Below are positions 1 to 64,000 of a stretch of 64,000 nt of DNA, piece by piece; the first letter of the stretch is position 1; each line of letters begins with the position of its first letter. Source of the DNA: Ramazzottius varieornatus (Eukaryota; Animalia; Tardigrada). The DNA lies in the NCBI GenBank assembly GCA_001949185.1, contig BDGG01000001.1, forward strand, positions 2,993,324 to 3,057,323. Reading direction: 5' to 3'. The notes beneath the pieces are model-generated. The model was not told where the DNA came from, ran no database searches, and saw nothing but the letters and a program-made list of their open reading frames with translations. Position numbers and translations under genes: made by a program.

Positions 1-330
1 GTCAATCATTTGGAAAACATTCCCTCAGCAAGTGATGTGCAACGTCGACACAAATTATTTGCTGAAACTTTGCTGCCTTCTGGCAATAAACTCAGGCTCA
101 TCACTCATTTTCGCTTACCGCTTTCTCTTTGGCAAAGCCCCATTGTTATTCGACATACCGGCAGCGGAAAGTGACACAAAGAACCGGACTTAATATTAAT
201 AAACTACCGGTGATACGTAGACCAGGGGGAGAATCGAACACATTCATCTCCAATACCACCAGGCTGTGCAAAAGTCAAAGCATTCAAACATGAAACATTC
301 TGTAGGTCCAACGAACAGCAGATGAAAACA

Positions 331-2230
331 TTACGGTTTTCTAACTTCTTTGTCCTCATTAGACAAATGGTCTAATATCGTTTTGGCTTCGGTCGGACTG
401 AAAGTCCATGCGATATTCTCCGAGTCGACGTGCGGGGCGGGACATCTGTAAACGATAAACACAGTCAATACACCGTCAAAACCAGTCTCATGACAGCGCT
501 AAGTGACTTCATGGCATCTCTGTCCCAATGTTTTGCGAATATGTTCCGAAAACGGAAGCCCGGCGGACAAACTCGACAAGGTTGTGTTTTCTAAGTGGCG
601 CACGTTTCCAGTGTTATTGGCGGTAACATGCGCCACTTGGGAATGATCTTGTCAAGTTTGCTGGCACGCAGTCCCAAATATTTCAAAAACACATACTTTT
701 ATTTCTTTTTCAGAGTCGAAAATCAGAGGTATGTTTCTGTCAATGTTTCTAACAAACCTTTCTCCGCTAGGACATGTTGCCGGCGAATCTGCGGTGGAGA
801 ACTTTACACAGTCTTTACAGCACCGGAAGCAGAATCTGTGTTCTTGGACACTAGGGCACTGTATGTAATTTGCGTTGTCGATAACTTTATGGCACAGCCT
901 GCATTTCACTGCAGCGGGTGGAGTTCGCGACGGCGGACTGGACAACTGCGGCCTGTCCACCCCGTTGTGTTGGGAGTCGTTAGAGCCACGCTTCGAGCCA
1001 TACGTTCCACGGGGCGGTATAGGCGAGTTGTTTCTTTGTTGTGCTTGTAAATGCTTTTGATGGGCGTTGGCTAATTCCGAAACCTGCGAGAGCAAGTTCA
1101 CATTTTAGGTCTGCATAAAGAGATAGAAACCAAATTAACATCCATTCCATCGTAAAAAACAATCCAGAATAAAAATGTGAAATTTCCGCGATAAAAGGTG
1201 TGAAAGATTTTGACTGAAATTTTGAACTCTTGAATGATCGACGGTTAGAATACCTGTGAGTGGACGGCTGCTGACATGGCGATAAGAGGGTTCTGTGTTA
1301 GTAGCAGTTCGCCATTGGCATTCGTATCTGCGTTATCTATCCTTAGAGCTTGTGGTAGATTCCCGTGCATGTGAACCAGTTCTTGTAGTTCTTTGTGCGG
1401 TGGTCTGGAAACTGCAGAGGAAGCAGGGTGAGGTGGTGGATGTTTGGACCACCGATTGCTGGATATCGTGGCGGGTAATGAGCCGCGTCGAGGACTGTGT
1501 TTGGGGGACGAAGCGGCGCCACCGCTCATTTGCATGGACAGGGCAGACGTCGAGAACTTCCCGTCATTGTGGAAGCGGTCGTTAGGGTGGTCGTGACTGG
1601 GTTCTTTGGGAGTGTACTCGGGGTGTCTAGGCTGGTGGGACGGCTTTGGTTCTGGTCTGCTGGGAACGACGAAGGCACCTTGTATGTCCCCTATTGTTAC
1701 AGGGGGAACGGCACGAGGCTCCGAGTTGAAATAGTAGGCTCGCTTCATCCGCCGTGTCTGCTCTGCGATTCCAAAAAGTACCGATCAGAAATCATTGAAA
1801 GAAGCCTAACCGACCACGAAATTCTCGGTTCTTGTTTGCATCAAAACTCCAAAGTTGGTCGTGCAGCATTCGGAGATATTGCTTTCGACGCTGCCTTTTT
1901 CCGAGGAAAATTCCTGTCCAGCACCAGCTGAACAGGCATTTCCGTCACGCAGTCTTTTCTTTTGAATTTTACTACCCACCGATCATCCATTCGATTCTTT
2001 CTGATCCTTCGTAATTGACGCACCTAACCGAAAATTTAGTCAGCGGGAGTTTTCAAAAAGGTGGAAAAAGCCGTGAGCTGTAGCTACCCTCTGCAGACAG
2101 GTTCGGTAAAATCCAAGATAATTGACCACGAGTGTTTCGGTGAGTCGCACAGAAAACAATAATGTCGCGCAGGTCGGTTTCCTGGCTCTTGTGGCCGCTT
2201 GGAGGATGAGGAAGAACTCAAGTGTGCCAT
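331..2230 (-). CDS. Interferon regulatory factor 2-binding protein-like (IRF2BP/IRF2BPL/Pits family), multi-exon
   Basis: Spliced N-terminal C4 zinc finger HYCFLCDSPKHSWSIILDFTEPVCRG|CVNYEGSERIEWMI. C-terminal RING CRLCHKVIDNANYIQCPSVQEHRFCFRC...CPSGE|RCP...IAWTF, matching the family pattern CPSGEKCP..VPWAF. Stop at 331-333. Confidence 0.9.
568..660. repeat. Intronic palindromic MITE-like element, family A copy 1 (IRF2BP last intron)
   Basis: caaactcgacaag...aagtggcgcacgtt-loop-aacatgcgccactt...cttgtcaagtttg; arms are reverse complements. Confidence 0.8.
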
Positions 2231-4681
2231 AATGTTTTTCGGGAATTCCGGACTGGCACAACTCATGATAAGCGAAGGACCAACATGAGGGAATCCAAGT
2301 TTGGAGTAATCTTCCCGAATTTATGAGTCGATTAGATTAAGACTCGATCAGGAGGAGGGCAACGGGAAACTTTTGAAGTACTGATACCGAAGTTTAGATA
2401 ACAGACAGCAATACAGGCGAGGCTGAAGGTATCGTTTCTGTTTAATTCAGCCAAGTACTGCACCGAAGAAGTTTGGCAAGATGAACGACAGCCGGAGGGT
2501 TCAGCGCGAGTGACGGAGGCAATCTATCGAGTATGTCTTCGATCGGGCCTGCAAAATAAGGCGAAAAAGTTGAGAGCGATAACAATCGAGCCGTTTTTTT
2601 GATGACGCGCTTTAAGGTGGAAATTCCAAACCAATGACTTCTTTAAGCGCGACGAAGGACTGTACCTTGGACGATCATTTATTAGCGCCGGAAGCGATAC
2701 AGTCTCGCGAACTGCTAGAGCTTTCAATCAACATGAACAATCTCTTTCTTGCAGGCATATGTAATGACATACCTTGCTATGCGTCGTCGATCGCTTACTC
2801 CAAGTTCATATATATAATGTACGAGATTGTCTTTATCGCGAGTTGACGATTACGGCATCGGCAACGGGGAGAAAGAAGTTGTTCCACCAGTTTGAGAGAA
2901 GGTCTTGATGAGTCGGCGCTGCTTACAGCTGATTCAGCGCTGAGCTAGTGGATTCCTCTTGGCATCAACACAAGGCGAACCCTGCAGAATGAAACGGAAC
3001 GACGAGAGTCGTATGTGTGATGCGGTTTCAAATATCAGACCTATACCACTGAATCAGGCATATATCTAGCAAACGTAAATAACGTTCTTACCTTAGATAG
3101 CTCGTATCCCTCTCTTGGTACTGAAGTCTTCCTAATCGTATTCGTAGGTACCTGAAAGCGATAAATCCGACCAAGATACGTGATAAGATTGAGATAATGC
3201 AGGCTATCAAACAAGGCACTCGAGGCACATGGATAGAACTGGAGGCGCGAAGATCCCGTGGAGCAGCGCGAAAGATAAGATGTCCGAGGTGTGAAGAAAA
3301 GGACTGCAGAGGGGGGAATCTGGGAACAGCAGATGAGAAAACTGGGAAAGCAGGGAACCGGAAGTTGGGCAGCTTGCGAGTCACATGACACAAACGCGAC
3401 ATTGCGATTCGCTCTGCGGCTGTAGAGTATGCAGAGCTGCGAAAGTAAAAACCCTTCGCTTGATTGTTCGGGCAAAGCGCAAACCGCCCTTTTCGGCAAA
3501 GCGCAAAAGGACTCTGTCGAGTCTTGCTGTTTGTCATTCTTTCCAGCCTCGTCGAACGCTAGGACTTCGGGAAGGAACTGTCGGCAGGCTGCCGATCGAG
3601 CTTTCGTACTGAGACCCTGGACGATACCGACCCACCATCGTGCGCTGTAATTGGATTCGCCGACGTCGCGCCATGTGGACATCCAGAAAGTAGCCGGACA
3701 AGTCAAATCGTCGTCGGAAGATGCTGAATTTTTGGCAGTCGGACCTTTGGACTTCACATGACCCACACAGTTGATTCTTAACTTTCCGAACCTTATCTAA
3801 TTTCATTTTCAATAGGGTACGATCGCCTACGATGAGCTAGTTGTTAAGTGCTGTAACCTTACTCGCTTTCCCGTGCCAACTACGTATTCACATTATACAA
3901 AACGGCGTGTTGACCTCTACAGCAGAATGTTCTTTCCATTTGAGTAATCTTTGCAGCAAATCACGCACCATTATGAGTTCATTAAAGATTGACAGGTATC
4001 CTAGGTGACGTTGACTGAGCATTTGGGGAGCAAACGACAACAGCGATAATCCCTTCTCCCATCAAACTTTCCAGCGGGAGGCGAGTCGACACAAAGCTGC
4101 CGTCATGCATGCAGGTGATCGACATGCGTCGGGATACCTGGACGTCTGCGTGACGCCTCGGTCCCGAAGATGCTGCAACGAACTTCCTGGAGTGGGATTT
4201 AGCCTTTGTATCTACCGTCAAACGCGCCGGGCTGGGCGATACACTGACAAAGCGGTCGAAAGTAAGTTAATTATGCAGAGTGTTCAATCTTCAGCCTAAC
4301 GGAATGTGATTACAGGTAAACGCTACTGCTCGTGCCGATTTGTCAATATCCTTCTCGGCATTAGCTGTGACCGATGCGTTTTGCTGTTTTGTGAGATCGA
4401 CCGGAAACTGGCAGCTTTCCATGGCGTGATCATAGTGACCTTTTTTTCCATTATAGCTTTCCACGAACTCCAACCGTCTTCCAGCCTCCCTGATACAGTA
4501 CCGTTCAACCTGACGATAAAGTGATTTCACGTACATGCGAACGATTTTCCGTCAGTCATCCGTCTTCACGTCGAGGAACTTTGCTCTGGCCCCGGACATG
4601 TCTTAGAGGTTTTTTCGAGCGTCCGTTGGGACACATTCCAGTCTACCGGTAATATGAATGCCAATTGTGCGTGAAGAAAAA

Positions 4682-7600
4682 ATGGTCAGGTTGAGGATAC
4701 TTCCTTGTTTCTTCATCACGGGGTTTACCTCTATGGTGAGGTTCGCCGTGTCCGACCCGATCAAAATCCGAGCGGGAGTGATCCTAACGGAGAACTCGAC
4801 GTTAGCCTATGACATGCGGAATGTACGGCCGGCGCTGGAAGTTGGCTACGCCACAGCTCTGGCCGATCATAACGTCCAGTACGAGACCATCTGGATTTCT
4901 TACGACCATGTTTGCCGGCAGTGGAACGCTCTCGGATACGCTACTATTCTAGCCCTGGTAGGTCAGATTTTTCGCTTTCAGGATGATTTGTGGAGCAATG
5001 TTGGGATTTTTCGTAGGTAGACAAAGTTGACGTGATCATCGGACCAGGATGTAGCGACGACTTGATTATCGTTTCCGAACTCACGAGCTTCTTCGCTGTT
5101 CCCATGTTAAGTGGCGCAGGTAAACATATCGAGACCCACAAGGAATCCAACGTTATTTGGCAAAGAAATTCATACTATGTGGATACCAAATACTTTTTAC
5201 AGGGGAACTGATTGATACGTAAGTTTCTGATGCTTATTGCCTCAGCTTCATTCGAGAAGTCGTTTGTGCGTGACAACATGATTACAGCAGCAAAACTGAT
5301 ACTCACAATTTATGTTTTTTCAGCACATTCATGTATCCCTATCTGATACGGTTTTCCTTCAACACGTATTCCTTATGGCGTATCTTCCTGCAAATGATGG
5401 ACTTCTACAAGTGGACCAACCTCGTGTTGATTCGAGATTGTTGCGACTTTCCGAAGAACACCACGACCCGAGGTACAGTGAACAGGCAACTCGGTCATAT
5501 TTTCACCGAATTTGACTCGGGGAAAAGAACTGACGGACGTGGCATCCTTCGCGTGCTATACAAGCAGTTCGCCTAATTATCGGCCGGGAAAAATGATCGA
5601 CCACTGGCCGAAAGCGGTAGTACCAGCTGAAGCTGAGCGATCAAACTAATCAACCTAATCCAGGCACTGCCGCTCTCGGCCGGTGGCCGGTGATTTTGTC
5701 CCGGCCGATAATTCAGGAAACTGCGTGTACCAAGTTAAGTTTGATTACTATATGCACGAAGGTCACGCCAGATGAATTAACGTTTTTCCTCTCTTTCAAT
5801 GTGACACGGGATTCCATGGTCCGCTCGCTTCAAGTAACTGGGTAGTACGAATTGAGCAGCACGAATTTGGCGGTAGAATGAATGAAGGATCGGTGGAGTA
5901 CGGCACGATCCCCGCTAATGGATCTCGTAATAGACGGATTGGGCTGGATGTCTTTTGAATTGGTCGATACTGAAACCTTTCACGTTCACGAAAATTTGCT
6001 AAATCTACTGTTTCTGCGCAGGACTCATCAACATTTTGGCGGATCGGAACATCGAGCCATACGAGGTCAAGTTTAAGGCAGGATCAGTCAGCAACACATC
6101 AACCATAGTAGCGTACCTGAAGGAAGCTTCGAAATACGGGCGAAGTAAATTCTTTATTCTGACGACTGTCGCACGCATGCCGAATAGTGTTTCTACAACC
6201 GTTCGGTCAAGTGATTACTAAATTCCACATTTCATGCTTTTCAGTTTTCATTTTATCGATGAACTCGCCGTTGCTGCGAAAGTTTATGATCCAAGCGAGT
6301 CGCTTGAAAATGTGCGAAGGAGAGTACGCCTTTTTCGCCCTCGATCTTTACATGGATGACATAATTGGTATTGGCAAGAATGGATGGGAACAACGTGAGA
6401 AATTTTGGTTCGGTATTCAACCACACCTTAACGATTCGCGGTGAAACTATAAGTTGCGTTATTTGAATTCAGATGATGAGTTCGATGACGAGGCCAGGCA
6501 CGCGTACATGTCACTGTTCATCCTAACCCTGATGGACAAGCGCCCTCTGCCCGCGTACCAAAAGTTCGAGAAGGACGTGCGCGAACTAGCGGTCAAGTAT
6601 TATCCCAACCAGAAAATCGACATCAACTACCACACTGGCGCTTTCCACGATTCTGTCATCATGTTTGCCGTCAATGCTAACATGACGGTTTCCGAAGGAC
6701 TCAACATTAGCCAAGCGAACATCATTTCCCTCACTCAGAGATTTTGGGGAGTTGTGTTCGAAGGTACGAGGATACTCCCAAAAAGACCACAGAGAAACAT
6801 CATTCCAATCTCCGAGTGGATTTTATTTTTCACAGGTGGCGCCAGTGGTCGGGTCTACATAGATCCATACGGTGACAGGTCCGACGATCACTCCTTGTAC
6901 CATATGAATAATGAAAACGACGCGGAGTTTGTATTGGTGGCAAACTACTTCGGGTATCGGAAACAGTACGAGGAAGTGTCGAATATAACATGGCCGGGAC
7001 CAAACAGCACAGCACCTTTGAATCGACCTGTCTGTGGGTACCAACGCGAAGACCCATCTTGCCAACCAAAGTGTGAGTTATCCACCCGAAGTCAACTGAA
7101 CCAACTTGTTATCCCAAGCGGCGCATGATAGTTGCTATTGGCTGAAATCGTGCGCCGCATGGGAAAACGATTTGGTTCCAATCGAATAGGGAATACTCCC
7201 AACTATCTTTTTATGTACGGTCGAACTTTTTTATAGATCGTCCGATAACCGAGATCACTATTGGCATCTCTTTTGGTATCCTGGTCCTCGTCGGTGTCGT
7301 CGGTATGTTCGTTTACCGTAAGATCAAGGAAGACGCCGCGCTGTCTTCCATGGACTGGTTAGCGACGTGGGACGAGGTCTTGTTTACGAAGAACCCTACC
7401 GGTGAATCGAGAACCTCGCTAACTACAAGCAACACTCGAGCCAGTACACCCGATCATTTGACGAGTGCTATACCGGGAGTGAAGTTTGCCGTTTATCCCG
7501 GGAAAGAACCGTCGACGGTATCGACTACCACTACTGAGCTTCGCACAGTCTCAGCAATCTTTCGTGGGAACTCCGTGCTGGTGCGCGAGTGCGATAAACA

Positions 7601-9889
7601 CAAGATCGAACTCAATCACCACCTTTTGGTCGAAGTGAAGAATGTGCGGGTTACTAATCATGAAAATCTCCTTCGATTTGTGGGAGCAATCATCGGCCCG
7701 GAAAAGACTGCCGTATTGAACGAGATGTGCTCGAAAGGGAATTTACAAGTAAGGTGGCTCTATGACGTAAATATCCATTTCAATAAGGAGAGAGGTTCTA
7801 GAATAATCAGTTTCAATTCATTCGACTTTTGGTTATCGATTCGGATATGTAGAATTTGCTGCTAAACGATGCCATAAAGCTGGACGCCCTGTTTAAAAAC
7901 TCCCTGATCAACGACACGATAAAGGGAATGGTGTACCTTCATGACTCGGCGATTGGTGTTCACCGCCGACTGACTTCGCGTTGCTGCTGGATAGACAGTC
8001 GTTTCGTCCTGAAGATCGGAGACTATGGACTGCCCACCTTTTATGAGAGGTCGATTGGGTTAAAGGCGGATAACTACTACTATACGTTGCTGTTGTGGAC
8101 AGCTCCGGAAGTACTGCAGGATGCTTCCGAGGGGTCGCAGGAAGCGGATGTCTACAGGTGCATTTCTCGTACCGTTGAAAAAAATCAACCTGGTTAAAAC
8201 GTGTGTAATCTTTCTAGCTTTGGGATTATTCTGCAAGAGATCATTACGCGCGAAGAGCCTTTTTCCATGCACCATCTCAGTGCAGAAGGTACGCGTGATG
8301 AAGATGAAAACCAAAAGAAACTTCGAATTTTTTCTGTATTGCAGAAATAATAAGGCGCATTCTGAAAGAGCAAGATCCGCCTTTTCGGCCAAAAGTTGGC
8401 GAAACTGAAGGGCCAGGGGAGCTTCTCAAGTTGATGAGAAGGTGGGTAAATGAAATAGGTCCTGGGTGGCGGCTTGGTGTTAACCTTCCTCAAATACTGC
8501 AGATGCTGGTCCCAGTCACCGGCAGACCGTCCACGCTTTACCGAAATTCGTGCTGTGATGAGAGAGATGTCAAAGTAAGTAAACACAGTAACAGTAAAAG
8601 CGCCGCACGATTTGGTTCTGGGTCAAACGAGAGGCCAAACGGTTTGCGTTATTAGGAACGATGGTCAGCAAGGCAACATTATGGATGCCTTGCTGCAGCG
8701 GATGGAAGCTTACGCCCAAAATCTTGAGAGTATAGGTAAGCCGAGCCGACCATCGATGCAGTTTTCACCCAGTTTGGTATAAATTTTACCGTAGTCGAGG
8801 AAAAAACGCAGGCCTTCCTGGAGGAGAAACGAAAAAGTGATCAGCTTCTGAATCAGCTTCTTCCACGGTAGGAAATCAGACCTCTCACCCATTCATTGTC
8901 CTTGCACTCGAAACTCTGTGACTAACGCTTTCTACACAGGACCGTCGCCGAACAGCTGAAAAAAGGACAGGGTGTCCACCCGGAGACCTACGAAAGCGTT
9001 ACAGTTTATTTTTCTGATATCGTGGGGTTCACAGCGCTGTCTTCTGGTGCGTATCAAGCGAATTCTCCTCCGACTGGCTCGTAAATATTGAGTGAATAGT
9101 GACCTCGGCCAAATAAAATATTTTGTAGAGAGCTCTCCTATGCAAATCGTGGACCTATTGAACGACCTGTGAGTACTCATGCGTGCCCGCTTCGAATCAA
9201 ATGTTCAACTTCTTACAGTTAACTACTTTGCAGCTACACCTGCTTTGATAATATCATTCTGCGACACGATGTGTACAAAGTTGAGACGATCGGAGATAGT
9301 TACATGGTAGGCGATAAATCGTCTGATTTACCGGGAAACCCGCCTGTCCTTTACCGATCCCGTTTTAGTGTGTATCAGGCCTACCGATCAGAAACGGTAT
9401 CGCACACGCTCTACATATCGCCCGTATGGCTCTGATGTTGCTCCTCGAAGTCAAAACCTTCAAGATCCGCCATCGACCTGAGGAAAAATTGAAACTTCGC
9501 ATCGGAATGCACTCAGGTATGAGCTAGATTTTCCCGGAATGTCACAGTCAAACATTTTCTCAACAATTATTATTTGAAGGACCATGTGCAGCTGGTGTTG
9601 TCGGACTCACTATGCCACGCTACTGCCTGTAAGTTCGTCATCTGGTTCTGTACAGGTGTGGCCAATTTTTCTGGGAGTGTTCATCTGTGTCCTTATGTCT
9701 AGTTTTGGCGATACCGTGAACACAGCCAGCAGAATGGAATCGACGGGAGAAGCACTAAAGATACAGCTGTCAACAGACACGAAGAAGCTTCTTGACACTT
9801 TCGAGACCTTTATTATGGAGGAAAGAGGAGCCACTACCGTTAAAGGGAAAGGACAAGTCACGACCTATTGGTTGATGGGAGAAAAGTGA
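4682..9889 (+). CDS. Receptor-type (natriuretic-peptide-receptor-like) guanylyl cyclase, multi-exon
   Basis: Signal peptide, ANF-receptor ectodomain (VIIGPGCS; [10 protein letters not shown]; [14 protein letters not shown]), TM helix at ~7255-7315, kinase-homology domain ([10 protein letters not shown]; [13 protein letters not shown]; LWTAPE), catalytic domain ([57 protein letters not shown]). The E and C specificity residues indicate GTP use. An alternative ATG lies at 4658. Confidence 0.95.
5559..5730. repeat. Intronic inverted repeat (MITE-like) in a guanylyl cyclase intron
   Basis: aattatcggccgggaaaaatgatcgaccactggccgaaagcggtagtacc versus downstream ggcactgccgctctcggccggtggccggtgattttgtcccggccgataatt. 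Confidence 0.75.
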
Positions 9890-10188
9890 GAGCTTTATCC
9901 AAGACTTCCGATTTCAGCGGGAAGGATCCAACAAGTCTGAGATCTCGAAACCGTTTGCTTGCGGTCCGACAGTGAAAAGTATTATTTGCTCGATCTGTAT
10001 TCCACTAAACATCTGTCCATCCAGGATGCTATGTACAGTACAAGAAAACCACGTAGACCGAAGGCCATCTAAGAACACTTAAAACAGTTCCGTCAGGCAG
10101 GAGGCTGAGTTCGATGGAACAGTTGCATGATTCCCAGGGCTGACTAACAAGTAACGGCTTACGGGTTAATGGAGAGCCGAAGAGTCCC

Positions 10189-10677
10189 TCAGTGAGTCTC
10201 AATGGAAGAGAACACTGTGCGTAGCACATCAGCACACTTTAGATTGTCACCCTTCGTCCGTCGCCAGCCAAGAGCAGCGCAGTACCAGTAAAAAGACCCC
10301 AGAGTCTTTCGCTTCTTGGGTTCGACGATTCTCACGGGCTGCGTCGGCTTGCCATATGGCAACCCCGTAAAGCGTCGAGCTCTTGGATCAAAGGTACTTC
10401 GTGACGATAATGCTACCACGAAAAGAAAAGTGGTCTTTCGATACCGCAAAGGATAACTTTGATAAGTGAACAAACCTGTCTTCGAGTTTTCCCTCCATCG
10501 ATCCCGGTTCACCGCGTAAACGTATGCCTCGGTTAGTCCGCCTATTGATGTAATCGGTGTTCCATAGCGAGCCGGAGCCGATGAAGTTTGGGCAGGCCCG
10601 TGAATAAAGCTGGCAGGATACATAGCCACTATTCGGCTCACCGCCAGCGAGAGTATTAAAGTTGGCCGAAACATCAT
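10189..10677 (-). CDS. Possible small secreted orphan protein (162 aa)
   Basis: Single ORF with a signal-peptide-like N-terminus (MMFRPTLILSLAVSRIVAM); no recognisable domain. Confidence 0.2.
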   Translation of the reverse strand: MMFRPTLILSLAVSRIVAMYPASFIHGPAQTSSAPARYGTPITSIGGLTEAYVYAVNRDRWRENSKTGLFTYQSYPLRYRKTTFLFVVALSSRSTFDPRARRFTGLPYGKPTQPVRIVEPKKRKTLGSFYWYCAALGWRRTKGDNLKCADVLRTVFSSIETH

Positions 10678-12690
10678 TGAGATGCAAGTAACAGAAATGT
10701 ACCGAAGATATTTAGTATGGCGTCTCTATTACATGCGCCCGAAACCTGGGAAATCTGGACGTACCTGCTTTCTATCAGCCCTATCCGGGTGCTTGCAGTC
10801 CGCGATGGAATCGCTTCAGCTGCAACGTAATGAGGCACAGCGAAGCAAAGACGACAGGCGCATGTAGAACGGAAGTTCACCGGATACTTCAAGGCTCCTT
10901 ATCCCCGTGCCCTTCCGCGTCTTCTCAGGTTCTTCAGTCATGGTCATATAGATCATCAAGTTCAACACCACTGCCTACGTCATTGCGGAAAAGTCGCTCG
11001 TCGTGGGTCGTCTAGGACGTACGTGCCTCCCTTCTTCGGGCGTAGGTACATTGAGAAGATGCAAGGACATGCTGCGTTTATGGTACGTCACATACCAACC
11101 GGAATGATCCTCAAGACGGTGGATATCAATTGATACAACGCCACGTTGTGGATAGGATTTCCATTTGCTTTCTTCACCGCGTCTTTCGGCTTCCGGGTCG
11201 ACAGAATGATGTTAATGAACAATATGACACAGAAAATGCGTGGTAATTTTGGCTACGTTTGCGGAAGTTCGTCGGTTCATCTCAAATTCACTTTGCTCTA
11301 ATTCAAAACCAAAGTAACTGCAGTCGAAGTCTTCTGTATGATTAGTCACAGAGTGTCACACAGTTCATTCGTTGTTAATAGAAACGAAGGACTTCGGCTT
11401 TTTGCGCCAAGAAGAAGCGGATGTGAACATGAGTTGGGTAAACACAATTATCGGACAAACAATAAGAATATGAAAAACGACAAGTCATTAAGGCTATGAA
11501 TTATACAAAGTTCGTTAACAAATTCCGGTTTCCGAGAACGAAGATTTGTGCCATCGCACGTTTTCAGCGATAACGAAAACCGTATCCGTATCATAACTAT
11601 ACCAATGGATATATCAGAATAACCTTCGAAGAACCGGTCCTTCTCGCATGCTGTGGAGACCTTCTGTTCTTCAGAAAACTACTTAAGCCGAGAATTGCTC
11701 ATCTGAACTACTATGAATATTTGCTGATCAACTTACCAACTTTGTTTGAATCTGCTTTCGATTTTTGACGGCTCACCGAAAACGAACTGGCTTTCTCCTT
11801 CTTTCCTTATCGTCCTGGTTCTCAGCTTAGTGGCGGTGCTCGGTAAGCGGTTTATGAAAACCTTTTTAGTATGCTAGATATTGTTCTGCGGAATGGTCGG
11901 TTGACGTTTGTCTTTTTTAGGGTCCGTGGGCGCTTACAGACCTCCAGAACAGACTATTATTATAAGAACTATCCCGTAGTATATGGCGGATACAGAGGAT
12001 ACTTCTGAAAACATCGCTGATTCGACATGAGCCTGTCCAGATTTTAACTTACCTATTTTTGGGAATATACTGTAGATTTTCTAGATATAGAGCGCCAATT
12101 GATCATACAGGTCGTTTTAGACCTAATAAGAACTCGCTTCACAGATGTACCTCTACAGAGCTTGCTACCTGTACATTATGTCTGCATTTCTGTTTGCGTT
12201 ATTCCATTAGAATCTGGGTAATACTTATCCTGCATTCGCGATGCCAAAGTTTGGCAATGCCTTTACGAATTTCTAAAGAATTTATCCCGCTGCTGTGCAC
12301 TGCGGTTGGTCTAGCCTCCCACCGGAAGTTGCGCCACCTGTAGGGAATCTTCGAGTTTGACATGTCGTAGTGACCAATGTCATGTAATGTGACTGGCATT
12401 GTAAGATGGTGATGTCATAGGTTCGTAAGGGCTCATCCTGTCAGATTTCTCATTTCAGTCTATCTGCTGTCTGCATAGCTTCTCCCTGTTTGTCTATCCC
12501 TTTCCCGTTTTTCATTCACCACTAGAAAGAAGATGGCAGAATACGAGGATCATCAGATCTACTCATAAGCTTATTGTTTCATTATCTTACTTATTCGTCG
12601 CGATCATGCAGTGGGCCCGGAAGATATTCTGTAATATTTACCAATGTTCATCTTGAAAGTTCTGAAGGCAGCAACAACCCACAGTCCGCC

Positions 12691-15600
12691 ATGGCTGTCG
12701 GGAGGGGCAGTCGTGGAAGTCGGGGATCACCAGTAGAAGGCCAGAAGAGTTTGCTCAAAGGAGACAACGGAGCCACCGACGATGAGAACGACGAAGCTTG
12801 GTGAGTTGTTTACCTTGGTTGTGAATGCTAATTACCGATTGCTCTTACTTCCGTTCGTCTTTAGGACTGTCTCCTACAACAAAGGCAATGAGAATGGAGT
12901 TGACAGGAAGCGTCAAATCACGAATGGTGCTTCTTCTCGATCCATTCAGGATAAAATCGAGGATCTGGAGGTGGACGATCATGGTTTCGGTAAGACTTGA
13001 ACGGGGTTGAATGACTGAGTCGGCCACCGTTGCAGTCGTGGGGTGTGCGATGGCGTCATACAGTAAATCTGTAGGGTGGCCGACTTGCCTGGTGGTGTTC
13101 GACTTGCTGCATAGTGGCTGATTGGCCCCTTTGCACCTCGTGAAATCCTCGGTACCTCATTAGGTTTGATGAGCGTTCCTTGTTTTCCGGGGTAACGGAG
13201 TGCATCATGTTTTCATTTTTCTGAGTAATGAAAAGGAAAGAGTAGTCAGCAGGGCGAGTCTGTTCCTTATCAGCAATCAATTTGATGACTTATCCACATT
13301 TTTTTCCCTCCTTCCTTCGGTCTCTTGGGGTTGTGTTGAGGAACGACATGAATTTGCTGTCTCTTTGTAGTCGATCAGACTCCCGTGGTGAAGCCCAACC
13401 GGAAGTTGTTCATACTGATCGTTGTTGGAGTAGCGCTTGGCGTCGGCGCCATCGTTTCTGTCGTCGTCTTTTACTTCCGTTCCAGCTACGTACCCAATAA
13501 TGTACGTATTACGCCTCACAAAGAACGAAAATCGGTTTACCGTACAACAGCCAAGAACTTTTTCTTTGCAGTACATTATCGTCGTGGATGCAGGATCGTC
13601 TCATACGAAACTAAATGGTAAAACGAGGAATCTGCTCAACAATTTTCCCACTATGTTTTTCTTTTCTACTGTCACCGGAACTGGAGTCGAAAGCTTGCGG
13701 TGAGTTTTGTGAAAGCTTTTTTATAGTAGTGTTTGCTTTGCAGTCTTTCATTACCGCGGGGATAAAGTTAACGGGACGGGGAAGATTGAGCAGTTGGACT
13801 TTATGGAATGCAATGGTAAGTTACGTGGGCGATGCTGCACCTTTCTGCCGAGCTTTCGGCGTCGTAGAACTCTGATTAACGGCTTGGATAGTCGGCTGTG
13901 AAGGGCTTAAAAGGGGGAGGCCTGCGGCTGTGTCAGATAATCAGTCTTTGCCTCTAGCTATATCGATTAAGTTTACTTCTATTGATCTGCCCTCTAGGTA
14001 CTGTCATGTCGTTCATGTACGATTACGAAAGGATGCGCACAAGTTGGACGCCTTGCTTTCAATTTGCCAAAGAGAAAGTGCCCGAGGACCGATGGGATAA
14101 AACAGAAGTTTATTTCGGTGCCACTGCCGAACTTCGACAATTCCAGTAAGTACCAAAGATAGGCTTCGTCCGGACTCAAAGTGATATGATTTTCCCTCCA
14201 CTTCAGGACAACTCAGCCCGAGAAAGCCGAGCGTCTGTTAAACGACGTGCGGACTTTCCTCAACGAAACCTACGATCTTTCCCCAGATCGCACTCATGTT
14301 CTGATACTCGATGGATCGGAAGAAGGTGCCTTGGCCTGGGCCACCGTCAACTTCATCACGAAAAGCCTTCTGCCCGACAACATCACATCCAGTTCGGATC
14401 GAGCCCCACAGACGTACGGGTCGATAGACCTGGGTGGCTCCTCGACTCAGATCGCTTTCACTACGCAAGACCCCGCCGAGGCCAACTTCCACCTGACTTT
14501 CTTCGGAGCACAATACCAGCTCTTCAGCAAGAGCTTCCGGTGCCGGGGAAAAGGTAAGCAGGGTACCTAGAAGTAGCCGTTTTCCTGTCAAGACAATCTG
14601 TTAAAGTCAGTAGACAGAATTCGGAATATCTCAACAGCCTGCATACCCTTATGTGACGGTAAACTAAAGCGGGTGGCAGATGTAGGTACTTGAAACGTGA
14701 TTACAAGTTCAGTATTGATCTTTCAGGTATATTTTGAAATTTGTTTTCGGTCATATCTCTTTTTTCTGTGGTATAGGTGAAGCACATCGATTACTGAAGG
14801 CTCAGCTTGTAACCCAAAGCAAAAACAGCCAGTTTGTGATCCATCCGTGTTATCCGCGTGGCCTGGTGACCAATGAATCGCATACGGATATCTTCTCCGC
14901 GCAATGTACAGGGTATCTAGACAAGGAGAAGTTTGTGCACAGGCCGCGATACCAGCTTCAAGGAACCGGTGACGTGGATCAATGTCGGGCACATGTACGG
15001 AAGATCTTCGCGGATCCGACCGGCAAATGTCCTTTCCAGGACGAAGACTGCTCGTTTAACAGCCAACTGAAACCTATGAACATCTCGGGACCTTTCATGG
15101 CACGTGTCTTTGGTTGTTTCTCTGTTCACCGATTTGTGGTTGAAGTATCCTTTTTAGGGTTTTGCCGGTCTGTACTTCGTCATGGACTTTTTCAACTTGT
15201 CTAACGGCGAGGACAGGATGACCAGCAACTTGACGAACTTCCGGGAAGTTTATCGACGACACTGCAATCAGCCCTGGTCCAATGTGAGTACCTTATCTTC
15301 GAGCACGCGATACGTAGGAGTCTTTAACTAATAGTCCGAAGAGCTAACCGATGCCCATCTACTTATCAGCTTTCCAGCAGTACCAACCGCTTCATGAAGG
15401 GTTATTGCTTTGACGGTAATTACATTGACGTTCTACTCACGGAGGTTTACGGGTTCAGTGACGAAGAGTTCGGGAAGATTGAATTCCGAAAATCCGTAAG
15501 TATGGAGTACTTTTGTTCTTAGGGCACTTGATTTCAAAGTGAAGCCTTTCGTAGGTGAATGGAGTGAGTACAGGATGGGCAGTCGGGTTAGCGCTAAACA

Positions 15601-15752
15601 GTACCAACGCGGTGGTAGCTGAGCTCGAAATCGAGCCCTTCAGTCGGGCGTTCTTCTTGGCGTTTCTAGTCATATTCGCGGTGTTCCTTCTACTGGCGGT
15701 CAGCTTCCTCTGCAGAGGCGTGCGTCGGTCTTTCCGCGACAGCAGTATTTAG
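12691..15752 (+). CDS. Ectonucleoside triphosphate diphosphohydrolase (CD39/GDA1 family, two TM helices), multi-exon
   Basis: N-terminal TM, apyrase conserved regions YIIVVDAGSSHT, FGATAELR, ILDGSEEGALAWATVNF, GSIDLGGSSTQIAF, GWAVG, and a C-terminal TM. Confidence 0.93.
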
Positions 15753-16071
15753 GAGGATCTGCCAAAGTCGAACACCGCGAAACAGTTCTTGTTTTATTTC
15801 TGGACGAATGGTTAATCGCTTCCAGTGGTTTGCTGATGATGATCGATTTTACAATGACTTGCTGAAAGCTTTTAGAGTTCAGCACCCGAACGTTTTTCCA
15901 ATGTTGAATCTCTTCGGGTGATAATTTAACTTCTCATTTTATTTTTCTTTTACAGTTATTTCATTCATGTTTTATCGAAATACTCATGCATTTTGTTTCG
16001 TGTTCGTTGATTCTTTACTGATGTTTTAGTTTCCGCACATAGGTACTTGTTAAAATAAACTGTGATCGGTA

Positions 16072-16798
16072 CTAGACGAGGCAGTACAAGATCGAAACCA
16101 GAATAACGGAGAACAGGAAAAACGGAAGGCTTACTTGTGTGGTCAGAAAGCCACTACTAACAAAAAGTCCTGTTGGCGTGCTATCGGGGAAAATGGTTTC
16201 GGGAAGCTCTCTGGTTAACGATCCGGGAGCAGTACTAATGCTGGAGTCTTTGGCTGAGCTACGCAGTGTTGTGGAGGTATCCGGATTTGCTTCCGATTGG
16301 CGAGGAAACGGAAGATCCGGGGAACCAAAAAGGGCCGCGTGTGAGGTAGCATCACAGACATCGAAACAGAGGCATTTTTCCGGTTCGTCATTCACCGTAT
16401 AATTTTGAACACCGGCCACCTGGAGACTTGCGCCATTAATGAATAAACAAGGGTTGTATACAGCTTCGACGGGTTGGCAATTCCGGCGAAGGCTCACAAA
16501 ATCTACGGATAACCAGGAGATAAATTCATGACCATGTCTGGGATAGCACTAGTCCGCACAACACGAAAGGGCACTCCATGCTGCTATTCTGACCTGGAGT
16601 GAAGCGCGAGAGGTGATCGACGCAGCGATATTCCGGAAGAGAGCAGTTTACAGCCGCTGTTTTTCGGTCAGTCCAACAATCAACATGCTGGTTGAAAGAG
16701 TCAAGCCGTAAGCATGTGTAACAAAGAGGCTGCGCAGTGACAGCCGCAGTTAGGACTGCAGCAGTCAAAAGAATGGGACAAGAGGTTTTCGAACCCAT
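16072..16798 (-). CDS. Cys-rich cell-surface protein (signal peptide, Ly6/quiver-like Cys pattern, S/T linker, C-terminal hydrophobic TM/GPI signal), 2 exons
   Basis: MGSKTSCPILLTAAVLTAAVTA-QPLCYTC...; a probable ~57-nt intron joins the two ORFs; ends in LPFFLFSVILVSILYCLV; TATA-like tatata at ~16837. Confidence 0.65.
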
Positions 16799-17296
16799 CT
16801 TTGGGTATCATTATTAAGCTAGACGGGCTTTCCGTACTATATACCGATAAGGGTCTAACTCCAGAATTATTAGTAGAGGCGAGGGCAATTAATCAGCACG
16901 GAAGTCAGATATTACGGCGGGAAATATGAGCCGGATGCTCACTGTATGTCTCAAGACTACAGACGTGACAATTTTGATTTCACAACCAGTAACACACGTG
17001 GTCAGACCCGGAAGTACAGACGCGAAGACTGGGCGTTACCGTCAGGACTTAATGCAGTGGGTGCTGCCTCGTGAGCATTTGCCTGCGGAGGTCAGCTAAA
17101 AGAATGATCTGGATTGTATGTCGTAAGTTTTTGCGGGAATCGGCACCATCGAGGACGAGTATCGTTTTTATATCAAGCAGGAATATATTCGGAAAGCCAG
17201 CCACGAGTTTTTTACTAGTGAAGTCGAGAGGTTCGTTCAAACAGCCCGATCTAGATGAATCGCTTCCAAGCTACAGTATTCAGTCTTTTCAGCCCA

Positions 17297-20200
17297 TTAA
17301 GGAGGTGGCGGAGGAGGTGGAGTCTCCGTGGTGCTACGTCGTGTGGTCGTACGCGGCGTGGTGGTACGTTTCTTCGCGTCCTCTTCCAGTTTCTTGATCA
17401 TCTCATCCAACGAAGCTTGCATGCTCAGATACGCCGCACTGTGAGTGGGCTTGGAACCTGGCTGCAGCGTTGCTCCCACTGGACGTTTGGTACGGCTGGT
17501 CATGGCACCAAGTTGCACTATCATGTTATGTAAAGCAGCCTGTAGCTGCTGAAAGGACTTGGTCGTGGCGGTACCACTCGACGAAGTACCGTTCGCTGAG
17601 GTACCATTTCCTCCTGCCCCTGGTAACTGAATACCCGACAGAATTTCATGTAGGTTAGACTCTATTTGCTGAAGACTTAGCTTGGTCGTGCTGAGGAAGG
17701 CAGGTCGGTGACTGGTGGTACGGCCAAACGTCGACCCGTAGCGCGTTGTTGACCTCGGATGCCAAGAAGTGGACGGCTGGAGTCTCGTTGTAGAATGCAG
17801 CGTTGAAACCAAAGAGGTATTACTGCTTGTCAAAAAGTGCGGGGTCGTGGATTCTTCCGTCGAACCGGAAGTAGGTGGACTTGCTGTCTCTATGGTGGTT
17901 CCACTTGTTGACGAAGGAATCAAAGTGGAAGTCATTGCGGGCGTAGTGCTTGTGGTAGATGTGGTCGGAGGCAAAGACGATGGTGCGCTGCTGATGGTAG
18001 CCTGCGAGGTAACTGGAGTGGCAGCCATGGTGGACGTTGGGTCTGTAGCGGATGTTGAGCTAGTCGACATCGTTGGCGAGGAAGTTGGGGACGCACTAGT
18101 TGTACTCGATTCAGCGGTTGATGGGAGAATCGTGGTGAGTACTGTGGTTAGGGTTCGTGGGGTAATGGTTGTCGTGCTGGTGGAAGTGACGACCGTACTT
18201 GGTGGTAAGGTGGTACTCACGCTGACTGGCAATGGAGCCCTTGTCTCGGTGGTTTGTTCAATGGTGGTGGACGTGGTGGCGGGTGTGGTGGTCGTCGGCA
18301 GAGTTGACGGTAAAGTGGTACTGGCCGTTGTCGGCAGTGCTGTGGATGTGGCTTCGGTTGACGGCGTGACGGTGGAAGAGCTAGCAGTACTGACGACCGG
18401 AGATGTTTGTTGCGTCGTAGCGCTCGTGCTGGGAGAAGTGCTGGTGAAGCTTGGGGAAGTGGATGTTGACTGGGTCGTCATCGTCGTCGTTGGCGGCAGA
18501 GTAGTGGCGGCTTCTGATGGGGGTGTATCTAGGGTTGAAGATTCGGTGACCACAGCTTCTGTTGTAAGCGATGTAGACAAACTTCCGTAACTACTCAGTG
18601 CGTCAGGTGCGCTGGGAGTAACTGTAGATGTATCCGCGAAAGCAGAAGTTGAGGGCGGAGATGAGGCTGCAGGAGTCTCGGAGGTAGCCAGCGAGCTGGA
18701 AAATGGAGTCTGCGTTGTGGGGATCTCACTGTTAACGCTCGAATCACTCATCGACCCGACAGTCGGCGGTAAGGAGGTCGTTGAGGGGATCAACAAAGAG
18801 GTCCCGGAAGTGGCGGGCGGCGCGTCCGTTGGTGACGCCGTCAAAGGAACGGAAGACTGTGGCATCGAGGTGATGTCAGTCATGAGGGTCGATGTAGGCG
18901 GAGAATCACCCGGAAGGTCACTTGTAAAAGGTGCTTCGGTGAAGTCATCAAACAGGATGGCGGGCGGTGGAGAACCGGGTGCTGTTTGTCCCGAGTTAGG
19001 TGGAAGAGAAGCTTCTGGTTGATTCGTTGTGGGTACCGGTAGAGCAGTTGGCCCATCGTTAGGGTTAAGATCATCATAATCGTCAGCCGGAACTGTCGTT
19101 TCGAATGCGACAGTAACACTTCCATCATGTCTACCGGCCTGTTCTGGAGGGGGTGGAATTATTGTGGACTCGGTTGACTGTTCCTCTGGGAAAGGATCCA
19201 GCACACCCCCCTTGCTGCAGTTTGCGTTAGCTGGGCACGGTGTCGTTGAAGAGGAACCGCTTTGTGACGAAATTGCCGCTGAGGCTGTGGTGCTCACGGC
19301 GCTGGTAGAGCTCGAGTCTGTCGAACCTGGTACAGTGGCGCCACTCGGCGAACCACCTGTGCTGCCTATAAGACAGGCAACAGGCACTTACAATCACAGC
19401 CGCAGAAATCCCAGCAGAGTTCTTTATGGAAAAAAGCGATTATGTTGGCAAATAAAGGGTCAATTCCCAGTAATATTAGCGGCAGTTTATTGCAATACAA
19501 GTGGCAAAAATCAACAGTACAATATACGTTATGTACCAGTAGTGCTCGCAGTACTTCCGCCAGTTGGAGTGGAGTCAGTGGAGGACGGCGTGCTCCCCCT
19601 CGAAGACGAAGTGTTTGCTCCATCGTTTACCTTAGCTTGCAAAATATTGATGAGGTTTTGAACCTGCTGGGTCAGCAAAGCATAGTTTGGTTTGTCCGGT
19701 GAGCCACTAGACGGTTTGCCGCTCGACGTGGAACCGCTTCCCGTGGCTCCACTTGCCGGAGAAACCGTAGAGCCTGTAGGCGCGATGGTAGAGTCACCCT
19801 TGTTCAATTGTGCTTCCATCTGCTTGATCAGGGCTTGCAGGGTCTGGAAGACCTCGGTTTTGTTTGGTGGCTGATGGTTGTTCGTCTGGTTCAGACTACT
19901 CGCAAGGATGCTCTGTGTGGTGGAGGAGCCGCCGTCTGTGGTACACGTGACCGATGCCGTGCCCGTCAAAGATTCAGATTTCGAGCCTGTATCATTAGCA
20001 CCAGGGGGCACTTCTTGACGAAACTCCATGTCGAGGATCGTGAAGACTGTCGTCGAAGCTCCGATGGCTTCGTTGGGCAACTTCAGGCAGACATTCGCTC
20101 CACCGTCGGGAGTCGGGCTGACCGTAACTGGGATCATACCCGAGTCTCCTGATGTCAGCTGTGGGGGAAACTGCACGGGAGGTTTATTCAGTGCCGCTGC

Positions 20201-23023
20201 CTGCGGACAATCGACTGAAACGGAAATAACTCAGTAAATCGATCAGAAAATTTTCTTATGCAAATGCGATGTGGGAAGAACGAGAAGCTTACGCGGTGCG
20301 CACGTGCTGGCATCGCATTCATACGTGTTACAGATTTCCTTGCAGTCGTATTCACTTAGCCTGTCCAGTTTTGGAATCGAGGTGACAGCCGAGTTCTTTA
20401 TGACGAAAGCTGGACTCCCGGAAGTGGAGAAGTCGTTCAGGTCATTGTGTGTGATACTGCAGTAGTCGTAAGGGTACGTCGGCATGCTGACGTTATTGAC
20501 AGTGTACTTTTCGTACGCCACTTCCATTCCTGAAAAGATGAATACTCTGAAGCAGAATTCTGTCCTTACTCTCAGTGATGATGCGATCAGGATGGTACCT
20601 GGTAAGATATTCTCGTGAAGGACTTCGATGTAGTTGTCTCGATCGGGTCTCTGGTGCTCGTTGCGTCGACCAAGGACCAGAACAAAGTACTTCATGATGG
20701 TGCCGATATTGCCGTCGAAGCATCCTCCGGGACCGCTGGTCAAAATCAGCTTCTGCTCGGTGCTTCCGGTCGAGACCAGGTGTCTCGAAACACCGGGCAG
20801 CGAATGACAGCCACGTTTAGCATTTCTGTACAAAAAACGGTGCAGCGTTTATCGCACAAGCCATTGCCTGATTTTCTACCCTGATGCCATATTGGACTTA
20901 CGGACTGTCATCAACAGGAGCGATATGTATTTTATACGTCGGCACAGAGGGCGACACTTCCACGAACTGGACGCACCCGTTTAGATCAGCCGACACTTTC
21001 CTCACGGCTTGCTGAATCATGGCTTTCTGGCTGGCGGCTAGGAGAGAAAGAGCCTCACTGTAAAATGCAAGAACCAAGAAAGAAATTATCACTTACTGTA
21101 GCTCGGGTCAATAAAATACGGAACCGTATTTTGCGACCACTTCAGATAGTTCTGGTCACTGTTGATCACTCTTAAAGCTTTGCCGCGACCTTCTCGTTTC
21201 CGCCTTCTAACCGGAGGGGCTTTGGTGGTTGGAGAAGAACCTGAAGAGACCCCCCGCGGATTTTATTTCAGTAAGCGATTTATCGTCACGAAGCACGAGA
21301 GCATCTTACTCTGTGATTCGGGAAGTGGAGCCGCCGGAACAATGTTCGTCACAACAGTACATGTCGTAGTTTGCGATGACTGGGTCGTCATAGGCGAAGT
21401 CGCCCCCGGTCCTAACGTGGTCAGCGAACCAGGACTAGACCCGTTCATCGTTGCAGGAGGAACCGAGTAGCATAAAGTGGTCGCCATTGCCTCGTCGTCG
21501 CGGCCTGACGGTCCTTTGGTCGTCGATGTTGGTGGCACGGTGGACGGCTTTTTCACTTGGCTAGCGCAGTCCACTGTATTCACTCAGTACAGTATATTAA
21601 TCGAATGACATGACTTTTATTAGGGAGTCTTCTTACGGATTTCGCAGGTAGCTGGGTCGCATCCATACAGAGCTTTGAGCTGCTGACAGTCGCAGGTACT
21701 CAGTTGGTCCAACTTCGGGATAAAATAAGGTGCTTCCTTGACAGTGAAGACCTCTGTGCCGTTGACTGCCGCAAAGTCGGTGGGTTGGTTGTGGGTGATG
21801 CTGCAGTAGTCGTATGGACAAGTGATGTGGACCTCGGCTGCCGGGTAGGTCTGGTAGGCGACTTGAAGTTCTGCAACCAAACAAAAAGAAGTCGGTAAGT
21901 TTCAGAATTTAAACTTTGGTTGAGATGATGATCATTAATATGGGAAGGAAGAAGGATCGTGTTCATGTTGACCACTGCATTGCCGCCGTTTTTCTACGTT
22001 ACGTTCGTGGTGTTCGTTCTACCACAATGAAGGAGGAACTCCAACGCCTTGAGGTGCTGGCCAAACCTAACTCAGTCCAGTATCATACTTACGCGGGTCG
22101 ATTTTGTCGTTGCTGATTTGTAGATACCCGTCACGGTCAGGTCGCTGATGCTCGTTCCGCAGTCCCATCGACACCGCAAAGTATCTGTAACCATTCAAGC
22201 TCCTTCACCCGCTTATTCTGAACCTCCAAAAACCATTCCCGATTCAACCAAAGACCCAAGGACTATGGGTACCTACTTCATCAGTGAATGCATGCTACCG
22301 TCGAAACACCCCTCTGTAACATCAAAAAGCAGTCGTTTCCAGTGTTCCGTGTGTAACGAGAAACGTACTTTACGTACGTGGTCCAGTTGTGAGGAGCAAT
22401 GATTGCTCGGTCTTCCCCTGCGCCATGTTAGCGAGATATGTCCCGGCAAATGTGTGACAAAGCTTGGAAAATGTTGCGCTAAAAGCAGACAGAGATTAAG
22501 GTTCTCGGCAAACTTGGAAGATGAAAGTTCTGCCGGTGTTGTACTTAAGTGTGCTGCTGGTGTCTGTGGGAGTGACTTTAAGTTTGTAGGCCGGAGACTC
22601 GGCAGCCACTTCCGTGAACCTGACACACATGTCCAGGTCCGACATGACTCTCAACATGGCCAGCCGAATTTGTCCTTCTTCCTCATCAGCTGAAAACACC
22701 AATACGGTGACTAATTAGTTAAGTCAGACCAGCATCAAATATTTTATTGCTATTCGCGGGATCTTACGCACTGTACGCGGGGTCGATGTAGTACGGTATT
22801 TCCTTTCCCGGCCATTTTCCAAGTTTTGGATTCAGGTTGATGGCTCGGTTGTGCTTTGAAACAATGATGCTGGATCTTGCTGCAAAATAATATTCCGTTA
22901 AAGTAGTTACCTGCAATACAAGTGGTGACCTTTATCCATCAAGAGTAAAAATCTAGTACCAGTTTGAGCGATCATGAGTAGAAGGAAAGCGAACAGCAGA
23001 AGTCCATTTCTCCAATCGCCCAT
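17297..23023 (-). CDS. Secreted protein with two tandem inactive astacin (M12A)-like domains followed by a long S/T/P mucin region
   Basis: Signal peptide MGDWRNGLLLFAFLLLMIAQ. Domain 1: KWPGKEIPYYIDP...GLRNEHQRPDRD...PYDYCSITH. Domain 2: KWSQNTVPYFIDP...GRRNEHQRPDRD...PYDYCSITH. The terminal exon of ~690 aa is S/T/P rich. Confidence 0.85.
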
Positions 23024-23717
23024 TTTCCACAACGTTGGATCGATCCGTAAAAAATGCGAGGGACAAATCGGAAAGAATGATTCGGTTCTTCCTAACCTTG
23101 GGTATGCTCAGGAAACTGCAACTGTTTCACATGACGACTTGTACGGGAAATTGAGTTCAAGGCCCATCACACGTCAGCCAAACGTTTCCTTCGAAAGCCT
23201 GTTTGGCAAACTTCACGCTCTAATGGTCTCTGGAGAGCTGGAAACCGTGATCATCACAGTGTTTTTACGGCTGCTCGGCAGAAATTCCGCTCCTAACGTC
23301 ACGGTAGACTGGACCGGCGAGAGGCTACTAATATCACAAGAGCTGACATTACCGAAAACCAGAGGTCGCAGGAACCAAGTACGGATAATTCTCCGTACTT
23401 GGTTCTCCCACACTCCTAAATTTCCACAACAAAACAATGTCATGTAACTTTATGGACAAGAAATAAAACGACCAAGTCCAACTGGCCAACGGATGATATA
23501 GGCCGCTCAGGACATCAAAAAGGGGTCTTGAATGCGTACTTACCTTCAAATTTCAACAACATGCTGCTTCGTGAAACGAAAAAGTACGAGAATGAATAAA
23601 TAAAGGGAAAGATTAGAATGGACTATAGTGAGTATGTACTGCATTGAAAAGAAGAATTAACAACAACAACAAGAACAAGAAACCAGTGGTACTCGCTGAT
23701 AGTTCAAACCTGTGGAA

Positions 23718-26700
23718 CTATCCCAGCACAGGCAGATTATTCGATCCCCCGAGTTCCTCGATCAGCTTGTTCCACAGTTCACGCTTGCAGGACTTGTTCC
23801 TCTTGATATCGCCTAGCAGGCCTTGGAACTGGACAGGACCATTGGAGATGCATACCGACACCTGATGCGCCGCTTTCACCGTAGCGGCAAAATCGTCGTA
23901 TTCGACGGAGGAGATCTGGTGAATCTTTTGCTGCAAACACTGACGGAACCTGCAAACAAAAGACTATTTTGGAACGCAGACAAACAAAGTCGACAAGACC
24001 GCTTTTCGAGCGGCAAAGGATTTCAGCCCTAACACTGATGACGTGCACCACTGAGGAAAACAATCTTGTCGAGTTTGTTTGTCGAACCTCCTTTCATCAT
24101 TTTGGATTTATATTTCAGTTCTGCTCGTGGACTTACATGAGTAAACTTTTCTGCAAGAGCTGGATGACATGGTTAGATTGCCGGTCGCCCGGTAGAAAGT
24201 GCGCCACATCAGATGCCAGTTCGTACAGGACATAAGGACTGGCCACTGCGTTATGCGCCACTGTGCAGAATGTCTCGATGTAGTAGTAGTTTGAATTCGA
24301 GCCAGGTTGCAGCCTTTCCAGCTTCTTCGAGACTCCCAACAGCCACTTGACAAAGTCCCCATAGGGTGGCGACTTGTCGTACTTGATCCTCCACGGAGCG
24401 TCATTTACTCTTCGGCACAGCGTGTCCATGGCCAGGATGCCCACTCTGAAGGCGGCCACCATGTACGGGTTAGGAAGAACAGGAACAGGCGCTGGCTGGT
24501 TGTGTCGGAGGTGCATCAGAGCTCCTGGATGGACCATGCCGGAAGCTGGACCCATCAGACCGTTGTGCTGTCCGTAATGGTATGGATGAGCGAAGGGGTG
24601 AAAAGGTAGATTGACGTTGCGCATCTGGTTGAAGAGGTAGGGATGATGATGAGGGTGGGGAAGGTAGGGTTGAGGCAAAAGAGGCAGGCCATACGGCGGA
24701 AGTGGCAAAAGTGGAACTGAAATCCCAATACACCGAACGAATTTTCTTACTTAATTACTCGGAAAGAGATGGAAGCTCGGTGAACAAAGCTCCGCAAGAG
24801 TGTTTTCCCAAGTGGCGCACGTTTCAATGTTACTAGTTGAAAAAGAGCGTTACTTTAAAAACAACCTTGTCGTGTTTGTTCGCCGAGCCTTCAAATATTG
24901 TGGTTCTGACTCATTTTTAGATCAGATAATTATATCATTGTTCTTAACCAAGATTTTTGGTACGAGATATCCTTATTGTTCTGTTTGTATTACGAGTACC
25001 CTTACAGATCAATTTACAGTTTCGCTATCTGTGCTGCATCTTATTCTGACGACAGCTTCAGTTCTTACCGGGTTGATTGTTGTTGGGCCATACGCCGATC
25101 TCAAACTGCTCAGGCATGGGTTCGCCGACGGTCTCACTGTACAGTTCGTACCACTTTCGGGACACGTCAAACAGTGCTTCTGGGTAGACACCTCCGCTCT
25201 TCGCGCAAGTCTCGACGGCAGTCAGAGCTTGTTCCAGCATGGCATAGCTCTGTTCCTTACATTGAACAAGTGCTCGCTGGATCTCGAGAGGGTTCAAAGC
25301 GTGGGAGTGTGGAAGAATGGATAGGGCTAACTGGGCGGCGGCAGAGACCATATTAGAGTCGGCACATCGAGAGGCTTTGTCTGCTAGGACCGCGACTTCC
25401 GGTGGCGTCAGGTGGCCCTCCCAGTTGTCAACTAGGAAGTTCACCGCGCTGACACCGATGTCCATAGCTTGGGAAGTTATCCACGAAACATAGGATGAGT
25501 ACGTTCGCGACTGCCAGTTTGGACTGACGCAGTTATGGATACCTGAAACAGAACAATACAGTGCAATAATAATGAACCCAACACGGCCTTGACAGCCTGT
25601 GAACAAGGCCGTGCCGCTGATATTACTATTCTAGAAGAAGTACGACGCGGATAGCCGAAAGCAAATACCGAGAAAGCAACTCCACTGGGAGTGCCCAGTG
25701 GAAAAGCTGGATTAACTCAAACGAATTTAGATGTGATAATAAGAACGAAGATTTACCCAGGGCGGATATGCCAATCTGGAAAGCACACATGTGGAGTGCC
25801 CGATGAGGACCAGCTTGCTGGTGTCCCCACGCCGGTTGGAAAAGGATGCTATGATTCACATTGCCACCCGCCTTGGCCAACACAGTCTTAGCTAACTCAA
25901 ACAAGAAGTGTGAGATCGCTTCGCTAGGTTGGTTAGGTTCAGAAGGACACTTCCTTTTGTTGCCTTTACCAGCCTTCGAACTGCTAGGAGCTGACTCGAG
26001 AAACACAGGAACGGCACGCGGTGTAGCCATGCTGGGTACAATGGCTTCGTCTTCTGGCTTCAGTGAAGAGCCACGCGAATCCGTACTGGAGGACTCCCCA
26101 CTGGATGTAGCGCTATCGGGGTCCTTCGGATGCTTCCCTCGAGGAAAACGACGGATCATGGTGGGACTGTTGTCACTGCTGGTAGTCTCCGGTGCGGAAC
26201 TGTCAATACCACCCGGGAGTCCATCACCGTGCTTCTTTCTAGGCTTGAAAACCGTACACCTAAATACAGTATCTTTCAGAAGATGTTCATAAAGTTTTGC
26301 TTGCATATTGTTTCCCTAAATTATTTTTTCTATTTCTTTCTTAAACATATTTGTTTTTATTTTTAGTTTTTGGCGAATAGTTTTACCGTAATTTATTTTC
26401 CCACAGCTTGTCGTCTTCGACTGTGGATGAGTCTTCCGAGTTGTTATCTGCGGTCAGTTTCATCCCCGAGAATTTGGATTGGCATTGCTCAGCTTGGTGA
26501 TCGAAACTGAATGGCTTAGCTGTTGAGTGGTACGGGTGGACTTCCTGGTTCGAATTCTGTGGGTTCTGGTCCACCATGTTCTTGATCTGGGCAAACGATA
26601 TAGGATAGTCTTTCGCTGTTTCGAACGATGCCCGACGGTATTGGTGGACGTTCTTGTCCAGTAAGTGGTCCATAACGCGATCCAACTTAGCTTGATCGTC

Positions 26701-29700
26701 TTTGAAGGTTACCAGAAGGGCACAGGCCAGCTCGCCCCGTTGTCGTCGAGTACCTTCACAGACTAATGGATGGTCGGCTTCTGAGACATTGTTCTTCATA
26801 CCCAGAGCGGCAACCGCAGCTTCGAAACCCAGCTCAGCATCCAGATGTTCCTTTCTCTTGAAAGCCGACCGGAAGTTCTCTGCAAATGATGAGTATACTT
26901 ACACGGAACAATTAGAAAATCTGGCACGCCCCTGAGTGGCCTGCGAGTATCCAACAAGGCCGTGCCGCAAGCTCAGTTTCAGTTGTTTTGAATTCCCAAT
27001 CACCTTTTTCGTGGTCGAAGCCACAGAACACGCCAAAAATGTACGTAGCAAGGTTCAGCGGAAGTAATGCGTCGCCCCGTGACCGCAAAGCACCGTCTCT
27101 CAGCGCTCGTGCTTTCTGTCGAGCGACACTGAGTTCTTCCGGCCCAAGTGTCACTTTTTTCAGAAGGTTAACCAGCTCGATCTCCTGGTGGAACATCTTC
27201 ACTTCAACAGCTTTACTGATGGACGGCGGTCGAGCCATCTCAAGGCCGAACAAGCCAATGCGGAAAGCGAGGCTGCGAGTTTCGGCTTTGTCAGCCAGGA
27301 CGTTGGTCAAGAAGATCAGCTTGACCATGGTGGCTTCACACATGGCCGTGATCTTGTGAGCCACCCGTTTCTTGGTGGTGGAGGTGGACTGAAGAAGGCT
27401 GTGTTCTAGTTTGAGGAAGTCTGGCGGACTGCGAAGAAGCCCTTCGCCCAGCTGGATGGCCAGCTTGTGAGCAGCCTCGTTGTAGCCGTGCACCAGGAGC
27501 GCGTCGGCCCGCAAGTACAGCATCTCGAACTTGTCCACGTTGTCGACGGATGATGAAGCTTCGGAACTTCTGAGAGTGGATGGTTCAGCTTCAACGGAAT
27601 CGCTGTCTGAATCCGACTTCGGTCCTGCAAAACGGAACACTTTTCACTTGGCAGCTCGAAATCTACGTGAAATAATCGCAGGAAATTGTTGGTTCGCTTC
27701 TTCCCCGAAACGCACGGAAAATTTCATCTAAATAAATGAACACGGTTGATATTTATCGAACGATTAAATAGTGTTCGGTGCTTAAGCTAAGACCTTTTTG
27801 CTTTGGAATTTCGGTACGAGTGATATATTTTGTTGCGTGGAATATTTTCCCACCTTCATGGACGAAAGCCTCGTCCCGTGCTTCAACAGTATTGCTCTTG
27901 CGACTCTCGTTGAGCGAGATGCAATGCGTGCCTTGGATTTGCGGCGAAGAAGAAGCCTTAGCATCACTTCCTTCAGTGCCGAGTTTTCCTCGTGTCAATC
28001 TCAAATGGTGCATCGAGTTGCCACCTACAATCGTCACACCGTCTACTGGGTAGTTCTTCCAGTTCAACGTGCACATCTCCATGGCTGGTTTAAACCCCGC
28101 AAAGTGTGCTATGTCCGACGGTCGCAGCCCACCAGGGTTCCCAGCCACGTTCTGGCCATGCGCGTTCTGGTTCTTGGACTTTTTGACCTTCTCGATGACT
28201 TGGTTATGGTAGCTTTCGAACTGCTGACGTAGCGTACTACGGTCTTCATCCGAGTTCGCAGGGTTCAGCGCGGCCAGTTTCCAGAAGGTGACGATCTCGT
28301 CCATTAAACTTGCGCTAGCGTGCTGTGGCGTCGCGTTGGAGATGCCAGTACCCACACGACCTAGTGAAGGACTTGCTACGTTGGAAGACCCGTGAGAGAC
28401 CTTCGTGCTGTACCACCATACCACAATCTGCAAAGACAACCAACCTCGAAAATCGTTTATTTTTGTCCGTGTGGCAAGTATTACCTGTTCGCAAGCCAAG
28501 CATTCATTCGTGATGATTGTCAGCAAATCCACTGCGTTGTTGTCCGCCTTACGGAACATTTCTTTGATGATGGACAGAAGGTTCCACATGCCTTCTGGCT
28601 CCTTCCCGCGAAGAGGTCGCAGCAGGTTCGACCATTCGGCAGCGGCAGGTGGCGCTGTCGCCGACAGGTAATTTACGTCACTGGAAAAGATCGGTTCATG
28701 CTTTTTGAAATTAGCCAACGCGACAGGGAAGGGTACTCGTACCTGCAGACCGTGGGGGACGGGATGCAAAACTTGACTAGCAAGTTTCGAATGTTTTCCC
28801 GCAGCAAAGTTTCGTTCAAGCACCACGAGCTCATTTCATGCAGCGTGCATTCAGCTGTGGGGTCAGGAGCACCGTCAGTTGTGTTCATTACGGACATGGG
28901 CTGAAGGAGCTCGTCCAGCAGTTTCTGAGCGGTGGGAAGAGCTTGCCGTGGTAGCTCGTGGAGGAAGTACTGAGCAAATTTCCATAATTGATTCTTGTCC
29001 AAACGGGACAGGGACTCCGAGAGCGGAGCTCGAAGCGTACTGGACTGAGCCTACCAGAACAAAGTGTGTCGCGGTTGTTTTCCCTCACAATAAGTATCGG
29101 CGTCTTGATTTGATGTACTACCTGATGGAGTCTCTGGAGACAAACAGCCACAATGTGACTGCACCATGTTGCCACATCTGCTTTGTCGCAAGTACAACTA
29201 CAGGAGGTGATTCGATTGCGATCGAATGTGATTGCCACATTGAAAGCAGCGGCGCCAGCGCCGCCGACAGCCGGAGGAACTACGGATGCGTTTAGATGCA
29301 ACCCTGTAAGCAAACACTGTTGAACTACAGAGGATGTATTTTCGTTCTTCTCACTTGACGTCCTCCCATCAACGAACTCAAGGACATACCGATTTGCAGC
29401 AAATTTTTCACGAGCTTTTGCCGGTAGAGCGTCTCCCCTTTCAAGAATTCTTCGGCATTCCCAGTCGACAAACAGCAATACAAGCTAAAATGAAGATGCT
29501 TTTGTAACTAACAACTTATGACTGCCGCAGATACTGGCGAATATTTTCTGTTCTGTAAATGTACCGTATATCTTCCTCGTTGTCGGGAAAGCTCCAAAAC
29601 GCTATCCTCTTTTGCAGCTGCTCGGGAACAGGAGGATTATGTCGATCGACCAGCTCAAAGGGAACGCGTCGTGCGACTTGTCGAGCTGCTAATTCCACCA

Positions 29701-30031
29701 AAGACGGCAGCTCTCCCTCATCTGAAAAGGCAACAAAGGGTCTTCAAATATCTGAAAGCCCTCACCGGGTAATGCACTGGCATGATAATGGTGCTACGAC
29801 AGTACCCGATATCGACATGAGCGTCCTTTGGGGCTGCGGACTGGGGCCACTTCCGGTGGCAGTTGGAGGCTTCTTCCACCCTTGCCAGTTGTTGTTCGAA
29901 GAAGACTCCGTCTCGAAGGAGCAGATGGACTCATCTTCGAAACGGTCGCTGTCGTCGAACGATGCGTGGTCTTGCTCCCCCTCCTGCTCCTGCTGTTCCT
30001 GCACATTCTCATCCCAGGCTTCAAACATCAT
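23718..30031 (-). CDS. ZSWIM8: Zinc finger SWIM domain-containing protein 8 (EBAX-1/Dorado orthologue), cullin-RING ligase substrate receptor, multi-exon
   Basis: LVELAARQVA...PPVPEQLQKRIAFWSFP; SWIM finger ITSCSCTC..WCSHIVAVCL; WKFAQYFLHELP; GAPDPTA; HFLFELAKTVLAKAGG; GPHRALHMCAFQIG; SPNWQSRTYSSYVSWI; AFRVGILAM. Confidence 0.95.
23979..24083. repeat. Family A palindromic element copy 2 (ZSWIM8 last intron)
   Basis: gacaaacaaagtcgacaaga...acgtgcaccactgaggaaaacaatcttgtcgagtttgtttgtc. Confidence 0.7.
24772..24892. repeat. Family A palindromic element copy 3 (ZSWIM8 intron)
   Basis: gctcggtgaacaaa...ttcccaagtggcgcacgttt...cttgtcgtgtttgttcgccgagc. Confidence 0.75.
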
Positions 30032-30752
30032 CTCCTCACACGGTTGCTGCGATCAGAGCTTGCAATCAGCACTCCTTCCAGGGCTACCTCTCTGAAATAA
30101 AACCAGTCAAGTCTGTATTGTCAAGCAGGAGAATGCAAAGGAAACTTACATCGAAGGATTTGAACTGCAGTGGTGCGTGATGTGGACCTGTTTTCGAGAC
30201 AGATAACAAAGTCTGACACTGACAAAGGTTCGAATGCAGCGATATCGTTCAAGCTAACTGTAAAGGTTTGCACAACTGCTCATTGTCATCCTGCCGTTCC
30301 TCCCAGAGAGTGTCTTTCTCCACACGTCATCCGCTGACATCATCGATGAAGCAGGCTCTTGCTCATGATAATCACCCCTCGGCCTCCGTGACGAAGAGTC
30401 GAAGAAACAGCAACGGTAACCTGGTTTCGAAATTTTGTGCGTTGAATGGGAAACAGACGATCAATAACCTGGCGAATCAACCGCAGCGTGTGGTGGCCAA
30501 TCTCATTCATTCTTTCATTCACCAATCACAGACGTCTAGACCAGCGTGACCACACCCGTTCAGATATTAGCGGCCAAGTTTCCAATCAATGAGTACCCAG
30601 ACAGGCTTGTTGTGGTTTTGAATGAATCCACAGCCAAAAAAGCACTAACTTAGTAGCACTTCCGGTCCACAATCGACATTGCTTTTGCAATTTTTGCCTT
30701 TGGTGCCGAATTCCTGCAAGCCTTTGGATAAGAGTCAGGAAGCGCTTCAACC

Positions 30753-32726
30753 ATGGAGGGAACACCGGATGGGACAGCTTCCGTTGATGGAGGAGCTCCC
30801 ACTGAAACCGCACTACCCGGAGCAGAGTCTGTCATAGAGCACCTTCCCTACGATGTCCTCCTGCTACTGAGCAAGTATATGAGACCTCAGGATCTTATAG
30901 GTGGACTTTCCGCCTGTAACAAGCAGCTTCACAAGATGTTCGCCAGCTCGGAATTCTGGGAAGAGCGCATCCGAACGGCTTGCAAGGACTACCATAGCTT
31001 TCTGGAGAAAATGCAGCGATCTGCTGCTGTTCCCGATCCACAGTTCTGGCAGAAGCGGGTATCGCAGTGGCAAACGATCCATCACAACTTCCTGTGGAAC
31101 AACCTAAACGCCAAACTATTGGGCGAGGTAAGGATTATCTAATTTGTGTACGGCCGGCGACGTTTAGGTTTTGTTTCCGGCAGACCGGGTTATCTGTCAA
31201 ATGTTTGCTCCTGCCGATTTAGGAGAACCAACAGTATCTGGGAAACTTCCGTGCACTCTCATTCGCCGGGCAAGGTAAAGCTTCAAACCAGCTCTACTTG
31301 TATTTCCCAACGCTTTCATATCTACGCGTTTTTTCTAGGTCGCTGTTTGGCGTATATCGCAAAAGATCGGTACAGTACTTCCGTCTGGAAATTAGGGGAC
31401 CGATCGCTGGACAACAAAGAACCGGAACTAATCACATTCAAGGACCATGATGTGAGTTACAGACCTCGGGTAACTACTACAACCCATCCTCATTTCTCCA
31501 GGTGCGGTTTATGGGTGAAGTTATATTTCAGCAACGAATGATGTCCCTGCGTTCCCTGGGAAATTCCATCAGCACAGGCGCATGGGATGGCTTTATTGCT
31601 GTCAGGGATCTGGAAAGATCAAGTGGCGCTCCTTCTGCTAAATTTTGGTGAGTGACTGTTGACTGGTGTTTGAGCATGTTGACACTAATGAAAACGGGTG
31701 AGTCTCGTAGCTCGGCTGGCTTCATCATGGACCATGCGTGGCAAGAGAACTGCATCGTTTGCGGGACACGCGGCGGCTTGGTAAGCTTCGTGTGGACGTA
31801 CTAATCCGCTTGTTTACCAGGCTTTGATACTAAAATTAGAGATGAGCTCATCGGGCTCGTCACATTTTTACCCATAATAACCACGACCCTGCTGTTTTGT
31901 AGCTGGAGATATTCGACATCCGCGCAGGAGAAGATTCGCAGGCACGCGGCAAACTCTTTTCACCCTCGGCGATCTGCAACGATATCAAGATGCACATGAA
32001 GGACCACGACCTGGTACTAATATTTCAATTTACGTAGTCAACGATAGAAAACTTCACAAATATTCCAAACAACAGCGAGGAAAGTGACCGGAGGACTCGG
32101 AAGCCTATAATGAGTCGTTGCAGATAATCGCAGGCTGGGACAATGGTGTGCGGATCATCAAGAAGTTCGATCTTCGCAACTATGAAACCGTGGCCGATGT
32201 GGAACCCGGAACCTACAACGTCTCGATGGCCGTGTCGGACAACCGAGTGTTTGTAGGAGCGGACAGAGGGAAGGTGATGGAGTTTGACGGGACATTCTTG
32301 GAACTTGTCCATGATTACTCGGCCGCTTTCGGCCATGTGAAAAACTTGGGGTTCGTATTGCTGTAGGGTAATACACAGAGACAAATTGGGACTGTTATTT
32401 TCTGTGTTGATTAGGTGGCTTCCCGATGTGGCGTTCCTGGAATGCGTAAGAAGTATCAAATACGCTGACGGACACGTCTTCACCGCTGACCTGCGACAAG
32501 TGAAGGTCCACGAAGTGGCCAACATGCCGAAGCTTTTATGGGAAGAAGAAATTGGTAAGAACGGTCTTTTCAGTGGATACTGTGACGGTTTGTTGCCGAA
32601 TACAAAATGTTCTGTTGGGTTTTTCCAGTGTTCAGCGAACTCGCATTCTGCAAAGAACGCTGTATGCTGGCCGCCGCAGTTGGCTATACGCCAGATCAAA
32701 TCAAGCTCTTCACACCGAAGCCATAA
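30753..32726 (+). CDS. F-box protein with a probable C-terminal WD40-like propeller, multi-exon
   Basis: F-box IEHLPYDVLLLLSKYMRPQDLIGGLSACNKQLHKMFASSEFW; WD-like segments (ISTGAWDG, IVCGTRGG..EIFDIR, IIAGWDNGVRIIKKFDLR); spliced stop at 32724-32726. Confidence 0.8.
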
Positions 32727-33358
32727 AACTGACAACACTTGTAAAGAGCGTTTGTAAAGACGTTTGTAAAGAGCGATTTAGCGAAGGTTCGCTATTGCAG
32801 CTGTGTATATTTGTGGTACTTCATACAGAGTTAATCTTTTGGCTTCGGTGCACACTGTGTACCATCTTGAGCATTTGAAAGCTTTTCAACTTTATCTTTC
32901 AACTTGTTGATCCAAAAAGCCCGGTGATAGCAACCGACGCGGAAGCCTTCAGTGAGTTCGGTCTTTACTTCTGTAACCTTTCGCGACCAAGGTCCTGTGG
33001 TTTTTACTATACTGTGAAAGTTTACGCTACTCTGTTTATGATTCGTTGTGAATCTATAAGAAGGCACGATTGCCAACGGCGACATTTTGTACCAAGAAGT
33101 CTCATTGACGATCCAAGACCCGAAAACACAGTATTGAATATTCATTAGGCATCTACAAAATCAACCACCAAACTACGACGCGTACCCAGCAGTAAGCGTA
33201 ATGGCAACAGGGAAAGAACCTTTGAGACTTTCGACCGGAATCAAAAAAGTTAGCGGAAAGGGTTGGCAAGAAACGCTCCGCGAACCCATCATCTATACAA
33301 AAGGTAAATCACAACAACAGAAAAGTAATTTCCAAAAGTGTATGAAAGAGACCTAATC

Positions 33359-36300
33359 TCAAAAGGTGAAAGTTGGTCGGGGACGATCGAGGTGCAGGCC
33401 GTCAATCATATCGTCTTCCGGGGCCTCGAAACCTTCGTTGTCCGATCCGGAGTCTACGGCAGAGTCAACCGACAAGACCGTCTTCAGCTTCTTTTTCGCC
33501 ACTTCCATCACTGACGAAGGCTCTGTCTGACATTCCACCGAGAGCCGACTAACCTGCAGAAACAATCCATTCCATTTTAAATTTTCTATGTTGTTCCACT
33601 CGGTTGGTTGATTGTTGATTTGTTGTTTACTCACATGAATATTTCTTTTTGAGTATTTTCAGAAAATCTATGGATAGTGTTTGGTTACCTCTTTCTCGAG
33701 GGCGTTCAATAGCGGGTAACTTTGAGCATTACTGGGACCTGAGAGGCGGACACTGGGGCTTGTCATGGCGAAGCTATGAGTGCTACCACTGTTAGGCTGG
33801 GAACCCAAACCGGTTTCGGCAGAGGCCACGCGCGAGCGGCGCTTCTCCACTCCATCACTGGCCTCATCTTCATAATTTGACTGGTATATTATGTCATGCA
33901 GCGCATCCATAATCTTTTGGTTCTTATCTAGAGTGCCGCTTTTCGATGACGATGGAGAGCTGTGTGCGGTCCGTGAAAGGTCGCCGTCCATCGGAAGGCT
34001 GTCAGCGATACTTGTCATGTCGAGACTTCCTCCGCTTATGCTGGCCGTCTCACTCAGAGTACCACAACCGCTATCTCGTTGAGCTTGGTCATCTTTGGCG
34101 CGTCTTTGGAGGTGGATTTGCTCGCTGATTCCCTCAAGGTTAGACAAGCCTTCCGCGTAGGCCGACTTGGCTTGAGCGATGGACTGCTCCAGTTGATGCA
34201 CTTTGAGCTTCTCTTTCTGCAAACAGAACCGAATTTTACAGATTCCGTCGTCTTACTCTGAACAACCTTTTCAATTTTGATCTTTCAAGATATTCAATCT
34301 CAAAAATATCATCCAGTAAAATAAACCCGATACCTATCGGAACCCTTTTCCGCGATTTCTGAATATTTCGAATAAACAGTATTCTCACTCTTTTCTTCTT
34401 GGGTATCTTCTACAGACGTTCCGGACAACATTTTAGGTCGCTATGTCTTTCCGCGATAACTTTAGGGTAAAGAGCATTGTGTTTTCTACTGTCAACATGT
34501 TTGTTGCACTTTTCTCGCTAAAAGTCTAGTGATGCATACCAAAGGCAGTAAGAAATGACTTGCATAGTCACGCTTACGGCTCATAATTGATTAGTCTTAC
34601 CTCGACAAAATGGTTGAGCTGCGCATACAGTTCGTAGTAGGGTTTCGACTTGTTAATCGACGATCTGAACTTCTTTTCCAATAACTTGACTTTAATATCC
34701 GTTTCAGCGACAACCTTCGAGGCCTGCCAGTGTTCGCGTTGGCGCGTGCGAAGGTCCTGCTCGCACTGCAGCACCTGCGAGTGGCGAACAAGCACCAGTC
34801 AATAACATTTCAACAAGCCGTCATATTAGGCAAACTGTTCAAACTCTCAAAGTGTCACGAGCAAAGGAACTCGATAGGCGCGAACTATTACGGACAATAC
34901 TGTCCCGTGGTTCGCGACCTCCAAACGAACGACCACGACTGATGCAATCCTCACCTTCTTCGTCGAGTAATTGAGCATTTCTTGCCAGGTTTCGTCCAGT
35001 TTGCCACCTAGGTTAGACACGACATTTTTTAGCAACTAGGTCCAGTTCTTTGTCTATCTCCTTCTGCTTCTTTACAGTACGGAAGAACGAAAGACAGCCA
35101 TCTTTCAACCACTTGCGTACGGTGGTACGCACACTTGATGTGATACGCAAGTGCAGTATACAAGTAGCTGAAGATGTGGAAGTGGGGCTCCTCATCCACC
35201 TGCATGCAATGACAATTACAGCGCCATTCACTGTAACACCGGAGCATGCAGGTGTGGGAAGAACGCCGACATTTCGTTCCGTTGCTGGGTTTTATATTTT
35301 ATATGTCCATCCCGTTTCCGTTTTTGACTTGTAACATCGCACTACCTTGTCGTGTTAGACCCTCTTCGGTCAGCTTGACAATTTCCTTGCTAGCTCGCAA
35401 GCTTGCATTGGCCTTCTCGAACAGCAGCGCGGCTTGCTGGAGTTCCGTTTGTGCCTGCAGCCAAAAAGACAAGCATAAGCCTCACATACTATCTCAAAAA
35501 CAAACTGATGGAGAGAATAAGCGCCGTTCATATGCCACTTCGTCGTACACTCTATGAGATGATGGAATGTGGCTACGGCGAATTCTTAAACGTCGTCTTC
35601 TTGCATGTTTGTATTGTGCTATTCTCCACACCATCGCACGAGACGATGAACAGCGCCAAAGATATAATAGTGCGCATGATCACCATAACATTTGCGGATG
35701 CCAACCGAAATATTATGGTGTGCGCATTCTTTAGCGCTTGAAGTGCGTTAGTAGCGCTCGAAAGCGAGAAACCTCGAATACCGTAAAGTGACGTTCGAGA
35801 GAGTTCTCCGCCATATTGGGCTTTCGCTGCGGTAATACCAACTGTCAATGTCTGTGTCGGCGAACGAGGCGAGTAATGGGTGATCAGAATGTTAAACGAG
35901 GTCGTCCACCACATTCCACTCTTTGTGATGCCCTCGTAAAATCACGATCATAGGTCTCGGCTTGTTTGATGATCATACTAGCCTAAACCATACGATATTA
36001 ATGCGATACCTTTTTGAGATCGACGCGAGACTCGTAGTATGGCCGTGATTTCTGAATACATTTTCCCAGGCTCAGGGCTAAGGAGTGCAACTGTTGTGTC
36101 ATCTGGCAGAAAGCTTGCCGACCAGCGGCCTTTGCCTCCTGGAGAAAAGAAACAAGAAGTAAAACCAAAACCATACAAATGTGCAAACACTGGGAGCTCG
36201 GCGACGAGAATCGATCTGACTGTTCTCCCAAGTGGCGCATGATTCCAGCCAATATCACCGAAAACGTGCGCCACTTGGGGAGATGATCTAATAGGGTTTG

Positions 36301-39021
36301 TTCACAGAACTCGCAAAACTTGGAATGAAATGATTTCCAAAAGATTACAGAGAACCAAAATGTTACCTCGAGCTGGACTTCATATTTATTAATGACTTCA
36401 CTTGCTTCGTTCAACCGTTCCAACTCCACCTGCAAAAACAAGGAACTTATCAAATTTAGTTCTAACATTCGACTAGAAAGATATCTGTGATATGCTTCGT
36501 TGTTCTTTTGAGTTTTATTTGTTGAACAAGCAAGCCTGTTTTCTGCTGTGTGCGAACAAGCGAGTTGCCGACCATTGTATATTTGTGTGTTAATAGTTGC
36601 CGCGATGGCTACTATGGACAATTGAAGGGCTTGACAAAGGGCGCCTTCCTGTCCTCCACGCAAGTTTACAGTGTTTACTCACGCACTACATCCTATCTGA
36701 CTCTTTCCGCGTAGAAAAATTCCTCAAAGCTGCCGAAACTGTTGAACGTGCCGCATTCCTAACCATCCCGCGTTTTTACCCACTTCCTGATGTCACATAT
36801 CATAGATAAAAACTTTGCGCTGTCTGCTAGAAAACTTCTCTGCATTAATTTACTGCCTGTCAGTCAGCGTTCGAACTCGTGATCGATAATCGCGATCGCG
36901 AAGACCTGAAGGAAGTAGCCTCGCCTAAATTCTATCGGACTTATGGACTTAGTTCGTCGGCAGGCATGTTCAATATCTGGATCAACAATCGACAATTGCT
37001 TTGGTGTAACAGGAAATGCGAGCATGATACGTGATATTTCCGTTTACACAACGGCGAAGTTCTAACTGGAATCTGACAGTAATGAGGAAACCGGTGAAAG
37101 TCAGCGCCGAGCCCTTTCTTCCTTGTTTCCCAATTAGTCGACGTATAAAATAAAGTCCCCGAACTTTGAAATTGAATTTGTACGAAATACAATAGAAAAA
37201 TGAAAGAAAAAGTAGTACCTTGTTTTGAAAATGAATCGAATAAATTTCAAATAATTATATATAAATTTAATTTTCCAATTTTACGACTTTCAAATATATT
37301 AATTTCGCATAAAGATGGACACAAAAGGTTCAGTTTTTCGCCACCTGTTCAAAGACGGCATCGATCAAGAGGAAAACAAAGTACTTTAGACCATGTGCGA
37401 TTACGACGAATGCGTCCATCAGCTCTAGGCGGACCTGCTACAATAAAAGAATGTCATGCTTTCGTCAAACAGTGCTACTTCGAAAGAATGCGCCATTACA
37501 CAAGAGAAATGTGTGACACGCATTCCATCGCGTCTTCGCAATTGTCATCATAACGCTAGCGCTCATAAAGAGATGCTTTCAAGATCCTCCACACCAGGAA
37601 TTTTTCCGCCTCGCCTGCGCTTCTCCGTAATATCCGGTGCTCCTTGTCCGCTGCATCAAGACGCCTCGAATATCCGCCTCTGAACAGCAAAGAGTCGTGG
37701 GAATAACACAAGTATTAGATTTAAATACAAGACGGAGGGGGAATTACGAAAATGTAAAAGGGGCGTTATTATCCTTCACACTTGACTTCATTTCTCCACC
37801 AAACTTTATTAACTACATGAGTCCCTTCTCACTCCCCCGTCTTCTATGCCCGTTTTACAGAGTATCCTCTTTCCATCTTCTCTCACGCTGCAGAACATGA
37901 AAGTGCCGTAAAGTAAAATTTAACATTTTCTGATTAAATGCATCCATATGCATCGGTGAATCTTCTCATCCATAAAATTGACAGTTCTGGCCTTACTGCT
38001 CCTAATGCTAAAGGTTTCGAGATGATCAAATTTCTGCGATTCGATTAAACGGAAGTTAACCAGAGCTCTTCGCCCTCATTTCCACTCTGCAAGTTTCTCG
38101 CTCTGACATTTTGCAGAGCATAATGGTGAGCACTGTCTGATCATGAAAGTGTTTACCGTCGACCTCGTTGATCAAGGCTTTCCCTACAACAACTTTGCTC
38201 GTTATTAACAGACACAGTATCTTCTTTTGCCTACAAGAAAGACGACAGTATCTTGTTGAGCATCGTCCTGATCTACTTCTGATAGTCAGCACATCAATTC
38301 TCCTCTTGTCAAGCGGTTACGTCGGCATCCCCGGCAGATAATGACATTATCGCCGAGCGAGATTGAGAAATGCCTACACTCTCCATACTGATAAAATTCC
38401 ATCGAAGTTTGCACAGCTGAGACTGAACATGCCCGTACCACGCGGTATTCCCTGGAGCGCGTTCTGCAAATAAACACAAAGGTTGGGAATAAGATTACGA
38501 TACCGAAGAGAAGATCACGCTCCCCCACGCAGCGACCGGAAAGAGGACAAAAGCCTACGAGCAACTGCTTCGTCGTCTCGGCCTTCCTCAACTGGCAATA
38601 AACAAACCGAAACGAAGCGTCAATAAGGAAACGAGACATTGCTCTCTCCAACTCTCCAACAGGAAAGCATTGATTGGGGCTGGACTGAAGAATCGAAGTC
38701 AAGCATCGATTCAATCGAACCTCGTTCCCTGCACATAGGAAGAACGCAGCAGAAGTTGCATAAGCGATTCTGATGACCGAAGCATGTTGCGCAGTATTTC
38801 AGGTATTTTCCAGCGGTAATGAAAGACATGAAATGAAGATCGATATGGAAAATTGTGAGGGTTCATAATTACTATCAATAGTATGGAGTAGTTCTTACGT
38901 GAACACGGGGATCCAAATTCTCGCTGTTCTCCAAATCCTCTTCTTGGTCCAGCTCGTTGTCGATATCTTCCAACGCGACGGAATCTGAACTTGCTAGGGA
39001 TATCTGATCCTTGATAGACAT
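33359..39021 (-). CDS. SH3BP5: SH3 domain-binding protein 5 family (Parcas/REI-1, Rab11 GEF), multi-exon with a ~2.5-kb first coding intron
   Basis: First exon MSIKDQ...ENLDPRVH splices to VELERLNEASEVINKYEVQLE; LGKCIQKSRPYYE; LDETWQEMLNYSTKKV; SSINKSKPYYEL; YAEGLSNLEGISEQIH. Confidence 0.9.
36193..36312. repeat. Family A palindromic element copy 4 (SH3BP5 intron)
   Basis: gagctcggcg...ctcccaagtggcgcatg-loop-cgtgcgccacttggggag...tttgttcacagaactc. Confidence 0.8.
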
Positions 39022-40778
39022 TCTGAGCTGGAGGAAGGCCTAGATCCGGAGAAAATGTTGTACCTTACGAGTCACGATAGACGGGAATCGCGGGATCGCT
39101 CATCCATGAAATGAATAAGAAGAGTTATCGCTCAGTAGATGTTGCGGTACAAACTGGAGTACCTCACGTCTGAGGTCTAGACGGTAGTTATGAATGAGCC
39201 AGAATACATCATGGTTATAAAAACATCGGACATCGGGAAATCGATTCTTTTCGAAAATTTGTGGAATGAAAAGTGGCAGACATGGACCAGACAACGTGAC
39301 GGCTTGTTGTGGCAAGAGAGGGTGGTGACATGTCATGCGTATATCAGTCAGTGACTCATGGCAGCACGTAAGACGACTGGACATGTACTCGAGAGGGCGG
39401 GATATCGGTTCAGCTCCAGCTAGTCGATCTGAGCCGTCTGAGCTGACACAGGGCCAACAGGTGGAGCCGCTTGTCAGGCTGCCTCGTGAAAACTGGATGT
39501 AATTAGTTTGTTCTAATTTTGTTGTGCTTCCACTGCCGTAGGACGGGATCCTTTGTTTTGAATTCTTACGGTGGATATGACTGTCGAACCGACGGGAATC
39601 TTCATTTGATAAACACACAGGAAGAAATCTCACGAGAACCAGAAGCTGATACTGTACGTGCAGAGGCTGAGAGGGCATCTGTGGATCACGTGCGGATTGC
39701 GGGATACCTCCGAGTTGGATTTCATCTCTTGGACTTATCTTTACAACGTTCAAAGGTACGTTCCTTGAAGCAATATTGACCATTGCTGCGAAGATTAATG
39801 GTGGTACTCTGCACGAAAGCATGCACAGGTTCGAATCATGTCTAGGCTGTATAACTATTATGACTTATAGCAGTAGCGTTGGATTTATAACCTCACTGAT
39901 GTTTACCTCACTGATGTTCGGGATTATTGCTGTTTTCCTAGATGCCTCAAAGCAATTCACAGACTCCTAGCCGTTCAGCGGGAGCAACATGGATTACTCT
40001 TGGATTGGAATAACTCGAGCACATCTATCCAGTACGTATTGCGTGGGTCGTCCCCCCGCAAGGCGAGCTTCCGGACGTATATATAGAATGGCTGACAGGT
40101 GGTCATGCCTAGCATGCAACTGGTACCCACGCCGTGGGGGAAAACAACTTTCACGGTTCGTTAGTGGATTCACCGTGGACAGCATTGTGAAGTGATCGTC
40201 CAGGAACTCTCTCGGTCGAAAATTTTCTGAAAGGTTTCCGCCTTATCTCTTACGATAACATCAATTGCTTATAGCTCCGTGTGGCCATACATTGGGCAAT
40301 CGATGTTGTTGTGTGCGAGTGGTCAACAGCATACTGTACAGTAGATTACTGCGTGCAGCTTGCTGCGAAGATTAGCGATGCTTAAATGTTCTTCTCTGGC
40401 CGGACTTGTTTGAGATGTCTGCAGCCGATGACATCGGACGGCCCACTCAAAGAGCCTGTTCATAGTACGACGCACGATTAGAACGGTATGAGCATGGCAA
40501 GAATGATCTCTCTTCACTAGCTATATAGGTTGTGTTGCGGACTTGCGGATCGCAAGACTTCTTGTTGATGCCTGCATCGTGCGTCGAAATATGCATAGAT
40601 GATAGTGTCGTACCGTCTTACCGTATAAGCATAAGCAAACTTCTTCGTGCTGAGTTTGCAGATCTTCAAGTCTTGGCCACCTGTTGCTGCTGGGACTTTC
40701 TAACACGAGCTTGGATCGTACTGTATATGCTACCACCCCAGTACTTTCACAATGACTCCTTCTATTGCAGATGACGAT

Positions 40779-42924
40779 ATGATGCGAGCCAGCAGTATCC
40801 TGAAATGGCAGAGTAAGCCAGCCAGAACAGGTAAGGTGAACTATTGTCTAACACACTGTGCTCCGTCCAAAGTTCTTCGATTGATACTGTTCCTGTCTCC
40901 ATACCAGCAGACCAGAATGGCTGGATTCATCCACCAGGAGCCTTACAGGGAGCTCATGTTGTCTATCTGGTCAAGGTACGAGGGCTTTCTGTCAGGTAAC
41001 GTCGTATACACGGACCTTACGTATTATTCTAACCATTGTGTCATTGTAGTTTCTGGGATGCACAGAAGTGGATTCGCCAAAAGGGATGGAAGTGGTCAAA
41101 GCTGGTATCACAAAGATGCGGGTAAGCAAACTCAATTTTTGTGCGGTTATGACCATATCCTTGTTGCTCGAACAGACTGTGAAGTGCTTGGTGTCGAGTG
41201 CTTGATAGTAATCGTTTATTAGCGTAGACTTTGGTATCTCGGTGTACTTTGCGTGTTTGAGCTTAAGTTTCTTGTTATTAATCACATTCCATTGCTGTCC
41301 CCTAGTTCAACGCGCACGTGAAGCGGTCAGAAGGCTCCAAGATATCAAAGGTTGAGCTGACTATCAGCATCGATGGGGTCGCGATCCAGGAACCCAAGAC
41401 CAAGAAGATCATGTACCAGTACCCGCTGTACAGAATATCCTTCTGTGCCGATGATAAAGCGGAAAAAAAGTTCTTTTGCTTCATCGTGAAAGAGGAAGAA
41501 GAAGGCATGGCGAAACATCGATGTTTCGTCTTCGTCAGCGATCGATTAGTAAGGATGGATGAAACGTTCCACTGAATCTCTGTTCTCGAGGAGAACAACA
41601 GTATATTGGTTTATTTTTATAGGCCGAAAACATCACGTTGACCATCGGACAAGCTTTCGACCTGGCCTACCGACGGTTTCTGGAAACGTCCAGTCGGGAT
41701 TTGGAGATGAGGAAGCAGCTCATCATTCTGCAGAAGAAGGTATTTCCCATTGCTTAAGCTTCAAGTGTTCTAACATGAGATGACGAGGATCGTTTGTTTC
41801 CGGTTACAGACGATGTTACTCGAGCAAGAGAACTTCACACTACGAGCTCGTCTTGCCGAACTTGAACGGTCCGGACCTTCATTGGAGAACAGGTCATTTA
41901 GCGAGGTAAGTCGTCAACTTGTTATGTATAACAGTAAAGAGACTGTTGTTTGGTCGAGTACAAGCAAATAAAGGCATGGGTTCGTTCAGTGCGTAGATTA
42001 CACTGGCCTTTGTCCCCTGGACTGGGTCTTCAACTATTAGTAATGTAACGGTGACGGGTTCTCCAATTGGGTATATCGGCCAACCAACCCGACAAGACGA
42101 TTCTTTCAATTAGCGCATGCTTCCAGCCAATAACGCCATTAACAAGTAAAGGTGCGCCACTTGGGAAAAGATCTTGTCGGAGTGTTTGCCGAGCTCCCAT
42201 TATCTTACCTCAGGACGCTTGTGTTGTCATTGTAGGATCTCTTACTCACTCGGGAACTACCTTCGGAATCTCTTACAGAAAAGATTTCCAACCCGAATTT
42301 CGAAGTTCACCACGTGTCTTCCTATGCAAGCGCACAGAATGGTGTCTTCCATGACCATTACGTACCGGCTTCGGAACCTCCAGCAATTCACAGGAATGAT
42401 TTCCATCTCCAATCTACCGCTAAAATATGTAAGTACATTCGTAGCGCTTTCTTTCTGGTACTACTGTACTGTCCATGGACTTTTTGTAGTTAATCCTCCA
42501 CCGCTTCCGCCTCGTCCAGGTGAAGGTGGTATCAGTCCACCTGTCTTGACTAATGGGCTTACGACGAATGGGAAACATGCCAATGGATCCGACCTCATAA
42601 CGCTGGATCCCTTCGCTGCCCATGCAGCCTCACTCACAGCAGAAGAAGACCCCTTCGGAGACTTTAAGAAACTGTTCACGAGTCCGGAGCGGTCAACGTC
42701 GCAGTCCAACCTGAAGCTGGACGAAGCTATCCAGAAAGTGGACAAGCGCATAAACGACATGAAGGTTCGTCTCCGCTCCAAGTACGCTCTCATTTGAATT
42801 TGTACATCGCGAGTGCTTCGTTTTACAGGAAGGTTTTGGTCGAGGCATCGCCTTCGAGCATGAGGATTTCTTGATGGATGCTCTTGATCCGATAGGGCGG
42901 AATAAGCAAAGCACACACGCCTAG
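40779..42924 (+). CDS. ced-6: PTB-domain engulfment adaptor CED-6/GULP1, multi-exon
   Basis: [23 protein letters not shown]; [32 protein letters not shown]; [20 protein letters not shown]; leucine zipper; PPPLPPRP. Confidence 0.92.
42077..42199. repeat. Family A palindromic element copy 5 (ced-6 intron)
   Basis: tcggccaaccaacccgacaaga...gtgcgccacttgggaaaagatcttgtcggagtgtttgccgagctccc. Confidence 0.75.
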
Positions 42925-44077
42925 ACGCTTAGTTCCATTTTCTTTCTGTCCAGTCATTCCACACCGTCCGTTCTTCCCGCTATGACTGATCACCGATGCT
43001 GCTGCACCGTTTGTTTATAGTTTTATTCTTATTGAACATTATTTGAGCCTTTTTGGCTTCTCAGCTATTTTTCGAAGAACGTTCTGCTTACACTGCTTTT
43101 AGGTTTCTGAACTAATTGGCGTATCAGTGCGTAGGCACGAGATATTTACTATAGGCGAAGTGCGTCATCTCGCTGAATCTCAGCAGAGCATGTGGTGATG
43201 TGAATGACGGGAATGACCAATGCAGAGAGAAATATTTTTTAACATAATTCAGTTTGGGACTATCAACTTTCTAAATACAGGAGACCAATTTAACCGCGGC
43301 TGTCTTGACAGATATGTACGTCAGAGCGAAGTGTTGGAAGAGATCGGATGCGAGCATGCCCACTGCTTACTGACGCAGGTTTCGGCGTTCTCGCGCTGAC
43401 TCCTCCAACCTCTCGGCCTTCTTCTGGTCGCTCAGCTCTTAGGAGACAAAAATCGAGCAGATGTATTTTTAGACCTCAAATCTCGCTGTAACTTCGGCAA
43501 AGCTTAAGCTCATCGTGTGCACTAAAAAACCTGCCTTCCATCATATCGCTTTAGATCTCCAGCTCGAGTCTCGATGCCATAGCACTGTACCGGAAAACGT
43601 GATCATTTTCCCATGTGCTAGTTTGCAACCTAAAGTAAACTCTCAACCGTCGAATTTCCACTTGCAAGGCTCCCCGGTACATCTTTATTGTCGCAGCAGA
43701 ATCTGCGGAATACGTAACCCAATCCAATTTTCGGGAGCCGTTCGCTAGAATACAGCTTTCATGAGGAGTTCGACCGGCAGTACTTCGTGGTGACGTTTCC
43801 CCATCCGGACAGAACCTGGGTTACCTCAACAGTCATCCGGACGTCGATGACCGCTTTTTGAGTTCGGTAAGCCGTGGACCTTCTGGTTACAGCCTTCCGG
43901 GTTCTGATGGTTTGTGTTTTAGATGCCAAGGAGGAGAAGCTGGCTGTGACGATTCCGAGCTTGTTCGGGATTGGATAGTTTTTGACGAAAGTGACCTTCC
44001 TAAACGCCAAAATTATCGTCCAGGCCGAGGTGGAACCACTTGTCGCTCCACAAAATCTTTTTATGTTCAATCCGACT

Positions 44078-44409
44078 ATGGCGCATGAGATTGACGATGA
44101 AGAGAAACACCAGGCGGCGTCCAAGATTCAAGCGAAATTCAGAGGTGTGCCAAAATGTCGAACCCGTTATTATTTACGGTTTCCAAAACCAGATATCATA
44201 AGGCTCGTTAGTGGATGTACTAGGAAACGTTACGAAATTAGCGGGGTATGTTTTTAGAATACAAGGCTAGGAAAGAGACGAAAGAAGCCCTAGCCAAGAA
44301 GCACGATGTGGAACCGACAGCCATGACGCCTGGCCAAAGCAACTCCCATGACGTCAATGCCAACCCTGGCTCCTCCGCTAACGCGACTTCCGCATCTCGA
44401 AGCAAATAA
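44078..44409 (+). CDS. Small single-IQ-motif calmodulin-binding protein (neurogranin/PEP-19/igloo-like), 2 exons, ~72 aa
   Basis: Spliced MAHEIDDEEKHQAASKIQAKFR|EYKARKETKEALAKKH...SRSK*. An upstream in-frame ATG lies at 44063, and further 5' exons are possible. Confidence 0.7.
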
Positions 44410-45013
44410 TTCCATCATCCGAATGGCCTTGGATTCCTTCTGTGTGTTTTTGTACGCACTCCGACCTAGCAATACCGCATTGAGCTATGAGACTTGTTCG
44501 CTGTTTTCCTGATATTTTCTGCCTTTATCGCATCGCGCTGCGAAGATATTTTGTTGGTGATATTGTTAACATGCATGGTTCGAGTACTTGGCACTGTTAT
44601 TCGGAAGCAGAGACTTGGCAAGTTTCCCGGTGTTTTGACGCAATGTTGTATAGCGTATACATAGCATTTCCTAGACCATGTGTGAAGGCGGCTAAGCTTG
44701 TTGAAAACTTTCTCATGCTAATTACATGAAAAAAGCCAAGTTGTCATCAGAAGATCGACAGTTGTCTTCCGCGATTCCACACATTAGAAACGGAACCAGA
44801 GTTGGTGACTGTGATATTTTCATTCTTCTGGCTAACACCCTTCACCGAGATAAATAGCACCAAAATATGGATTGGGAAGTTGTTGAAATTCCATATTGAA
44901 ACACATTCATTGGAAAAGTGAGATGTAGTTATCCATAGCTGTTTTTGTTCCAGTCACACGTAAGCAACCATTTGAGCAAATATTAGAAACCTTGTGGGGA
45001 AGTTGGAATGATT

Positions 45014-48000
45014 TTAAAGCTTCTTGACGGAAGGCTTGAAGTTGACTTCGGGAACTTCTTCGTCACAGTTGTTGGCCTTGATCAAGTAAGCTCGTGACAA
45101 AGCTCGTGGTTCCTCAACGATGGTGTTGTTGGGTAACAGCTTGTCGTCCCACGCTTGGCCGTTGAGGGTTCCACAGAGTCCGATAACTTGGTTCTTCCAT
45201 CCTGAGTTGGTTGGCTTTAACAAAAAAACCAATAAGATCTTTCCCTTTATTAATTGAAATTTATAAAGTATTAAGGATTAATATTAATAAACTAATAAAA
45301 TAAAGTAAAAACAAAAACCAAAAAATAACTGGGATGTCGGCAAATGTACTGAACATGATCGTTTTTTTTCAAGTGACGCGTACTTTCAGCCAAAACAATG
45401 GTAACTTAGGGCGCTTCGGATAATGATTGTGTTCGATCCATCTACTAGTATTATTTTGGAGTAAGATGAGGGAATTTACCTCAATGGTAACACTGGCACC
45501 GTCGAAAAGAACGCTGATACCGATGGCGGGCGAAATGACCTTGACGATAGGGACGGTGTTTCCGCTAATGCTGGGCAATGGGACAACGATCATGGCCAAA
45601 GCTTCCTTGTCTTCGGGAGTAGTGGGTGGGATTGAGAGGGCCTTGTCCTTGTTCATGGCTTCGGGCAGGACCTGACCGTTGTACTTGACGACGTAGGTGC
45701 TGGTCACGTCGATGGGAGATTCAACGGTACCGGTGGGCACTTGGTTGTTCTTGGGGACGATCTCGATCTTGTGTTCTCCAAACATAACCAGGACTTTCTA
45801 CAGAAATAAAATACCATTCAGGGTAGTACTCAGGTAAAAAGGATCCTTGATCAGGTATCGCATCCTCACCTTGGCTGGGGTGTTCTTTCCGGCAGCGGCG
45901 ACCAAGACGGCGAAGAGGTTGTCATCATCGGCATCCTTGGCCATCAAGTGATAGCATTGGCTCAAAGGCAGATCATCGGAAACATCATCGAAGGTGTTCA
46001 GCTTGTGTCCACTGATGGTGCAAGTAGCTGGAAACAAAAAGAAAAATTAAAAATATTGTACAAAACAAAGAAACGAGATGGAATGGCGTACGGTAGTTGG
46101 TGAGACCGACGAGGCGAGCCGGAGTCCAGGGGAACAGGGCGTTGACATGAGGTCGGACGAAAGGCAGGTCGATGTTGACGAACTTGACGTTCTGATGGGG
46201 AGTGGTGTAGGACACATCGACGTACTGGCGGTCAGCGCTGTACTCAATGACACCGTTGATCTTGTTTTCGGGGTTCCTGACGTCCATATCCAAGATGTCG
46301 CTGTTGTACCAGTACTGGCTCTTGACGAATCGCTCCAGGCGCCACACAAGCTTGCGGAAAACGGGAGAGACGTTCTTAAACTCAATGTCAAACTTGATCT
46401 TGAGGAGTTCGGAGTATCGGACCGCGAGGTCGACGCAGTCCTTGCTGAAGAAAGCACCTGGAAAAATGACACCACAAAGTATTTCATCTTATTTTGATTT
46501 GCCATTTTATTGTCTTGTGCAGTCGCTTTTCTTACCATTTTGACGGTCTTCCTCGCATTCCTTCCACAGGGAGTTGAAGAGGCTCTCATCTTCATGGACT
46601 TGGCTGGCAACTTCGAAGGCAACTGGGATCCCGTTGACGTCATAGAGTCCGTTCTTCTCAGCTTGCATCTGTTCATCGGTCTTCTGGATTCGGATGCGGG
46701 CTTTCATCATCTTGTCTCCACCACACTCATCGCCCCACGACATCTCAACGTTACCTTGGACAGACTTCTCCAAAGTGTTCTGGGGAGTCATGAACCACAA
46801 ACCAGTTCGGTCGGGATATCTACAAGGAAAAGTACATTAGTGAATAAGTTAAAATTATTTGTTTTGGATAATATTTTAACGAGACGGAAGTCTTACCGGT
46901 ATTCGGCGGTCATGCATCCCTTTTTGGCGAAAGCGGGGATGTTGCTCTCGAAAGCCCCGATGGTCTTGACGTATTGGCCTGGCATGGAGTAGATGACGGC
47001 GAGCAGACCACGGGTGGTCCAGGTTTCGGGAGCGGCGCTGGAGCTGATGGTCCATTGGAGCGATCGACCAACCTTGGGGTACTTGTTGTAGTCAGCGGGG
47101 GGATTCGACTTGCTGAGGTCCTTGACTGGGATATCGGCAACCTTGTCCTTTAACTGGTTCAACAGTTCCTGCTCGGACTTCATTGAGAAGGCGTTGCGTT
47201 CGTACACGGTGAAAGTCATCTGCTTCTCTTTGGGGATCAACTTGACCTTCAGGACACCCTTATCTCCAACCTACATACAAAAATTAATTTTTAATTATTT
47301 AAATTTCATAAATTAATAACTTGTTTACGCATGAATTTGGGTTTGCATTTATGAAAAAGATAATTTTCTGTAGATGATATGATTTTTTATAGAAAAAAGT
47401 TTTGTCTACATACCTGTCGGATAGTAGGAACCTTGACGTGAGGAAGTTCGTGAGCCATGTTGATCTTGACCATGACCGGGGTAGTCTCGTCACCGATCTT
47501 CACGGTGGTGTTGATGGACTTGATAAAGGTAGGTGTTGGCATCTCCCAGATTTCGGGGACGGAGATGGGCAGACCAATCCAGTTCTTGAAGATGATTTGT
47601 CCGTTAGGGTTGATCATATCAGTGGTGGGGACCTCGATGGACATGTTGAAGAAGCGGTGTTCGCCTTGTGAGGTGGTGGCGTGGAAGACGGGCTTGTTCA
47701 TCTCTTCATCTTCTGGAGTGGTGTTCTTCTCGGTCCACTGGGTGGTGGTATGGGGAAGAGCGGGAGTGACGGGCTTGGGCTGGTAGGTCACGCTCTTGCG
47801 GGACATGCGCCAAACGAAAGTCACGGGGTAGGTCTCGATCTTGACGAGGTTCACTGGGGTTTCGGGTAGATCCATGGTCAACTGCCAAATGAAAAAAGCA
47901 GTATGTACTGTAGTATCAAATCTCCATCAAACCACGACGTACTGCGCGGACGCAGAGAATATTTACAGTCTATGTAATCTGCTCAGTCGATCAACCTGCT

Positions 48001-51000
48001 AATTCTGGGAAACAGCTGTTTACCTTCGACATGCGGTCCTTGATGTTGAGTTCCCATTTGGCGTCGATGGGAGTGGTAAAAGACAGGCGGCTGCGAGTAC
48101 CGGCTCCGACGCGGATGAAACCGAGGAAGACACTGAGTTTGCGGTGGATTTCTCCCGCAATGGTGGTGGTGACATCGTGGTCAACGGTGATCTGTGTAAC
48201 AAAAATACGGGATTTTGATATGGTGCACCAACAATGTACCGCCGGAAGCCGAAAGTAGGACTGTTGAATTTACCTGGGATTGTCCGATGTGTTTGAAGAA
48301 GTTGAGACCAGATTCGGGCTTGGGTGTCATAGTAGCCTTGATGGATCCCTTCATGGAGGCAACAACGGGGATGGACAGCGAGTTGCGGATGGGGATACCC
48401 ATGATGGTTGGCATCTCGGTCTTGACATCAGCGAGAAGAGTGGCGCGTCGGTTGTCGACGGGGAGTCCTTCACCAGTCAACTTGGGCATGACGGAGTCTC
48501 GTTGCGTGATCAAGTCAATGATGAAGCGACCAACTGTGGTGGGGTTGATGACGACGAAGCGGGTTTCCTGTCCGAAGATCTTGAGGTAGGCAGAGCCGCG
48601 AATGTCCTTGGCTTCGGTGGGCTTGATGTTCAACACTCGGTTGATCTCTTCGATGTTCTGGACGGGCAGAGGCTCGTTGACGTCACGGGGATGACGGATG
48701 GGCGAGGGGACACGACCGGACAGAACTTCTTCCATATGCTCAGTGGTCAAGTTGGTGAACTTGCGGAAAGCATCACCCAAACCTTCGGTTTCGAAGCCAA
48801 ACTGCAAAAGGGACATATTCATTAGTCAGCGGCATATCAGTTAGGAACTTTCCAGTATGGCCTACCTCGATGAGGTCGAAGGATTTATCCATCATGGTGG
48901 TGTGAAGACGGAAGTTACCGGATCGAGGGACGAATGGGGCATCAGTATCGGCAAGCTTGTTGACTTCCCAGTAGAGACCTCCCTTCATGGCCTTGGAGTA
49001 GTGTCCGAAAGCCATCGACTTGGAGTGACGACCATCAGTGTTGACGGGGGTGGCGAACTCAAGAGCCAACTGGACATCCTTGGTCCTGTAAGATAATGTT
49101 AAGTATACTGCAAGATGTCTAACTTGTTAAAAATAATATGTTTGCCTTGAAGTAAAAAAATGGCGGAACATGCATGTATACATACAGGTTCTTCAAGCAT
49201 GGATCAGTGCTGTTTCCGATAGCCGACAGGGAAGAGTAGACGTAGCTAGCAACGTCAAGGTCGACTTCGCGGTTCAAGCTCTGGGCAATGTCTTGGAGAA
49301 TGGGGAAGTCGGGCTGAGTCGACAGGATGGTCAAGAAAGCAGCGATACGGAGGGCGGTAGGGTTCGAGGTCTTGCGGTACAGCGGCAACAACGTCTCGGT
49401 TATTTCAACGTCTCGGGCAACCATTTCGGTCGATCGCATGGCCCAGATGGCTTGGGTGCGGATGTACAGCGGCACGGAGTCATCTTCCGCAACGTCAGCC
49501 AGCTCGTCAACGGTTTCAGGGAGACCCATGTTGCCGATGGTCTTGATAACCAAGATCTTGGTCTCGTCGTCGGAGGCAGACTTCAATTTGTTCAAAGCTT
49601 CCTAAGAAAGCAAAAATAAATTTAAAAGAGTATAAGCTTCAACCAGCCAATCAAGCCAAAACTACAAAATGTTCGATAAGATAAGTAGAGCAGATTTTAG
49701 GCTATCGGTACCTCGACTATGGATCGACGGAGTTCAACGGGGCATCGGAGGTTCTCGGTTTCATCTTGGTTGTTGCTGGAGGTCTTCTTCGTTGGCTTGG
49801 GAGCATCGGGCTTGGACAGAGGCCACTGGACGCGGGCATCGAAGGCCTTGTGGACGCAAGCGCGGTTGACCAGGGTACCGAAAGCCAACCAGCAGGATCG
49901 CTTGGTGAAGACCGACTTGTCAACGGTGTCGCTCTTGCAGAGTTCTTGGAAGTTCTCGATGGTCTCGGGGGTGATTTTCGAAGTATCCATCTTCAAGGGC
50001 AACATGGACAGGACATCGACGGCGACAGCTCCTTCCAGCTTCTTCTCGGTCAAGAGGGTCTTGAGGTAGGTGAAGGTGCATCGCGAACCGGTGGCGACCA
50101 GCAAGTCGGCGAACAAATGTCTGGAAAGCAACGCGAATAAGTTTTGTGTTTTCCGATGTCTATTTTCGGGGGAAAAATCGCACAAAAACGGAGGTTCTGG
50201 AAGGAATCTTGCTCTGCTATGAAGTTCATTATATTCATCATTATAATCATAAATTATTCTCGAAGTGTTTCGAAAAGTTCTATTAAGATAACTTTTCGAG
50301 TAAGAAGAGAGTTCGGTGGAGCAAAATAGCTCAAAGGAAATTACTTACTCGACTTCCTCCTTCTGGACTCCGGAAGCAGACACAGTCTTGACCTGTTCGT
50401 GGATTTCCCTAAGCTCATCCTCTTCGGCGTGCTCCAAGAATCCGACGATGCGCTGAATCAGAACGGCGGTTTCAGTGTCGATTTCCTTCTTGTCCATACC
50501 GGTGACCAGCTTCTCGAAGAGAGCCTTGATCTTGCGGGGCTTCTCTTCGACGTTGGGCCAGTAATCCTTCTTCTGGACGATGGGCTTGTCAGCTTCGGGA
50601 GTGGTCATGAGGACGGTGTCACCTTCGGACTTGAGGAAGATAGGGTCGATCATGTGGAGACCATCGATCTTGTTGGCCTTGCCTTCAGGGAAGGTGATGG
50701 GAGTCTTGGCGGGACCAGACTGAATCAGAACGAAGGTCATGTTGGCATAAGCGATCAAGGAACCGGCATAGTGCGATCGAGGAGTGAAGGAGTAGACGGC
50801 CTGAAATATAGAGTATGATGGAATAAGTCAGGCGAAATCAAATCGTGGCCGCTGTTCTTGCTTCATCAGACATTCAAAGAAGACAGGTTCACAGGACGTA
50901 CCTCAGTGATGGCAGAGTCGATGATGAAGTCTTGCTTGGTACCGGTGATGTTGTAACGAGCATGACCAGTCGATTCCAACAGGTCGAACTGAGAAAAGAG

Positions 51001-52291
51001 TAGAAAACCGATACAAAATAAAAAAAGTAAAAAACAAGAACCGAGGTTACCGAACAAGACTGGAACAAAAATTCCTTGTAGGTACATGTGCTCAATATTG
51101 ACTTACGAAGTCAGTGGGGTTGCTTTCGCAGGTTGGGCATTCGTTGGACAGGTGGAAGCCGTTGTAGACGAAGGGTCGGTATTCGCAGTTCTTGCGATCC
51201 CAGGTCTTAGTGACGTTCAGTACGTTACCGGTCTTAGGCTTGGGGCGGGTGGACATGTCCTTCTCGGTGGTGTAGATGGGGTAAACCGCCGAGTCCTCAT
51301 CGGGAACTTGGAGAACGATGTACGACACTTCGCATCGACCAGCAACGTTGTCCTGCGAGAGAATAAAATCGATTAAAATTTAACTTAAAACTGACGGGGA
51401 AATTATGTGTTATGGTTGGCTGGGTAAATTTATTCAAAGTGTTGATTTCCTGATATTCAGACTTACCTCAACGACGGTGAAGAACTCATCGTCATCGGTG
51501 TCATCGCTGGTGGGCATTTGGCCAGACTTGCTGGATTTCTGGTTGATCTGCAGGTACTCGCGGCGACTTTCGTCCCTGGGTTCCTCACGTTCGGTCAAGC
51601 TGAGGTGGAAAGTGGATAGGATGGATCGCTTGATGTTGATGGACCATGAAGGATCGTCTTCGGTGGTTTCGAAGTTGTCGACCTTGCCGTTCTCGTAGGT
51701 GAAACGCACGGGCTTCTTCAAGACCTCTTCGAAGGGAGCATCTTGTTCGGTCATGGGCTCGAAAGCGGCCAAGTCGATGATGGTGCGGGGGTTAGAGACG
51801 AAGCGTTCATGGAGCGAACCGACGAAAACCTTCTCGATCTACAAACCGGCAGACACAATACCCGTAAGAACCCCCGCAGTCGTCGAGCAGCTCGATGGAT
51901 AAGAAGAACAGGGAAGAGGAACCTTACCTGCATGAGGTCCTTGGTGCCGAGTTGGAGTTTGACGAGAGCGCGGATGCGGATGCCGGAGAATTGGTTGTAG
52001 ACATCGGGGAGACCAGTCAGGATCTGACCATCGTAGAGGTATCGGTATTCACCGCCATCCTTGAAGGTGGGTTCCTGGATCTTGGGCTTGGTGATTTCGG
52101 GGAAGGCGCTAATCCATTCCTGCTCGGCATGAGGGGAAGGAAGAGGCTTGCTTCTCCAGAGATCACGCGCGTATCCTGCAAAAGAAACACTTGGTTAGAT
52201 GGTCCATAGTTGGGAACCCCACAGCATCGCACGAGGAAGAAGACTTACCGCTCGCAACAAGGGTCGCCAATAGGGCAAATAAGACCTTCAT
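45014..52291 (-). CDS. Vitellogenin / large lipid transfer protein, multi-exon
   Basis: Signal peptide MKVLFALLATLVAS; LLT N-domain (GGEYRYLYDGQILTGLP..QFSGIRIRALV; WSINIKRSILSTFH; KTIGNMGLPE; RIAAFLTIL; AYLKIFGQE); C-terminal vWD domain (CTISGHKLNTFD..CYHLMAKD; GLCGTLNG); strong C/G-ending codon bias. Confidence 0.93.
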
Positions 52292-52363
52292 GGTGATGCC
52301 GGTTTGTGAGACTGGCAGACTATGAAAACTCCAATGAAGTATGATCGCCTTCTTTGCAATTGC

Positions 52364-52370
52364 TTATATA
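52364..52370 (-). promoter_or_regulatory. TATA box of the vitellogenin gene
   Basis: TATATAA on the minus strand ~75 nt upstream of the ATG. Confidence 0.55.
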
Positions 52371-53651
52371 GGTCGACCTTGACTATTTCTGCCATCTTGA
52401 TATTACGAAAACAATCAGCACGACCCATCAGATGTCTGGACACGTATTGGGCTGGAAAACGCCAAGACGTCGACTATCGAGGATACCTCCCATGTCGCAA
52501 GCTGTGTCCGCTGGTATTTTTTGCAGCCAAAGTACAACAAGGCACTTCTGACTTTGGCGTAGGCCAGATACGTGAGACATCTGATTCTGAAAAGCAGACG
52601 AATCCATGCGTCTTAGGAAGGCCAGAAGATAGAGGACACATACAGTAGCACAAAGTGGCGTTGGAGCGGCGCTAGCCCTATGTTTCGCAGAATTTTGAAA
52701 GATTCGAAACCCTTTGAGCTTCAGCAAGCGTTTTTTTCAAGAAAGCCAGATAAAGAAACCGATACTTATCCTACTGGCCATTATCAAGTTTTCCAAAGTG
52801 CAATCTGCTTCACACGATTTGAGAAGCAGGCGATCAATTTTAAAGCAGAGTGATGGGTGAAGTGGCGGGCCGCGGGTGGCAGCTGAACTCTATGTTACGG
52901 TTGTTCCTCCCAGATCATTTCTATCGCAGTTTCGATTTGAACGATGGGGATTGTTAACTTCGCTACTGCACAAAAAACATGCACAAAAAGCGTGAAAGCA
53001 CCCGCTAATGCAGTATTTTTCCAACTCCCGGGACGAGCAATACGAAATATTAATATATTGTAACAAGGTGTTGTGGTTCAAACCACGCACTGTGCATGAG
53101 GTGCGAACTTAAGATTCAGAGCGTTCATCTCATTCGATCAGCATCATCTTGATATTTCAATGTCCTGCAGGCAAAGGCTTTCAAGTGCCTTCGGACTTGC
53201 GCAGTCACGGTATCGCCATCGGCGAGCCACGGAAAACTGCTGCAGCTAGCCCATTCACGATTTTATCGAAGGTCATCTGATAAACTTCTGTTTTTGTGGT
53301 CCACCGGAAAAGGATGCATTGTGAGAAGTGCATTGACTTTTTTCTTCCCTATCTGATTCACGAGGCTCCCCGGGCAAACTTCTGTTACTGTAGAAGAGCT
53401 GACTCACCAGTCGTTGCCCAAAGTCCAGTGCAGAACTTTCTTCCTGGTGACGAACCCTTCGTGTAGTTAGCCTACTTTCAACCAACGAACCTCTGTTTCA
53501 TAGGACAGGTTTAGTCCGGCGAAAACTAAGAGCAACAGAGAAACATCATCGTCGCGCAAGTCAGTAGAAAGATTTGGATGACAGGAAAAATGCGACATGC
53601 ATGAAACACTGAGGTAGTTGAGGGTAGAAAAATCCGAGAAGAGCCTTCTGT

Positions 53652-56600
53652 TTATCCTGCGTAAGCTGTTTGGACAACGGTCTCTTTGATGACAGTCTTC
53701 TCAACGACGGGAGCCACGTAAGCCGGAGCGGCGTACTGTTGAGGAGCAGCGTAGGCTTGAGGAGCAGCGTAAGCTTGGGGAGCGGTGTAAGCCTGAGGAG
53801 CGGCGTAAGCCTGAGGAGCGGTGTAGGCTTGTTTCTGGTTGTAGGTGTTGTTGCCGTACTGCTGTTGTTGGTACTGGGGTTGCTGGTAGCTCATGTTCTG
53901 ATAGTTTCCACCCATGGCTTGGTTGGAATAACCGGACGCGCCGTAGTCCTTACACGTGCGGTAGTCGCCGGCGGTAGTCGGGATCTACGCGCGAGAAACA
54001 ACGAGACATTAGCAAAGCTATCTGCTTTCGTGAAACCATAACTAGTAGAAGAAGGAAGAAAACGAAAGAGTACTTACGCCATTCCACAGGACGTAGAGAT
54101 CATCCTCGGTGATATCGTCGTAGGTATTACACGAGACGTACTTGTTACTGCAGGCAAAATATATGGTAAATCTCTTGGTTGGTAACGAACACTGGGTTAC
54201 GGAAAGCATGCTGAGGAAGGAAGCTGGAAGTACCTGTATGCGTTGGGAGTTCGCAAAACGTTCTCGGTTACGTAGTCCAAGTTGGTGGTTATGCACAAGA
54301 GTTTGCCGAGGTTAAACTTACGGATCACGTTCAGTTGCTCTGAAAGAAACGAAGAAAACGTTACCGGTCAGCCGGGTGGTTCAACGACAAGACGTTACGG
54401 GCTTTTTTGAGATTAGACTGAAATCATACCGTAAGACCAGCCAACACGATCGTGGAACCACCGATCTCCTTCACGCAGATTCTGGTACTGTCGCTGAAGA
54501 ATGCAACCAGAAGTGGGACCGACGGTAGCACCTGGCATGGGACGTTCGCAAATCATGCCGATATATCCTTCCACATTCTTGACATGTCTACAAAGATAAA
54601 GAACATACGAGCAACGAAGAAAAACCAGCGAGAAGAAATAAAGCAAAATTCGTTTGAGAATTTGCACTAAACTACTGTATACTCTAGAAAACCACTTTGA
54701 AGAAAAACCGGAGGTCGCTTACCCGTAAACCTGAGGCAAGTTCTTCATGCAGTGCTCGTTCCAGATGCTTTCACCCTGAGCCCAATCGTACAACGGACTT
54801 TCGCCACACCACTCTCGGAGTTCAGTGTACCAAGGCATACCAGCCACGCGGTTGCGGTAGAAGTTTCGGGACATCATGTCGATGGCTCCCTTGGGTGCAC
54901 CATTCCACTTGCCGCGCATCTCCGGAACAAAAGAAGAGTCGTAGCACTGCTCGGGATCGTACAGGGCGTTGGCCAGCAGCTCGTTACCCTTGTTCTTACT
55001 GTACACCAGCTGGTAGGATCGGCCGAGGTATTCGTAGATGTTATACCAGCTTTCGGGTTCTTGCAGATGGGCCTTGCTTGGGTCCTTGATTTGGGTCCAG
55101 TGAGAGATCAAGGTGTGTTGACGACCGGCAGCATACAGATACTCGGGCCACACACTGGCGTGCACGTAGGGGTTCCATGGCACAACCCAGTTCAAGCTGA
55201 CACCCCATTTAGGATCGTTGGCGATGTACGGTCCTAGGACGATGGACAGGTGATCGCGGTAGAAGATAGTTTGGATGATGCCTTGGATGATACGACGGGT
55301 TTCCTGCAGGAAACAGATGTGTTCTTATGGCATGATGGGCGGGAGGCCGGCGAATAAAACGCACAAGATCATCATCTTGAGTGGCGCACTATTCCGGTCA
55401 GTAACAATAAACGAGTGCGCCACTTGATAGAACAAACTTGCGCGTTTCGTTTGCCGACCTCCCGGATGTGCCTATATTCATACAATCAGAGAAACGTGAA
55501 ACTCAGAAGAACGATCTGAACGGAAGTGAGTTTACCTGGTAGCAGATTTCATCCAGAACATCGTCAGACAGGTAGTACTTTTCGAGATACTTCGAGCAAG
55601 ATGAAGCCAGACGGTTGTGGGCGCGCATCATGATCTGGAAACAAAGCGTACCATGAGTGACAGGGCTAGCGATTTCTAGGTTAGACTGGACAGTTGGTCA
55701 AGAAAGAATGGTTTGAAGAAGAAATTACCACATGCATCATCGTGAGACCAGCATGTTGCATGACACGATCGTCACCGGCCTTCAGGCACTTGAGGTCCTT
55801 GGTGGTGTAGCTGGTGTCGCAGTTTTCGGGGTTGGGGTTGATGTCGTCGGGCAGGGTGATGTGACGGGAGTAAAGACCGTAGTAGCCCTTGTTGACTCGC
55901 AGCTTACCCTTGCGGAAAGCGCGGAGGTGGGTCGCTCGGGCGCAGGTCGCTCCGTACACTCCGGAGCCATCGAGGTAGGCGGTCTGCACGTTGATTGGGT
56001 CCTTGGCGACTGCAAAGGGAAATATGGCCATCAGATTATTAGATCGTTAGATATCGCGAAGGTGTTTAACCACCTGGATAAATGTTAGGAAATAATTATC
56101 TCAAATTAGGACTAAGATGAAAGCTCGACAAGGTCACTTAGATTATTAAGGAAGAAAACAAAATAGGGTGCGACTATTGTCACCGCTTCGAACCGCCTAT
56201 AAATCTATCGACACCACTTTTGAATATTATCAATTTAATTAATTCGAAACCGCCTTCTTGCAAAATTTATGTACTAAACACACCGCCTTAGGAAATATCT
56301 TGAAAACTTTGCCCAAGTCCATCTCATCGGCAGCTGCCAGGAACGAACCAGTGTGGACCACTGGTCTGCTCCTACATGGCGGAGCTTCTGAGAGGCGAGT
56401 CGCCCGCGAACACAATGTTCTGCGACGATCAGTCGCAACGCCAGGGGCTGCACACCTTGCTGGAGAGCGGAAAGTTCGTCCCGTGCCCTCGTAGAGGAGG
56501 AAGAAAGAGCTCTCATGGTCTTAATAACAGAAAGCCGACATAGTCATGCTGTAGACCAGTCCGTAGCAATACGCAACCGTCTTGGCAGCATGCCTAACCG

Positions 56601-58510
56601 GCCAATTCATGGCTGGAAAGGCTGATCTAATGTTTCTCTGTTGCTAAGTTTTTCGTGTTCTTCCCCTTGTCAAATTTCAAGAACGTTTACAAAAGGCGGT
56701 GTGGAATTAGTTAGTTAAATTTCGAAAAAAGCGGTGTCATTAGCGTTTTAGGCGGTTCGAGGCGGTGTCAATAGCGATTGGGCGGTTTAGGCGGTGGCTA
56801 TAGCCATTTCCAACAAGATATTCGTTAATAACACTAAAAGCGCGCGCCACTTGGAAAGATATCTTGTCGAGTTTGATTGCCGAGCTCTCATATTATAAGC
56901 TGAAAACTGAAAAAGGCATGTTTGCTCAAAATAAGAATAACGAAATATTCGTTGTAAATCTCTTAAAATCCTCGTTTGTCTCAACTGCACAAGTTCTGCT
57001 TACTGGGCTGGCAATAGTCGAGCGCTGGGGCGTTGTCGGCCACATTGTCACAACCGCCGTAACCACCGGTGTTGTAGTTCTGGTTCTCCGCGTTATAGGA
57101 CTGGCAGGAATGATGCATGCAACTAGGATCCACACCACAACAGCTGGGGGTCACCTCGTGTCCTTGGTAGTTCTGGACCTTGTAGGCCTTACCTAAAAGA
57201 GAGGAAAACTCGGTTAGAATAAAATCGCAGAAAGGAGGGAAAGATAAAGGAATAGGTCAGAATAAAATCGCAGAAACGAGGGAAAAATAAAATATGGTGG
57301 ACAGAAAACGATCTGAAAAGACATACTCCTGATGATGTCATGGGTGACGAACTGTTGCCAGTATGCGCCCATCATGGTGGTATCAAACTGATAGCAGTCA
57401 GCTTTGCCGTCCATAATGTCGGTCACTTGGTTGATGGGCATCAAGGGTGATCGGGTACCGTCGTAGTTGGGCCAAACGTGGTAGATGGTGGCCTGCCAGA
57501 TGCCTGAGAAAGAAAAGCCGATAGGTGTAAAGTCGGAAGACGCTGCTTTGAGGAATAAGGTAAGATTTGAGCTCTGAAGAATGGACTAACCGTTTTCGTA
57601 GTTCCACTTGTTAGTGATACGTTCGCAGATGTCGTAGTAAGCACCCCACATGGGAAAGTTGGGGTTGTTGCAGATCTGATCGGGACGGCTGTACCTGTCG
57701 TATTGACCGCAGGTTCCTTGCCATGGGTTGTAGTTCTCCGCCAGACAGTCTTGCAGGAAGTAGAACTGCTTGGGGTCCACCTGCCGACCAGCAGAGTGGA
57801 GATCCATCTTGTTTCCCCTACCAGGACCAGAGATGATTTTGATAACTGGTGCATATGCCAAGTGACCTATCGACAAAAAACTGCTAATGGGGGAAGAGGA
57901 CGCCACTCACGGATAGTTGTCCCACAACCATTGCGCCATCTGGATCATGGTGTCAGCACGGTACTGGTTCCTCATCTCGTAATTGTTCTGGGAGTTAGCG
58001 GAATAACCTGCAAGTAAACATCGTTCGAGTCAGAGACGGCTAAGAGATGACTTGCCAAAGAAATGAAATCACCACGTATAACAGAACCACTTTCCTACCG
58101 CACTGTCCTTGGTTGCCGTTGTATCCGTTCTCCTTGCCATCGACGATGTTCTTGGCAGCATTCCAGGCTACCTCGAGGTTGGCGTTGATCCAGGCGAGGG
58201 TTTCCGGGTTGTAATTCTTGCGCCCTCGCTGCTCCTTGTCCCACTCGGCTGCCCAAGGGTCTCCCTGGTACTGCCCTAGCATACTGTAGTTACCGTAGGG
58301 TCCCGAAGGTCCAAGAGCCGGAGGATACTGAGGTCCTGCTGCGGAGTAGTTTCCATACTGTGTCAGTCCGCTGGAGTAGTTGGCGTAGGGCTGCGCGGCT
58401 TGGTAGGGTTGGGACTGGTAAGGCTGGGCTTGCTGGTACTGAGGCTGGCTGTACTGACCACTACAATAAAAAAAACACAGGGTAGCACTTGCTACCCTCA
58501 AGAACCACAT
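53652..58510 (-). CDS. Secreted animal heme peroxidase-like protein (peroxidase-cyclooxygenase superfamily) with Tyr/Gln/Pro-rich N- and C-terminal extensions, multi-exon
   Basis: Signal peptide MWFLRVASATLCFFYCSG; RYSRPDQICNN; YWQQFVTHD; PINVQTAYLDGSGVYG; CLKAGDDRV; ETRRIIQG; AAGRQHTLI; DMMSRNFYRNR; VGPTSGCIL..QNLREGDRWF. Confidence 0.88.
53717..53828 (-). repeat. Coding 18-bp tandem repeat encoding (QAY[A/T]AP) about 6 times
   Basis: ggagcggcgtaagcctga-type units; protein QAYTAPQAYAAPQAYTAPQAYAAPQAYAAPQQYAAPAY. Confidence 0.9.
55341..55463. repeat. Family A palindromic element copy 6 (peroxidase intron)
   Basis: gggaggccggcgaa...agtggcgcact-loop-agtgcgccact...ttgccgacctccc. Confidence 0.8.
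56170..56780. mobile_element. ~600-bp fold-back element with ~100-bp imperfect terminal inverted repeats built from CACCGC/GCGGTG subrepeats (peroxidase intron)
   Basis: ctattgtcaccgcttcgaaccgccta...caccgcctt versus aaggcggtg...taggcggttcgaggcggtgtcaatag; no coding capacity. Confidence 0.65.
56825..56889. repeat. Family A element, right half only (copy 7, peroxidase intron)
   Basis: gcgccacttggaaagatatcttgtcgagtttgattgccgagctc. Confidence 0.7.
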
Positions 58511-59781
58511 GCTTCAAGCTAGGAAGATAGAAAACTTCGAGCAAAACAGAAACACGACTTGTTTTGTCCGAAGTGGTCCGCAGTAGCCCAGAAACTCCAC
58601 AAACTAAATAGCCTTGCTGTCAAGTCCCGCTACTAGTTCGTTCGTTACTAGTTACTTCGCTTACGAAGGAAGGCATGGACAATTGAGCCACTCTCGGCGA
58701 CCTCTTTTTTTCGGCGGTGTTATTGCCCCCTACCCCAGCTATGAAAAAACAGGGTTGCTTAACTCGCGTTACATAGTCGAATAACCCTTTCCCTGGCTAG
58801 AAACCGCAGAGGGTTGTTTGTCTCGAGCTGGACGGGTTCTTCGCGAACTCGTCGTGTGGGTGTCCAGATAAGTATCTGGAGCAAGGAACTAAGCCTCATT
58901 TTCTCAACAATTGTACTCCATTTTTTGTGGGGAAATTTTTGGTGTAGAACTTACACAGTTACCCAAATCGCGAATCAGCTTTCGCAGCTGACCGAAATGT
59001 ATCTGACTGCAGAGCTCGTACAGGTTTCGTGTGGGTAAAGTGTAAAGGTCTCTCAACGCGGCTGGGTGCATGCTACTCGAGCCCCTGATATATCGGTGAA
59101 TAATCAATGTAGTCCTGCAATCACGGGACGGTATGGTGTCCGGCCAAGAGCCAGCCAATTTCGGAGTACTTTTCGATGCGTATCGTGGGAGGAACTCCAC
59201 GAAATGGGAGCTGGACAAACCAAACGTGCAGAACCGTTATCTTGAGCGGCGCACCCTTCCCGGCAATAACATTGAAAACGTGTGTCACTTGATACAGCCA
59301 TTTAGAACGCTTGTTCTTGTTATTCTTTCTTGATCTTGTTTGCTCAGCTCCCGAATATTATTGCCAGCGTCAGTCAGATTCAGACTGACGCTAGCTGTCG
59401 GAGTCATACGAGGCCCGTAGTGTTACCAGTATTAATTGAGTAACCCTAAAACAAGCTTGGATGTAATTACAAACGTTCGTCAATTCTCACTTCACTTTTC
59501 GTGTCAAGTTGGACCAGAAACGGTTTCGATCCACAATTTTCTCTGGATATTACGATTAGACACAATAAGATTTTGAAAAATTTGTCAAAAGGAGATTACT
59601 GTCAGAGAAAACAAAGTTAGATTTTATGCAAAAGCTGCACACAAGATACTCGGAAATAAAATACTTTGCATTACGTACGGCACGTGGAGTAACACCATGC
59701 AGATCGTTTGGCAGCAGGAAGAAGAAAAAAGAATAACATGGGCGGCTCGGCAACTGACGAAGGACTTGACCGGACGGTTTG

Positions 59782-60861
59782 TTATAGGAAGTCCGACGGG
59801 TCGATGAAAGGGTTCTTCTGGTTTCGGTACCGTAGTGCAATGAATATCCCCACAACCTGAAAAAGAAGGAACAATTTGGCACATTCTTCGAATCTTCGTG
59901 CTGGCATTTCTATGAGATCAAATTCGAAATTGATTATGTACTACGAACCTCGGTAAAACTGAAAAACAACCCAATTCCCCCACATAACCGTAAAGACGCC
60001 CTGATTATCTCGTCTAGCTTTTGAAAGCAGGCCGAGCATGGACAGTGATCTGGTCCCAGATGTGCGGCGCAACATGTGCCTGGAATAACCTGGTGACTCT
60101 CTCTACAGCAGGGCAACTGTGAATAAACAAGAAATTGTTGATGGTGGATGAATGAAATTACAGAGTGATCTAGAATGGCCATGATGTTATACATACATTT
60201 GAGCAGACGGGACTGAAATCTGCCGAAGACGTTCCATTGACAAAGTACTCCTTATACGAGTTGAAGCCGCAACAGTTGGCGTAGTTCTGGACGTCTATTC
60301 TCGAATTGTTACTGGCCATACTCCAGCCATACTCCATGGCAGCTGTAATCTGCTCGTCTCCCACCGAAAGACATGCACAAGCAACGCTGAATTGTATGAG
60401 GAACAACAGCAGCATGAGTACCATATACTGCAAACAAAAAGGTCTATTATTAATCAGTATGTCTACCGGTACATTGAACATCAGAGGCTGACTTACAAAA
60501 AAGAGCATCACTTGGTGATGCTTGATGGCCGCCACGATACCGACGACGGCGAGTATCAGAAGAAAGACGCTAGTGGTGACAATAGCAATGATCGCCCCGA
60601 AACTCGTTATCCTGCTGGCTGCCAGTCCATATCCAGCGACTCCAATCAGGACTATGCTCACGCACTATAAACAAAAAACCTCACTATAAGCCACACAAAA
60701 GAACTGAGAACGTGATTCTCTATCGTTCAGAAGGGGTTTTTGCGTGTACCATCATACGAATATTTATCACTACGTTGAATAGGGATGATAGTACTTACAA
60801 TATACAGTACATTCAAGGCGATCAGAGCGTTCTTCGAGCATCCGAACCCGGGTCCACCCAT
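59782..60861 (-). CDS. Tetraspanin, TSPAN13/31 subfamily, multi-exon
   Basis: MGGPGFGCSKNALIALNVLYI; KHHQVMLFFYM; QFSVACACL; CCGF; GGIGLFFSFTE; RYRNQKNP..PSDFL*. Confidence 0.93.
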
Positions 60862-63291
60862 GCCTGCGACCAAATGCGCTGATACCCGGAGCTAGGAAAG
60901 ATCGAAGGCCGTCTAGTTATGGGAGAAGATCCGCGGAGGAGCAGTTGTATGGTCGAGTTCTGTTGCTGCCGCTGTAGACGACTGTGAAAGAAGACAGAAA
61001 CCAGTATTCTCTTACAACGGCAGCCTCGATCAGATGTCTTGTCCACCGAAAGACAGCAAGAAATTGAGGAAAGTCCGGAAAGTAAAAGCATGGAAAATAT
61101 AAACAGAGAATGATTACATCTTTGGCGTCTTACCGATGTATCGAAAGCACTGATGTGCTGCTGAAGCACGCGTCTGCCGGGGCATGGCGAGCCAAAACGC
61201 GCAAAGTTAAAATGGTAGGCCATAAATATACCGGAGCCAGGTCCCGTATATAGGACACCTTGGCATCGAATCTCGGTAGAAGTGCTTTTTCAAATATTGA
61301 GCTAACAGGTGCAGTCAATCAACCGAAGTGTGGTTTTGTTTCTTTTTCATACCCAAGCTGCGGTGGAGGTTAATTGAATGATCTTACTTTTCGGTCAGGT
61401 TAACAATCTGATACGTCACAGAATGGTTACGTCATGACTAAAATCTGCCCCACATTATGCTTTGACTCATGACGTCAAGGATACTTGTCGGAGTCCTTCC
61501 TTCCAGCAACGCGCGCTTCAGCAGCACATCAGTGATCAAAAGTTTGAAAACCGACTGGCGAAATGCGAGCACGATGACGCAGACATGCATGGTGCATAGC
61601 TATGCTTGACATGACTCACATATGACATAACATTACGTCTCTTTAGAATATTATGGTGCGGAAGATTTCGAAGCATCCACCCGCAGTCCACCACCATGGA
61701 TCTTTCGCAGGGTTTTATCAGCAAACAGCAGAAAATCGTCGCAGAACGAGACAATAGTGACACCCATTCCCAAGGTTGTCGATGGGTTTGCAAGACGCAG
61801 CGGAACCCGAGAAACGGACTGCGCCTTCCTTCAAGAATCAGTTTGCTACCAGTTCCTCGTCGACCTACGCAGTGGGCATCACCTCAACTGACCACCATAC
61901 ATCAGTCTCGGTTCTCTGTCCCGACCTGTACACTGGAATGACATATTCATGGCGATACTTCTTGTCGATGGGTGGGGCGCGAGAGAATCGTTTCACTGCA
62001 AGATCGCATTTCCTCATAGTAGGCCTTTTCCGCTACGCCACCAGCGAAAACGCTGTAGCAAGTGGTGGTGGTGACTGCCACCACGTTATCTTACCAGCGT
62101 TACCATTGTTCGGCTCGGCCCCGCATGTACGAGTGGGACGTACGTGGTACAGTTCATGCCGTCGACATTTCAAATTTATATGTTTTCGCATTCATAACTT
62201 TCCTTCTCCTGCTATCAACTTTTGCAGTCTTTCGCTCGTTTGTTAGAAACTTTCAAGTCCTCTATAGCATATTTTAGACTCTTTAGCAACAGCGTATAGC
62301 ATCATGGATCAGCAACGAACAGCGCGTGCGCCTCCCAGAAGTAAGTATAACAGGTGAGCAAGCTAGAACTTCCAGTTTACTGGACCCATCCCCATATCAG
62401 CAGCAGCCCAAATTTCAGAATGTTAAACGCCGTAACCCGAGCGTCCAACGCTGGGTTACGAGCCTTGTACTTAGGGTCCAAACCTAAATATTCTGTGCGT
62501 GGATCTCATCGATCCATGAAAACTGAGTACCGCGCGGGGCCAAAATTCTAACAGGCCGTAGAACACAGGCGCTGGAGTCCAGAATAGTGGGCAGGAGCAC
62601 CTGTCGCAGCGTCGCTCCCGAATGAGTATCACTTCTAGAATTGGAGTGATGATCATTCGAATTTAGCAGTGTGTTAGTTTTGATGATCAGCTGTGTACTT
62701 TGGTAGATGTTTTTGGATAACTGCATTTACCTACTTTATTTGTGGGTATAAGCGCGGATGCAAAAATCAGGTTTTACCTCATACTAATATTCTTGGGCCA
62801 GAATAACTTTCAGTCCGTCGAAGTTCGTACACGGCTTATTGCTTGGGATTCACGATCACTTCCTGCGTTCAAAAACTAGCTGATGATCCGCAACACGCTT
62901 CTACCGCAAAAAAGACTCTTTTCGATATTTTGATATTTTGGTTAATTTTTGGACCGCTTCCCGAAGTGACACTCGAGAGGAATTATTCACTGCCCGCACC
63001 AGATATCCACCTTGACTTTCGAGATCATGATTAGTTCTTAAAGATTCGCTTTAGATATTCTGTGTGTTTTAACACGGTGCGTTCTACCAGGACTTTGGAA
63101 GTCTGGAACAAGGGGGCTACGGAGACATGGCAAGTTATTTCGCAGCTGGGTAAGCGCCACAACTCGGAAAATTATCGATGTCGCCGCGAAAACGGAATCA
63201 ACTTGCTCACTGTCCAAGTCGAAAATTCTGCTGTACCGGCAGCGTATTTTCCAAGACTTGCTCTGGATTCTTTAGAATCTATAGTCTGGAG

Positions 63292-64000
63292 ATGGACATG
63301 AACGCCACTTCCGATGTGGACGAGCACGCTGACGGCCCAGTGACGGGTGACATAATGCCGCTTGTGACGTCACAAACGTGCGGGGCGAATCAGTGGTGCC
63401 ATCTGCACGTAGGAGCGGGCCTCTGACTCATTCATCACAAAAGTTTGGATGAGTCATTAGTTTGAGCGCCTGAGCGGAACACAAGGAACACACTGAACGG
63501 GCCCAAAATGTGGCAGTTGCGTTCCGTTATCGGGGAACCGAACGGCGCAGCCAGAGGAAAGAGAGGCCGAAAACAGCAAAGGCAGGCCAGAGAGAGGGAG
63601 ACCCGCAACGATCTGCTTGCTGCACCAGATTGTTCGCTGTTAAATTTTGCTACGGGAAAGTCTGACGATATTTCCACGGACTTTGATGCTTCTCGATGGT
63701 TTATCTGTGTTCTGCCCGGATAATTGGACTCACGATTTTTTTCTCTGAATTTTACCCATGGTAGCCTCGACGGAATCTATGAATTGGTAAGTGGGGAAAG
63801 ATATAAACCGGAATTATAAAAATCTTTGATGTAATTTGGGTCTGTAGGCTCCGTTTAAACAATGGCGTCGATTGTCAGTTTGCTCCTCCTACATCTCCAA
63901 CACCGCAGCAGCACAACTGTATGGCCTTATCAGTTCCTAACGGCATGATAACCACGTTTGATCCAGGCGCCATCATGAAAAATGGCGAGCACGGGGAAAA
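63292..64000 (+). CDS. Possible 5' part of an unidentified multi-exon gene running off the window
   Basis: Plausible GT-AG-linked open exons (MDMNATSDV...; ...RGKRGRKQQRQARERE...; LRLNNGVDCQFAPP... open to the window end); no domain recognised. Confidence 0.3.

What the first reader, a model, noticed from the sequence alone, without database searches (positions are those of the whole stretch)
20215..22850. Tandem dead astacins: two protease-fold domains that lost all zinc ligands in the same way
Seen: the astacin signature HExxHxxGxxHExxRxDRD reads KYFAVSMGLRNEHQRPDRD in domain 1 (~22130-22285, split by an intron) and KYFVLVLGRRNEHQRPDRD in domain 2 (~20639-20698). All three Zn-binding His and the catalytic Glu are replaced. 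The Met-turn SxMHY becomes SITHN in both (YDYCSITHN). The structural G, E..R.DRD, W...PY.ID and Cys are retained. Established: these residues are essential for metzincin catalysis. Inference: a fold-retaining pseudoprotease acting as a binder, decoy or scaffold, possibly a lineage-specific family.
Basis: partly seen in the sequence, partly recalled or inferred. Interest (0 to 1): 0.8.

Follow-up and report, generated by a model that had tools for sequence, protein, structure and literature searches.

The report
Tardigrade mucin with two dead astacins
This is an intact tardigrade gene for a secreted mucin-like protein with two astacin protease-fold domains that lack every zinc-binding and catalytic residue; it belongs to a large, apparently undescribed, so far tardigrade-only family of such dead proteases that descends from one ancient loss and is still under strong selection.

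Summary
On the minus strand, a hand-built 14-exon GT-AG model (23023 to 17297, 1511 codons in frame) encodes a signal peptide, astacin domain 1, an S/T/P linker, astacin domain 2 and a mucin-like tail of about 915 residues. Both domains match Pfam Astacin. Both read K-Y-F..L/M..G..N-E-H-Q-R-P-D-R-D where astacins have HExxHxxGxxHE, and SITHN where astacins have SxMHY.

The two domains did not lose the site independently. A search of 1.84 billion proteins found at least 57 full dead domains in clusters at 50% identity. They form one supported clade (SH-aLRT 98). All 25 members I looked up come from Ramazzottius, Hypsibius or Paramacrobiotus. The Met-turn Met is Thr in 57 of 57.

- The same tandem gene occurs in Paramacrobiotus ("mucin-2-like") and in three unlabelled contigs.
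- A Hypsibius family member folds as astacin (pLDDT 88; TM about 0.8 to astacin, BMP1 and HCE-1).
- Against a relative 97% identical in DNA, dN/dS is 0.06.

So this is a functional pseudoprotease. A binding or scaffold role is inferred, not shown. I found no literature on the family. The joined spliced protein was never searched or folded.

The parts
17297..23023 (-). Whole gene model: 14 exons, 4533 coding nt = 1511 codons plus stop. Order: signal peptide, dead astacin D1, linker, dead astacin D2, mucin-like tail.
   Evidence: All junctions are GT-AG and in consistent phase, and the total length is divisible by 3. The model was built by hand. No RNA evidence was available.
22960..23023 (-). 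Exon 1: start codon and signal peptide MGDWRNGLLLFAFLLLMIAQT. No astacin-type propeptide follows. About 20 residues lie before the domain's Trp, and there is no FxGD aspartate switch.
   Evidence: The signal peptide was judged by eye (charged n-region plus hydrophobic core), not by a predictor.
21637..22879 (-). Dead astacin domain 1 (exons 2-7: 22879-22772, 22689-22545, 22478-22378, 22313-22277, 22184-22093, 21870-21637).
   Evidence: Pfam Astacin hits on exons 6 and 7. Exon-wise tblastn to P0003 and to P0006 domain 1. It groups with domain 1 of the Paramacrobiotus two-domain genes.
22130..22278 (-). Domain 1 zinc-motif position: K|YFAVSMGLRNEHQRPDRD, interrupted by the intron 22276-22185. 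His92 is Lys, Glu93 is Tyr, His96 is Ser, His102 is Asn. Glu103 and R.DRD are kept.
   Evidence: Alignment logic as.
21788..21802 (-). Domain 1 Met-turn position: SITHN (Met is Thr, zinc-ligand Tyr is Asn).
21310..21573 (-). Exon 8: S/T/P-rich linker between the domains. It begins (L)DCASQ, parallel to (L)DCPQA after domain 2.
   Evidence: It is the fastest-evolving part (pN 0.42 against L003).
20293..21240 (-). Dead astacin domain 2 (exons 9-12: 21240-21097, 21037-20902, 20825-20599, 20529-20293). A basic stretch RRRKRE lies at its N-terminal side (about 21208-21191).
   Evidence: Pfam Astacin E=2e-14. It is sister to domain 2 of Paramacrobiotus P0006 (SH-aLRT 91). dN/dS is 0.06 against L005. 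The exon 9/10 acceptor at 21037 was chosen over an alternative at 21056 because it gives the spacing seen in relatives.
20636..20692 (-). Domain 2 zinc-motif position: KYFVLVLGRRNEHQRPDRD.
   Evidence: Aligned to HELGHVIGFWHEHTRPDRD of tolloid-like 1 (3edi).
20444..20458 (-). Domain 2 Met-turn position: SITHN.
17297..20214 (-). Exons 13 (20214-19537) and 14 (19365-17297, including the stop): a mucin-like tail of about 915 residues. S+T+P is 37% and 54%. It has no DNA tandem repeats, several short amphipathic (F/Y)xxLQxxLxxMIxxL-type segments, and ends in PPPPPPP.
   Evidence: No credible Pfam domain. The same layout occurs in Paramacrobiotus P0006, where AlphaFold2 gives disorder plus five short helices.

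Best explanation
The locus is an intact, selected tardigrade gene for a secreted protein of about 1511 residues. Its N-terminal half is two astacin-fold (M12A) domains. Neither can bind the catalytic zinc or activate water. All five zinc ligands and the general-base Glu are replaced, the Met-turn Met is Thr, and there is no latency propeptide. The C-terminal half is a disordered, probably O-glycosylated, mucin-like tail.

The dead state is inherited. One ancestral astacin lost its site early in tardigrade evolution. That gene radiated into dozens of paralogues. In one of them the already dead domain, with its exon block, was duplicated in tandem before this species and Paramacrobiotus separated.

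Inferred mechanism: the domains keep the rigid astacin scaffold and serve as non-catalytic protein-binding heads. The scaffold features kept are the disulfide cysteines, Glu103, the R-x-DRD helix cap, and the W..IPY..D N-terminal strand. The heads would dock the mucin tail onto extracellular partners, most plausibly cuticle, egg-envelope or other apical-matrix proteins of the kind active astacins cleave. This would parallel the zinc-less ADAM domains that act as adhesion or scaffold modules.

Shown here: homology, loss of every catalytic residue, the fold (for relatives), single origin, purifying selection, and the conserved architecture.
Inferred: secretion, glycosylation, binding function, and the identity of the partners.
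For: Homology and dead site:
- Pfam Astacin matches single exons. It matches both domains of the orthologue P0006, with a full-length match (profile positions 1-189) for domain 2 (protein-level E=8.9e-33).
- Alignments to solved astacins place K, Y, L and N under H, E, H and H, and SITHN under SIMHY.

Fold:
- AlphaFold2 on the Hypsibius member P0003 gives pLDDT 87.8 and pTM 0.82.
- Foldseek top hits are HCE-1, BMP1, astacin, meprin and TLL1, with E down to 4e-14 and target TM-scores of 0.77-0.81.
- Domain 1 of the orthologue P0006 has pLDDT above 90.

Gene integrity:
- 14 exons, all GT-AG, 1511 codons in frame.

Selection:
- Against L005 there are 23 synonymous and 5 non-synonymous differences. 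pS is 0.127, pN is 0.009, and omega is 0.06 (Fisher p=4e-11). Intron divergence is 0.111.
- Against more distant orthologues, pN is 0.2-0.3 while pS is saturated at about 0.8.

Family:
- 556 hits at E<=1e-3. The top ~80 or so nearly all carry K/R-x-x-x-x-x-L-G-x-R-N-E.
- All dead tardigrade domains form one clade (SH-aLRT 98) with two subclades (99 and 95).
- Met147 is Thr in 57 of 57, and His92 is Lys or Arg in 51 of 57.
- All 25 clade members looked up are Ramazzottius, Hypsibius or Paramacrobiotus.

Orthology and age of the tandem:
- The same architecture occurs in Paramacrobiotus XP_055338950.1 and in contigs L001 and L003.
- Microsynteny holds with ZSWIM8 (window and L003) and with GDA1_CD39 (window and Paramacrobiotus).
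- D1 pairs with D1 and D2 with D2 across species.
- A tree holding all D1 and D2 domains of the two-domain genes as one clade is not rejected (p-AU 0.70).

Fusion pattern:
- NCBI's automatic names for two clade members in Paramacrobiotus are mucin-like: P0006 'mucin-2-like' (the orthologue) and P0126 'mucin-5AC-like'.
Against: - There is no transcript, proteomic or localisation evidence. The splice model is mine.
- The window's own domains were not folded, because the joined model was deliberately not built.
- Domain 2 of the orthologue did not fold in the 1167-residue run. The cause was technical: a shallow alignment for that domain.
- The closest relative, L005, carries three single-base gaps inside exons. 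They could be assembly errors or real frameshifts in that strain.
- No binding partner is known, and nothing here shows that the cleft is the functional surface.
- In clade A, Lys92, Asn102, Thr147, His148 and Asn149 are conserved. That would also fit a new small-molecule or catalytic site rather than simple binding.
Confidence: 0.8

Rival explanations
1. Regulator or decoy. The dead domains compete with active astacins for substrates, shielding cleavage sites. Alternatively they soak up endogenous astacin inhibitors, tuning extracellular proteolysis rather than building matrix.
For: The substrate-cleft scaffold and the S1'-side YDY motif are retained. Pseudopeptidases that regulate active cousins are a known theme (PMC11266112).
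Against: None of the five active hits I traced came from a tardigrade: two were an annelid and a coral, and the other three did not come from the three tardigrade assemblies. So I found no active tardigrade astacin to regulate. This is a small sample and does not show absence. A mucin tail of about 915 residues, and dozens of paralogues with varied tails, fit structural roles better than stoichiometric regulation.
Confidence: 0.12
2. Neofunctionalised enzyme or ligand-binding site. The conserved replacement set (Lys92, Asn102, Thr147, His148, Asn149, with Glu103 kept) forms a new metal-independent catalytic or small-ligand or glycan site in the old cleft.
For: In subclade A the replacements are themselves conserved: K in 25 of 30, N in 25 of 30, T in 30 of 30, H in 30 of 30, N in 24 of 30. 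That is more than simple loss of constraint predicts.
Against: Subclade B varies freely at the same positions: His96 is N, H or S; Tyr149 is P, I or L; His148 is M, I or L. So no common new site exists across the family. The conserved residues may simply fill and stabilise the empty zinc pocket. No chemistry was tested.
Confidence: 0.06
3. Decaying pseudogene or annotation mirage. Two degraded protease relics that happen to keep open frames.
For: Catalytic residues are all gone. The close relative L005 shows three 1-bp gaps in exons. No RNA evidence.
Against: - The 1511-codon frame is intact across 14 canonical introns.
- Omega is 0.06 while intron divergence is about equal to pS.
- Orthologues with the same architecture occur in at least four other sources, and there are dozens of intact paralogues.
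- Structural residues and cysteines are conserved.
Confidence: 0.02
4. Parallel loss. The two domains, and other family members, lost the zinc site independently and converged on the same residues.
For: Sporadic, differently substituted dead astacins do exist elsewhere. Examples are the nematode Cylicocyclus P0113 and the Hypsibius P0137 triple domain, both outside the clade.
Against: All K/R..N, S-I-T-x-x domains form one clade (SH-aLRT 98). Thr147 is shared by 57 of 57. D1 and D2 share three intron positions with each other and with the single-domain Hypsibius gene.
Confidence: 0.02

Closest known systems
Astacin family metallopeptidases (MEROPS M12A, Pfam PF01400): crayfish astacin, BMP1/tolloid, meprins, fish hatching enzymes HCE/LCE, nematode NAS proteins
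   Same: Sequence family and predicted fold. The N-terminal W..IPY..D strand. The Cys42, Cys64, Cys84 and Cys198-equivalent cysteines. Gly99, Glu103 and the R-x-DRD segment. The YDY-x-S motif before the Met-turn. Secreted, multi-domain, extracellular.
   Different: No HExxHxxGxxH, no general-base Glu, Met-turn Met replaced by Thr, fifth ligand Tyr replaced by Asn, no propeptide or aspartate switch. Extra family-specific cysteines (YDYC, DC). Fused to mucin-like tails rather than CUB, EGF, MAM or ShK modules.
Zinc-less ADAM pseudoproteases (M12B: ADAM2, 7, 11, 18, 22, 23, 29, 32; C. elegans UNC-71)
   Same: Metzincin catalytic domains that lost zinc ligands and/or the general base and are kept as extracellular protein-interaction or scaffold modules (review PMC11266112). 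This is the best functional analogy.
   Different: A different subfamily (adamalysin, not astacin). ADAM pseudoproteases typically keep the Met-turn Met, are type I membrane proteins with disintegrin domains, and keep a prodomain. Here the Met-turn is also altered, and the protein is soluble and mucin-like. That review lists no astacin pseudoenzyme.
Paramacrobiotus metropolitanus XP_055338950.1, 'mucin-2-like' (P0006, 1167 aa)
   Same: Orthologue. Signal peptide, dead D1, S/T/P linker, dead D2, mucin tail with five short helices and a Pro-rich end. GDA1_CD39 lies downstream on the opposite strand.
   Different: Only about 47-54% identical in the domains. Its D1 has further degraded the R-P-DRD cap (NEHQGKLRD). 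It has no RRRKR stretch before D2 and a different upstream neighbour. It carries an automatic name only and is not recognised as a pseudoprotease.
Hypsibius exemplaris BV898_03756 and Ramazzottius varieornatus RvY_15516 (P0003, P0009; about 275 aa, UniRef name 'Metalloendopeptidase')
   Same: Same dead motifs (KYFT[VI]ILGKINEHQR[PS]DRD, CPYDYCSITHNQ). Same three intron positions. Signal peptide, no propeptide.
   Different: Single domain, with only a short acidic tail and no mucin tail. Paralogues, not orthologues, of the window gene.

Membership tests
Astacin homologous family (Pfam PF01400 / MEROPS M12A, as a protein family) | Significant match to the Astacin profile | tested here: met
   Window exons: E=2e-14 (54.1 bits against a cut-off of 22.5) for 20246-20848, and 22.6 bits for the last exon of domain 1. 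In the orthologue P0006, both domains match and domain 2 covers profile positions 1-189 of 189 (protein-level E=8.9e-33).
Astacin homologous family (Pfam PF01400 / MEROPS M12A, as a protein family) | Astacin/metzincin three-dimensional fold | tested here: met
   Met for relatives only. The P0003 model has pLDDT 87.8, and its Foldseek top hits are all astacins with target TM-scores of 0.77-0.81. Domain 1 of P0006 has pLDDT above 90. The window's own joined domains were not folded by rule. Domain 2 of P0006 was inconclusive.
Astacin homologous family (Pfam PF01400 / MEROPS M12A, as a protein family) | Conserved disulfide cysteines (Cys42-Cys198 and Cys64-Cys84 in crayfish numbering, from my own knowledge) | tested here: met
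   Cysteines are present at GC.(R/Q)F, C(H)(T/S).(A/P)G, GCFDG and Y(G/E)C in both domains. They are nearly invariant across the family. In L003 domain 1 the first and last of these are lost together, as expected for a bonded pair.
Active astacin metallopeptidase (functional membership) | Zinc-binding motif HExxHxxGxxHE with three His ligands and the general-base Glu | tested here: not met
   KYFAVSMGLRNE in domain 1 and KYFVLVLGRRNE in domain 2. The 23 active astacins in the same alignment are 23 of 23 H, E, H, H.
Active astacin metallopeptidase (functional membership) | Met-turn SxMHY with the Tyr zinc ligand (Tyr switch) | tested here: not met
   SITHN in both domains. Thr replaces Met in 57 of 57 clade members.
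Active astacin metallopeptidase (functional membership) | N-terminal propeptide with aspartate switch that confers latency | tested here: not met
   Only about 20 residues (ARSSIIVSKHNRAINLNPKLGK) lie between the predicted signal peptide and the domain's Trp. There is no FxGD-like motif. The same holds in P0003. This was judged by reading the sequence, not with a profile.
Active astacin metallopeptidase (functional membership) | Zinc content and proteolytic activity | not testable with these tools
   Needs recombinant protein, metal analysis and protease assays.
Pseudoenzyme (pseudoprotease) | Homologous to an enzyme family, lacking residues essential for catalysis, yet maintained by selection | tested here: met
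   Homology and loss as in the rows above. Omega is 0.06 against L005. Orthologues and paralogues are intact across at least three named genera.
Pseudoenzyme (pseudoprotease) | Expressed as a protein | not testable with these tools
   No RNA or proteome data were available. NCBI models of relatives exist, but their evidence is not visible here.
Mucin-like secreted glycoprotein | Long Ser/Thr/Pro-rich, low-complexity, disordered region behind a signal peptide | tested here: met
   Exon 14: 688 residues, S+T+P 54%. Exon 13: 225 residues, 37%. The orthologue's tail is predicted disordered.
Mucin-like secreted glycoprotein | Tandem-repeat (PTS repeat) organisation and dense O-glycosylation | tested here: not met
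   Tandem Repeats Finder finds no repeats in 17000-23100. Glycosylation is not testable here. So this is 'mucin-like', not a canonical repeat mucin.

The most novel reading that the evidence does not exclude
Tardigrades have turned the astacin fold into a major zinc-free extracellular module family: dozens of paralogues per genome, often with mucin-like tails. The conserved Lys92/Asn102/Thr147/Asn149 pocket would be a new functional site, binding a glycan, a small ligand or a specific matrix protein. The family would build or protect the cuticle, egg envelope or body surface, possibly in connection with desiccation tolerance. Tardigrades may even have few or no active astacins left.
Probability: 0.15. 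Interest if true: 0.85.

Novelty: new variant of a known kind. Interest (0 to 1): 0.6.

Why it matters
Pseudoproteases are well known among ADAMs and carboxypeptidases. The astacin subfamily is treated as uniformly catalytic: a 2024 review of metallopeptidase pseudoenzymes lists none (PMC11266112).

Here a whole clade of zinc-less astacins is found that:
- comprises at least 57 clusters at 50% identity,
- occurs in three named tardigrade genera plus several unlabelled sources,
- has a single origin, and
- is under strong purifying selection.

Databases label its members 'Metalloendopeptidase', 'low choriolytic enzyme-like', 'nas-15-like' or 'mucin-2-like'. So protease counts for tardigrade genomes are inflated, and a lineage-specific extracellular protein family has gone unnoticed.

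The family offers a natural experiment on what a metzincin scaffold does without metal. It also gives concrete, testable candidates for tardigrade cuticle, egg or surface biology, including RNAi in Hypsibius exemplaris.

Tried and rejected
- Rfam scan of the window found nothing.
- Tandem Repeats Finder on the gene found nothing. The tail is therefore not a repeat mucin.
- PDB sequence search with the last exon of domain 2 gave no hit. Sequence similarity there is too low, so the full-length relative P0003 was used instead.
- AlphaFold2 of the 1167-residue orthologue folded D1 well. D2 stayed at pLDDT about 30, because MAFFT stacked all single-domain relatives on D1. I treat this as technical, not as evidence against a fold in D2.
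- dN/dS against L001, L003 and L004 was unusable as a ratio because synonymous sites are saturated. I used L005 instead.
- A furin-type cleavage between the domains (RRRKR before D2) was considered. It is not conserved: Paramacrobiotus has ARSRS, L003 has GRRKQE and L001 has GRGRAKR. I dropped it as a general mechanism.
- I tried to learn whether tardigrades keep active astacins. The best active hits traced were an annelid, a coral and non-tardigrade assemblies. This was inconclusive.
- The look-up of RvY_04335-2 (P0156) found no record.
- Literature searches found no paper on this family. They covered tardigrade plus astacin, M12A or metalloendopeptidase; astacin plus pseudoprotease; gene identifiers; and run accessions.
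- The species of the window could not be named.
- Exons were used one at a time by reference.
Full report
WHAT IS THERE. The flagged interval lies in a eukaryotic, intron-containing gene on the minus strand. Six-frame reading and the raw sequence let me build a model by hand. It has fourteen exons. Every junction is GT-AG, every phase is consistent, and the total is 4533 coding nucleotides, which is exactly 1511 codons from the ATG at 23023 to the stop at 17297-17299.
- Exon 1 encodes a typical signal peptide (MGDWRNGLLLFAFLLLMIAQT).
- Exons 2-7 (22879-21637) encode astacin-like domain 1.
- Exon 8 is an S/T/P-rich linker.
- Exons 9-12 (21240-20293) encode astacin-like domain 2.
- Exons 13-14 (20214-17297) encode about 915 residues of mucin-like sequence. 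S+T+P is 37% and 54%. There are no DNA tandem repeats and no credible Pfam domain.

Exons were used singly by reference. Structure was predicted for natural database relatives instead.

CHECK OF THE OBSERVATION.
- KYFVLVLGRRNEHQRPDRD lies at 20692-20636.
- K|YFAVSMGLRNEHQRPDRD lies at 22278-22130, split by the intron 22276-22185.
- SITHN lies at 21802-21788 and at 20458-20444.

Single exons hit Pfam Astacin (E=2e-14 for 20246-20848). HMMER alignment of the domain 2 exon with the solved tolloid-like 1 protease puts K-Y-F-V-L-V-L-G-R-R-N-E-H under H-E-L-G-H-V-I-G-F-W-H-E-H. A family member aligned to medaka HCE-1 puts SITHN under SIMHY. So three His ligands, the general-base Glu, the Met-turn Met and the Tyr ligand are all replaced. 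Gly99, Glu103, R-x-DRD, the W..IPY..D strand and the disulfide cysteines remain. There is also no propeptide or aspartate switch between the signal peptide and the domain.

WHOSE GENE IS IT. The word search gave a 275-residue Hypsibius exemplaris protein (BV898_03756, P0003) with the same dead motifs. The window therefore comes from a tardigrade. I could not name the species. It is not one of the three annotated species: identity to their proteins is only 40-60%.

Because the claim of a lineage-specific family rests on absence elsewhere, I ran the exhaustive profile-free search of 1.84 billion representatives with P0003.
- It returned 556 hits at E<=1e-3 and 83 at E<=1e-10.
- A motif scan shows that the top ~80 or so hits almost all read K/R-x-x-x-x-x-L-G-x-R-N-E-[HY]-x-[RK]-x-[DN]-R-D.
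- Canonical HExxH astacins appear only from about E=1e-18 downwards. Two of the best-scoring active hits are from an annelid and a coral.
- All 25 dead-clade members I could look up are from Ramazzottius varieornatus, Hypsibius exemplaris or Paramacrobiotus metropolitanus.
- Their automatic names are 'Metalloendopeptidase', 'Peptidase M12A domain-containing', 'low choriolytic enzyme-like', 'nas-15-like', 'embryonic protein UVS.2-like', 'mucin-2-like' and 'mucin-5AC-like'. None flags inactivity.

ONE LOSS, THEN RADIATION. I built a maximum-likelihood tree of 86 full-length domains plus the two last-exon fragments of the window. It puts every tardigrade K/R..N domain in one clade (59 rows, SH-aLRT 98), apart from the active astacins and a few unrelated, differently substituted dead ones. 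The latter include a Cylicocyclus nematode protein and a three-domain Hypsibius protein.

The clade splits into two subclades:
- Subclade A (32 rows, support 99; SITHN type) holds both window domains.
- Subclade B (27 rows, support 95) reads S-I-T-[MIL]-x.

Site counts:
- Met147 is Thr in 57 of 57.
- His92 is Lys or Arg in 51 of 57.
- In subclade A the replacements are themselves conserved: Lys92 in 25 of 30, Asn102 in 25 of 30, His148 in 30 of 30, Asn149 in 24 of 30.
- Subclade B varies at the same positions.

THE TANDEM. Window domain 2 is sister to domain 2 of Paramacrobiotus XP_055338950.1 (P0006; support 91). Window domain 1 groups with domain 1 of P0006 and of two further two-domain Paramacrobiotus paralogues (support 85). 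Exon-wise tblastn says the same: D1 to D1 is 54% and D2 to D2 is 47%, against 33-39% crosswise. An AU test does not reject a tree holding all these D1 and D2 domains together. That tree is in fact 12.9 log-likelihood units better than the quick free tree (p-AU 0.70).

D1, D2 and the single-domain Hypsibius gene share three intron positions: after ..Y(S/T), before the C.S..G segment, and before the ..AY..Y segment. D1 has two extra introns. After each domain the next exon begins with (L)DC. The simplest history is a genomic duplication of the exon block of an already dead domain, before this species and Paramacrobiotus diverged.

P0006 has the same layout down to the Pro-rich C-terminus. It also has a GDA1_CD39 gene downstream on the opposite strand, as in the window at 14.7 kb. 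The unlabelled contigs L003 (ENA) and L001 (Logan) carry the same D1-linker-D2 with the same motifs. L003 also has ZSWIM8 upstream, as in the window at 24.1-29.5 kb.

FOLD. AlphaFold2 on P0003 with a 55-row family alignment gave mean pLDDT 87.8 and pTM 0.82. Foldseek against the PDB returned only astacins at the top: HCE-1 (3vtg), BMP1, crayfish astacin, meprins, TLL1 and ZHE1. E-values go down to 4e-14 and target-normalised TM-scores are 0.77-0.81. MMPs come far behind.

In the 1167-residue orthologue, D1 is modelled at pLDDT above 90, and the tail is disordered with five short helices. D2 stayed unfolded because the alignment gave it almost no depth. Its full-length Pfam match argues that this is technical. 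A small independent hint for the fold comes from L003: its D1 has lost the Cys42 and Cys198 equivalents together.

SELECTION. L005 (Logan run SRR28173874) is 97% identical to the window across 1.06 kb covering the linker and D2. In window-frame codons there are 23 synonymous and 5 non-synonymous differences. pS is 0.127, pN is 0.009, and omega is about 0.06 (Fisher p=4e-11). Introns differ at 0.111, close to pS. This is strong purifying selection on a domain without catalytic residues.

One caveat: L005 has three single-base gaps inside exons, as well as gaps in introns. I suspect assembly or read errors but cannot prove it.

More distant orthologues are saturated at synonymous sites. They still show pN of 0.2-0.3 in the domains against 0.42 in the linker.

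HOW IT MOST LIKELY WORKS. Shown: an intact, constrained, signal-peptide-bearing gene whose two astacin-fold heads cannot coordinate zinc in the astacin manner, joined to a long disordered S/T/P tail.

Inferred: the protein is secreted and O-glycosylated. The heads act as rigid non-catalytic binding modules that attach the mucin-like tail to extracellular partners. The most plausible partners are cuticle, egg-envelope or other apical-matrix proteins of the kinds astacins process in nematodes (moulting, collagen maturation) and fish (hatching). That link comes from general knowledge of the family, not from a test here.

The closest functional analogy is the zinc-less ADAM domains used as adhesion or scaffold modules (PMC11266112). 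The absence of a propeptide fits a protein that no longer needs latency.

Rivals:
- A decoy or regulator of active astacins. This is possible, but I could not show that tardigrades have active astacins.
- A new ligand or catalytic site built from the conserved Lys/Asn/Thr/His/Asn set. Subclade A is suggestive, but subclade B argues against a family-wide site.
- A pseudogene. This is essentially excluded.
- Parallel loss. This is excluded by the tree.

COMPARISON AND NOVELTY. As a protein family, this is an astacin (M12A) homologue: the profile, fold and cysteine criteria are met. As a peptidase it fails every catalytic criterion tested. It should be filed as a non-peptidase homologue, that is, a pseudoprotease.

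The kind is known (metzincin pseudoproteases). The variant is not. It is an astacin-derived, Met-turn-altered, propeptide-less clade, so far found only in tardigrades, highly expanded, and repeatedly joined to mucin-like tails. Full-text searches found nothing on it. They covered only open-access papers and bioRxiv. The proteins themselves are already in public databases under automatic names, so the sequences are not new. The recognition of the family is.

I rate it a new variant of a known kind, with interest 0.6. The evolutionary pattern is clear and somewhat surprising, and it has testable biology. There is no functional evidence yet.

Noticed in passing
window 24136-29478 (minus strand): The upstream neighbour on the same strand is a ZSWIM8 orthologue, with SWIM zinc finger, TPR_ZSWIM8 (E=1e-66) and ZSWIM4-8_C pieces. 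The same neighbour precedes the tandem dead-astacin gene in contig L003.
   Followed up: partly
window 14734-15201 (plus strand): A GDA1/CD39 nucleoside phosphatase fragment lies downstream on the opposite strand. The same arrangement occurs in Paramacrobiotus (L006), which supports orthology of the locus.
   Followed up: partly
window about 21208-21191 (minus strand): A polybasic RRRKRE stretch lies just before domain 2 and looks like a furin-type site that could separate the two domains. It is not conserved in Paramacrobiotus, L003 or L001.
   Followed up: partly
window 17300-20212 (minus strand); P0006 residues 913-1126: The mucin-like tail contains several short amphipathic segments of the type (F/Y)xxLQxxLxxMIxxL. 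The Paramacrobiotus orthologue has five in the same order, and AlphaFold2 predicts them as isolated helices. They may be an oligomerisation or docking motif.
   Followed up: partly
L005:1-1063 against window 20430-21500: A contig from Logan run SRR28173874 is 97% identical to the window but has three single-base gaps inside coding exons. This is either assembly error or real frameshifts in that strain.
   Followed up: partly
L003:7614-7700 and 8588-8809: In domain 1 of this orthologue, the cysteines equivalent to astacin Cys42 and Cys198 are both replaced (DMSVRF, YGGDP). This is a paired loss, consistent with the two forming a disulfide.
   Followed up: no
P0137 (Hypsibius exemplaris OQV24185.1, 1244 aa), P0023 (625 aa) and P0113 (Cylicocyclus nassatus): Other dead astacins lie outside the main clade: a Hypsibius protein mis-named 'Kit' with three differently degenerate astacin domains, and a nematode one (VMLLH..G..G, SIMHN). 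Inside the clade, P0023 has a dead astacin domain followed by an Apyrase domain (PF06079, E=1e-94). That may be a true fusion or merged gene models.
   Followed up: no
window 16529-16807 (minus strand): An open stretch just downstream of the gene encodes a hydrophobic leader followed by a Cys-rich segment (CYTC...C...C..C). It has no Pfam match and may be a small secreted Cys-rich protein.
   Followed up: partly
L002 about 11031-11378 (Hypsibius exemplaris BV898_03756): The Hypsibius single-domain gene has an extra intron inside the PYDY|CSITHN motif. This intron is absent from both window domains.
   Followed up: no
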